Below, piece by piece: positions 1-64,000 of a DNA stretch of 64,000 nt. The DNA comes from Malacoraja senta (Eukaryota). Both the position numbers and the translations under genes were made by a program. The stretch lies in NCBI GenBank assembly GCA_038087875.1, contig CM075991.1:3906001-3970000 (forward strand). Reading direction: 5' to 3'. The stretch's first letter is position 1, and each line of letters begins with the position of its first letter. The notes below the pieces were generated by a model. The model searched no databases and had not been told where the DNA came from. It saw only the letters and a program-made list of their open reading frames with translations.

Positions 1-451
1 AGATCTAGGAAGTTGATTTTTGCTTGCATTAATTCTTCCAGCACTATGTCTCTTTTGCTAATTCTAATTTCCTTTTTGTTTAACGTTTCCTTTTCATACT
101 AACGTGTTACCTGACAAAGGAACCACGTTTTGTATAATTATACTGCTCTTTCTTTGCTCCCATTTCTGATTATAAGATTCCGACATTTCTCTTCAGTAAA
201 TCTTTTTTTATGCTTCTGTTTGTTCATTCATTTATTCCATGCTATTTTACCTCTGTGCCCTGTTTTGCTCTCTAATTCAATGTATGTTTTCTTGCTAAAT
301 TCTAAACTGCTCCTGGTATACATGTAGCAGTAGACTATTCTTTGAACCATTCTAACAAGACCCATCAGCTTCCAGTGCACTGTGATCGCTGACTCCATGA
401 AATTACATGGGCCATTGTTTCCTCTCATTCTGATTTCCTTGATGCCGACAG

Positions 452-680
452 GGACATTCAGCAAGACGCCTTCAAGGGGAACCACACACACTGGAGGGGC
501 TTCTCCTTCGTCTACAACCATTATTTATTCTTTGTCTGTTTCCTGGTGGTTCTCTTGTCCATCTTCCTCTACCTGCTGCGACTGCGACGGATCCACCGCA
601 GGATGCTGCACAACACCTTGCCTGCTGCTGCCCTGTGGATGGCCGAAGGTGGGCTACCTCAGATATCGGAAGTTTCCTGA
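452..680 (+). CDS. ENTPD4: ENTPD4 (ectonucleoside triphosphate diphosphohydrolase 4), last coding exon
   Basis: Acceptor ccgacAG at 450-451. Phase-2 exon reads (R)DIQQDAFKGNHTHWRGFSFVYNHYLFFVCFLVVLLSIFLYLLRLRRIHRRMLHNTLPAAALWMAEGGLPQISEVS* with TGA at 678-680. This matches the ENTPD4 C-terminal transmembrane helix and tail (HTHWRG..YNHYLF..LLRLRRIHRR..AAALWM). Not in the ORF track. Confidence 0.92.
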
Positions 681-1244
681 AGACCAGTGGCTGAGGAGCG
701 GGGCTGCTGGATGGCAGATGTGACTGTCTTGCTTTTCAGGGTGGGATTTGACCACTGCCATGACTGTCAGTGAGGAACACTGGCATTGTGCAAAACTCTG
801 AAATTGAAGCAGCTAGGCTGCCATCTGGTTTCGAGTTTCCTTCTGAACATTCTTCAGATCGTTTTTTTTTTGTTTTTTTTGGATAGCCACGATTGATCCA
901 TTTGTTTCCTTCTGTTGGTTTGTCAAGTGGCAGGCTGCAAAAACATGACCTTCAAAATATGTGTAAAAGAGTTTATGAAGGCGAGCCAGAATATCCTAAA
1001 GTTGTTAAATGCCTCAACAAAAGAACAGCAATCAACCAAGCTTGAGACTCTGAGTACCAATGTTTTCCATGTTGCCGTTTTAAAAACAATGTGGTATCGA
1101 AAACCTTGTTACTTTGGCAGTGTGTGGAGTATCCTAAGCCAAGCCTGGATGTCTGCTGTCAACAGAAGAGGCGCTGGGCCAGTACGTGCTTGTAATATGG
1201 AAAATTAATGACAATCGAACATCTTTATGTTTATTTATAATTGC

Positions 1245-1345
1245 AATAAATGGAAATGAATGAGATGCATTTGTTACTTAGCAACCAATGACCTGTCGTA
1301 ATAAATGTCTTTATAAAATGTTATTTGTCTTCATTGTTCAGTTAC
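1245..1345 (+). terminator. ENTPD4 polyadenylation signals
   Basis: AATAAA at 1245-1250 and 1300-1305, followed by a U/GU-rich tract; about 0.6 kb after the stop codon. Confidence 0.6.
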
Positions 1346-2060
1346 CTGTAATGCAATGTTCTGACCTGTGTAACATGGCCACTAGGCTGGATGTTCCATC
1401 TTCCATCATGGAGTTCCATCATTGTGTCTGTCCAATTTTACCTTCTTAAAGTGTCCATCCCCAACCCTTGAATCAGCTCAACTATTGTTGATTATCTTAT
1501 TCAGGCCTTTCTCGCCACCAACCCAAATTTTCTGATGATCACCTTGCTAATCTCCCACTTTGCAACTCTATCGGTTTCTCCATGCCTATTATTATAAACC
1601 ACACCAAGTTCCACTCACTGATGTGTGTTGGCTTCTAGCCTGGCAAAGTCCCAGTTTTGATTTTTTTTTTAATCTTCCAAACTTTTTTGTGGCCTTGTTT
1701 CCCAGATTACCTTTTGCAGCCTTATAACCTTCCTGAACGCTGAACAAATCTTGTGCCCCAATGTTTGTGATCCAATGTCATTTTTTTTAATTTAATGGCT
1801 CTTCTATGAAAGATTTTGGGATTTGGGAATTTTGAAATTTGAAGATACAATTTGGGAACAGGAGTGGTCTGATATTGGTGATCTGATTATAACCTCAACT
1901 CTGATCCCACCTACCCTGGTAACCTTTCACCCTTTGCTTATCCAAACTCCATCTTAAAAATAGTCAAAGGTACTGCTTCAATCCAAGAGAGAGAATTTTC
2001 ATTACCGTTTTAAATAGGTGACCCTTTATTTTTAAACAGTGACTGAGACCCCCTCCCCCC

Positions 2061-2091
<31 letters not shown>

Positions 2092-2134
2092 ATAGTTCTG
2101 TATTTTCCCCAAGGGCAAACGTTTAACCAGGTAG

Positions 2135-2877
2135 TTTAGCGGTAGAGCTACTGCTTACAGCGCCAGAGACTCGCGTTGGATTCTGACTATGGGTGCTTGT
2201 TTGTACGTTCTCCCCCCATGACCTGCGTGGGTTTTCTCAGAGATCTTCGGTTTCCTCTCACACTCCAAAGATGTGTAGCTTTGTAGGTTGATTTGCTTGA
2301 TATAATTATTTTTTTTAATTGTTCCAAGTGTGTGTAGGGTAGCGCTAATGTGCGGGGATCGCTGGTCAGTGTGGACTTGGTGGGCCGTAGGGCCTGTTTC
2401 TCTAAACTAAACTAAAATGTGGTCATACTTATGCTAGGCTTGTTTTAGGACCTCTTACTCAAAGGTTGGTTGCCTGCTCCATCTCTGTTCACAGGTCAAA
2501 TTCCCATGACACCTTTTCCAAATAAGTGGAATCCTGGTGTCCTGACTCTCACTTTGAAAGTTTAAAGAGTAACCTAGCTGAGAAATGAAGGTACTCCCCT
2601 TTTATTTAGGGGCGGCACAGTGATGCAGAGGTAGAGTTGCTGCCTTACAGAGCAAGAGTCCCAGGTTCGATCCTGACTATGGGTGCCATCTGCACGGAGG
2701 TTGTGCGTTCTCCCCGTGACTGCGTGGGTGCTTCAGTTTCCTCCCACATTCCAAAGACCTACAGGTTTGTAGGTTAATTGGCTTCGGTAAAAATTGTGAA
2801 TTGTGAATTGTGGCGTGATTGCTGGTTGGCACAGACTCTGAGCCGAAGGGCTTGTATTTCTCAACTCAGAACTAAAC
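2135..2877 (+). mobile_element. Two HE1-type SINE copies (about 2135-2416 and 2610-2877)
   Basis: Same head, V-domain and tail. More copies at about 20366-20630(-), 25313-25598, 31678-32200, 34070-34625, 35923-36212, 38315-38612, 45414-45907, 49125-49420(-), 50312-50580(-), 55187-56225(-), 56700-56996 and 61909-62449(-). Confidence 0.8.
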
Positions 2878-5477
2878 AGTGGCTGCAAGAAGGACCTGCA
2901 GATGCTGGTTTAAATTGAAGATAGAAAGAAAAAGCTGAAGTAACTCAGCGGGACAGACAGCATCTCTGGAGAGAAGGAATTGGTGACGTTTCGGGCCAAG
3001 ACCCTTCTTCAGACTGCAATGGTTAGGTATGGGTCGGATCACTCTCTAACCCTGCTATCGCATGCGTTTGCCACAAGAGGCCCCCCTTTCGCCATTCTTT
3101 CATTATCTGCATGGGAGCCGTGTAATTTGTCAATTCACCAGTGACCTGTTGATGTCAGTTAAATAAAATGTGGAGTTGAATGTTAAAAACACTTAAGCAT
3201 AGGATTGCAATGCAATTAAATTCAAAGATAGACAATAGTGCTGGAGTAGTTCAGTGGGTCAGGCAGCATGTCTAGAGAAAAAGGATGATGGGCGATGTTT
3301 TGGGTCGGGGCACTTCTTCAGACTCAGACTACCCATCTTTTTTCTCCAGAGATACTGCCTGACCCACTGAGTTACTGCAGCACTTTGTGTCTATCTTTTC
3401 TATAAAATAACATCTACAGTTCTTTTTTTCTACAGTGCAGTTGAATTATTCTGCAAAGTCATGTTCACTGGTCTCTAATCAAGCAAGCTTGAGCTGAGAC
3501 CTTCAAGCTTTGAGCCTGACCAGCATAGTTTTTCCATTGGTGATAAATGAGCTGCTGCTGTTGGAAGAGCAAGCAGAATTTAATGTGAACTAACCCACTG
3601 AGGATGAAATACTCAGACTGGGAGCCGTTCTGAAACATTACCATGCCGTACTCTTGCCCCCATTGCAATCCAAACGCAGAGGTGAGGTGAAACAAACTTC
3701 CCTGTACCACAGAGTGACACAGCATGGGCCCTTTGGTCACCACAGAGTGACAATGCATGGGTCCTTTGGTCCACTGATTCTTTGACCATCAAACATCCCA
3801 TTTACACTCATCCCAGTTTCTTCACCCATTGTCATCAAGTTGCCACAGATTCTATATCTTATCTATACCTTTGGAGAATTGACAGTGGCCTATTAACCTA
3901 TAGGCACATCTTTGGTCCAGTATGTGGGAGGAAGCCGGAGAAGGCTGAAAGAAACCCTTGCAGTTACAGGGGGAACATGTAAATTCCACAGAAATGGTGC
4001 TGGAGGTTAGGATTGATCAAGGTTGCTGGGGCTTAGTGTTCTGAGGGACCTGATTATTCTTGAACCTGGAGTTAACACGCAGAAACAACAAGCATTTGTG
4101 ATAGTAGACTGTATGTTGGCTTTTATTGCAAAGAGAATTAGAGTACAAGAGTAGAGGCAATATTCCCCCCTTCAGCCTTTAGGACCATGAAAGACTTGGT
4201 CAATGTCCTCAGAAAAAAAAATGTCCACTGCCTAAGTCTCATGGTGCAGGTGCCACCTACATCTGCTCTGCCCCAACTTTTAGTCTCTTTGCGTCCCATT
4301 ACCATCATCATCTCTTTTGTGTCATTCAATATCTTGTGCTTTCCACCAAGAGGCATCTCAGACCTTCCATTTTGATCGAAGATAGACACAAAAAGCCGGA
4401 GTAACTCAGCGGGACAGGCAGCATCTCTGGAGAGAAGGAATGGCTGACGTTTCGGGTCAAGACCCTTCTTCAGACCCCTTCTTCCCATCTTCTCTTTTGC
4501 TGCATCCTTAAAATCAGTCCTTCTAAATGTTAACGCTGTTTCTATCTCTGCAGATGATGCCTGATCCCTTTGGCTTTATGATTTATTTCAGACTTGTTGC
4601 AGCCTTTTGATTTTCACTTTAAAGAATGTTATGCTGTTCAGGGAGAAAATAGCAATGGAGAAAATAGTACTGGGTGTGGTCATGTTGATCAAAACACCAT
4701 CCAGCATGTTAAAAAAGAATGGCTTTTAGGCTAGTGTCAATGAAACGATGATATTGGCAGTTGGGAATCCATGCAGACATCAGGTTTTTGGAGATCAAAC
4801 TTGTTTACAGCTGAAGAAAAAGAATCTGAATCTTGTTTCTTGGACAAGTGGAAAATTGGACATAGACCAATTTAACAACTTTAGAGGTTGGACAATCTGT
4901 TTTGAAACAACTCCAAACTGACTATATTTTTTCTATTATATGTATTTCATGCATTTTATGTGCTGGATTCATTGCTTCGGCTTGGTGTTTGTGCTGGCAC
5001 CGTATCTCCCAACTGGTCTGAATAACTGATACGTGACAACATGCTTCAGTCAGCATCTGGTTATTTCATATTCATGTTGGTCATAGTACAAAGGCTGGTT
5101 TCTCAGCCTCTCCATAAATCAAGAGCCATGAAGGGAAGGATATGAGAGTGTTTGAAGTGTCCTGGCTTTTGAGCTGAGCATTATGTGGTCTACATTTTCT
5201 AATTCATGCACCGAGTGTGGATATGGCTGGTAATGCTGGCATGTATTGCCACCCCCTTAAACCTCCTTGGCAGCCTATTGTGAAATTGTGATGGACCTGC
5301 CTTGGAGAACCACTGTAGCCCATGTAGTGAAATGGTTATACCTTTGGATGGGAATTTCTAGGACTTAATGAAATTACTACATGATTGGTGTAAATGTGTG
5401 CTTGATGGTTAGTATTGACTCAGTGTGCTAAAGGGGTGCTTTCTATGATGTATGTCTTTATCTGCTGAGTAACCGAT

Positions 5478-5713
5478 GATAGACACAAAATGCTGGAGTA
5501 ACTCAGCAGAACAGGCAGCATCAATGGATAGAAGGAATGTGTGATGTTTTGGGCGAGACCCTTCTTCAGACAGAAGACAGGTCTGAAGAAGGGTCTCGAC
5601 CCGAAACGTCACCCATTCCTTCTATCCAGAGATGCTTCCTGTTCCGCTGAGTTACTCCAGCATTTTGTGTTTATCTTCAGTATAAACTAGCATCTGCAGT
5701 TCCTTCCTACACA
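5478..5713. mobile_element. Penelope terminal-repeat inverted pair (representative of dozens of copies)
   Basis: Arms 5478-5571 and 5581-5675 are reverse complements. Similar pairs at about 3228-3432, 6700-6955, 21392-21590, 27399-27613, 28675-28901, 29790-30023, 33314-33518, 40088-40300, 45584-45768 and 62068-62272. Confidence 0.8.
5579..5615 (+). ncRNA. Minimal type I hammerhead ribozyme-like motif in the Penelope repeat
   Basis: GGT-CTGAAGA-A-GGGT(CTCG)ACCC-GAA-ACGT-C-ACC: conserved core, stem II, palindromic stem III and a short stem I. Confidence 0.6.
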
Positions 5714-6419
5714 TTTGATCTGCTGGGCAATCCTGGTCTCACCAGTCACCGATATTCCCCTTGCTCTACATATACCACTACCAAGCCTCCACCCTCCCCC
5801 CAGACATTCTCTGCTAGTTAAATATAATCTTTAACTTAGCAAGTTTTTCAACCTGAAAAATTAATGCTGATTCTTTTTTCCCCCACAAATACTGCCTGAC
5901 TTATGGAGTGTGTTTTTTTTTTAGCATTTTTGTTTTTTATTATAAAACCACATTTGCTTCTTTTTTTTAAATTTTGTGGTTCACCCAGCAGTTTGTCTTG
6001 TGGTTAGTCCAAGAAAATATTTATATTATTTACTGTACAATGTATGTGTCATTCTGGAAGGGACTGAAAAAGGAGAGGCAACGTGTACACCTTGTCTGAC
6101 AGAAGAGATCAGAGAGTTCATCTAATTAAAGTAGATTTGATAGAATACAATTTTTTGGAACATGAGATGTGAATCATGCGTTTTGGAACAGTGTCGGCAT
6201 TTTGTTAAACTTGAAGCAACAGAGCAGTAAAACATGACATTATATTACTGATAGAATAAATAGGGTTTCAAAACATGATTTGATTTTTATTATTGCTCTA
6301 AAGTTTATATGGGAGAAGACACATGTACTTTAAACACTGAAAGGGTTTGAAGCCCCCCTCCCCATAAAAGGGGGCAATGAGATATATGCTTGTGTAAATT
6401 TTGGACTGGATTTCATAAC

Positions 6420-6690
6420 ATGCAATTCTCACAGCGCAGAGCACTTTGCAGCCAATGAACGTATTATTCAGTCTGGTTATTGTTGTAATGCCGAGAACAG
6501 GGCAGTTAGTGTGTGCATTCCAACCTCGTACAAACAGCAGTAACATGATCCGTGTCGGTGATGTTGGTTCAATAGTTCTTTGGGGGCTGAGGGATGGTTG
6601 TTATAGGAGAACTCTCTGCCCTCTCTTCCTCTACTCAAGGTTTACTGCCTGAGAAATTTACTGTCTCGCCCAAAAGACAGCATTTTATTG
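6420..6690 (-). mobile_element. Ancient Deu-domain SINE (SacSINE1/AmnSINE-like) relic
   Basis: GCACTTTGCAGCCAATGAA..TTGTTGTAATG..ACAAACAGCAG resembles the Deu-SINE core as I recall it. Related relics at about 18490-18700, 41810-42065, 51815-52610 and 59380-59550. Confidence 0.5.
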
Positions 6691-7821
6691 GTGCCAAAGG
6701 TAGACATAAAATGCTGGAGTAACGCAGCGGTCAGGCAGCATCTCTGGAGATCTACTCCTTGACGTTTCCCGTCGAGACCCTTCTTCAGACTGGGATCTAG
6801 ACGTAAGAACCTTCTTCAGACTTCAGAAGAAGGGAATCGACCCAAAACGTCACCTACTCCTTTTCTCCAGAGATGCCGCCTGACCCGCTGAGTTCCCCCA
6901 CAATTTTGTGTCGTATCTTCGGTATAAACCAGCATCTACAATTCGTTCCTACACATTTCATTATCGCCAACATGGACCTGAAACTCTAATCGTTTAGCCA
7001 AGAACTAAGCGTGGGATTGAAGACAGTTGAGCTGCAATAACTTAAGATATCCTCTCCTCTTCACACCGAACGGCTGTGTTCCTGCCATTTCTGCAGTGGA
7101 AATTATGAAGCATCTTATCTGCGCCAAATGTCCACGCAGTTATTTGGAAAGCCTCGTGTCTGAGCTTTGACAGTGAAATATGGTTGTGCCATAATTTGAC
7201 TGGGTTCCTATCTACTGAGCTTTGAGAACTTGGGTTCATAATAAACACAGCTACACATTAACTCACAGTCCTGACTCACATCCAGATCTTTTCACTAATC
7301 AGCAGTATATTTCATCCCTGTTCTGGCAATGTTTCGATCAAATATTCTCCATGGTTACAGACCTCACAATGTCTGTAATCTTCTCCTCCTCTTCAGTGCC
7401 ATAAAATATCTGCATTCCTCCAATTCTGCTGTCTTGGACATCCCTGATTTCCATCGCTGCAGTGCTGGGGACTGCACTTTCTATTGAGACACGAGGCTGC
7501 TGGAATCTTGAGCTAAAAAACAAAATATTGGGGGAATTCAGCGGGTCAGGCAGCATCCGCCGACACCACACGTTTCAGTTCAGATTGCTGAAGGGTCATA
7601 AGTTCATGTGATAGGAGCAGAATCAGGCCACTCAAGCCTACTCCACCATTCAATCTTGTTTGATCTACCCCTCAGCCCCATTCTCCTGCCTTCTCCCCAT
7701 AACCCCTGACACACGTACTAATCAAGAATTTATCTGTCTCTGCCTTAAAAATATCCATTGACTTGGTCTCCACAGACCTCTGTGGCAATGAACTCCACAG
7801 ATTCACCACCCTCTGACTAAG

Positions 7822-8136
7822 GTATGTTCCCGATGTTGGGGGAGTCCGGAACCAGGGGCCACAGTTTAAGAATAAGGAGTAAGCCATTTAGAACGGAGAC
7901 GAGGAAACACTTTTTCTCACAGAGAGTGGTGCGTCTGTGGAATTCTCTGCCTCAGAGGGCGGTGGATGCTTTCAAGAGAGAGCTAGATAGGGCTCTTAAA
8001 AATAGCGGAGTCAGGGGATATGGGGAGAAGGCAGGAACGGGGTACTGATTGGGGATGATCAGCCATGATCACATTGAATGGCGGTGCTGGCTCGAATGGC
8101 CAAATGGCCTACTCCTGCACCTATTGTCTATTGTCT
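7822..8136 (+). mobile_element. Young CR1 3' fragment with (CTATTGT)n tail, nested in an older minus-strand CR1
   Basis: FPMLGESGTRGH..GYGEKAGTGY. Near-identical copies at about 16965-17150(-), 30518-30777, 39240-39499, 47900-48190, 53360-53730(-) and 54465-54706. Confidence 0.85.
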
Positions 8137-8775
8137 AATGAAATTCCTCTTCATTTCCTTCCTTTTATATTGAGGCTATAACCTCTGAGGCTATAACCCT
8201 TGGTCCTAGACTCTCCTATTTGTGGAAACATCTTCTCCACATCCACTATATCCAGGCCTTCCAGTGTCCTGAGCTGAAATGTCGTCTGTCTATTTCCCTC
8301 CACAGATGCTGCCTGATCTGCTGAATGCGTCCGCCAGCTTGTTTTGTGTTTCCTCTTGCCCTGATCATTGGAATTCGATCCCAGAACATCACTGCCTCTC
8401 CACTTCACTCATTAAGCATCACATTGGGCATCCATGTGCTCCCTCATGGTGCCAACCCAAAGTTGTCTTTCTCCACTTTGAATGTCCATGGGCCAGGGAT
8501 TTCCAGGAGTCGGTGAGGTTGTTGCACTTTCCCAAGGAGACCGAGAGAGCATTCATGAATATTTCTCTTCAGACCAGTCTGAAGAAGGGTTTCGGCCCGA
8601 AACGTTACCTATTTCCTTCGCTCCATAGATGCTGCTGCACCCGCTGAGTTTCTCCAGCATTTTTGTGTACATTCATGAATATTTGTTCATTTAGTAATCA
8701 CATTTCCCACATGTGTGCTCGAATTACTCAATATAGTGTGCATGTATTGAGAGTTTGTGCGTAGGCAAGAGTTTG

Positions 8776-8885
8776 TAAGTAAGTAAGTACATTTTATTTA
8801 AATAGCACGTTTAAATCAACTCGCGTTTGAACCAAAGTGCTTTACATAGAAGAAATAATTAGGTTTCCGAACATCCATAGAATTT
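8776..8885 (-). mobile_element. L2-like LINE 3' tail
   Basis: Minus strand TGTAAAGCACTTTGG..GTGCTATTTAAATAAAATGTAC(TTAC)n. Confidence 0.55.
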
Positions 8886-9630
8886 TTTTTTTTTTTACGT
8901 GTGTTGATTTTTGTGTGGAGGTGTTTGATGTTTGCGTTTGAATCTGTGTAGGGATTGGGTGTGTGTGTGAGGGTTTTGTAGCTTGTAGAAAAGACACAAA
9001 GTGCTGGAGTAACTCAGCAGGTCAGGCAGCATCTCTGCAGAACATGTATAGAGGACGTTTCGGGGTCGGGACCCTTCTTCAGACTATGGCTTGTATATTG
9101 TATTAGAATAGGTTTGTATTTGGTTGCCAGATCTGATTTGTTATGTGCCTTTTCATACCTCTAGTTACCCTTTCCCCTAACTCTCAGTCTGAAGAAGGGT
9201 CTCGAACCGAAAAATCAGCTATTCCTTTTCACCAGAGGTGCTGCCTGACCGGCTGAGTTACTCCAGCATTTTGTGCCTTTTGTGTGCTTTGTGTGTTTAT
9301 ATGTATGCCTTTCTTGTGCAAGTCTGGTGTGTGCTTACATGTTGTGTGAGGGACTTTGTGCATGTGCATCAAGTGTGTTTTCTTGTCATATGTCCCAGAT
9401 AGAACAATGAAATTCTGTGCAGCAGCACAACAGAATATGTAAACATAGTACGCTGTAAACAATAAACTAAACAAGCTGAAGATAGATAGGAGTAACTCAG
9501 CGGGAGAGCCAGCGTCTCTGGAGAGAAGGAACGGGTGACATAGAAACAAAGAAAAATAGGTGCAGCAGTAGGCCATTCGGCCCTTCGAGCCTGCACCGCC
9601 ATTCAATATGATCATGGCTGATCATCCAAC

Positions 9631-12600
9631 TCAGTATCCCGTACCTGCCTTCTCTCCATACCCCCTGATCCCTTTAGCCACAAGGGCCACATCCAACTCC
9701 CTCTTAAATATAGCCAATGAACTGGCCTCAACTACCCTCTGTGGCAGAGAGTTCCAGAGATTCACCACTCTCTGTGTGAAAAAGGGTTTTCTCATCTCGG
9801 TCCTAAAGGATTTCCCCTCTATCCTTAAGCTGTGACCCCTTGTCCTGGACTTCCCCAACATCGGGAACAATCTTCCTGCATCTAACCTGTCCAACCCCTT
9901 GAGAATTTTGTAAGTTTCTATAAGATCCCCCCTCAATCTCCTAAATTCTAGCGAGTACAAGCCAAGACTATCCAGTCTTTCTTCATATGAAAGTCCTGAC
10001 ATCCCAGGAATCAGTCTGGTGAACCTTCTCTGCACTCTCTCTATGGCAATAATGTCTTTCCTCAGATTTGGAGACCAAAACTGTACGCAATACTCCAGGT
10101 GTGGTCTCACCAAGACCCTGTACAACTGCAGTAGAACCTCCCTGCTCCTATACTCAAATCCTTTTGCTATGAATGCTAACATACCATTCGCTTTCTTCAC
10201 TGCCTGCTGCACCTGCATGCCTACTTTCAATGACTGGTGTACCATGACACCCAGGTCTCGTTGCATCTCCCCTTTTACTAATCGGCCACCATTTAGATAA
10301 TAGTCTGCTTTCCTGTTTTTGCCACCAAAGTGGATAACCTCACATTTATCCACATTATACTGCATCTGCCATGCATTTGCCCACTCACCCAACCTATCCA
10401 AGTCACCTTGCAGCATCCTAGCATCCTCCTCACAGCTGACATTGCCCCCCAGCTTAGTGTCATCCGCAAACTTGGAGATGTTGCATTCAATTCCCTCATC
10501 CAAATCATTAATAGATATTGTAAATAGCTGGGGTCCCAGCACTGAGCCTTGCGGTACCCCACTAGTCACTGCCTGCCATTCTGAAAAGGACCCGTTTACT
10601 CCTACTCTTTGCTTCCTGTTTGCCAGCCAGTTCTCTATCCACATCAATACTGAACCCCCAATACCGTGTGCTTTAAGTTTGTATACTAATCTCTTATGTG
10701 GGACCTTGTCGAAAGCCTTCTGAAAGTCCAGATATAACACATCCACTGGTTCTCCCCTATCCACTCTACTAGTTACATCCTCAAAAAATTCTATAAGATT
10801 CGTCAGACATGATTTACCTTTCGTAAATCCATGCTGACTTTGTCCATTGATTTCACCACTTTTCAAATGTGCTGCTATCCCATCTTTAATAACTGACTAG
10901 CAGTTTCCCCACTACCGATGTTAGACTAACTGGTCTGTAATTCCCCGTTTTCTCTCTCCCTCCCTTTTTAAAAAATGGGGTTACATTAGCTACCCTCCAA
11001 TCCTCAGGAACTACTCCAGAATCTAAAGAGTTTAGAAAAATTATCACTAATGCATCCACTATATCTGGAGCTACTTCCTTAAGTAGTCTGGGATGCAGCC
11101 TATCTGGCCCTGGGGATTTATCGGCCTTTAATCCATTCAATTTACCTAACACCACTTCCCGGCTCACCTGGATTTCACTCAGTTCCTCCATCTCCTTTGA
11201 CCTTGCTATTTCCGGCAGATTATTTATGTCTTCCTTAGTGAAGACGAAACCAAAGTACTTATTCAATTGGTCCGCCATGTCCTTATTCCCCATGATCAAT
11301 TCACCTGTTTCTGACTGCAAGGGACCTACATTTGTTTTAACTAATCTCTTTCTCTTCACATATCTATAAAAACTTTTGCAGTCAGTTTTAATGTTCCCTG
11401 CCAGTTTTCTTTCATAATCTGTTTTCCCTTTCCTAATTAAGCCCTTTGTCCTCCTCTGCTGGTCTCTGAATTTCTCCCATTCCTCTGGTCGGCTGCTTTT
11501 TCTGGCTAATTTGTACGCTTCATCTTTTGCTTTGATGCTATCCTTGATTTCCCTTGTTATCCACGGATGCACTACCTTCCCTGATTTATTCTTTTGCCAA
11601 ACTAGGATGAACAATTTTTGTAGTTCATCCATGTAGTCTTTAAATGCCTTCCATTGCATATCCACCGTCAACCCTTTAAGAATTAATCGCCAGTCAATCT
11701 TGGCCAATTCACGTCTCATACCCTCAAAGTTACCTTTCTTTAAGTTCAGAACCATTGTTTCTGAATTAACCATGTCACTCTCCATCCTAATGAAGAACTC
11801 AACCATATTATGGTCACTCTTGCCCAAGGGGCCACGTACAACAAGACTGTTAACTAACCCTTCCTCATTACTCAATACCCAGTCTAGAATAGCCTGCTCT
11901 CTCGTTGGTTCCTCTACATGTTGGTTTAGAAAACTATCCCGCATACATTCCAAGAAATCCTCTTCCTCAGCACCCCTGCCAATTTGATTCACCCAATCTA
12001 TATGTGGATTGAAGTCACCCATTATAACTGTTTTACCTTTGTTGCACGCATTTCTAATTTCCTGTTTGATGCCATCCCCAACTTCACTACTACTGTTAGG
12101 TGGCCTGTACACAACACCCACTATCGTTTTCTGCCCCTTAGTGTTTCGCAGCTCTACCCATATCGATTCCACATCCTCCAAGCTAATGTTCTTCCTTTCC
12201 ATTGCGTTAATCTCCTCTCTAACCAGCAACGCTACCCCACCTCCTTTTCCTTTCTGTCTATCCTGAATATTGAATATCCCTGGATGTTCAGCTCCCAGCC
12301 TTGGTCTCCCTGAAGCCATGTCTCCGTGATCCCAACTATATCATAATCATTAATAGCTATCTGCACATTCAACTCATCTACCTTATTACGAATGCTCCTT
12401 GCATTGAGACACAAATCCTTCAGGCTTGTTTTTACAACGCTCTTACCCCTTATACAATTTTGTTGAAAAGTGGCCCTGTTTGATTTTTGCCCTGGATTTG
12501 TCTGCCTGCCACTTTTACTTTTCACCTTGCTACCTATTGCTTTTACCCTCATTTTACACCCCTCTGTCTCTCTGCTCACACATTTAAGAAACCCAACACC

Positions 12601-12726
12601 TCTTATTCTCTGTTTATTATCTTTTTCTTCTTTCCCCCCTACATGTTGGGTCTGAGTGCTTTCCTTCTCTGCCTCCTGCCTCACACACCTTCTACTAGCT
12701 TTTTCTATTTGAGTCCCTCCCCCCAA
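9631..12726 (-). pseudogene. CR1 ORF2: APE endonuclease plus reverse transcriptase
   Basis: LNARSI, GITETW, GVVYRPP, MGDFN, SDH (APE); NYRPVSLTS, QHGF, LDFQKAFD, QGSVLGP, FADD (RT). Frameshifts near 12260 and 10880. Confidence 0.92.
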
Positions 12727-12731
12727 CCGTT

Positions 12732-13833
12732 CTAGTTTAAAGTCTCCCCAGTAGCCTTTGCAAATCTCCCCGCCAGGATATTGGTCCCCCTCGGGTTCAA
12801 GTGCAACTCGTCCTTTTTGTACAGGTCACACCTTCCCCAAAAGAGGTCCCAATGATCCAGAAATTTGAATCCCTGCCCTCTGCACCAGTCCTTCAGCCAC
12901 GCATTTATCCTCCACCTCGCTCCATTCCTACTCTCACTGTCGCGTGGTACAGGCAGTAATCCCGAAATTGTTACCTTTGCGGTCCTTCTTTTTAACTCTC
13001 CTCCTAACTCCCTAAATTCTCCTTTCAGGACCTCTTCTCTTTTTCTACCTATGTCATTGGTACCTCTATGTACCACGACCTCTGGCTCCTCTCCCTCCCA
13101 TTTCAGGATATCTTGGACACGTTCAGACACATCCCAGACCCTGGCACCCGGGAGGCAAACTACCATCCGGGTCTCCCGACTGCGTCCACAGAATCGCCTG
13201 TCTGACCCCCTAACTATAGAGTCCCCTATTACTAATGCCCTCCTCTTCTTTTCCTTACCCTTCTGAGCAACAGGACCAGTCTCTGTACCGGAGGCCCGGC
13301 CGCTGTCGCTACCCCCAGGTAGGCTGTCCTCCCCCAACAGTACTCAAACAGGAATACTTATTGTCAAGGTGTACAGCCACCGGGGTACTCTCTAGTCCCT
13401 GCCTGTGCCCCTTGCCCCTCCTAACCGTGACCCACTTGCCTGCCTCCTGTGGTCTTGGAGTGACCACCTCTCTGTAACTCCTCTCAATGACTTCCTCGCT
13501 CTCCCTGACCAGACGGAGGTCATCGAGCTGCTGCTCCAGGTTCCTAATACGGTCCCTTAGGAGCCCCATCTCGACGCACCTGGCGCAGATGTGGACGTCT
13601 GGAAGGCTATCAGATTCCTTGACCTCCCACATCTGACATCCAGAACAGTAAACTGCCCTGGCCCTCATACTCCCCTTACCTAGGATACAATACATCTGAC
13701 ATCCAGAACAGTAAACTGCCCTGGCCCTCATACTCCCCTTACCTAGGATACAATACAAAGTACAGTACAGTACAATACAATCAGCAGGGATCCGACTCCC
13801 AATCAGCTGCTCCCTCTTGTCTGCTTCCACCAA
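12732..13833 (-). pseudogene. CR1 ORF1: zinc finger/leucine zipper plus SGNH esterase
   Basis: CSGC..HICARC and LEQQLDDL in ORF 13309-13833; LVIGDSIVRG, GTNDI and DELHLN in ORF 12732-13337; frameshift at the C run 13331-13335. Confidence 0.88.
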
Positions 13834-14272
13834 TCAGCGGCTTCCTCGAGCCCACTTGTTTTGAAATGTGAATGGAACGTTGGAACGTTACAGATTTCGG
13901 TTCCTCCTCCCTCTGCGACCTCTCCAACGGCTCTCGGGCCTCTGTAAGAAGCAAGCCACGCGCTCGAGTTTATCTCCTACCGCTCGGGTGTAGCTCCTCC
14001 CTCTGTGACATTTCGGGTTGAGACCCTTCAATAAACAAGCTGACTGGCTAGCACGCAACAAAAGCTTTTCATTGTACCTCGGTACACGCGACAATAAACT
14101 GAACTAAACTGAAAAAATGTTCAGTGTACACACACGCACACGCACAATAATAGTGCAAAAAGACAGAAACCAATGCCCCCAAGTCAATGTAGTTCAGTTT
14201 ATTTGGAGGTTGCAGTGTTTAACAGCTTGATGGGTGTAAAAGGAACCTGGACGTGACAATTTCCTGTCTCCA

Positions 14273-14332
14273 GTGTCTTGTGTGTGTGTGTTGTGTCTGT
14301 GTGTGTGTCTGTGTGTCTGTGTGTATGTCTGT

Positions 14333-14399
<67 letters not shown>

Positions 14400-14657
14400 T
14401 GTGTGTATGTGTCTGTGTCTGTGTCTGTGTCTCTGTGTGTGTCAGTGTCAGTGTCAGTGTCTGTGTGTGTCTGTGTGTCTGTGTCCGTGTGCGTGTTGTG
14501 TATGTGTGTGTGTGTCTGTGTCCGTGTGTGTGTGTGTCTGTGTGTCTGTGTGTGTGTGTGTGTGTGTGTCTGTGTCTGTGTCTGTGTCCGTGTGTGTGTG
14601 TGTGTGTCTGTGTGTGTCTGTGTCCATGTGTGTGTCTGTGCCTGTGTGTCTGTGTCC

Positions 14658-14696
<39 letters not shown>

Positions 14697-14723
14697 TGTG
14701 TCCGCGTGTGTGTGTCTGTGTCC

Positions 14724-14778
<55 letters not shown>

Positions 14779-14834
14779 TGTCTGTCTGTGTCTGTGTCTC
14801 TGTGTCTCTGTGTCTCTGTGTGAGAGAGAGAGAG
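14273..14834. repeat. Compound (GT)n/(GTGTCT)n microsatellite ending in (GA)n
   Basis: About 560 bp, seen directly; it generates spurious VC/HT ORFs. Confidence 0.98.
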
Positions 14835-14929
14835 ATCCAACTGTATGACTTCTGCCCCCTTTTCTGCGACCTCTTCCCCGATGCCATGTTCCGCCTTCAG
14901 AACACATCACATCTGGAAAGTGTTTTTGT

Positions 14930-15040
14930 GGGGACGGGGGGCAGTTTTGAGGGAATCCCTTTGCCGATTGGTTGCTGCTGCTCACTGCATTACATCATCG
15001 GCCGGAGCAGCAGAGAGGTGCGGCTGGCAGGGCGGGGGAA
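14930..15040 (+). promoter_or_regulatory. Putative LOXL2 promoter
   Basis: CpG-richer non-repeat stretch with GGGAATCCC (14951-14959), an inverted CCAAT box (ATTGG 14967-14971), ATTACATCA (14989-14997) and a GC box (GGGCGGGG ~15030), upstream of a strong splice donor. Confidence 0.5.
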
Positions 15041-15206
15041 AGTGACAGGACACTGGGAGATCGATCCAGCAGTGGGTTGGAGCATCTGAACTGGGCGAAG
15101 TGTGTAGAAGAGGCAGCCGAACTGTACCAGCTCTCTGAATTAACCAGAGACCAGGACCTCAGTCGAGAGAGAGCGAGCGAGCGAACTGCTGGATAACGGT
15201 ATCCCA
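15000..15206 (+). other. LOXL2: Putative LOXL2 non-coding exon 1 (start approximate)
   Basis: ATG-free GC-rich segment ending in CCCA|GTAAGT (donor at 15207). The first coding exon has its own acceptor, so an upstream UTR exon is needed, as in mammalian LOXL2. Confidence 0.55.
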
Positions 15207-18200
15207 GTAAGTATATGGAGGGGGGTCTATCTGTGAAGTTAATCCATATGCTAGAAACTTTCACTGTTCTTAACATAATAGTGTCGGTGCAAGCTGGAGA
15301 TGGAAATACATTTGCATACGGGGTGATAACGACTGCAACCATTTCAGCGATAACTTCAAGGCGTGAAAATATTAAGGGGGATGGCGGCGAAAGTTGAAGA
15401 TGTGTGCGGGATGGGGGTTGGGGGATGAGATGGGGGCATTATTAACTTTATTGCAGCGGCTCTCCGTGTGTTCGGTTTGACCTATTGAACCTTAGCCACG
15501 TCCTGTTACATTCGTCGCCCCCCATAGCTCTCGACCTAACCGCTCCCCACTCCAGGCTGCAAGTGAGAATTTCATTGTTCCATCTGGGACATATGGCGAT
15601 TAAATTCTCTCGACTATCGACTGCGGGAGGAAAAGTTGCAGGAAGGAGAGGACTCCGGCTGTAAATCTGAGACGGTTACTTTGCTCGCATTCCGACAAAG
15701 AACCGCAAAACCAAAAAAAACCCACACAATTCGAGGTAGATAACGTTCTCTTAAATACTATACGATAGAACTTTATTTATCCCAGGAGGGAAATTGATCT
15801 GTCAACAGCCATAAAAACACAAAATACATGAAACATGAAATCTTTTTTTTTTTTAAACTGGGGCACCCAGTCCTTCAAGGGAATTGAAGAGCAGCCTCGT
15901 TACCTACAGAGGAGGGAGAATGTGGAACTGGCTCACTGCTGCGAGATTTTCAAATTTCGAGAGTCTTCAATTGTCATTTATACCGACGCGGTACAATTAC
16001 ATTCTGAAGATAGACTGGAGTAACTCAGCGGGTCAGGCTGCATCTCTGGAGAAAAACGTATAGATGACGTTTCGGCAGCAGGATCTCAATCCCAACCTAT
16101 TCCTTTTCTCCAGAGATCCTGCCTGACCCGCTAAATTGTAGGGGAAATTTGAGTAAAGACGGGGGAGAGAACAGAATGCAGTTTTGCTGATGAAAGTCGG
16201 GCAAAGTCATCGACCACCAATGAATGCTGTCTGGTTTTCTCTCCACAGACACCCTCTAACTTGCTGGGTTTTATTTCACATTTTTCGTTCGTGTTTCAGA
16301 TTCTTTACGCCTGCAGGATTTTGCTCTTGTAATTGGATTCTGTGCTATGAGCACTGTGGTTTTTTCTGTGCAGCTTTTTGGACGTGGAAAGCAGATTTTG
16401 GCTAAAAAGCGATGCCTTGAATCTCACAATTATGCAGCATCTGGCGATTTTTCGGGTCAGGACTCCAGACTGATCTGAAGTCGCCCATCCATGTCCTCCT
16501 GAGATATTGCCTGGCCCGCTGAGTTACTCCAGCACTTTGCACTTTACTCAAGATTCCAGCATCTGTGTTTCATTGTGTCTCCTCGAATCTCACTAGAACT
16601 GCACAATATTGCACTAAATTCGGTTTAGTTTAGTTTATTATCACATGTACAGTGGTGCAGAGAAAAGCTTTTGTTTCCAGCTAGCCTGACAATACACGAT
16701 TACAATCGGGCCAACCGCAGTGTACTGATACATGATAAAGGGAATTATGTGAATAATGTTTAGTGCAAGATAAAGTACAGGAAATGCCGACCAAAGGTAG
16801 TCCAGGGGTCTTCAATAAGGTAGAGAGTGGTTCAGGACCCTCTGTCTAGTTGTTGTAGGGTGGTTCAGTGATAACTGCTGGGGAGAAACTGTCAATTAAT
16901 CTGGGCGGGGGGGGGGGGGTGTTTTCGCACTTTGTACCTCTTGCCCGATGGGAGAGACAACAGACAATAGATGCAGGAGAGATTGCCTGGCCCTTCCAGC
17001 CAGCACCGCCATTCAATGTGATCATGGCTGATCATCCCCAATCAGTACCCCGTTCCTGCCTTCTCCCCATATCCCCCGACTCCGCTATTTTTAAGAGCCC
17101 TATCTAGCTCTGTCTTGAAAGCATCCAGAGAACCTGCCTCCACCAGGCAGAGAAGTGGGAGTGGTCAGGGTGCAACTCTTCCTTGATCAAGCTGAAAATA
17201 AACACCAAAAGCTGGAGTAACTCAGCGGGACAGGCAGCATCTCTGGAGAGAAGGAATGGGTGACGTTCCGGGTCGAGACACTTCTTCAGATCAAGCTGGT
17301 CGCCTTGTGGAAAATACTTTAGAGCCATATTCTTTAAGTTCATCCAAGGGGCAGCAGCTAGCTCAATTCCTCTTGCTCTGTCAGTATTTATCATGTCCCT
17401 TGAGGCTGACAACACTGTGTGTCCTGCTAGTCTCTGATTTATTAGGAAGCTAAATTGCCCCTTTGCAAATGTCTCACTTTGCTAATATTTTGTCAGCTTC
17501 TGAGCACTTAACTTTTTTCCCTCTGTGCCAGGAAAAACCTGGATTTGAGTTCCATGCACAGAGATGACCACGTAAATCTGATTCATCAGATGCAATACTA
17601 AGGGAATGTTACACAATCAGAGGAGCAGTTACAAATAACTGTCCATATTCTTGTCATAAGAACAAAAGAAGGCCATTCGGACCATTGAGTCTACTCCATC
17701 ACTCAATCATGGCTGATCTATCTTTCCCTCTCAACCCCATTCTACTGCCTTCTCCCCATAACCCTTGACGCCAGTACCCTGTCAATCTCCACCCTATAAA
17801 TACAAAATGACTTGGCCTCCACAGCCATCTGTGGTAATCAAATTCCACAGTTTCACCACTCTCTGAGTAAAGAAATCCCTCCTCATCTCCTTTTTTAAGG
17901 TATGTCCTTTTATTTTGAAGTCATGCCCTTTGGTTCTAGGCTTTGCCCCTAGTGGAAACATCCTCTCATATCCACTCTATCTGGCTTTTCACTATTCGAT
18001 AGAGTGGAGGAATAGTGAAAGGTTGTTTAGAGGAGAGGTTACATTGAGGTCTCGGACAGATGTCAAAGGTCTCAAGAAGGGTCTCGACCCGAAATGTCAC
18101 CTATCCATGTTTAAGAAAGAACTGCAGATGCTGCCAAAATCGAAGGTAGACACAAAATGCTGGAAAAACTCAGCAGCTATGGAGAGAAGGAATTAGCAGC

Positions 18201-19235
18201 GTTTCAGGTCTGCAGAACTCTGTGGATCTTGAAGTGACTGAGAGATAGTCCATGTGAATTTTCTTTTTAGACAAAGCATTTATAACCCATCCCTGTCTGA
18301 AGAAGGGTCTCGACCCGAAACGTCACCAATTCCTTATCTCCATAGATGCTGCCCCATCCGCTGAGTTTCTCCAGCATTTTATGTCACCTATCCATGTTCT
18401 CCAGAGATGCTGCCTGACCTGCTGAGTTACTCCAGCACTTTGTGTCATTTTGTGTCCAAGGCACGTTTCTGATTGTGGTGAGGGAAGTAAATACTGTGGA
18501 ATGCTTGGATTCTGTTCTGCTCGACAAAACTAGCACTGAGACATGTTAGCTGTTTTTTGAATACTACTATTTATGGCATATTTCTGTGTGTAAGAGAGGC
18601 TGCTACATTTGAAACATTACGCTACTGTCTGCACTTCAGAATTGCCTTATTGACTGTCAGGTAATTTTGACATGTCTTGAGATTATAACCAGCACCACAA
18701 ATTCTTTCAAGTTCAGTAATCCAATGCCAGAAATCTTCTACTGACAGAAACATGTTTCAGCATTCTTTATCTGTTTGCGTGGAACAGCTGCAGAACTCTG
18801 TGGATCTTGAAGTGATTGAGAGATAGTCCATGTGAATTTTCTTTTTAGACAAAGCATTTATAACCCATCCCTGTCTGAAGAAGGGTCTCGACCCGAAACG
18901 TCACCCGTTCCTTCTCTCAAGAGACGCTGCCTGTCCTGCTAAGTTACTCGAGCTTTTTGTGTCTATCTTCAGTTTAAACAAGCATCTGCAGTTCCCTCCT
19001 ACATATAACCCATCCCTCGTTGCCTTTGAGAGGGTGGTGATGTATCTTCAGCTTGAACTGTTGCAGTCCTCCTGGTGCAGGTGCTCCCACCATGACAATG
19101 AAAAATAAACCTGCAGATGGCAAGATCGAACTGGATCGCTGAGCTGTGCAATATCAGCACTAACTGCTGTGTCACTGTGGTGGTGCACAACTGACAATGG
19201 GCATTCTAGGCTAGTGGAAACTCCTGAGTAAAACA

Positions 19236-19780
19236 TACAATATACAATATGTTGGTGAGGCCACGTTTAGAGTATTGTGTTCAGTTTTGGTCACCCTGTT
19301 GTAGGAACAATGTTAAGCTGGAAAAAGTGCAGAGAACATTTATGTGGATGTTGCCAGGACTTAAGGGCCTGAGCTACAGAGAGAGGTTGAGCAGGCCAGG
19401 ACTTTATTCCTTGGAGCGCAGGAGGATGAGGGGTGATCTTATGGAGGTGTACACGATCATGAGAGGAATAGATAGGGTAAATGCACAGTCTTTTACCTAA
19501 AGTAGGGGACTCAAGAACCAGAGGACATAGTTTTAAGGTGAGAGGAGAACGATTTAATAGGACCCTTAGGTACAACATGTTATACCCATGGTGGTAGGTA
19601 TATGGAATGAACAGCCAGAGGAGATAGTTGAGGCAGGTACTATCACAACGTTTAGAAAACATTTGGACATGAACATAGATAGTAGAGGTTTAGAGCGATA
19701 TGGGCCAAACCCAGGCAGGCGGGACTAGTGTCGATGGGGCATATTGGTTGGCAAAGGTCTGTTTCCATGCTGTATGACTC
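19236..19780 (+). mobile_element. Degenerate CR1/HER1 3' fragment
   Basis: LVRPRLEYCVQFWSP..ERRRMRGDL followed by an HER1-type 3' end. Confidence 0.8.
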
Positions 19781-21000
19781 TGTTGAATATAACACATGGA
19801 GCCAGAGAGTTAAGAATGGGTTACCTTTTGGTTTTTTAGCTTTAATCTTTATACTCAATTGCATTTTAAAAGATTGTTTGTAGCAGGGCACATTATACAT
19901 TGCAGAAAGGCTCCTGATTTTCATTTGGATGTTGAATGTGTCCCTGTGAAGTGTTGGCCTGTTCCTGCCTTGCTCCACCCATCTAATGATCATCCCTCGT
20001 CAAACGTCAACAACAGAGGACGTTTGTGCCACAGCCACGCATCCCAAGGTAATTCCCGGGAATGCTGACAGGCGAGATTTGACGCTGACTCACGAAAGGA
20101 CATGCCACGAAACATTTGGGCAGAGATGCAGTATTAAGGAGGATTTTAAAGAGCGAAAAGTAGACGGAGGAGCATGTGTGAGGGATTTACAGAGGAACTT
20201 CCAGGGATTGAACACTTTACAGCTGAGGCAGTAATACAACGATGTAAACATTTGGCCGTGCAAGAGGCCAGAACTGGCTGAGACTGTATCTTTTGCAGGC
20301 CTGTACTGCTGGAGGTTATAACTGAAACAGCAGGACCATGGGCAGATATAAGGAAAGATGCAAACTTTAGTTTACTTTAGAGATACAGCACGGAAACAGG
20401 CCCTTCGGCCCACTGAGTCCGCACTGAACAGCGATTCCCGTATCCTACACACTCGGGACAATTTACAAGTCTTACTGAAGTCAATTAATCTACAAAACCG
20501 ATACGTCTTTGGAGTGTGGGAGTAAACCGGTGTACCTGGAGAAAACCCATGCAGGTCACGGGGAGAACGTACAAACTCCGTAAAGACAGCACCCGTAGTC
20601 AGGATCAAACCCGGGTCTCTGGCGCTGTAACCTCTGCACTACATGAAGAGTGGTATTTTACAGCAAGGTGTCCTCTGTTGCAAAGTAAATTATTAATTTC
20701 TCATGGTGAATCTGATCAATAGAAATACAAAAAATAATATTGGGTCGCGGTGCAAGAAGACCGGAAAAATAATGGAGCAATTTCATTTGGATAGTCTGTT
20801 GGGTGAACCAGCTTTGTTGAAATCACACACAATCAAAGGCAAAGATTTTTTTTTTGTGTGAAACAGGGGCTGATAATGAAATCAGTGTTTTCAGCTAAAC
20901 TTGTTTTTATTTCACTGGTAGGAGACTAGCACTGACCTCTGGACCTCGAGGGCAAGGAGCTGAGTTTAAGCTTCTTCGCTGCCCAGTGAAGTAGCGTAGA

Positions 21001-21301
21001 ATGAAAGCCATCCTTTGCATCCTCCATCGCTCGTTGGTCCTGGTGGTCTTCCTCTGCTTCTTGGAGCTACATGGCTTGGTGCAGGACGACGCCGTGAAGC
21101 AAGTCCCCAGGATTCAAGCGCGGCTGGCAGGCAGGAGGAAGAAAGGGAATGAGGGGCGGATCGAGGTCCACTACAACGGCGAGTGGGGCACGGTGTGTGA
21201 TGATGACTTCTCCATTGCAACGGCGCATGTGATATGTAAGGAACTGGGCTTCATTCAAGCGGAAAGCTGGGTGCCTGGTGCCAAGTATGGCCGTGGAAAA
21301 G
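21001..21301 (+). CDS. LOXL2: LOXL2 first coding exon (exon starts 20922): signal peptide and SRCR1 N-half
   Basis: Acceptor AG at 20920-20921; in-frame TAG at 20992-20994 before ATG 21001. Hydrophobic leader, then RLAG..EGRIEVHYNGEWGTVCDDDFS..VICKELGF. Donor G|GTAAGG. Lies next to ENTPD4 in the same orientation, as in human. Confidence 0.9.
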
Positions 21302-21654
21302 GTAAGGAAAATTAACATTGCATTATGTCTATTGGAATGGAGTGCTGTAAGGTCTCTGGAGATCATTTGCTGATGCCATCCAGTTCTACCTGTAGGAAGA
21401 AACTGCAGATACTGGTTTATACTGAAGATAGATGCAAAATGCTGGAGTAACTTAGCGGGTTAGGCAACATCTCTGGAGAAAAGGAATAGGTGACATAGGA
21501 ATAGAGACCCTTTTTCAGACCCAAAATGTCACCTATTCCTTTTCTCCAGAGATGCAGCCTGACCCGTCGAGTTACTCCAACATTTTGTGTCCATCCAGTA
21601 CTATGTCAATTTGGTGGCAGGTCGTTGTGTGCCAAGCTGAAAAGAGCGCAGTGA

Positions 21655-22327
21655 GTCTGTTGCCAAGACATGGGCTTGTGCTATAGGGAGATGTTGGGCA
21701 GGCTAGGACATTATTCCTTGGAGCGCAGGAAGATGAATGGCAATATTATAGAGATCTATGAGATCATGAGGGGAATAAACAGGGTTAATGCACAGAGTCT
21801 TTTACCTAGAGTATTGTGAATCAAGGATCAAGGGGCATAGATTTAAGATGAGAGTGGAAAGATTTAATAGGACCCTAATGGGTAACATTTTCACACCGAT
21901 GGTAGTTGGTATATGGAATGAGCTGCCAGAGGAGGTAGTTGAGGCAGGTACTATAACAACATTTCAAATAAATTTGGACAGGTACATGGATAGGAAAGGG
22001 CTAGAGCAACCTGGGTTAAATATATCCCCAGGGGATAAATTTCGCCTACTCGCGGTAAATTTGTTGATTCTGGATTTGTACATATATTTTCTCATTGACT
22101 GACTGTGTTTGGTTCTGTTCATCATTTGTTGTTCATAAATAAGTGAAAAAACATTGTTATGTGCTGTTAAAGTTGCCAGGGGTAAACGGGTCAAAAATGG
22201 TTGGGAACCCCTGGGCTAGAGGGGTATGGGTCAAATGCAGGCAGGTGGGACCAATGTAGACGGACCATCTTGGTTGGCATGGGGAAGTTGGGCTGAAGGG
22301 CCTGTTTCTATGCTGAATGACTCCATG
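21655..22327 (+). mobile_element. Degenerate CR1/HER1 3' fragment interrupted by a hAT MITE
   Basis: GIWNELPEEVVEAG..LDRYMDRKGLE; the LINE resumes after 22221. Confidence 0.75.
22007..22213. mobile_element. hAT/Charlie-type MITE
   Basis: 8-bp TSD GGCTAGAG (21999-22006 and 22214-22221); right end GGTTGGGAACCCCTG; left TIR partly deleted. Confidence 0.75.
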
Positions 22328-22766
22328 ACAATTCTGTCCACTTGGTCAGTTTCTTTGAGGCAGTTTTGAACTTCTCCCATAAATATGCTTTCTTGCCCAA
22401 ACCTTATTTTTCTAGCTTCTAAAGATCTGCCAGCCTTAGTTTTGAATGTGCTCCATGACTGAGCATTATGGGTTTCCAGGGAATTTGAAAGTTTCACAAT
22501 TCTCTGATGGAAAAAAAATCTTCCGCATCTCAGTCCACATGAGCTGACCCATATGCTATCATTCCTAGTGCTAGACTCATTGCCAAGCCTGTCATCTCAC
22601 AAAGAATTTAATGATTCAACAAGGTCACCTCTTATGCTCTGAACCTTTATGGGCTCCCACTATTCAAAATGTCATCGCAGTACAACCTTCTCAACCCAGA
22701 ATCTTTTCAAAAGTTGTCCTAGGGAAGCATACCATTTAAGAAGACCAAAATGTATGCAATTTTCCC

Positions 22767-23637
22767 ATAGATACATAGATACATAGAAAATAGGTGCAGG
22801 AGTAGGCCATTCGGCCCTTCGAGCCTGCACCATTTATTGTCAAGGTGTACAGCCACCGGGGTACTCTCTAGTCCCTGCCTGTGCCCCTTGCCTCTCCCAA
22901 CCGTGATCCACTTGCCTGCCTCCTGTGGTGTTGGAGTGACCACATCCCTGTAACTCCTCTCAATGACTTCCTCGCTCTCCCTGACCAGACGGAGGTCATC
23001 GAGCTGCGTCTCCAGGTTCCTAATACGGTCCATTAGGAGCCCCATCTCGATACACCTGGCGCAGATGTGGACGTCTGGAGGGCTATCAGACTCCATGACT
23101 TCCCACATCTGACATCCAGGACAGTAAACTGCCCTGGCCCTCATACTCCCCTTACCCTGGATACAATACATCTGACATCCAGAACAGTAAACTGCCCTGG
23201 CCCTCATACTCCCCTTACCCTGGATACAATACATCTGACATCCAGAACAGTAAACTGCCCTGGCCCTCATACTCCCCTTACCCTGGATACAATACATCTG
23301 ACATCCAGAACAGTAAACTGCCCTGGCCCTCATACTCCCCTTACCCTGGATACAATACATCTGACATCCAGAACAGTAAACTGCGCTGGCCCTCATACTC
23401 CCCTTACCCTGGATACAATACAAAACAAACTGCTACAATACAGTACAATCAGCAGGGATCTGACTCCCAATCAGCTGCTCCCTCTTGTCTGCTTCCACCA
23501 ATCAGTGGCTTCCTCAAACCCACTTGTTTTTGAAGTGGAACTTGGAACGTTGCAGATTTCGGCCCCGCGCGCCTCTTTAAATCCTACCGCTCGGGTGTAG
23601 CTCCTCCCTCTGCGACCTCTCCAACGGCTCTCGGGCC
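22767..23637 (-). mobile_element. Internally deleted CR1 derivative (5' UTR and ORF1 N-terminus fused to the 3' terminus)
   Basis: 22834-23637 closely matches 13358-13940 of the full copy; 22767-22833 is the CR1 3' hairpin plus (CTATGTAT)n tail. Confidence 0.85.
23105..23421. repeat. 63-bp tandem repeat, 5 copies
   Basis: Units start at 23105, 23168, 23231, 23294 and 23357 and encode MYCIQGKGSMRARAVYCSGCQ on the minus strand; 2 copies occur at 13629-13754. Confidence 0.95.
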
Positions 23638-24640
23638 ATGTCAAAGCTACTCGGAGATATGACTCTTAAATAGACATCACCTCTTTTTTCTACCTCCCCC
23701 CCGCTTTCCTTCCTCTTCCCTATGACAAAGGTCTACTGAAGAACCCCGAGCTCAGGATTAGATGAATAGTTATGCTTTATAACTTACGGACCTATCTCCA
23801 AAGTTGTAAATTACTCCAATCTTCTTTATCATGCCTTTTTTTAAATTTCTCACTTTCTATCTATAACCTAAATAGAAGCAGAGTTAATATACAATAGAAG
23901 CAGAGTTAATATACAACTGATAAAGGAGGCCCACTATTATTTTGATAGCTGGACTCCCACCTATTAGCAACGTAGGATTGATATATAAGAAATGTTTGTA
24001 TTATGATATGCACATGCTTCTAATAAAAATATATATATTTTTAAAAGAACTCGTTAATCTCTCATTAACCTTGTTGTCTTGCTTGCCTTGGGAAAGCAGT
24101 CTGTATAATCAAGGGCCACTCAGACCCCAGTCATTCCCTCTTCTCCCCTTTCCAATCAGTCACATTAAACAAAAGCTTGAAAGCGTGAACCACCTCATTC
24201 AAGAACAGTTTCTTCCCTGCTGTTATTAGACTCTTGAATGGACCTCTCGTGTACTAGCCATGCATTCCCGATCTTCCAACCTACCTCGTTGTGGCCTTTG
24301 CACTTTTTTTTATCTGTACTTTCTCTGAAGCTACATATCTGCACTCTGTTTATTTTCTACTTTGCATTACCTGATATACTCATGTATGGTATGAATTGCC
24401 TGGATAGCTCGCAAAACAATGTTTTTCACTGTAGCTTCACATGACAATAATAAATTATTAACAATACCAGCTTTACTATCCAACCTTAAGCCAAAAGGAG
24501 ATGGTTGATGGGGTTTTGCTGTTGATACCCACATGTTATTTCTCCCTTTACCTGGTATCCTCCAGTTCCATAGAATGGAATATAAAGCATAAAATATAGA
24601 ACTGTGTGTTAACTCATCTTGATACTTGATGAATCCCTTG

Positions 24641-25000
24641 TGTAGGAAGGAACTGCAGATGCAGGTTTAAACCAACGACAGACACAAAATACCGGAGAAA
24701 CTCAGCGGGACAGGCAGCATCTCTGGAGAGAAAGAATGGCTGCTGTTTTGGGTCGAGACCCTTCTTCAGGCTGATGTCAGGGGAGAGGGAGATACATAGA
24801 TAAGAAAGTGTAAGGTGTGAAAGCAGGACAAAGGGGAAAGAAACAAAGCAAACAAAGGTAAAATGTACTCGGACACAGTCAGACTGGTCGGAGAACTGGG
24901 AAGGGGGAGAGATGGAGAGAGGGGGAAAGCAAGGGCTACTTGAAATTGGATACGTCAATGTTTATACCGCTGGGGTGTAAGCTGCCTAAGTGAAATATGA
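24641..25000 (-). mobile_element. 5'-truncated Penelope-like element
   Basis: IFHLGSLHPSGINIDVSNFK* (24936-24998), a pyrimidine-rich UTR, then the same terminal repeat. Confidence 0.8.
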
Positions 25001-26097
25001 ACACCCCTTTTGGGGTGTTGAATCCCCTTTAGACAAGATAATTGCACTGGGAAAAGAGCATAATTGCTTACATTTATTGGAATGCAATAAAAATTCAAGT
25101 CCAGTTGGCGTGCATAGTGTCAGCAAATAATCAAAAGGAGGGTTTATTTAACGTGCTGCATCAGTAATAGTATATAGACACAAAGTGCTGGAGTAATTCA
25201 GCAGGGCAGGCAGCATCTCTGGAGAAAAAGGATAGGTGACGTTTCGGGTCGGGACTCTTCTTCAGATAATTGCAGCCTGTAATCCCAATTTGACTTAGCG
25301 GGAACTAAGGAAGGACACAGTGGGGTAGCGGTAGAGTTGCTGTCTTACAGCACCAGAGACCCGGGTTAGATCCTGACTACAGATGCTGTCTGTACAGAGT
25401 TTGTATGTTCTCCCTGTGGTCGCATGGGTTTTCTCCGGATGCTCCAGATGCTCCGGTTTCCCTCCACATTCTAAAGACGTGCAGATTTGTAGGTTAATTG
25501 ACTTCTGTAAATTGTCTGTAGTGTGTAGGGGAGAACCTGTATGGGTGATTGCTGGTTGGCGAGGACTCGGTGGACCGAAGGACCTGTTTCCACTCTCTAG
25601 GACTATACACATAGAGAGTGGAAATAAGCCCTTTGGCCCAGCTTTCCCACACTGACCAACATGCCCCATCAACACTAGTTTCCCTTCCATGCTAGGCCCG
25701 TAACCTCTAAACCTATCCTACCCATGTCCATGTCCAAATGTATCTAAAATGTTATGATGGTACCTGCCTCCACTACCTCCTCTGACACCTCCTTCCACAT
25801 AACCACCATTCTTTGTGTAAAACGTTGTGTCTGAACTAAGACAACTATTAAATTACACAAGTTGTTAGTGCAACTGAGTGACTGGGTTTGGGTTTAATTA
25901 CCGAGATGATTGGGTAATACCCAAGGAAAATTAATTGCCTCCTAGTCTTGCCCATAAGCACAGTTGTGCTCACAGCATCTCAGAGGGAGATGTGGTTGAG
26001 CTTTGGATGGGCTGACCCTGTGGTATTTTGGGCACCTTTTGTCCCTGGCTCTGCGTAACCAGGGGGGCCAGTACTGATGGTTTATTGTTGTCCGCAG

Positions 26098-26272
26098 ACC
26101 GTATTTGGATGGATAACATCCGGTGCACTGGACACGAGACCACCCTCGCTGCTTGCAGTTTCAACGGCTGGGGATCACTAACTGCAAACACTCAGAAGAC
26201 GTGGGAGTGGTGTGCAACGAAAAGAGAATACCTGGCTTCAAATTCACCAACACTGTCATCAATGATATAGAG
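26098..26272 (+). CDS. LOXL2: LOXL2 exon 3 (SRCR1 C-half), with a 1-bp deletion as given
   Basis: Acceptor tccgcAG, donor GAG|GTGGGC. RIWMDNIRCTGHETTLAACSFNGW is in one frame and GITNCKHSEDVGVVCNEKRIPGFKFTNTVINDIE in another; the switch is at the G run 26170-26173. Confidence 0.88.
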
Positions 26273-26722
26273 GTGGGCCAATTGCTGTGTTTCCCACTAG
26301 TTCTGTTGAATGAGCAGAAGTAACTTCAGTGTCGATATTTACAGAAGAAATTTGGGTTCTTTGGTTGAGGAGGCATTAAAGTTGAGCTTCCCACTATTTC
26401 ATGGAATGGGGGTATATGTTAAATTGGTCGCATGACTTTCTCTTCCATGTTACAAGGGTGTGAGTGATTTCAGGAGGACCATATATGGCCACCTGTGCAA
26501 ACAAATCCTTTGTGATCTGAATAGTTCATAGGCTACGTCATTGGATCAATATCTGTACCATTACTTTTCGAAAGCCCCAGAGCTCTTTGCAAACAACATC
26601 TCTCAACTAAACTGAAACAAACCAAAGTAAAGTAAAGTAAACTAAACTAAACATGCTTGTAAGAGGAAATGACAGTGGGATTATACACAGAAAGCTCCCA
26701 AATACAACTTGTACTTTCTAAG

Positions 26723-27073
26723 GTAGACAAAAGTGCTGGAGAAACTCAGCAGGTGCAGCAGCATCTATGGAGCGAAGGAAATAGGCAAAGTTTCGGGCCG
26801 AAACCCTTCTTCAGACTGATGTAGGTTGGGGGGGGAATGGGGAGAAGAAAGGAAAAAGGAAGAGGAGGAGCCCGAGGGCTGAGGGAGAGCTGAGAAGGGG
26901 AGGAGACAGCAAAGGCTACTGGAAATTGGTGAATTCAATGTTTATGCCACTAGGGTGCTGACTGCCCAAGCGGAATATGAGGTGTTGCTCCTCCAATTTC
27001 CGGTGGTGCTCACTCTGGCCATGGAGGAGGCCCAGGACAGAGAGGCTGATTCGGAATGGAAGGGGGAGTTGAA
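26723..27073 (-). mobile_element. 5'-truncated Penelope-like element (GIY-YIG C-terminus plus terminal repeat)
   Basis: Minus strand reads FNSPFHSES/LSVLGLLHGQSEHHRKLEEQHLIFRLGSQHPSGINIEFTNFQ* (stop at 26916), then a hammerhead-like motif. Perfect 12-bp TSD GTACTTTCTAAG (26711-26722 and 27074-27085). Confidence 0.85.
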
Positions 27074-30000
27074 GTACTTTCTAAGTATTTTACGGGAGAA
27101 AAATTGCCAGGAGATCATGGACTCCCTGTTCTTCCTCGGGTTGGCACTGTAGGATATTTTATGTGTGCCTGGGAGAACAGATAAAGTCTTGGTTAATGTC
27201 TTGTCTGGGAGATGTGGCACTTGCACAGAGCTGTACCAAGAGCATCAGTCAGGACAAGTCTGTAGAATGGCACTTGAAACGTCAACAAGAGTTAACGCAG
27301 TGTAAAATGAGCTGAAAGGTTATATTGAAAGGAAATACATGATGCCATGCTTTGTGCTTAGAAGCCATTTGATACAAAATCAACAACTCTGAATTGTGGG
27401 TAGGCAAAAATGCTGGAGGAACTCAGCGGGTGAGGCAGTATCTATGGAGCGAAGGAAATAGGCAACGTTTCGGGCCGAAACCCTTCTTCAGACGTTTCGG
27501 CCCGAAACGTTGCCTATTTCCTTCGCTCCATAGATGCTGCCTCACCCGCTGAGTTTCTCCAGCATTTTTGTCTACCTTCAATTTTCCAGCATCTGCAGTT
27601 CCTTCTTCAACAAAACCCTGAATTGTGCACCATTTATCCATTGGGTTAAGTTTCTGCTTAACAAATCTCTGCAGTCCTCAAACATGCTTGAACATATTAC
27701 AAGTGACCCATCAGATGCCAGATCAGATCGGACTGAGTGGGCAGTTTATCAGACAGCCCCATCTGGAATGTAACATGATTAAACATAGAATGCACAAGGT
27801 AAAAACAAGCCATTACCCCAATAGCCTATATTGGTTTTAATGCTCCCTTCAAGTCTCCTTGCACCATCTCACTCCATCCTTCAAATCTCTTCTCCCTCAA
27901 CTTGATCTTAAATTTTTTTTCCTCAACTACTTCATGTCCTACATTCTCATCACTCTCCCTGTAAGGTTTCTCCTGAATCTCCTCTTAGATTCTGCACTGA
28001 CTACCATTCAGTTGGGTCACAGCTGATCATTTGCTCCAACTCCGTGTAGTCATCTTTGCTCCATTCTCCGTGTGCCCTTTCCCAACTAAACTTTAACAAT
28101 ATCTTTCAGTACTGAGTTTCCTCAGTCCTAATAACTCCAGTCTTTTGTGGGTGTGAGCTGTTGCCTGATGCATGCATGTGTTGGACACTTGGTCCGTGTG
28201 TCAAGACTGTCATTTGTTTTTGGAAGGCGACACATACTGTCTCGGCTGTGAGATGTGTACAGTCAGCCATAGTGAACAGTCACACCAGCAGCAGGGTAAT
28301 GGGCAGAAATCGCAACACATTAACACCTGATGTCGGCATGAAGAAGTTGGGGGAGAAGTGCCTGTTTCCATGCTGCGTAGCTCTATGAATCCATGACCTT
28401 TGTGATGTCTTGAAGAATGATCTCAACCCAAAACATTCACTGATCCATGTTCTCCAGGCATGCTGCCTAACCTGTGGAGTTACTCCAGCACTTTGTGTCC
28501 TTTTTTTCAGCAAATTTCCTTGTAACTACAATGTAGAGTCCAACACACTTCCTACTTGTAATTCTTACAAGTAAGAATGTCATTGTTCTATCTGGGACAT
28601 ATGACAATAAAACACTCTTTACTCTTGACTTTCACTTTGAATAAAGAAAGCAAAAGCAACAATGTCTTTAATTGTTTAAGAAGGAACTGCAGATGCTGGA
28701 AAATCGAAGGTAGACAAAAATGCTGGAGAAACCCAGCGGGTGAGGCAGCATCTATGGAGCGAAGGAAATAGGCAACGTTTCAGGTCGAAACCCTTCTTCA
28801 GAAACCCATCTGAAGAAGGGTTTCGACCCGAAACGTTGCGTATTTTCTTCGCTCCATAGATGCTGCCTCAACCGCTAAGTTTCTCCAGCATTTTTGTCTA
28901 CCAATGACTTTAATTGATATTTTACCTTTAAAGCACCATAAATGGAAGAGAGGTGAAGAGGTTTAGAGAGTGAATCAGAATCTTGGCATGTACTGATTCC
29001 AGTGGTGGAGTGATTAAATGGGTGGATGCTTATGGGACCAGAACTCGAGGACCAGAACTTGGGGAGATGAGGATAAATGAGCTGTAAAAGGTCAGATAGC
29101 AGTGGACAATTGAGACTATGGAGGGATTTGCAGTCAGCACATATTTAATGGGGTTGGTTACAGGGAGTATTTTAATATTAGTTAGAGGTTCGTGGAAAGT
29201 GGGTTCACTGTTTTTAGAACTTCCAGCTATTTGTTCTGGCTTACTTGTAGGAATTTTTCTGTTGTAATACAAAATTTCAGAAAGTGATGATGTTGGGATT
29301 CAAGACTTTCCACTGAATAAAGTTTTGCAGCAATTACTGAAAATCAACTTGCATACTGCAGATCATAATGCTATCACATTTGAAGGAAATATGCTTGTGC
29401 CTGTGACAAGTCTTAAGCTCGCATGTTCAATCATGGTGTTGTTTTCTAAAATTATGTTCTTCAACCAGAAACATAGATCTGGATTTGCTGTTAGCCAAAT
29501 GTGGTAAGTGACCAATATTATGGGGAAATTGGTATTAAACCATGCAGGGCAATAAGTACCAAGCATTTTTCACTGAAGCTCAGATAGTTTAATCTCTGGA
29601 CTTTGTCCAACCATAAAGTTCAAAAGTTCAAAGAGCAGAATTAATAATAATAATAATAGATTTTATTTATATAGCCATTCCGACCATCGAGTCAACTACA
29701 CCACTCAATCATGGCTGATCTATCCTTCCCTCTCAACCACATGCTCCTGCATTCGCCCCATGATCCCATAACCATCCACCTATCACTTAGTAGAAACAAG
29801 GAACTGCAAATACTGGTTTATACCGAAGATAGACACAAAGTGCTAGTAACGCATCAGTTCAGGCAACATTTCTGGAGTTAAAAAGGCTGGGTGGCATTTC
29901 GGGTCGGGCCCCTTCTTCAGCCCTTCTTAGGTCTGAAGAAGTGCCCCAATCCAAAACGTCACCCATCCCTTTTCTCCAGAGATGCTGCCTGACTCGCTGA

Positions 30001-31551
30001 GTTACTCCAGCAATTTGTGTCTAATCCACCTATCACTTGCCAGGCTTTGTCCTGACCCTCCTATCTTTAATCCTTCCATCCCCCTCCCCCCACCAACCCA
30101 GCACAATCAGTCTGAAGAAGGGTTCCAACCCGAAAAATCACCTATCCATGACCTCCATATATGTTGCCTGACCCACTAAGTTACACCAGCACTTTGTGTC
30201 TTAGTTGGCTGTTCAGTCGTACAAAATTTTGAGCTGATTGCATGCTTGTGAGTAAATGTGGTTCAGTTTTATTTTGGGATAGTCATGTCTGGAGTTGAAT
30301 TAAACAAGAAGTTTCAGGTTTTTTTTGTTGCCACATCATTAAGTTGAAGATTTACCAGGTTTGCTCTATTTTTCACTGGACGTAGGTAAAAAACTGCAAC
30401 AATTTCTTTCAATAAAATTAAATTGGTTGAAAATGGCCATATAGGAATGGTAGAATCACGATTAATCAGTTGTTGTTGGACAAATGATTCAACCCCAAGT
30501 CCTTATATGTGCCCTTTAGAACAGAGACGAGGAAACTTTTTCTCACAGAGAGTGGTGAGTCTGTGGAATTCTCTGCATCAGAGGGCGGTGGAGGCAGGTT
30601 CTCTGGATGCATTCAAGAGAGAGCTAGATAGGGCTCTTAAAAATAGCGGAGTCAGGGGATATGGGGAGAAGGCAGGATCGGGGTACTGATTGGGGATGAT
30701 CAGCCATGATCACATTGAATGGCGGTGCTGGCTCGAAGGGCCAAATAGCCTACTCCTGCACCTATTGTCTATTGTCTAAGAACGTGATCTGCATGGACAC
30801 ATGTTTGGTGCTGGAAGGTGACATTAGTCTGAGTAGCTCTTTCTTTATTAACAGGGACACAATGGGCACAATGGCATTCTCCTGTATCGTAAATGGCACA
30901 GTTCTTAAATGGGCAGATGGAATTTAGACATTGATTACATGAAGGACAGAAGCAACATGAGGGGCTGAATGTATTCCAGTGATGGTTTCTGGAGAGAAAA
31001 TGCATGCAGCAGCCCATGACTTTTATCGGATGCGGTTTTCCTTCTCCAACATTGGCTACAGATCATAGCCCCGCTGTTGGCCTCATTAGATCCAATGTTC
31101 CCTGTTTCCCACCAGCATATCAGACAGAGCCATCAATCACCATATTCCAGCCAAGACAACTATTTTGCAGAAAACATCAGGCTACAGTTTTGATTGCTGA
31201 TGAATTAGTTCCACTGAGTTCCCAGCCTATTTTGCTCAACCACTTCTGTTTTGTTTTAGTTGTCGTTTCTTAACAATTTTGCACAAGCATAAATAAATAG
31301 ACCTCAGAGCGAGCCACTTGCACGGCAGCCATGGTCAGACTGCATTCCTTCCTAGTTATCAGCACTGTGGAACGATGTGTTATTTGCATTCCATCTTCCT
31401 AGAATTTAGAATTGCCTGGTAACTGAGGTATTAGCATAATTGACGTTAAACCTAACGATTGTTGATTACTTGGTCCAGCAAATACTATTATTTGTGACTG
31501 TAACGACATTTGTGTCAATGTCTGTGTCTGTGCATCAGCGTGATGTCTGCA

Positions 31552-31557
<6 letters not shown>

Positions 31558-31589
<32 letters not shown>
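31558..31589. repeat. (GA)n microsatellite
   Basis: Seen directly. Confidence 0.95.
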
Positions 31590-31592
<3 letters not shown>

Positions 31593-34500
31593 ACTTTCTA
31601 GACCATTGTATCTGCAAAAATGTTAAAGGAAAGTTTTATAGATTATGGATTTATAGAGATTCTATTAATTAATAGAGCCATTACAGCGCCAGAGATCCAG
31701 GTTCGATCCTGCCCTACTGACTGTGTGGAGTTTGCATGTTCTCCCAATGCTCCAGTTTCCTTCTACATCCTAAAGGCGTGTGGGTTTGCAGGTTAATTGG
31801 CCTCTGTAAATTGTGTGTAGGGAATGGATGAGAAAGTGGGATAACATAGAACTACTGTGAACAGGTAATCAATGGTCGGCATGGACTTGGTGGGCCGAAG
31901 GGCCCGTTTCCAAAACAGGGCAGCACGGTAGAGTTTCTGCCTTACGGCGCCAGAGACCCGGGTTCGGTCCTGACTACGGGTGCTGACTGCACGGAGTTTA
32001 TACATTCTCGCCATGACGTGCGTGCGTTTTCTCCTGGTGCTCCGGTTTCCTCCCACACTCCAAAGATGTACAGGTTTGTAGGCTAATTGACTTGGTTAAA
32101 TTGTCCCTGTGTGTGTAGGATGGTGTTAGTGTATGGGGATTGCTGGTCGGCATGGACTCGGTGGGCCGAAGGGCCTATTTCCACGCTGTATCTTTCAAAT
32201 AAACTTTCAATTTTTGGTGTTGGCAAGGCCAGCATTTATTGCCCACCTGTCACTGCCCTTTGAGAAGTTGGTGAGATGTCATCATGTGGAACTTCTATAG
32301 ACCTTCTGCAGATGCTTATCCAACAATGCTGTTAGGGTGGGTGTTTAGACCCAGCACCGGTGAAGAATTGAGGATATATTTCCAAGACCGGGTAGTGTTT
32401 GATTTAGAGGGGAGCCTGTGGGAGGTGGTGTTCCTTTGGCTCACTGCCTTTGTCCTTCTTGGTAGTAGAGGTCATGGATCTTTTTGGTTGGGGAATGCTC
32501 TTGGACTGCTATTACAAGGTACCATAGAAATAAGGAACTGCAGATGCTGGTTTACGAAAGAAGACACAAAATATTGGAGCAACTCGTCGGGTCAGGCAGC
32601 ATCCCTCTGAAATAGGGTCCCGACCCAAAACGTCACCCAACCATGTTCACGGGTCATCTTCTGTAGTAGGGTGCTACAGTGTTCTTCAGTAGAATGACAC
32701 TGCTACCATTGTGCTTGGGTGAATGTAAGAATGGTAACTTGCTTGTTGGTAAAGTAGGCTGCCTTTCATCCAGAAGGGACCAGCTTGCAATGAAGCAATG
32801 CACATTCTGTTGCTCAGGTGGAGTGCTGAGCACAGACTTAATGATCGAGTGTTATCTCACAGAATAATGTGGACTGATCTGAGCCTGCAGATTTCCCAGG
32901 TCTTTCCAAAGGACCAGGTGCCAAGCGATCACTCCAATGGCCTGAGCTGGCGATCCTCATCCTGCTCCATATCATCTCCATTCCTTCCTGCCTCGTGCAC
33001 CTAAACACTCCCAAAGAAATGTACCTGTGCCATTCATCTCAATGACTCAATCTATTTCCATATGCCAACCCCTCTTTGGGTGAAGGTTTCTTGCTTACTA
33101 CATTGACAGATTACACAAAATGCTGGAGTAACTCAGTGGGACAGGCAGTGTCTCTTGAGAGAAGGAATTGGCGACGTTTCGGGTCGAGATCCTTCTTCAG
33201 ACTGTGATTCTTCCTGATTTGTGAGTTCCAGTTAATTTCCCATTTTGCACAATTGGTTTCATTTGTTCAGGTGTGGGTGGGAGTTTTGGGTTCAAAACAC
33301 ACGCTGTAGATTTAAGGTAGACATAAATGCTGGAGAAACTCAGCGGGTGAGGCAACATCTATGGAGCGAAGGAAATAGGCAACGTCTCGGGTCGAAACCC
33401 TTCTTCCGACCCGAAACGTTGTCTATTTTCTTCACTCCATAGATGCTGCCTCACCCGCTGAGTTTCTCCAGCATTTTTGTCTACCTTCCATTTTCCAGCA
33501 TCTGCAGTTCCTTCTTAAACACGCTGGAGATTTTTGAGTGGACTCTCCCATGAAGAATGAGCGGGAAAAATATATCGTTCCATTCACGGGATTGAACCAA
33601 AGGAAAATCTGAGCCTTGGCCACTGATCGGTTCTATTGTTTGTGAAGGAACTTTACCATCTATAGACTGTGCTCCTTCTCTCTCCCGCGAAACGTTGCCT
33701 ATTTCCTTCGCTCCATAGATGCTGGCGCACCAGCTGAGTTTCTCCAGCACTTTTGTCTACCATCAAATTAACCCTTTTGAAGGGAAAAAAGGAGTGCCTG
33801 GGGCCGGGGAGGAGGGAGAGACAGGAAATTGCAGAGGCCTCCTGTCTCTGGAAGGCGGAAGTAATGTCTGCCACATGAGAAGGCCAGTGCCCTGCCTGTG
33901 ACCCTTGCAAAACCGAAGCTACAACATTCCCGCTCTCCACACCATGGCTACAGCGTGCACTGTCCACAAAGTTCTCTCTACTTACTCACCTCTGACTGCC
34001 CCTCCTCAACCAGTGACCTCCACCAGCTGAAAGGACATAAACAACAGGAGTACAAGTCATTGGGGCACAGTAGGGCTGCACAGTATCACAGCGGTGGAGC
34101 TGCTGACTCAGCACCGGAAACTCCATTTCAATCCTGACCACGGGTGCTGTCTGTGCAGACGTTGTACTTTCTCTCTGTGACCATGTGGGTTTTTTCCGGG
34201 TGTTCCATTTCCTCCCACATTCCACAGATGTGCTGGTTTGTAGGTTAATTGGGCCTCTGTAAATTGCCTCTAGTGTGTGGGATAACATAGAACTAGTGCA
34301 AGGGTGATTGATGGTCGGTGCGGACACAGGGCCTGTTTCCATGCGCTATCTCTAAACTAAACTGAAATTAAACCTGGTTTGATCCTGGGTGCTGTCTGTA
34401 TGGAGTTTGTACGTTTTTCCTGTGACCGCATGGGTTTTCTCTGGGTGCTCCGGTTTCCTCCCACACTCCACAGATGTACAGGTTTGTAGGTTAATTGGCT

Positions 34501-34878
34501 TCGGTAAAATTATAAATTGTCCAAAGTGTGTACGATAGTGCTAGTGGACAGGGTGATCGCTGGGCGACGCGGACTCCGTGGGCCGAAGGGCCTGTTTCTG
34601 TGCTGTACCTCAATACCTCTAAAGTAAAGCCTACTTACTAAAGTAAAATAAATGTCTGGGGGAAATGTGCATGGATAATTGAAGAAGGGTTCTGACCCGA
34701 AACATCACCTATTCCTTTTCTCCATAGATGCTGTCTGTCCTGCTGAATTACTCCAGCATTTTGTGTCTATCTTGCTTTGTATATCTCTCAGTCACACATG
34801 TGGGCTACAATTTGACCAACCACATTCCTGTGAAGTGCCTTGAAAATATAGGTAACCTCATTAAAGATGCTTGCATAA

Positions 34879-35328
34879 AGGGCCTGTCCCACGGGCATGC
34901 GACTCCATGCGGGAAGCGCGACCTAACCGGAAGCGGGGGCCACGCGGAGGTCGAGTGATCCCCGTACAGGGCCGGTCCCACCAGCATGCGGCTGCATGCG
35001 GCAAGCGCTAACAAATCGGAAGCGGGGGCCGCGCGGAGGTCGAGTGACGTCCAGACGGTGCGTACGGCGGCGAGGCGGTGCGCACGGCCGTTGAGGTGGT
35101 GCGCACGGCCTCGATGCGGCTGCGTCCGGCAGGCCGTTGCCGCAAGGAATTATTGAACAGTGTCAGTTTTTCGGAGCCCCGCGCGATGTCGGGACCAGCT
35201 CCGCACAACTCCATACGGCTCCGGCGATCGAAGTGGGACCGGCCCCGCGACCTCCACACGGCCCCCGCACGGCCCCCGCTTGCGGTTAGGTCGCGCTTGC
35301 CGCATGGAGTCGCATGCCCGTGGGACAG
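34879..35328. mobile_element. PIF/Harbinger-type MITE, GC-rich
   Basis: TAA then AGGGCCTGTCCCAC; long TIR of about 65 bp; the right tip is truncated. Confidence 0.75.
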
Positions 35329-36994
35329 TTACTGTGAGTTTTTTTTATAGCTTTGTGCATCAGAAATTAAAGTTGAAAACTTACAGGTTTATTAAGTTTC
35401 TCTTATGATCCATTGAACACTGCGAAAGTTTAAACAAAGTATATATTACACAGTCTGGAATTGTTCCAATGAACATCTGTTTCCAATTCCAAGGAGTGCA
35501 GAATAATTGGTAGTTAGATTTTATGTACTCCCAATCTCGCCTTCCAGCTGAGGAATGCTACATGATTAAGTTGTCATCTAGGTTGGTATTTTCTGGGAGG
35601 AGATTGTTGTGTAGGATGAACCAAGAAACTGTTCTCTTCAGTACTGCCACTCTACTGAGGACTGCGGTTACATTGAGAGCTGGGTTGGCAAACTTCTTCG
35701 GGTAGATTACGGCAGTGGTATACCCAGTAATGCCACTGCCTCGGTTACTTGGGTTCAGGCCTGACCCCGGCGCTGTCAGCATGGGGTTGTGGACATACTT
35801 GCCATGGTTGCATGAGCTTCCTCATGAAATGTTTTGGTTTCCTCACACATCCGTAAGAGCAGATTGGCCACTGTAGGTTGTCTTAGTATGTGAGTGAAGG
35901 GGTAGATCCCGGAGGGAGTTTGGGGTGGCACGGTGGCACAGTGGTAGAGTTGCTGTCTCACAGCGCCAGAGACCCGGGTTTGATCCTGACTATGAGCACT
36001 GTCCGTACAGAGTTTGTACATTCTCCTGTGACCATGTTGGTTTTCCCTGGGTGCTCTGGTTTCCTCCTCACACTCCAAAGATGTGGATAATTGGCTTAGG
36101 TAAAATTGTAAAACTGTCCCTAATGTGTAGGATAGTGTTGGTGTATGGGGATTGTTGGTTGGTGTGGAATTGGTGGGCTGAAGGGCCTGTTTCCGCTCTA
36201 TCTCTCTAAAGCCTAAAGAGTTGATGAGAATTGCTTCAAATAAAAACTGGGATTAGTGTAAATGTGGTGGTCATTAGTACATTCGGACAAACGGCCTGTG
36301 CTGTATCCTGCTAGGACTCTAATGTCAGCTAGTGCAGCAGCACCATTTGGATTACTTCCCCTGGCAGATGCAGAAGAAACTATCCCAGCCGCTCACTGTC
36401 GGTTCACAAGTTAATTGGCCAATAACTTATCCCAAGTGTTAGTTGAATGTTGAATCGGGAAATTATAAGAAGACAATCAACAGAGAAACAAAACTAGACA
36501 GACTTTGCCATCTGATTGAAGATTTGTTGTGCTGGGCTCGTGGAAGACAGATTCATACAGCCTTTGACATGTCACATGCTTACCTTCAGGTTAAGTTGGG
36601 CAAACGTTTAAAGAATCCTCAACGATTAATCCTCCTTCCTTCATAGGCTTTCATTTGGAGTAGTAACATCTATAGGATTTTAGCTTCATTTACTTTATTG
36701 TCACGTACCGAGGTACAGTGAAAAGCTTTTGTTTTGTGCTATCCAGTCAGCGGAAAGACAATACATGATTACAATCAAGCCCATTTCTAATGTATGGATA
36801 CATGTTAAGGGAATAAAGTTTAGTGCAAGGTAAAGCCAGCAAAGTCCAGTCAAGGATAGTCCGAGGCTCATCAAAAAGGTAGATAGTAGTTCAGGACTGC
36901 TCTCTGGTTGTGGGAGGATTATCCAGTTGCCTGATCAATGGATAGCTTGATTCAAGGCTCAGAGGGTGTCATAGGTTATGAAGATGAGATCTTA

Positions 36995-37733
36995 TGGGCC
37001 TGTCCCACTTAGGCGATTTTTCAGGCGACTGTCAAGTTGTAGCAGGTCGCTGAAAAAACGGTGACTGGAACGGTGAATGTCAGAGTGGAACACACACACA
37101 CACACATCGTTTCCTTCACCAGCCAGTTATGCCAGCGGGGGACAGGGCAAGCGGGGGGAGCGCTGTCTGGGTGAAATTCACACGGTGCAAAGCCAATGTG
37201 ATACAGACACACACCACGATGAACAGGAAGGTTGGCGCTGTAATTAAGACGGTGAAAGCACAGTGTAGGGGAAGGGGCACGTAAGTCCTTTAAAAGAGGG
37301 GAGGGGGGGGAGAGGGGGGAGAAGGGGGGAGAAGGAGTGGAGACAACTTTTAAGAAGCCAGAGATACACGGCTGTGAAGCTCAGTGGACATTAACATTAC
37401 CTGTCGGTTATCCTTGGTTGTGAAAACTACTGTTTACGGTTTTTTTTCCCAATGAGGCAATGAAATTCACTGGTCAGCACCGGCAACAACATACGACAAC
37501 CTTTGACCTCTTGGCATCCCACTACCACTGCACCCACGGCACGAGAATTCTCGCTACTCTCCATGGCGGCTTCATTCTGGTCACCGCAACCAGAATGAAG
37601 CCGCAACTAGTTCTGAGAATGCGGGAACTCCTCACGACCATGAAGGCGACTCCCCGGCAATCATCCGCGAATAGGTGGCGACCGCATAGCCTCCTGTAGT
37701 TGCCTAAAAAGTCGCCTAAGTGGGACAGGCCCA
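36995..37733. mobile_element. PIF/Harbinger-type MITE
   Basis: TIR TGGGCCTGTCCCACTTAGGCGA.. / ..TCGCCTAAGTGGGACAGGCCCA; flanks TTA and TTT. Confidence 0.8.
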
Positions 37734-40700
37734 TTTTAAGTGTCTAGAAAGACTGAACATGGGCAAAAGGAGAATATAGAAATTGAGCTTTGGATCTGAG
37801 CAAAAGGCTGAGGATGGATGTGTGTATCTTTGCAGTGGCATAAGTCTATTTCTTGGCTGCAAAATAGATGCTGAAAGATTCCAGATAGTGGAGGGCAAGT
37901 TCCAGGCAGAGTTGCATGTTCAAATAATTTGACAGACAAAAAATGCTGGGGTAACTCAGCAGGCTAGGCAGCTACTCAGGAGAACATGGATAGGTGTTGT
38001 TTCAGATTGGGACCCTTCTTCAGACTGAAGATTCTTCTTCTGAAGAAGAGTCCCGACCCGAAACATCACCTATCCATGTTTTCCAAAGATACTGCCTGAC
38101 CCGTTGTGTTATACCAGCACTTGTTGTCGTCCATCAGCATGTGCCATGGTGGGCAGAAGAGTCAGGTTCTGTTCTGTTTGACTCCATGATTCTAAGACAT
38201 TGTAGGACCACCCAAAACATTATACGTGCCTATTGGCCTGGGCATACTCCAGCATTCTCTGCAGCCTCTTGTCTTCTTGTGCATTGGAATTGCCGCACCT
38301 GGGCATGTGCAACCGGTGGCACAGTGGTAGCGTTGCTGCCTTACAGCGCCAAAGACCTGGGTTCGAACCTGACTATGGGATGCTGTCTATACGGAGTTTG
38401 TACATTCTCCCCATGACCTGCACGGGTTTTCTCCGGGAGTTCTGATTTCCTCCCACACTCCAAAGACATACAAATTTGTTGGCTAAGTGGCTTGGTAAAA
38501 ATTGTAAATTGTCCCGTGTGTGTGTAGGATAGTGTTAGTGTGTGGGGATCGCTGGACGGTGGGGACACGGTGGCCTGAAGGGCCTGTTTCCATGCTGTTT
38601 CTCTAAAAACCTAAATCGGCAGTCACTTGTGCCTCCACTATATGTTAGGATTAGATCGTTGGGAGAAGGGGACAGTGGAAGTATGATGCTAGGTAAAAGA
38701 GAAAAAGCAATAGTTATATAAATCAGGCAGTTGAACTTTTAGCCTAATGTTCCATAAATAGTGTTTACAGGACTTGCAATTTCTTTGCCTCAGGAATGTA
38801 TGACCGGCAAGTCATTAAGATTGTGAGATAAACGTGGATGAGGGTGGTTTAGCCTGACCTCAGATGGTTGATGATAAATATTTTGTTTAACCTGCACACA
38901 ACTTTCTCATTCTCTTTGCCATCAAGCAGGGTGCATTAAAAAAAAAAGACCTCAGTGAGATTCCTGGAGAGCAACTGAGACTTTTACAGTGTGCACTAAA
39001 CGCCCGGGACTTGTCAAGGCACCCCTGCCAGCATAGTGCTGCAGGGCCCCTTCAGTGAAAGTGACGAGGGATTGATAGATTCTGAGAAAGCTGGGCCTCT
39101 TGCAAGGAGGTTTACATTTCATAAGAAGTCTCTGGCCCTGAATTCAGAAATGCACTCTCCATCACTCTGTGCAGCAAAATTCAGTTGCATCAACATTGCC
39201 CCTCTATCCAACCTGCTGGCCAAGTCGATCTCTACTTAAGGGGTAAGCCATTTAGAACGGAGACGAGGAAACACTTTTTCTCACAGAGAGTTGTGAGTGT
39301 GTGGAGGCAGGTTCTCTGGATGCTTTCAAGAGAGAGAGATGGATAGGGCTCTTAAAGATAGCGGAGTCAGGGGATATGGGGAGAAGGCAAGAATGGGATA
39401 CTGATTGGTGATGATCAGCCATGATCACATTGAATGGTGGTGCTGGCTCGAAGGGCCGAATTGGCCTACTCCTGCACCTATTGTCTATTGTCTATTGTCT
39501 ACCTTTCCCAACACCAAATACTCTAAGGGGCTGGGCATTGCTTTCTCTGAGGAATGTGCTTGAATTGAAAGACGGTGTGCTACAAGTACAACGTCTCCTA
39601 AGGTGATATTAGATACTGTGTAGGAAGGAACTGCAGATGCCGGTTTAAACCGAAGATAGACACAAAATGCTGGAGTAACTCAGCGGGACTGTAGGCAGCA
39701 TCTCTGGAGAGAAGGAATGGGTGACGTTTCGGGTCGAGACCCTTCTTCAGACTGCTGGACTTCTTAGAACATAAAACATAGAAAAATAGGTGCAGGAGTA
39801 GGCCATTCGGCACTTCGAGCCAGCATCGCCATTCAATAATATCATGGCTGATCATCCAAAATCAGTACCCCGTTCCTGCGTTTTCCCCATATCCCTTGAT
39901 TCCTTTAGCCCTTAAAGCTAAATCTAATTCCCTCTTGAAAACATCCAGTGAATTGGCCTCCACTGCCTTCTGTGGCAGAGAATTCCACAGATTCACAACT
40001 CCATAGATACTTTATGGAGTCCCTTCTAGATACTGCTTGAGTTCTGGTGAGCTGTGCTTGCAGTAACATTCACAGAAGACACAGTATGTGTAGGGAGGAA
40101 CTGCGGATGCTGGTTTACACCGTAGATAGACACAGAAAGTTGGAGTAACTCAGCGGGTCAGGGAGCATCATTGGAGGAAAGGAATAGGTGACGTTTCAGG
40201 TCGGTCGGTTCTTCAACCTGACCTGAAATGTCACCTATTCCTTCTCTCCAGAGATGCTGCCTAACCAGATGCTGAGTTACTCCAGCATTTTGTGTCTGTC
40301 TACAGGAGATACAGCATGTTCACTGGCCTACTTGGTCCGCTTGAGCTCCTGAGTTTCCGCGCCGTGATGATATTTCCATGGATAATACTGTTCATGAGGT
40401 ATGGCTCTGAATTGCTAACAAATTAAACATGGATACAACTTCCTCCAACTTTTATCGATATTTTGCCAGCACATACATATATATTTGGCTGCAGTTTCAT
40501 AATGATAATTTCAGTATGTGCAGAACTTACCTCTGCTATACTCCTTTTCTAAGAAGACTTGGAATGACTACATAGTTTTCCCATTTTAGATATCCTTGCT
40601 CAGTTTATAATTCAAACCACTAATTATGGACATCCCCACCTTTAACACCGGTACACATAGACAAACACTTGTACTCGGTCCACCAAGGCCTATTGGATCT

Positions 40701-40741
40701 CTGGATTGCTAACCATTTTAACTCCACTTCCCTCTCCCATA

Positions 40742-41462
40742 CTGGGTGTCATGGTACACCAGTCATTGAAAGTAGGCATGCAGGTGCAGCAGGCAGTGAA
40801 GAAAGCGAATGGTATGTTAGCATTCATAGCAAAAGGATTTGAGTATAGGAGCAGGGAAGTTCTACTGCAGTTGTACAGGGTCTTGGTGAGACCACACCTG
40901 GAGTATTGCATACAGTTTTGGTCTCCAAATCTGAGGAAAGACATTCTTGCCATAGAGGGAGTACAGAGAAGGTTCACCAGACTGATTCCTGGGATGTCAG
41001 GACTTTCATATGAAGAAAGACTGGATAGATTCGGCTTGTACTCGCTAGAATTTAGAAGATTGAGGGGGGATCTTATAGAAACTTACAAAATTCTTAAGGG
41101 GTTGGACAGGCTGGATGTAGGAAGATTGTTCCCGATGTTGGGGAAGTCCAGGACAAGGGGTCACAGTTTAAGGATAAAGGGGAAATCTTTTAGGACCGAG
41201 ATGAGAAAAACATTTTTCACACAGAGAGTGGTGAATCTCTGTAATTCTCTGCCACAGAAGGTAGTTGAGGCCAGTTCATTGGCTATATTTAAGAGGGAGT
41301 TAGATGTGGCCCTTGTGGCTAAAGGGATCAGGGGGTATGGTGAGAAGGCAGGTACAGGATACTGAGTTGGATGATCAGCCATGATCATATTGAATGGCGG
41401 TGCAGGCTCGAAGGGCCTAATGGCCTACTCCTGCACATATTTTCTATGTTTCTATGTTTCTA
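40742..41462 (+). mobile_element. 5'-truncated CR1 (same family as 9542-14004)
   Basis: LGVMVHQSLKVG..RPHLEYC..GYGEKAGTGY, then a (TTTCTATG)n tail. Confidence 0.92.
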
Positions 41463-42079
41463 TACTGACCTTTCTGTCGTGCCTCCTCCTTTGTCATTGT
41501 CAGTCCACAAGCAAATTGGAGGAATAGCACCTCATATGGACACAAAATGGTGGAGTAACTCAGCGGGTCAGGCAGCATCTCTAGAGAAAACGAATAGGTG
41601 ATGTTTCAAGTCGGAACCCTTCTTCAGATTAAGTGAACTACACTTTATTCGACTCTTAACACTAAGGAACACACCATTTGCGGTGCTCATCTCCTTGATC
41701 CACGACTTACCTAATTATTTACTTCATCAAACATCGGCTGGCCATTTCACACTTGGTGGTGATATGTTATTTTGTGGTGTTCTGTCCTTATAACGCAGCT
41801 ATATTAAGAACAATCTCAGATTTATAGTGTCTTTCGTGACTTTAGGACATCTCAAAGCTCTTTGCAACTTCAAGTAATTTTTGAAATGTTGCCACTAATA
41901 TAATTATAGGGCCAAGATCAAATGCTCAGACCAATGGGATTGATGCTATCCAATTATCAATTGTTGTTAAGGGCTGAGTACTTGGTCGGACACTGGTCCA
42001 CTATTCTCCAAAACTGTGGCTGTAGAAGGCAGACGAGGCAGCCAATTTAACATCTTATTCAAATCAAGGTCGAGTGTCA

Positions 42080-42432
42080 CCCCCTCTTCTCCCCTCTCCC
42101 ATCAGGCAAGAGGTACAGAAGTGTGAAAACGCACACACCTCCAGATTCAGGGACCGTTTCTTCCCAGCTGTTATCAGGCAACTGAACCATCCAATCAACA
42201 ACTAGAGTGGTCCTGAGCTACTATTTACTTCATCGGAGACCCTTGGACTATCTTTAATCTCACTTTACTGGACTTTATCCTGCACTAAACGTTATTCCCT
42301 TTATCAAGTATCTGTACACTGTGGACGGCTCGATTGTAATCATGTATAGGCTTTCCACTGACTGGTCAGCATGCAACAACAGCTCTCGCTATACCTCGGT
42401 ACACGTGACAGTAAACTCAGCTAAACTAAACT
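42080..42432 (+). mobile_element. Rex1/Babar-like LINE 3' end
   Basis: PLFSPLPSGKRYRSVKT..RFRDRFFPAVIRQLN and tail GGTACACGTGACAGTAAACT. Related pieces at about 14041-14110, 16620-16950(-), 24120-24460, 36690-36935(-), 58020-58790(-) and 60720-60815. Confidence 0.7.
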
Positions 42433-42989
42433 AGTCCATCACCTTCATCCAAGCAGTGCTCTGTCAGCACTGTACCAGCCTGGATTTTGACCCCAAGAGA
42501 AAGACTTGAACCCTTTGACTGGGAGGTGAAATTTGGAAAACCCGGAAAATGCCTGGAGCAACACTCCAGGCCGCCTTGCCTATGAAGAAACTAAACTAGG
42601 CTTTGTGTTTTTTGCTTAGCTGCCACTGCCTTCACCACAGCCTTGCGGAGGTAGCCTTCCAGAACTTATTTTAAAGCACTGATGGTATTTCATTATGGCT
42701 AAGCTTAGAATATGTGCGCTGCTGCTGCTGTTTATTCACTTGAGTCCAATTCACAGCTGATTTTATTGGAGTGATGTTTTGTTCCCCTACCTCAGCAACC
42801 TGGAACCAATCTGCTTTAGCACTAGCCCCTCTGACAGCAGTGGATGAGGCCCAGTAAACCACTTTACTGTGGTCAAAGACACACGTCTTTTGCTTGGCTC
42901 TCATTTTAAAGGGACGCTCCAACACAGTGCTTTTTCAACGATCTCTGCTTATTGGCTTTGGAAGGCTACAGAGGGAATACAATACAACA

Positions 42990-43308
42990 GGGCGGCACGG
43001 TGGCGCAGCGGTAGAGTTGCTGCCTTACAGCGCTTGTAGCGCCGGAAACCAGGGTTCGATCCCGACTACGGGTGCTGTCTGTACGGAGTTTGTACGTTCT
43101 CCCTGTGACCGCATGGGGTTTCTCCGAGATCTTTGGTTTCCTCCCACACTCCAAAGACGTACAAGTTTGTTGGTTAATTAGCTTGGTATTAATGTAAAAT
43201 TGGCCTTAGTGTGTGTAGGATAATGATAATGTGCAGGGATCGCTGGTTGGCGTGGACTCGATGGGCCGAAGGGCCTGTGTCCATGCTTTATTTTTAAACT
43301 AAACTAAA
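42990..43308 (+). mobile_element. HE1-type tRNA-derived V-SINE (representative)
   Basis: A box TGGCGCAGCGG, B box GGTTCGATCCC, V-domain GGAGTTTGTACGTTCTCCC..GGTTTCCTCCCAC, LINE-derived tail and (CTAAA)n. Confidence 0.85.
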
Positions 43309-43647
43309 CAATGAAGATTCACCAGACCGATTCCTGGAGTGACAGGTTTGTCATACAAGGGGAGTTCACTCAAACTGCGTCTACGCCTTGCAGAGTTTTT
43401 AAGGATAAAAGTTGATTGATACAGAATTTGAAAAACAAGGAACTGCAGATGCTGGTTTACAAAAAGGAGCACAAACTGCTGGAGTAACTCCAGTGGGGCA
43501 GCACAGTGGCACAGTTGTCTAGTTGCTGCCTTACAGCGCCAGAGACCCAGGTTCGATTCTGACTACGGGTGCTGTTTGTAAGGAGTTTAAACGTTCTCTC
43601 TGTGAACACTTGGCTTATCTCCGGGTGCTCCGGTTTCCTCCTACATT

Positions 43648-44165
43648 CATAGATACATAGATACATAGAAAATAGGTGCAGGAGTAGGCCATTCGGCCCT
43701 TCGAGCCTGCACCGCCATTTAATATGATCATGGCTGATCATCCAACTCAGTATCCCGTATCTGCCTTCTCTCCATACCCCCTGATCCCTTTAGCCACAAG
43801 GGCCACATCTAACTCTCTCTTAAATATAGCCAATGAACTGGCCTCAACTACCCTCTGTGGCAGAGAGTTCCAGAGATTCACCACTCTCTGTGTGAAAAAG
43901 TTTTTTCTCATCTTGGTCTTAAAGGATTTCCCCCTTATCCTTAAGCTGTGACCCCTTGTCCTGGACTTCCCCAACATCGGGAACAATCTTCCTGCATCTA
44001 GCCTGTCCAACCCCATAAGAATTTTGTACGTTTCTATAAGATCCGCTCTCAATCTCCTAAATTCAAGCGAGTATAAGCCAAGTCTATCCAGTCTTTCTTC
44101 ATATGAAAGTCCTGACATCCCAGGAATCAGTCTGGTGAACCTTCTCTGCACTCCCTCTATGGCTA
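43648..44165 (-). mobile_element. 5'-truncated CR1 inserted in an HE1-type SINE
   Basis: RT C-terminal ORF 43747-44151, (CTATGTAT)n tail; SINE halves at about 43495-43647 and 44165-44260. Confidence 0.9.
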
Positions 44166-44827
44166 TTCCAAAGACGTACAGGTCTGTAGGTTAATTGGCT
44201 TTGGTACAAATTGTAGATTTTTCCCTCTTGTGTAGGATAGTGTGTGATGAACTCAGTGGGCCGGCCTGTTTCCACAGGGAGAACGTATAAAATCCGTACA
44301 GACGGCAGCTGTAGTCAGGATTGAACCCAGGTCTATGGCGCTGCAAGGCAGCAACTCTACCGCTGTGCCACGGTGCCACCCTCTAGACCACTGTGCTGCC
44401 TTAGTGAACTTCTTCAAAGTAGGCATACCTTGGAGGAGATAAAATGTTGAGAAAGGAACTGCCGCAGATGCTGGTTTATACCGCACCTGGCTTGGCTCAA
44501 AATACCAAAGACTTGGATTAAGTTAGGACCTCACATTGCTACAGGACAAGACTGTCTTCAGTCTGAAGAAGGGTCTCGCCCCGAAACATCACCTACCCAC
44601 ATTCTCCAGAGATGCTGCGCGACCTTGGTTTAGTTTAGTTTAGAGATTCAGTGTGGAAACAAGCCCTTTGGCTCAGCAAGTCCACGCCGACCAGCGATCA
44701 CCCGTACACTAGTTCTATTCTACACACCACCCCACAGGGAGAAGGTGCAAACTCCGCACACACAGCACCCATAGTCAGAATCAAACCCGGGTCTCGCAGC
44801 AGCTCGGTCCTTTTTTAAAATTTCTAA

Positions 44828-45022
44828 AGGGCCTGTCCCACTTGGGCGTCATTTGCGTGTCACGCAGGTGGCGCGCGAAGATTTTGTGAATCCCAAAATC
44901 CTGGGGCGCCGAGCGTCACTGCCTACGTCATCACACAGCATGCGCGTGTAATGCACGCCACGTGCATCGTGAGTCGTGATGCGTAAATGATGCGCAAATG
45001 ATGCCCAAGTGGGACAGGCCCT
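44828..45022. mobile_element. PIF/Harbinger-type MITE
   Basis: TIR AGGGCCTGTCCCACTTGGGC; TAA TSD on both sides. Confidence 0.85.
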
Positions 45023-46844
45023 TAACAGTATAGCTTTTCCTCAGTAGTCTGCTGGATTGTCAGCCTGGATATTTGTGCTAAGCTCTGTGTCGAGGTTTTG
45101 CAGTTTTCTGAGTGAGGAGAAAGCGTGACTCACCGAGCTATTGCTGTCATTGAATGCCTGCAATGAATATGTGTGAATTTGACAAACACTGACCAACAGG
45201 AGTGAATCATAAAGATTCCCACAAGCTTACAAGGTTTTTGTGTTTCTAAACTGTTTCAATCACTTGGGATTACTGGCTTACACTGAAATGCATCCTTGGA
45301 GAGACTTGCTCACGAGGGCAGCTTCTCAACTGAATCGGGATTCCTTTTGCGAGAGGAAACATTTCTTCATCAATCTAACCCGGAAAAGAAGCAGAGGTGA
45401 TCGGAGGGAAAGCAGGGCGGCACAGTGGTAAAGTTTCTGCCTTACAGCACAGGAGACCCCGGTTCGATCCTGACTACGGGTGCTCTCTGTACAGAGTTTG
45501 CACGTTCTCCCTGTGACCGCGTGGGTTTTCTCTGGGTTCTCCCGTTCCCTCCCACATCCCAAAGACGTACAGGTTTATAGGTTTAAGAAGGAACTGCAGA
45601 TGCTGGAAAATCTAAGGTAGACAAAAATGCTGGAGAAACTCAGCGGATGCAGCAGCATCTATGAAGCGAAGGAAATAGGCAACGTTTTGGCCCGAATCGT
45701 TGCCTATTTCCTTCGCTCCACAGATGCTGCTGCACCCGCTGAGTTTCTCCAGCATTTTTGTCTACCTCAAGTTTATAGGTTAATTGGTTTTGGTAAATTG
45801 TCCCTCATGTGTAGGATAGAACTGGTGTAGGGGTGTTCATTGGTCAGCATGGATTTGGTGGGCCGAAGGGCCCGTTTCCACGTTGTTTCTGCAAACCAAA
45901 CTAAACTGTAGTGACCTGGAATGTGCTGTTGGAAACGGTGGTGGCAGCAAACTCAGAATTAATTTTCACTTGAAGGATAAGTGAAAATTTGCGCTGGCAT
46001 AATTGAGTTGTGTCATAGAGTCATGCAGCATGGAAACTGGCCCTTCGGCCCAACTTGCCTATACCGACCAACATAGTGCATTCTAAGGAGGGTCACTGGC
46101 ACATTGGCCAGGTGGCCCAGCTTTGGCATTCATTCCATTTTGTTGCTTAGCTGGTGTGCGTTAAGTCTAAATGATCAAATCTTTACACTGGAAATATTGC
46201 TGACCCTCGACTACCACTACACTCAGCTCACTTTGAGACAGATTTTCATTAGATAAGGCGGCACAGTGGTGCAGCTGGTAGAGCTGCTGCCTCACTGTGG
46301 CGGGCATCCAGATTCGATCCTGACTTCGGGTGCAGTCACATTCTCCCTGTGACCGCGTGAGTTTCCTCCGGGTGCTCGGTTTCCTCCCGCATCCCAACGA
46401 CGTGCGGATTTGCAGGTTAAAAGTAGTCACAGCCTCGGAATAAAAGGATGTACCAATCTAAAGGAGATGAGGAGGAATTTCTTTAACCAGAGGGTGGTGA
46501 AGCTGTAGTATTCATCGCCAAGGGTAGTAGTGGGGACCACGTCATTGGGTAGTTTTAAAGCAGAGAGTGATAGGTTCTTGATTAGTAAGAGTGTCAATGT
46601 TTACAGGGAGAAGTCAGGAGAATGGGGTTGAGAGGGAAAAATAGATCAGCCAGGATCAAATTGTGGAGCAGACTCTATGGGCCGATTGGCTTAATTCTAT
46701 TCTTCTGTCTTCTGATCTAATTGGCTCTGTAAATTGACCCTAGTGTTTAGGGAGTGTTTGAGAAAGTGGGATAACTTAGAACTAGTGTGATTGAGTGATC
46801 GACGGTCAGCCTGGACTGGGAGGGTCAAAGGGCTTATATCTATA

Positions 46845-46924
46845 ACCATATAACCATATAACCATATAACCATAACAGCACGGAAACAGGCCATCTCGGC
46901 CCTTCAAGTCCGTGCCGAACATTT

Positions 46925-46963
<39 letters not shown>

Positions 46964-47607
46964 AACTAAAATACTTCCCCCTAGTCCCATCTACCTGCAC
47001 TCAGACCATAACCCTCCATTCCTTTCCCGTCCATATACCCATCCAATCTATTTTTAAAGGATAACATCGAACCTGCCTCCACCACTTCCACTGGAAGCTC
47101 ATTCCACACAGCTACCACTCTCTGAGTAAAGAAGTTCCCCCTAATGTTCCCCCTAAACTTCTGTCCCTTAATTCTCAAGTCATGTCCCCTTGTTTGAATC
47201 TACCCTACTCTCAATGGGAAAAGCTTATCCACGTCCACTCTGTCTAACCCGCTCATCATTTTAAAGACCTCTATCAAGTCCCCTCTTAACCTTCTGCGCT
47301 CCAAAGAATAAAGACCTAACTTGTTCAACCTTTCTCTGTAACTTAGTTGCTGAAACCCAGGCAACATTCTAGTAAATCTCCTCTGTACTCTCTCTATTTT
47401 GTTGACATCCTTCCTATAATTAGGCGACCAAAATTGTACACCATACTCCAGAATTGGCCTCACCAATGCCTTGTACAATTTTAACATTACATCCCAACTT
47501 CTATATTCAATGCTCTGATTTATAAAGGCCAGCACACCAAAAGCTTTCTTTACCACCCTATCTACATGAGATTCCACCTTCAGGGAACTATGCACAGTTA
47601 TTCCTAG
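46845..47607 (-). mobile_element. 5'-truncated HER1-like CR1 LINE sharing its 3' end with HE1 SINEs
   Basis: LGITVHSSLK..RPILEYGVQFWSP; 3' end GGCCTGTTTCCGTGCTGT plus an (ATATGGTT)n tail. Confidence 0.85.
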
Positions 47608-49756
47608 CATCCCTATGCTGTATCTTTTAGTCTTTCTGTCAATCGATCAATGATCAGCTTACATGTTTCTTATCCAAAGGTGAGTAAGTGGAGTTGAAGT
47701 GCAAGACAGGTGTGGTCGGATCAGATGGCTGAACAGCTCTGAGGAGCTGAGTATCCTAATGTCCAATGAATAATGAATGGCCTGGAGAGAGTGGATGTGG
47801 AGAGGATGTTGCCACTAGTGAGAGAGTCTAGGACCAGAGGTCATAGTCTCAGATTTAAAGGACGTTCCTTTAGGAAGGAGATGAGGAGGAACCAGGACCA
47901 GAACCAGGGGCCACAGTTTAAGAATAAGCAGTAAGCCATTTAGAACGGAGACGAGGAAACACTTTTTCTCACAGAGAGTGGTGAGTCTGTGGAATTCTCT
48001 GCCTCAGAGGGTGGTGGAGGCAGGTTCTCTGGATGCTTTCAAGAGAGAGCTAGATAGGGCTCTTAAAAATAGCGGAATCAGGGGATATGGGGAGAAGGCA
48101 GGAACGGGGTACTGATTGGGGATGATCAGCCATGATCACATTGCTGGCTCGAAGGGCCAAATGGCCTACTCCTGCACCTATTGTCTATTGAATTCCTTTA
48201 GTCAGAGGGTGGTGAATCTGTGAATTCATTCCTACAGAAGGATGTGGAGGCCAAGTCAATGGATATTTTTAGGGAAGAGATAGATAATTCTTGATTAGTA
48301 CAGGTGTCAAAGGTTATGGGGAGAAGGCAGGAGAATGGGGTTGAGAGGGAAAGATAGATTAACCATGATTGAATGACGGACTAGACTTGAAGGACCGAAT
48401 GGCCTATTCGGCTCCCACCACTTGAACATCACTTATGCAACGTTTTAACCTTCTGAGCCATTTTGGCTACTTCAACAGATGACGGGAGCTGTTGGAACCA
48501 AAGTGCATTGCTTTGGCAGTATTTATATTGAGGCTAGAACTTGCTGCTTTGACTGAAGTGGAAAATGAGATGGCAGAGGTTAGCAAATGGAAACTCATGG
48601 TCATACACGGCCGCTGGAGTCTAGTTGCTCTGGCAGCAAGGTGCTTAAACAATTCAGAGGAGCTCTGCATGAATGGTTGGAGGGCTTTCTGTCTCCAACC
48701 ACTACCCAACATTTCTGCCATTCTATGACTCCAAATGGCAGCCTACACTTTCCCAATTGAATTGAAAGCAAAACTGCTCCAAATGACTCTGAAGGAACAC
48801 ACAATAGTCAATCAAATAGCCTTTGTGATCCTGGTTCCAAATAACTTGCAAAGATATTGAATAAAAATCCATTTTCCAAATAACGCACAAAGAAATTGTA
48901 TAGAAATCTATCATCATGCCTGAAAATGGCCCTTTGAACATCTATCCAATATATTTCAGTCCCTGCTCTTCATAGACTCAATGGAATAGCATAGTGTAAA
49001 GGCAATTCAAATCGAAACCTGTACTGACTCTTTTAAAGAAATATTAACTGGACCCATCTCCTGGCCTTCCACTGATCTTAGTCTCTATTGGTGTAAATAT
49101 TTTCTCCACACATTGATTGCTAGAGGCAGTATGGAAATCGGCCCTTCAGCCCATCAAGTCTATGCTGACCATCGATCACCTGTTCACACCATTTCTATAT
49201 TATCCCACCTTCGCATCCACTCCCTACACACTAGGCGACAACATACAGCGGCCAGTTAACCTACAAACCCGCATGTCCTTGGGATGTGGGAGAAATCCGG
49301 AGAACCCAAGAAACCCCCACGTGGTCACAGAAAACGTGCAAACTCCACACAGACAGCACACGGGGTCAGGTTTGAACCGGGGTCTCTGGTGCTGTGAGGC
49401 AGCGGCTCCACTCGCTGTGCCAATGTGCAGCCTATATATTAATGCAATTTCTTTTTGCAAATACCTATGGAATCTGCTTCCCCTTCATTTCCAGGCAAAA
49501 CATTCCATCTGGCTGCAGGAAATAATTCTCCCTGCTTCCCTTTCGTTTCTTTTTCCAAACGTCTGATGTCTGTGTCCTCGGGTGACGTCCCCTGCTGCCA
49601 TAAATCATCCATTTCCCCCATTTGAAGCAGCTGTTTCTATCGTCAGGCTACTGTTCTTACACACTCTACGAAAGACGGTGCTTAGTTATTGTGTGTACCT
49701 GGGGATCAGCAGCTGTTGAGAGAGATCTGACTAAGCCCGACATTTCTACGTTTCTA

Positions 49757-50232
49757 TTTCACGAGATTGATCCCTGGGATGGCGGGACTGTCATATGAGG
49801 AAAGATTGAAAAGACTAGGCTTGTATTCACTGGAGTTTAGAAGGATGAGGGGATATCTTATAGAAAGATATAAAATTATAAAAGGACTGGACAAGCTAGA
49901 TGCAGGAAAAGTTTTCCCAATGTTGGGCGAGTCCAGAACCAGGGGCCACAATCTTAAAATAAAGGGGAGGTCATTTAAGACTGAGGTGAGAAACAACTTT
50001 TTCACCCAGAGAGTTGTGAATTTATGGAATTCCCTGCCACAGAGGGCAGTGGAGGCCAAATCACTGGATGGATTTAAGAGAGATTTAGATAGAGCTCTAG
50101 GGGCTAGTGGAGTCAAGGGATATGGGGAGAAGGCAGGCACGGGTTATTGATACGGGACGATCAGCCATGATCACAATGAATGGCGGTGCTGTCTCGAAGG
50201 GCCGAATGGCCTCCTCCTGCACCTATTTTCTA
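49757..50232 (+). mobile_element. 5'-truncated CR1
   Basis: ORF 49767-50150 is an RT C-terminus followed by a CR1 3' end. Confidence 0.88.
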
Positions 50233-51846
50233 AGTTTCCCTTTCACACTGAGCTTGGTCAGAGCTCTGCCGAATCCAGAGCAAACAATCCTAGGTTCTTC
50301 CTCTGCACTACTTTGGTTTAGTTTAATTTAGAGATACAGCTTGAAAACAGGCCCTTTGGCCCACCAAGTCCATGCCGACCAGCGATCCCCATTAACTAGC
50401 ACTATCCTACACGCTAGGGACAAACCGAAGCCAACTTACTTACGAACCTGTACATCTTTGGAGTTTGGGAGGAAACCAGAGCTCCTGGAGCAAACCCACA
50501 AAGTCACAGGGAGAAAGCACAAACTCCGTACAGACAGCATCCGTAGTCAGGATTGAACCCGTGTCTCTGGCGCTGTAAGGCTCCACACTAAGGTGCGCCA
50601 CCTACAGCTGTGCCTTTGGAAATGTTTGTTTCTCTGTGATTAGCTTTTCCGGGCCAGTCCATACATCATGACACAGCTCCAAAATCCACCCTGATTCTAA
50701 TTCTACAGTGAGGAGCAACTTTAAATTAAAAACTTTGGCTCCTCAAAACCTGGGATCACAGTGCATGATCCCATTTGGAGAAATCCTACTCTGTCGGTGT
50801 TTTCTGTTGGAGATCTCCTCTTATTCTTAATTTCCACTTTGCAATTACCCCCTTTGCTGTAGCTGAACTGCTCAATATCATCAATCATGTTTGTGTTCTG
50901 TTCCAAGCTCCATCACATCATCCTTGGCGGCTAAATGCAGTTCTTGTAGTCCAGAGTTGAGCATAGTCAACGGACAGGCGTGGAATATAGGTTTTAGAGT
51001 TTAGAGATGCAGCGTGGAAACAGCACCTTCGGCTCACCGAGTCCGCGCCAACTTCACCTCAGTGGTGAAGGGAGCCAGTGACTTTGAACCCTGAGACTGC
51101 CAAAAACAGAATGCCTCCCAACAAACAGTTAGACAGCTTGATACCAGATGTCAAGCTGGGTTTTGATGTAATCTCATGTAAATATGAACTACTGCATTTA
51201 CATTCAAAATGGGAACATATGTTTCCATATTTGTTTCATTTTAAGCATCACTTAAGTTCTGTCAACTGTTCAAATCTGCTCATACTGGGTCAAAACAGAA
51301 TGTAACATCAGGGCAATGGAGCTAGTTCCCCAGCTCCAGGCCGGATCCAAGAGAAATAACATTTTATCTGATGCTGTTTTACAATAAAAGGCACAACGTG
51401 CTGGAGTAACTCAGCAGGTCAGGCAACATCTCTGGAGAACATGGATAGGTTAGGAAGAGTCCCGACCCAAAGCATCACCTATCCATGTTTTCCAGAGACA
51501 CTGCCTGACCCGCTGAGTTACTCCAGCACATTGTGTCTTTCAGTAGCTCGACTCCAGCAAACAATCAGATTTCAACTGGATAATCCTGGGAACAAAGCAG
51601 GATTCTGTGATTCAATTTAGGAGTATTTTCCATGAAATGTAATTATGTTTGCAACATGTGAAGTTTTAATGATGTTAGTGATTTTGCTGCACTCTGAACA
51701 GCAGACATTACTGATGCACCTTTGCAGAAAGCTGTGAAGAAGCTGTGATCAGTTGCAGTCTGAGCTTTCAGGAAGTTTGTTCTTCTGCAATCTGAGATAA
51801 GAGTCTTGCTGTTCACAGCCTCAGCACATCCCAAAGTGTTCCTTTT

Positions 51847-52074
51847 AGGGCCTGTCCCACTTGGTGATTTTTTCGGCGACTGCCGGCGTCATATCAGTGT
51901 CGCCAAAAGAATTTGAACATTTCAAAATCCAGCGGCGACAAAAAAAATGTTGCGACACTTGAAAAAACACCGCGCGTCACACATCGTCACACGTCATCAC
52001 ACCACAAAATTTTCGGTGACTTGATACATCGGTCAATGATGTCGCCGAAAAAATCGCCAAGTGGGACAGGCCCT
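51847..52074. mobile_element. PIF/Harbinger-type MITE
   Basis: TIR AGGGCCTGTCCCACTTGG; TTT on both flanks. Confidence 0.8.
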
Positions 52075-52929
52075 TTTGGCTAAAGAAATGACTTTGAGCT
52101 GTTGTCACTGTAGTGATGCAGGAAACACAGCAGTCAACTTGTGCACGGAAAATTTACATAAAACATGATAGCACAAGTATCCAGATATTGTGTGGTATAA
52201 GTGTAAAATAAGTGGTAAGCCATTTAGAACATAGATGAGGAAAAACGTTTTCACACAGAGAGTTGTGAGTGTGTGGAATTATCTGCCTCAGAGGCTGGTT
52301 CTCTGGATGCTTTCAGGAGAGAGTTAGATAGAGCTCTTATGGATAGCAGAGTTAAGGGATATGGAGAGAAGACAGAAACAGGGTACTGATTGTGGATGAT
52401 CAGCCGTGGTCATTTTAAATGGCGGTGCTGATTCGAGGGGCCGAATGGCCCACTCATGTCTATTGCCTATTGGTTGAGTGTTAAGTATTGACCATGGATT
52501 GGAAGGTAATAACTCCTTTGCTGCTCTGCAAAATCTTTAACACCCAATATTAATGCTTCATCCAAATGTCAGCATTTCCTGCATTGCAGCGCCTCCTTAT
52601 TACACTGCAACAATGAAGAGACACTTTCCATCAATGTTTACTTGCTGCGGTGAATGAAACAGCAGCGATGAAGTCCAATATTCAACATATGTTTTTTGCA
52701 CTTAGCTCCCAAACGTGGGAATGAGACAATACTGTGATCGAGTACATTTAGTTCCCTCATGTACAGCTTCTCCAAGAGACCTTCTCTCCAACAGGCCACT
52801 CACTCATCACTCCTCCAACTTTCAGAAGCACATTTGTTTTCATTTAATTCTGATGGCAGTAAACCTGGAAAGTCTTCTTTAGATTAACACTCAGTCTCAA
52901 AACTCATGGCAAATGCAAACAAAGTATTG

Positions 52930-53830
52930 TCAATAGTGCTCTATTCGACACATATGCAACTGCAGAGTGAAATTCTTTTTGCGTATATTACACATGCGGA
53001 CGTTGACATTATTGGCGCCATTATTCAAAGTCCAAAGTCCGGTCGGCCCGCACGCTCGATCTATTGGAACAATTTCCACGAACCAACGTCCCTCTCCTCT
53101 CCTTGCCCGGCCTTCTCTGTGCCCAGGAGGCTTCTACTGCAGCTTACCTAAAGGCGCTGGAGGCATTACCCCGGTTCACCCCACTATCAGTGGTTGCCCC
53201 TCACACCCGACTTCTACCTCCCGGTTACGCCGTTTGTCGAGCCTTTGGGTGGGTTCCCGATCCCGTCGACCGCCGTGCCTTTGGGCGAGGTCCCGCTGAC
53301 CGCGAGCTTTCGGGTGGGTTCCCGGTGCCACCGGAGACTGTGGCCTGCAAGCCAGGCTTACAATAGACAATGGGTGCAGGAGTAGGCCATTTGGCCCTTC
53401 GAGCCAGCACCGCCATTCAATGTGATCATGGCTGATCATCCCCAATTAGTACCCCGTTCCTGCCTTCTCCCCATATCCCCTGACTCCGCTATTTTTAAGA
53501 GCCCTATCTAGCTCTGTCTTGAAAGCATCCAGAGAATCTGCCTCCACCGCCCTCTGAGGCAGAGAATTCCACAGACTCACCACTCTCTGTGAGAAAAAGT
53601 GTTTCCTCATCTCCATTCTAAATGGCTTACTCCTTATTCTTAAACAGTGGCCCCTGGTTCTGGACTCCCCCAACATCAGGAACATGTTTCCTGCCTCTAA
53701 CGTGTCCAAGCCCTTAACAATATGTTTCATGTCCCCCGAGGTCCGTCAACGCCGGGCGAGTCGGGCCTGCTTGCCGGGAGCATCCCTGTTTGCCCACTGC
53801 TTGCCAGGAGTGACCCAGCCCGGTGTTGAA
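52930..53830 (-). mobile_element. GC-rich non-autonomous retroposon interrupted by a CR1 fragment
   Basis: CpG-rich body either side of CR1 53360-53730; the minus strand ends in AAAAGAATTTCACTCTGCAGTTGCATATGTGTCGAATAGAG, which resembles the Rex1-type tail. Confidence 0.5.
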
Positions 53831-54786
53831 TTCTGAAATAAATCCTAAATGCTGGAACCACTCAGCAGGTCAGGCAGCATCTGTGGGACAGACAAAGCGA
53901 ATAAACATTTCGGCACAGTGGAGCAGCTGGTGGAGTTGCTGCCTCACATTCTGACCCCAGGTGCTGGCTGTGTGGAGTTTACATGTTCTCCCTGTGACTA
54001 CGTAGGTTTCCTCCGGGTGCACGCAAACAAAAACCTTTCACTGTACCTCGGCACATGTGGCGAAAATAAACAAAACTAAACGAAAAACTACGATGGAGTG
54101 GAACCAAAACTTGGTTCAGCCAGCTATGGTTGGGAATTGAATTCCACTGGTTGGGCAATGGAAGGGGACATTCAAGGGAGAAGTATTTAAAAAACAGTTA
54201 GACAGGTACATGGACAGGACAAGTTTGGAGGGATATGGACCCTGTGCAGGCAGGTGGGACTGGTGTAGCCGGGACAAGTTGGGCCGAAGGGCCTGTTTCC
54301 ACCCTGTATCACTCTATGTATGACTCTACGTGGATAAGTGATTGAAGGAAGCATCACCATTGTGTAGGAAAAGGATGAGGCCGATGGTCTGCTCTTCAAT
54401 GGTTTAATGGTCCTTTCCAGTGTAGTACTGTCCTCCATTTTTAATGTATGCTCGCTTACTATCCTTTTTCACACAGAGAGTTGTGAGTCTGTGGAATTCT
54501 CTGTCTCAGAGGGCGGCGGAGGCCGGTTCTCTGGATACTTTCAAGAGAGAGCTAGATAGGGCTCTTGAAGATAGCGGAGTCAGGGGATATGGGGAGATGG
54601 CAGGAACGGGGTACTGATTGGGGATGATCAGCCATGATCACATTGAATGGCGGTGCTGGCTCAAAGGGCCGGATGGCCTACTCCTGCACCTATTGTCTAT
54701 TGTCTATAAGTTAAAGCAAGTTTTACAAGTTAAGAAATGAATGCCACATGCGGTCAAATAACAATCTATTTTTTTCCTGACTCTAG

Positions 54787-54998
54787 GAAGGGCAGCAGCA
54801 TGTGGAAGATATTCGCATTAGGGGGGTCTTTGGCCCATCTCGGAGGAAACTGCCTGTGACGGAGGGCTTCGTGGAGGTGAAACAGGAGGGGAAATGGAAG
54901 CAGATGTGTAGCTCAGACTGGACGGAGCTCAATACCAGGGTGACCTGTGGCATGTTCGGCTTCCCGGCGGAGAAACGCTACAACACCAGAGTTTACAG
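54787..54998 (+). CDS. LOXL2: LOXL2 exon 4 (SRCR2 N-half)
   Basis: Acceptor ctctAG; EGQQHVEDIRIRG..PVTEGFVEVK..WKQMC..CGMFGFPAEKRYNTRVY; donor AG|GTGACA; phases fit the neighbouring exons. Confidence 0.9.
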
Positions 54999-55260
54999 GT
55001 GACAATAAAATAAACTGAACTGAATAGAGGAGAGAGCTTGCACTCAATGGAGCTTTCAGGGTGATATGGATGAGCATATCACAGGAGAATAGGTGTCCAC
55101 CTCTTCCCGCCCCCCCCCCCCCTTCTCAGGTACCCTCCTGTGGTAATGTAAGGCAGCTTGCGTAACAGTAGGAATGAGAGACTTTATGTTTAGTTTAGTT
55201 TAGAGATAAATTGCAGAAACAGACCCTTCGGCCCATCGAGCCTGCCCCGAACAGTGATTC

Positions 55261-56015
55261 GGAAGTGGCGGTGCTGTTGCACGGCTGCGGCTCGCCTGCA
55301 GTCCGTCTGTTTTTACTTTTTTTGTTGGTTTTTTTTGTCTTGTTTTAGTCAAATTTTGGTTTATTGGGTTGAGTACGTGTGTACGTGTGGGGGGTGGGGG
55401 GGGAGGTGAAACATGACTTTTGTCTCTTCCTTCGGGGGAAATGGTGGAGCTGCCAGCCTCCAACTCCAACTGCGACCGACCGACCTCGAGGCTCCGGAGG
55501 CAGAGCCAGGACTTACCAGCGCGGAGCTGGCCGGCTTCGGGGCTGCGGTGGCGTTCCGGTGGTGGCGACCGAGGACGCTGGTGGCGACCTGAATCCGGGA
55601 GCTCGCAGGTCACAGGTTGGTGACCTGTTTTTCTGGGGCTCCCGCAACTACAGCTGCGTCCGCTGGACTGGAGGGTGACAGCTTCGGCCACCCCGGGCCG
55701 CGGAGTTTGAACCGGCCCGTCGCGGACGGAGCACGGATTCAGCCGCGGGACTGACTTACCATCACCCGGCGGGGCCACAACATCAGAAGCCTGGATCGCC
55801 TCAGCGCAGAGGGAGAACAAAGAGGGAAGAGACAGAGACTTTAAGACTTTTGCCTCCATCACAGTGAGGAGGTGCCTGGTGAACTCACTGTGGTGGATGT
55901 TAATTTGTGTTTATTGTGTGTTTTGTTATTTATTATATGTATGACTGCAGGCAACGAAATTTCGTTCAGACCGAAAGGTCTGAATGACAATAAAGGAATC
56001 AAAGTCAAAGTCAAA
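55261..56015 (+). mobile_element. GC-rich non-autonomous retroposon inserted in an HE1 SINE
   Basis: GATTC TSD (55256-55260 and 56016-56020); 3' hairpin TTCAGACC-GAAA-GGTCTGAA, then TGACAATAAA and an (AAAGTC)n tail. Confidence 0.7.
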
Positions 56016-57045
56016 GATTCCGCACATTATCACTATCCTACACGCAGTGGGGATAATTTACCTATACGTCTTTGTAGGGTGGGAGGAAACCGATGATCTC
56101 GGAGCAAACCCACGCAGTCATTGGGAGAACGTGCAAACTCCGTACAAACAGCAGCTGTAGGAGGGATCGAACCTGGGTCTCTGGGGCTGTAAGGCAGCTA
56201 TTCTACTGCTGTGCCACAGTGCCAGCCCACAATCGGTTGTTGCATCAGCGGTCCACCTTGACAAGTTGGGTGTTGTCCTGTGAAGGTCATGGTCAGTGCT
56301 GTGCAAACCTATGTCTTTCTTTCTAATACCAAGCTCGCAGCCCACGGCCAATAAAGGCTTGGAATGATGGAGTTTTGTTGGATTTGAAAGGAGTTGGTGG
56401 GATAAGATGACAAAAACTGTTTCAATTGTTCACATTGTTGGAGGTGGGTGACAAGATCACACAACCTAAGTATAGCCATTAAGGACATACTTCCACGAAT
56501 AGAGTGGTGGTGGAACTCCTTCCACAAGGAGTAGTAGCCCTTGTTCTATGAGTTGAAATCTGAATCTCTTGTATATTTGCTGTCCTAGGGTGTAAGAGGA
56601 ATTGGAGCCAATGAAGGCAGAAAGGGTCCGGGTGGGACAGGATGAGGGCTGTTTGACCTCCTCCTGTGCCTGAAGAGGGGTATATTGGCCCTTAATGAGT
56701 AGTGGTGCAGCTGGTCGGGCAGCGCCAGAGATTCAGTTACGATCCTGACCTTGGGTGCTGTCTGTGTGGAGTTTGCACGTTCTCCCTGTTACCACGCGGG
56801 TTTCCTCCAGAATCTCTGGTTTCCTCCTACATCCTGAAGACCTACAAGTTTGTAGGTTGATTGAACTCTGTAAAATGGCCCCAAATGTGTAGGGAATGGT
56901 TGGGAAAGAGGTATAACATGGAACTCGTGTGAACGGGTGATCGATGGACGGCATGGACTCAGCGGGCCGAAGCGTCTGTTTCCTGCTGTATCTCTAGAAT
57001 AGAATTGCTGGAGGTGACTGGTATTTCATTGCTCCCTTTGTGCAG

Positions 57046-57259
57046 GGCATTTGCAAGCAAGAAGAAGCACATCTACTGGCTCTACTCCATCAACTGCACA
57101 GGCAACGAAGTCCACCTCTCCAACTGCGGCTTGGGTTTGTCGGGGGTGGGCAGCAACAATACGTGCAGGAGCCAGATGCCCGTGGTGGTGAGCTGTGTCA
57201 CGGGCCGCCCCTTCGCCACCATCACCCCCTCCCGAGTCCGCAAGGCCTTCCCTCTCAAG
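57046..57259 (+). CDS. LOXL2: LOXL2 exon 5 (SRCR2 C-half and linker)
   Basis: Acceptor tgtgcAG; AFASKKKHIYWLYSINCTGNEVHLSNC..PVVVSCVTG..PSRVRKAFPLK; donor AAG|GTGATG. Confidence 0.9.
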
Positions 57260-57926
57260 GTGATGTGATTTACGCAGATGCCCGGTTTGGGAGGGTGGTG
57301 GTCATTGCGTCCGAGGTGGCTGGATGGAATTGAACGTTTTGCGTTGCTGAATGGTCTCACCCAGGCCGTAATATGTGGTAGCCCAGGGAGTCACTGCCCT
57401 GGTACAGGACTCGAGGAAGACAGAAAGTCACGGAGGGCACCGAGCTCATCCAGAGGCAGCACTGGTGGCACAGCAGTAGAGTAGCTGCGTTACAGCGCCA
57501 GAGATCCGGGTTCGATCCTGACTACGGGTGCTTGTCTGTGGGGCGAAGGGCCTGTTTCCATGCTGTATCTCTAAACTAAACTAAACAGAGGTTCAGCTGG
57601 GTCAAGTGGAGGAGGATTAATGCCTGCTGTAGGTAGGAGGCTCAATGGGTTCGGACACAGCACATACAATGGGGCCCACTGACCATGCATGGTGATTCAC
57701 TTGACCCGACCGTGTGCTGGTGGCTCTGAACTAGTGCCGTTGATCCCTCTCGCGTGGCTCTGTGGGTGTTTGTGTGAGTTTTACAGTGCCTGGTTTTCAG
57801 CTGATGGTGTGGCTGTGGGTTTGTGTATCTGCGTATGTGGGTAATGCATGTGCCCGCGTATGTGCACGTGTACAGGTAGCATGTCTACGTGCTTGTGCAT
57901 GTGTGGACATCTGTGAGAGTGCATGC

Positions 57927-57957
<31 letters not shown>

Positions 57958-58139
57958 CACGTACATAGGTGGGTGGAGCTGCATGTGTCTTTGTGTTTGT
58001 GGATGTCTTTGGGCATCAAGTGTCAAGAGTGATTTATTCTCATACATCCTGAAATGGAACAATGAAAGTCTTACTTGCAGCTGCACAACAGATATGTAAA
58101 CATAGTATTCTGTAAAACCCATAATAAACAAGAAAAGTA

Positions 58140-58331
<192 letters not shown>

Positions 58332-58386
58332 TACAAGCTTACAAATAACAATAGCGCTAAGTCAAAAAGAATGTCCCCAAGCTATA

Positions 58387-58634
58387 CTGCCCTAATTTGA
58401 CAAAACGAAGCAACTGACAATTTTGTCAAAATTGAGTTATTGTTTGTTTTAGGGTATTTGAGATTTGCTCTACACAACGGTGAACAAAATAAGTTTTCTC
58501 TGAGTACAATTTGAAAATATTTATACCGGAGAAGTAAGAAATTCCATTACAGAGAGCTGAAAGAAAAACACGTTTTCCTCATTTACAAGAAAACTCCTTT
58601 CTGCCAGTTGCTTCCTTTTGTCAAAGTAGGGCAG
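58387..58634. mobile_element. TA-flanked Tc1/mariner-type MITE
   Basis: TIR of about 33 bp, CTGCCCTAATTTGACAAAACGAAGCAACTGACA, against its reverse complement with 3 mismatches; TA on both sides; sits inside a Rex1-like remnant. Confidence 0.75.
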
Positions 58635-59866
58635 TACGGATCAGAGCCTGTTTGGTGTTGTCGTGGTTAATAGTCTGATGGTTGTCGGGAAGAAGATGCT
58701 CCTGCATGTTACAGTTTTCAGGCACCTCTCCCTTCGCCCCGATGGCAAGAGTGAAATGTGAACTTGTCCAGAGCAGTGTGGCGTCTGTGGGTGCGTGTGT
58801 GTACACACATGTATGGGTTGTGCATGCACGCATCTGTGTAGGTGTATGTGAGACAGGCTATGGTTGTCTGAGTGCCAGTGGGTGCCTGCGTACATAGAAA
58901 TAGAAACTCGGCTTGCCCTGTTAGTCTGTCTCGTCCGAAACCCAGGTGATAATTTTTAAAGTGCATTCGCAGTTTGATTAAATACTGCTGCTGACATATA
59001 CACGGCAAAATCCCACTAACAACAAAAGAGTAATTCATCAGATTATCTTCTGAAGGAGAAGGGCTGGTGGGGAATGGGAAGAAACTAATGCTGTATCAGG
59101 ATTTGTGATTGTATTGAAGGATCTGAACCCAAGACCTTTGATTCAGTTGAAGTTATCACCCTTCAAAAGTATTCAAGAGGGAGTTAGATATAGCTCTTAG
59201 GGTTAACGGAATCAAGGGATGTGGGGGAAAAGAAGGAACGGTGTACTGATTCTGGTTGATCGGCCATGATCATATTGAATGGCGGTGCTGGCTCGAAGGG
59301 CCGAATGGCCTACTCCTGCACCTATTTTTTATGTTTCTATGTTTCAGGAGTCAAATAGACAGCAAGCCCTTGCAACCCAGGTTCACACCAGTAAGGAGAG
59401 GGGTCTCCAGAGACTGAGATTAGATTCATGACCAGTGTGCTGTCGTTGCTAAGGCATGTTGGGAACCTGTGGCTTGGAATTGAAAGGCTCTTGAATGGCG
59501 AAAAAGTGTTTTTGAACAGTGTATAAATGTAAGCTTGAAATACAGGGCATCACAGTGCATTCCATATATTATATGTAATGCACATCAGTAAATAGAAGCC
59601 AGATGGATGTTCTGGCTGCAAATCTGAAGCACGTATCAGTCAGTTCTGGCAGAGATGTTCTTCTTGATTGACCAAACAACTGTCCAATCTTAAATATTTG
59701 ATTTAAAGGGTTAGTACATATGTCCATTGGTTATAGGAGCAGAATTAAGCCATTCGGCCCATCAGGTCTACTCCACCACATTCAATCATGGTTGATTTAC
59801 CTCTCCCTCCTAATCCCACTCTACTGCTTTCTCCGCATAACCTCTCCCTAATCCTTGGCACTCTTA

Positions 59867-60224
59867 AGCCCCTGTCCCACTGTACGAGGTAATTCACGAG
59901 TTCTCCCAAGTCTTCCCTTGATTCGAACTCGGAGAATGTCCGTAACGGGTCCGTAGGAGTTCGTGGATGTCTCGTGGAGGCTCGTACGAGTAAAAAGTAA
60001 CAATTTTTTTCATCACGAGTATTTTTTTAACTCTTGAACATTTTTTACATGGATGAAAAAACGTCACGAGTTTACCGGATGTTCCGAGTACCTACCGTTA
60101 GCATTACGAGCCGCTACGAGACATCCACAAACTCCTACGGACCAGCTACGGACATTCTCCGAGTTCGAATCACGGGAAAACTCGGGAGAACTCGTGAATT
60201 AACTCATACAGTGGGACAGGGGCT
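59867..60224. mobile_element. PIF/Harbinger-type MITE inserted in a CR1 3' fragment
   Basis: TIR AGCCCCTGTCCCACTGTA; TTA TSD (59864-59866 and 60225-60227); the CR1 sequence resumes afterwards. Confidence 0.85.
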
Positions 60225-61011
60225 TTACTAATCAAGAATCTGTCAATCTGTGCTTTAAAAATACCCAATGACTTGGCCCCCATAGCTGTTTGTGGTAATG
60301 AATTTCACAGATTCACCACCCTCTGACTAAAGACATTTCTCCTCATCTCCTGTCTAAAGGTACGTCCTTTTATCCCAAGTCTATGCCCTCTGGTCCTTGA
60401 CTCTCCCACTTGTGGAAACATCCCCTCCACATCCACTCTATCCAGGCCTTTCACTATTTGGTTGTTCTATAGTGTATGAAACTGGAGGTCTCAAAGCTCT
60501 GCTGAAGGATGAGAGGGATGGGTTCAGGATCCCCAGGATAAAGGACCACTAGCTCCAGGGTTTGACCCCTGCTCGATACCTTGCCACTGCAGCCCTGGTC
60601 CCATGTTGTCGTTGTTGCTCACTCCTCCTTTAACTCCTCCCTCCTCCTTTAACTCTTCCCTCCATTCCACTGTCTCCTCCTCACACCTCTCTCCCAATCA
60701 CCAACTTTTAGACGTTATTCGATTTTATTCATGTATTGTCTTTCCGCTGTCAGCGGTTCCGCAGCACGCAACAAAAACTTTTCATTGTACCTCGGTACAC
60801 GTGACAATAAACTAAACCCAAACTACTTTTCCTCCGGCATTTCGTTTTTCCACGCGATTCCAGCATCTAAAGTCTCCTGTGCCTCCATTTTAGATCAAGC
60901 TTACAATCACCTGGGTTAACGTAACCTGGCGTCAAACATTGAGTGACATCACTTCTGCAAAGTGCCTTGGAGTGTTTGTACCAGCTTGTTTTGGCCGTGC
61001 TGTTTTTTGTA

Positions 61012-61240
61012 ATTTATTTATTTATTTTTTATTATACAAATACTTTTATTCAAAAAAATTAAAATAAATATACAAATTAGCACAATCAAAGACTGCCTAT
61101 GTTGACAGTTTTACAAACAAACGATCATCAAATTAATACCACGGCAACTTTATCAACAAAACACTCAACATCCAGCGTTCACTGAAGGCCTCCAAAGTCC
61201 CCGTAGACACCGCGTGTTCCCTCTCCAGGGACACGCTTCA
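61012..61240 (-). mobile_element. L1/Tx1-like 3' end
   Basis: Minus strand reads VSLEREHAVSTGTLEAFSERW, then AATAAA and an A-rich (AAAT)n tail. Confidence 0.5.
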
Positions 61241-62985
61241 TCCCATTTTGGATTCTGGATCCACAGCCACCTGCCCCCAGTCCTGTGGCCATGGAATCCA
61301 TTGCAGAGATGCAACTTCTTTATGTTCATGCAGTGGACTGGGAACCATGTGTTAAATTGAATCACCATGAAGAAAGCAATGTGTGTTGGCTGAAGGTACT
61401 GTGGGAGTCTGGCCTGGTGCCTGTAGCCTTGTCCTCCAAGTACTCTGCATTGGACTTGGAGCATGTGCCTCCATTCTCTCTCGCCTCCCAGAGGAGTCCT
61501 GTATATTATTAATTTGAAGTCTTCTGGCATCCTTTCTCCCGGCCTCCGTGCAGCTGGGGAATGTTCAACCTTCTGTTAAATCCTGGGGCCACTGGATGCA
61601 AAGCTTGGCAGCGGATGTGGTAGCAGATGAATTAATCCTCCTTGGGTCCGTGTGTAGCTCTCTCCTCTCAATCTATGAGCTCGGGCGCCACTTACAAAAC
61701 CGCAGCACATCACCCAGTGTGAGGGTCAGCACTGTTAGAAGTGCAGTCTTTAAAACTTGTTTTCTCATTATGACAATGACCTAAAACATTGGTACTATTT
61801 CCCCCCACAGATACTGCCTGACTTGCTGAGTATTTCAAGCAATTGATGCGTAATATACATTAACAGTATTTCTTGTGTGGCTCTACAATTTTGATGGACA
61901 GGGAGCTTATTTAGTTTAGTTTAGTTTAGTTGTGTTGAGTGATACAATGTTGAAACAGACCCTTCGGTCCACCGAATCCGCACAAACCAGCGATCCCCGC
62001 ACACCAACACTATCCTACACACACTAGGGACAATTTACAATTTTACCAGGCCAATTAACCTAAAACCTGTGTAGGAAGGAACTGCAGATGCTGGTTTATA
62101 CCGAAGATAGACACAAAATGCGGGAGTAACTCAGTGGGACAAGCGGCATCTCTGGAGAGAAGGAATGGGCGACTTTTCGGGTGAGTTTGAAGAAGATTTT
62201 CAGCCCAAAACGTAACCCATTCTTTCTCCAGAGATGCTGCCTGTCCCACTGAGTTATTCCAGCATTCTGTGTACATTTAACATACTGTGTAACCTACACA
62301 TCTTTGGATTGTTGGAGGGAACCTGAGATCTCAGAGGAAAACCATGCAGGTCATGGGGAGAACGTACAAACTCTGTACAGACAAGCGCCCGTAGTCAGGA
62401 TCGAACCCGGGTCTCTGGCGCTGTAATGCAGCAACTCTACCGCTGCGCCGACCTTGTGGCAACCCAAGCTTGGATTCCTTTTGACAAGTTATTTATTTAT
62501 GCAGTAACAGGATGTAACTTTCATTGCCAGCATTTAGCCTTCATCCCTCATTACCCTTGAACCAGTTGAGGCAAATGTCACCACCTTGTGTCACAACCCC
62601 ACTCTGGATCTGAATGGCAGCCCTACTCATATGGCCTACATAGTGGGACAAATTGGAAACTTCAGCCCAACCTCTCTCTGTAGCTAATACCTCCTAAACC
62701 AGGCATCATTCTGGTAAATAGCTTGTGCTTTGCCACGATCATTGCAATCTCCTCCAACATCCTCCACTCTTCCTCCCATCCCAATGAGTTAAGGGGTAGG
62801 GAGTCTCACTGGCCAACAATACAATGGTGGTACTCATCAAGCTATCAACAGGTGCTATGGGCAATGCTGTAGTTCCAGGTGTATTCTGCTGGAGCATGGG
62901 ATCGCATGGATTGGGGAAGTGCGGGATTCCCACTGTTCTCTCTCACGGGATTGCGTTGCCCAACAGATTTTGTTTGCACCCGCAG

Positions 62986-63169
62986 GAACCGCAGGTTCGA
63001 CTCAGAGGAGGTCCCAAGATCGGAGAAGGCAGAGTGGAGGTGTTGAAGAACGGGCAGTGGGGAACCATCTGCGACGGTTATTGGGGTCTCGTGTCAGCCA
63101 GTGTGGTCTGTCGGCAGCTGGGATTCGGCACAGCCAAGGATGCCTTGGCCGGGGCTCAAATGGGCAAAG
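62986..63169 (+). CDS. LOXL2: LOXL2 exon 6 (SRCR3 N-half); gene continues beyond the window
   Basis: Acceptor ccgc[53 protein letters not shown]; donor G|GTGAGG. Confidence 0.92.
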
Positions 63170-63177
63170 GTGAGGCC

Positions 63178-63958
63178 TTCCCCTCCCTTCATCTCCATCT
63201 GCCCCCAGCCTAACACCAGCCATTCCCCAATAACCCTGTCCTCTCCTTCCATCTCCATCTGCCTCTACCACAACCCCAGCCATTCCCCAATGGCCGCATC
63301 TCGTCCCACCTTCCCCATCTGCCTCCACCCTAACACCAGCCATTACCCAATGGCCATGTCCTTTCCACCATTCCCCCTTCCTCCATCAAATTACCAGCCA
63401 TTCCCCAACGACCCCAACCCATCCCACCATCTTCATCTGCCCTGACCCTAACACCAGCCATTCCCCAATGATCCCATCCTCTCCACCATTCCCTCTGCCT
63501 CCAGCCAACTCCCTGCCATTCTCCAATAAACCTGTCTTCTCCCTCCATCCCCCTCTGCCCCTACCCTAACACCAGCCAATAACCCCGTCCCCTCCCTCCA
63601 TCCCTATCTGCCCCCAGCCGACCCCTGCGCCATTCCCCAATGACCCTCTCCTTCATCCTCTCTGCCCCAACTCCAATCATTCCCCAATGACCTCATCCTC
63701 TCCCTCCATCCCCATCTTTCCATATTCCCCTACCCCAACACCAGCCTTTCCCAATAAAACCCATCCTCCCAACACATTCCCTCTCCCACTACCCAACCAG
63801 CTGCTGTTGCCCAAGAACCCCCACCTCTCCCTCCATCTCCGCCTGCCCCTACCATAACACCAGCCAATAACCCAGTCGTCCCCAATCCCTCTTCCCCCTT
63901 CTCACCACCAGCCATTCCCCCACAACCCCATCCACTACGCCTACCACTCCCACAGCCC
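63178..63958. repeat. Degenerate C-rich minisatellite, about 55-60-bp unit
   Basis: ACCAGCCATTCCCCAAT-like core recurs at about 63214, 63274, 63334, 63393, 63453 and onward. Confidence 0.85.
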
Positions 63959-64000
63959 AAGATTTATAGGGTCATGTATGGAATAATGTATGGAAGCATT

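Follow-up and report, generated by a model that had tools for sequence, protein, structure and literature searches.

Introduction

Minimal hammerhead ribozymes have been known from the ends of Penelope-like elements since 2014, as have their truncated copies, of which the coelacanth and Xenopus genomes each contain thousands (Cervera and de la Pena 2014, PMC4209133). The consensus published in that study comprises a CUGANGA box, one extra base, a helix II closed by G10.1-C11.1, a GAAA box, a palindrome and an NUH site. Its supplement gives the extra base as the rule and lists a two-pair helix I, the published minimum, for D. virilis and Culex; the extra A of the CChMVd hammerhead is cited there from De la Pena and Flores 2001. 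The Penelope intron of D. virilis ends at helix I (PMC4209133), and both this intron and a promoter are described.

EN+ Penelope-like elements are described as inserting together with an inverted, 5'-truncated copy, with the tail confined to one end (Craig et al. 2021, PMC8557442), and a CX2-5CxxC linker between the reverse transcriptase (RT) and the endonuclease (EN) is given as a feature of the Neptune clade (PMC8557442). In the green anole, the protein of the PAc element nicks and extends both target strands, and the tail is bounded by two internal positions at which reverse transcription starts (Frangieh et al. 2024, PMC11167929). Retrozymes have been reported in one chondrichthyan genome (Li, Clavereau and Pollet 2026, preprint, 10.64898/2026.07.22.740005).

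The present analysis adds a very short hammerhead variant from cartilaginous fishes, carried by a repeat that occupies about 9% of the 64-kb stretch of DNA analysed here (the window). The repeat copies, termed stubs, are very probably insertions of a GIY-YIG Penelope-like element that were dead on arrival, with the hammerhead as a passenger from the source pseudo-LTR (pLTR).

A dense family of two lengths

All counts refer to the 64-kb window, and positions within the repeat are numbered from the C of CUGAAGA as +1. A profile built from 31 seed copies found 60 copies in the window, 29 on the plus and 31 on the minus strand, with 6,012 bases in sum. The reversed window, used as control, gave no copy with the same profile. 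The copies group into 43 loci, at a density of about one copy per kilobase.

The original prediction of a repeat of roughly 130 bp in dozens of copies holds for the repeat itself, but not for a single length. The 3' ends fall into two classes, at positions 91-101 in 26 of the 60 copies and at 126-136 in another 17, corresponding to lengths of about 95 and about 130 nt. The difference of about 35 nt is the Penelope 'tail'. The hammerhead region is kept in 34 of the 60 copies and is intact (both boxes, four stem II pairs, palindrome and UH site) in 10 of these 34, so that the expectation of many dead copies was correct. Two subfamilies are distinguished. Subfamily A is diverged and includes 28 core-bearing copies, 25 of which are full-length and average 86% identity to their majority sequence. 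Subfamily B is younger, with six core-bearing copies at 95% mean identity to the majority.

A well-delimited example of a solo stub lies in sense orientation in LOXL2 intron 1 (18873-19003, plus strand). It is tailed, has an intact core at 18875, and a 14-bp target duplication abuts both of its ends. A second sense stub of intron 1 with an intact core (18295-18385, plus strand) lies within a duplication of the 18790-18960 region. The surrounding stretch, 18108-18398, is nested. An older stub there is interrupted by three pieces, a subfamily B stub, some 85 bases duplicated from 18790-18872 and a subfamily A stub, with a duplication of about 18 bases at the borders of the insert. By its sequence, this arrangement looks like the Penelope-driven copying of neighbouring DNA known from rotifers.

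No head-to-tail array of the unit occurs among the 25 tandem repeat rows of the window, and a tandem retrozyme with head-to-tail hammerhead units was accordingly rejected. Pattern scans of public viral, metagenome and prokaryote genome collections gave no match.

The hammerhead motif

The flagged copy contains an intact minimal hammerhead on the plus strand at 5583-5610, formed by CUGAAGA, an extra A, a 4-bp stem II, GAAA and the palindromic ACGU, with a predicted cut after C5610. The motif at this position, its GGGT-CTCG-ACCC at 5591, the C of GUC at 5610 and the further stems claimed at 8587 and 28818 are all present in the sequence as first described. Stem I had been called short, which it is: 0-4 contiguous pairs are found overall and 1-3 in the 10 intact copies. 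The flagged copy has a stem I of 3 bp, the third pair being supplied by the spacer next to it, whereas the native stem I has 2 bp. Both the two-pair helix I and the extra base are published, and neither is therefore unusual here.

When the published consensus was sought at the spacing of the stubs, 16 exact matches were obtained, against none in 100 shuffles. Stem III has ACGU as the majority sequence and no loop, which is the dimer type; its C is kept in 28 of 34 copies and its G in 21 of 34, with losses mostly due to CpG decay. Helix II has 4 bp, and 86% of its cells are paired across the aligned copies.

The suggestion that stem II varies while staying paired did not survive as covariation. 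None of the four pairs changes on both sides, and the differences consist of loop changes, U-A to U.G replacements and CpG decay. The covariation score was 0.113, against 0.117 after shuffling, in an alignment of 32 of the 34 core-bearing copies (the indel copies at 5569 and 9082 were left out). Covariation is not to be expected among neutral copies so closely related, and in PMC4209133 it serves as support for the motif and not as its descriptor. A search with Rfam covariance models was likewise negative for the hammerhead, with none among 44 matches at E up to 10.

Non-CpG core positions vary less than those downstream (10/310 against 145/1703, p 0.0007); three short copies were dropped from these counts and subfamily-diagnostic columns were counted apart. 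The low value is partly circular, because copies were chosen by their core match, and the core is also A-rich. The catalytic G of GAAA lies in a CpG and decays like other CpGs (7/31 against 14/74, p 0.79). We read this pattern, as far as aligned copies can indicate it, as selection on the source elements followed by neutral decay in place.

Link to a GIY-YIG Penelope-like element

Two long copies, both on the minus strand, join the repeat to a GIY-YIG C-terminus, as had been predicted. The subfamily B copy (26717-27047) contains the GIY-YIG C-terminus at 27047-26922, a stop codon, a pyrimidine-rich 3' UTR ending in CAG, and the hammerhead region, whose core begins at 26814 and has lost the stem III palindrome. 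The subfamily A copy (24639-25001) retains a shorter piece, the last 21 GIY-YIG codons (25001-24939), followed by a pyrimidine-rich 3' UTR, a decayed hammerhead with its core starting at 24769, and the tail. In both, the hammerhead is located in the pLTR, sense to the GIY-YIG open reading frame and downstream of its end. In protein comparisons, the segment 27047-26922 shares 76% identity with one skate protein at its end, and 52% with proteins of whale shark and zebra shark, again at their ends. The 51-residue window fragment by itself gave no Pfam match; P0122, whose C-terminus is 52% identical to it, passes the Pfam GIY-YIG cut-off. Together with the fit to the published consensus, this link bears out the identification of the repeats as Penelope-like ends with a minimal type I hammerhead motif.

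Five long relatives were compared. RT matches are present in four of them (P0122, P0124, P0125 and P0127) and GIY-YIG matches in all five, two above the curated cut-off. All five also align with a CX4CxxC linker before the endonuclease, so that the shark relatives carry the cysteine linker; the matching part is missing from the window. No RT fragment of the stub family occurs in the 64 kb, and assignment to the Neptune clade consequently rests on these relatives. Taken together, the alignments indicate that the source was probably a GIY-YIG Penelope-like element of cartilaginous fishes belonging to the Neptune clade.

A decayed GIY-YIG fragment with weak matches lies on the plus strand in two pieces (40663-40743 and 41474-41536), split by a CR1-type insertion. 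It is abutted by an inverted pLTR stub on the minus strand (41536-41628), forming an internal inversion. The zebra-shark protein P0123 reads through, within its last 20 residues, into SLMKGLRPKRQ, which matches what the hammerhead region encodes in frame when the variable core base is U. By this protein sequence, the motif may be shared across sharks.

Inverted pairs, tails and target duplications

The stretch 5478-5713, initially treated as one repeat, does contain the repeat but consists of two copies placed head to head. The left arm (5471-5571, minus strand) is a stub without tail, and its hammerhead is broken, with stem II one base short and the GAAA box changed. A 9-nt spacer (5572-5580) separates the two 5' ends and forms the loop of the fold-back hairpin. 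The right arm (5581-5713, plus strand) is a stub with a tail of about 35 nt at about 5680-5713. An 8-bp target-site duplication flanks the pair on the plus strand at 5460-5467 and 5718-5725.

Head-to-head pairs of this type make up 15 of the 43 loci, 12 of them downstream of 15207. A motif search located the tail on exactly one arm in 12 of the 15 pairs, on neither arm in three and on both arms in none. Target duplications of 8-15 bp occur near both ends at 9 of 43 loci, compared with 13 of 500 random windows. Among pairs of subfamily B, a young one at 27399-27613 has a 10-bp target duplication, an intact core on the minus arm and the tail on the plus arm, and another at 28673-28902 has intact cores on both arms (28801, minus; 28810, plus) and its tail on the minus arm. 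A further pair, 90 bases into LOXL2 intron 2 (21391-21595), has its arms joined via a 3-nt overlap, as expected from snap-back priming. Short overlaps are seen at some junctions (21518, 33404) and are consistent with snap-back of the cDNA end. Pair junctions differ between loci, which implies that the palindromes form at each insertion.

This anatomy, an inverted truncated copy with one tailed end, is the textbook Penelope layout. Inverted Penelope-like copies are ascribed to self-priming in the literature, in which no report of twin priming in such elements was found.

The pairs could also be taken for MITEs or microRNA precursors, since they form long hairpins and Rfam microRNA models match several of them at E below 1e-5. 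All of these matches are nevertheless far below the gathering scores. The arms are unequal with a one-sided tail, the junctions vary, the duplications range from 8 to 15 bp, and the same unit also occurs solo or joined to GIY-YIG sequence. On the unequal arms, the variable junctions and duplications and the sub-threshold scores, we rejected this barely conceivable reading. Across the window, the weak Rfam microRNA matches correspond to fold-backs and microsatellites.

The 5' ends of the stubs

Alignments start between -4 and +2 in 36 of the 60 copies, a range limited by the end of the reference. Duplications or partner arms pin this common 5' limit at some loci only: the 14-bp duplication fixes the start at 18873 to -1, two nucleotides ahead of the core, and -1 is likewise where the two arms of the flagged pair begin. 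The long copies have this limit directly after the pyrimidine tract and CAG. One possibility is a splice acceptor, since the D. virilis intron ends at helix I (PMC4209133); another is a transcription start at TCAGT, a sequence that we assume to be initiator-like. If spliced RNA had been copied, a shared upstream 'exon 1' would be expected; 31 of the 34 core-bearing stubs had no match to the upstream regions of the two long copies, and similarity above shuffles was seen in three. Even between the two long copies, upstream similarity stays at shuffle level, which makes a failed upstream match weak evidence. In one run from a related species, loose ends before the 5' limit have a pyrimidine-rich consensus (116 contigs, agreement 0.42), and longer copies may therefore be common elsewhere.

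Scarcity of upstream sequence bears on whether the stubs form a non-autonomous family of their own, SINE-like or a monomeric retrozyme, whose own short RNA is copied by Penelope proteins. Fixed ends, the very high density, the presence of at least two subfamilies (86% and 95% mean identity) and recognisable upstream element sequence in just 3 of 34 core-bearing copies all suit such a family, and retrozymes are reported as pLTR-derived (10.64898/2026.07.22.740005). It is opposed by the lack of head-to-tail arrays, by the GIY-YIG-joined long copy in each subfamily, and by locus-specific junctions, which mean that palindromes arise per insertion. We consider a separate family unlikely, with the qualification that a short transcript from the pLTR of the autonomous element would look alike, so that the two readings overlap.

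A minority of arms starts further inside. Among the 30 pair arms, 13 start downstream of +2, and two start exactly at the predicted cut site (+29). These are the tailed plus arm of the pair at 3216-3425, which starts at 3331, and the minus arm of the pair at 51378-51541, which starts at 51450. A third arm, at 16095, was considered as a cut-site start and is better read as a deletion. The probability of at least two arms at the cut-site base is near 0.03 by hand arithmetic under a crude null (uniform over about 45 positions). These starts may be a lead and are treated as such. That the stubs amount to a fossil record of template RNA 5' ends, with a main class 1-4 nt before the core and a minor class at the cut site, is a rather doubtful proposition. 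The main-class start, whether start site or splice acceptor, would also account for the 2-bp stem I.

The large number of insertions is of practical use: from their ends, the sites of RT initiation, the 5' ends of templates and any ribozyme cuts made in vivo could be mapped. With a copy in about every kilobase, a genome-wide 5'-end test has great power. A peak at the cut-site base, if real across the genome, would count as evidence for cleavage in vivo by a metazoan Penelope minimal hammerhead and for reverse transcription of the cut product. Such a product was sought in the anole RNA-seq and not seen (PMC11167929).

Proposed origin of the stubs

The dead-on-arrival reading builds on directly visible features, which are the sequence itself, its continuity with the endonuclease C-terminus, the pair of 3' end classes, the one-tailed inverted pairs and the target duplications. 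The remaining steps are proposed by analogy with the anole protein. Measured from the usual 5' limit of the template, located just before the core, the two RT start sites would lie only about 95 and 130 nt downstream. What sets this limit may be transcription initiation, splicing at an acceptor or a hard stop. RT start sites so close to the template 5' limit would yield short cDNAs. Two such cDNAs, or one snapping back on itself, could then join head to head and produce the palindromic pairs, while priming on both strands would leave a tail on only one of the two arms. As part of the source element, the motif probably acts as a weak ribozyme dependent on the protein and on a second copy, and copies would decay neutrally after insertion.

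Predicted folding and activity of inserted copies

Folding predictions speak against activity at the flagged locus. The pair folds with 99 pairs at -165.8 kcal/mol (z -22.9) and a stem II probability of 0. If transcribed, the flagged copy would be locked in this 99-bp hairpin and is thus unlikely to cut. Even for the intact arm alone, a hairpin that pairs 3-12 with 29-40 is predicted to be preferred (0.99) over stem II, and the same alternative outcompetes stem II in several other intact copies. The folding models ignore tertiary contacts and protein help. These competing folds agree with reports of low in vitro activity of minimal hammerhead dimers (PMC4209133), of an anole PAc ribozyme that does not cut without its protein (PMC11167929), and of Xenopus dimers, eight of nine of which were inactive when tested (10.64898/2026.07.22.740005). 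Paired copies, which fold into long duplexes that bury the core, are more likely to be double-stranded RNA substrates than ribozymes.

The motif might already be a non-catalytic relic in the source elements, retained for another role such as that of a promoter, splice or protein-binding signal. Among published lengths, those of stem I (2 bp) and stem II (4 bp) are near the minimum (PMC4209133), the alternative hairpin beats stem II in the flagged and several intact copies, and covariation is absent. Both subfamilies nonetheless keep all catalytic positions, the extra nucleotide, G10.1-C11.1, the palindrome and the UH site, and changes are limited to tolerated places (GUC or GUU, U-A or U.G). 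A 2-bp helix I is also present in published Penelope hammerheads (PMC4209133), and the fold models leave tertiary contacts and protein out of account. A relic in the source has some chance of being right, albeit a minor one; a weak, protein-assisted ribozyme in the source remains the preferred reading.

Genomic setting in the ENTPD4-like gene and LOXL2 region

By its protein relatives, the window derives from a cartilaginous fish, probably a skate or ray. It begins near the end of a gene that we call ENTPD4-like from its translation. Its last coding exon lies at about 290-680 on the plus strand, with AATAAA signals at 1245 and 1300, so that exon and signals span about 290-1305. The second gene is LOXL2, as the original prediction stated. 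The protein identities bear this out: P0054 is the closest LOXL2 relative in the protein search, with 83-97% identity over the main exon matches, and is itself nearer to LOXL2 (63-65% identity, four proteins) than to LOXL4 (54-55%, four proteins) or LOXL3 (50-51%, three proteins). The database labels of two proteins are odd, with a LOXL2 protein under a marine bacterium and a shark LOXL2 named ENTPD4 (P0053 and P0062).

Contigs of related species, presumed to be RNA, indicate a non-coding, CpG-rich first exon of LOXL2 at about 15079-15206 (plus strand), directly followed by a GTAAGT donor. In run X8, 15079-15207 and 20942-21302 lie on a single contig; run X5 has coverage from 15123 on, at a depth equal to that of its exon 2 contig. 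This comparison spanned 14860-22600 and used contigs whose RNA status is a guess; summed contig depth over repeat copies reflects genome-wide loci and was left out of the evidence. Protein matches and contigs place further exons on the plus strand at 20922-21302, 26100-26281, about 54790-54999, 57044-57259 and 62983-63171, the coding part of exon 2 running from the ATG at 21001 to 21302. In exon 26100-26281, a run of G at 26171-26176 is one base short relative to the closest relative and shifts the frame, which is probably an assembly error. CCAAT-like and GC boxes at about 14966-15040 mark the likely LOXL2 promoter, and an interrupted TG microsatellite of 540 bases lies directly upstream of it (14279-14822).

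The flagged locus lies between the two genes, some 4 kb beyond the poly(A) signals of the ENTPD4-like gene. As the exon at 15079-15207 is joined to exon 2 in a contig, the first exon seen is located about 9.4 kb downstream of the flagged copy. Unless LOXL2 has a further exon upstream, the proposal that the motifs are transcribed inside the LOXL2 pre-mRNA is therefore not supported for the flagged copy, but it applies to the 45 of 60 copies downstream of 15207. Only three of these 45 are both sense and intact, one of them within a fold-back pair. Downstream of the first exon there is no strand bias (23 sense, 22 antisense) and no depletion of intact sense copies, with 3 of 12 core-bearing copies intact on each strand.

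The solo sense intact copies at 18297 and 18875 are the candidates for working ribozymes that cut the LOXL2 pre-mRNA as dimers and affect its processing. Both cores are perfect, and the two copies follow each other in sense orientation within intron 1 at a distance of 578 nt; this spacing makes an in-cis dimer geometrically possible, and minimal hammerhead dimers are known to have low activity in vitro (PMC4209133). Against such a role, stem I has 2 bp, the core boxes are predicted to be paired in a 300-nt context (unpaired probability 0.02-0.05), and neither sense nor intact copies are depleted in LOXL2. The protein dependence of the anole ribozyme (PMC11167929) and the eight inactive dimers of nine in Xenopus (10.64898/2026.07.22.740005) argue in the same direction, and we regard activity of these copies in LOXL2 as very unlikely. 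Passenger motifs in inserted stubs remain the preferred explanation. A consequence for LOXL2 may instead come from the 12 intronic fold-back pairs, with 30-96 predicted pairs each, which predict long double-stranded RNA in the pre-mRNA and thereby possible A-to-I editing and false microRNA calls.

Other repeats share the window. A long CR1/L2-type LINE occupies 9631-13833 on the minus strand, with AP endonuclease and RT frames recognised by Pfam and, upstream, what we take to be an esterase-like ORF1 region. Shorter LINE pieces occur at 22719-23432, 40750-41365, 43747-44190, 47200-47646 and 49731-50150. Two copies of the first LINE frame contain a nearly perfect in-frame 63-bp unit, present twice at 13629-13757 and five times at 23105-23422, that encodes a cysteine-pair motif. 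A tRNA-derived SINE, presumably akin to the shark HE1 family, has many copies (2130-2400, 2600-2870, 25295-25700 and others), often beside Penelope stubs.

Comparison with known systems

No cartilaginous fish was found in the examined part of the supplementary alignment of PMC4209133, nor by a term search of that file. No description of such hammerhead stubs from cartilaginous fishes was found in the literature, and repeat databases such as Repbase may list the family. The nearest described motifs are the minimal hammerheads in the pLTRs of metazoan Penelope-like elements (PMC4209133), with which the stubs share the motif boxes, a palindromic CG without loop 3, and the NUH site. The elements are also alike in the location of the motif in a pLTR after the GIY-YIG end and in the predominance of single truncated copies, and opposite-strand neighbours are mentioned in that source. 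Differences lie in helix length: helix II has 4 bp here compared with 7-8 bp in Schistosoma families, and helix I has 2 bp compared with 4-5 bp (PMC4209133).

EN+ elements of the Neptune clade (PMC8557442; inverted pLTRs also in Arkhipova et al. 2013, PMC3846280) resemble the present family in the GIY-YIG domain, the inverted truncated copies and the target duplications, and their tail of 30-40 bp on one end corresponds to the tail of about 35 nt here. Unlike in the Neptune descriptions, nearly all insertions here consist of the 95-135-nt end, and a full-length copy is absent from the window. The Poseidon element PAc of the green anole (PMC11167929) shares the hammerhead at the junction of pLTR and ORF. 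Its RT start sites also bound a tail, about 110-120 nt downstream, both target strands are extended, and its ribozyme needs the protein. PAc belongs to a different clade, and the mechanism shown in the anole is inferred for the present family. Non-LTR retrozymes (10.64898/2026.07.22.740005) are, like the stubs, non-coding, pLTR-derived and equipped with a type I hammerhead. They are defined by at least two head-to-tail hammerhead units, whereas the stubs stand solo or head to head. Judged by the sequence features tested here, the stubs are a member of the pLTR-borne minimal hammerheads of EN+ Penelope-like elements.
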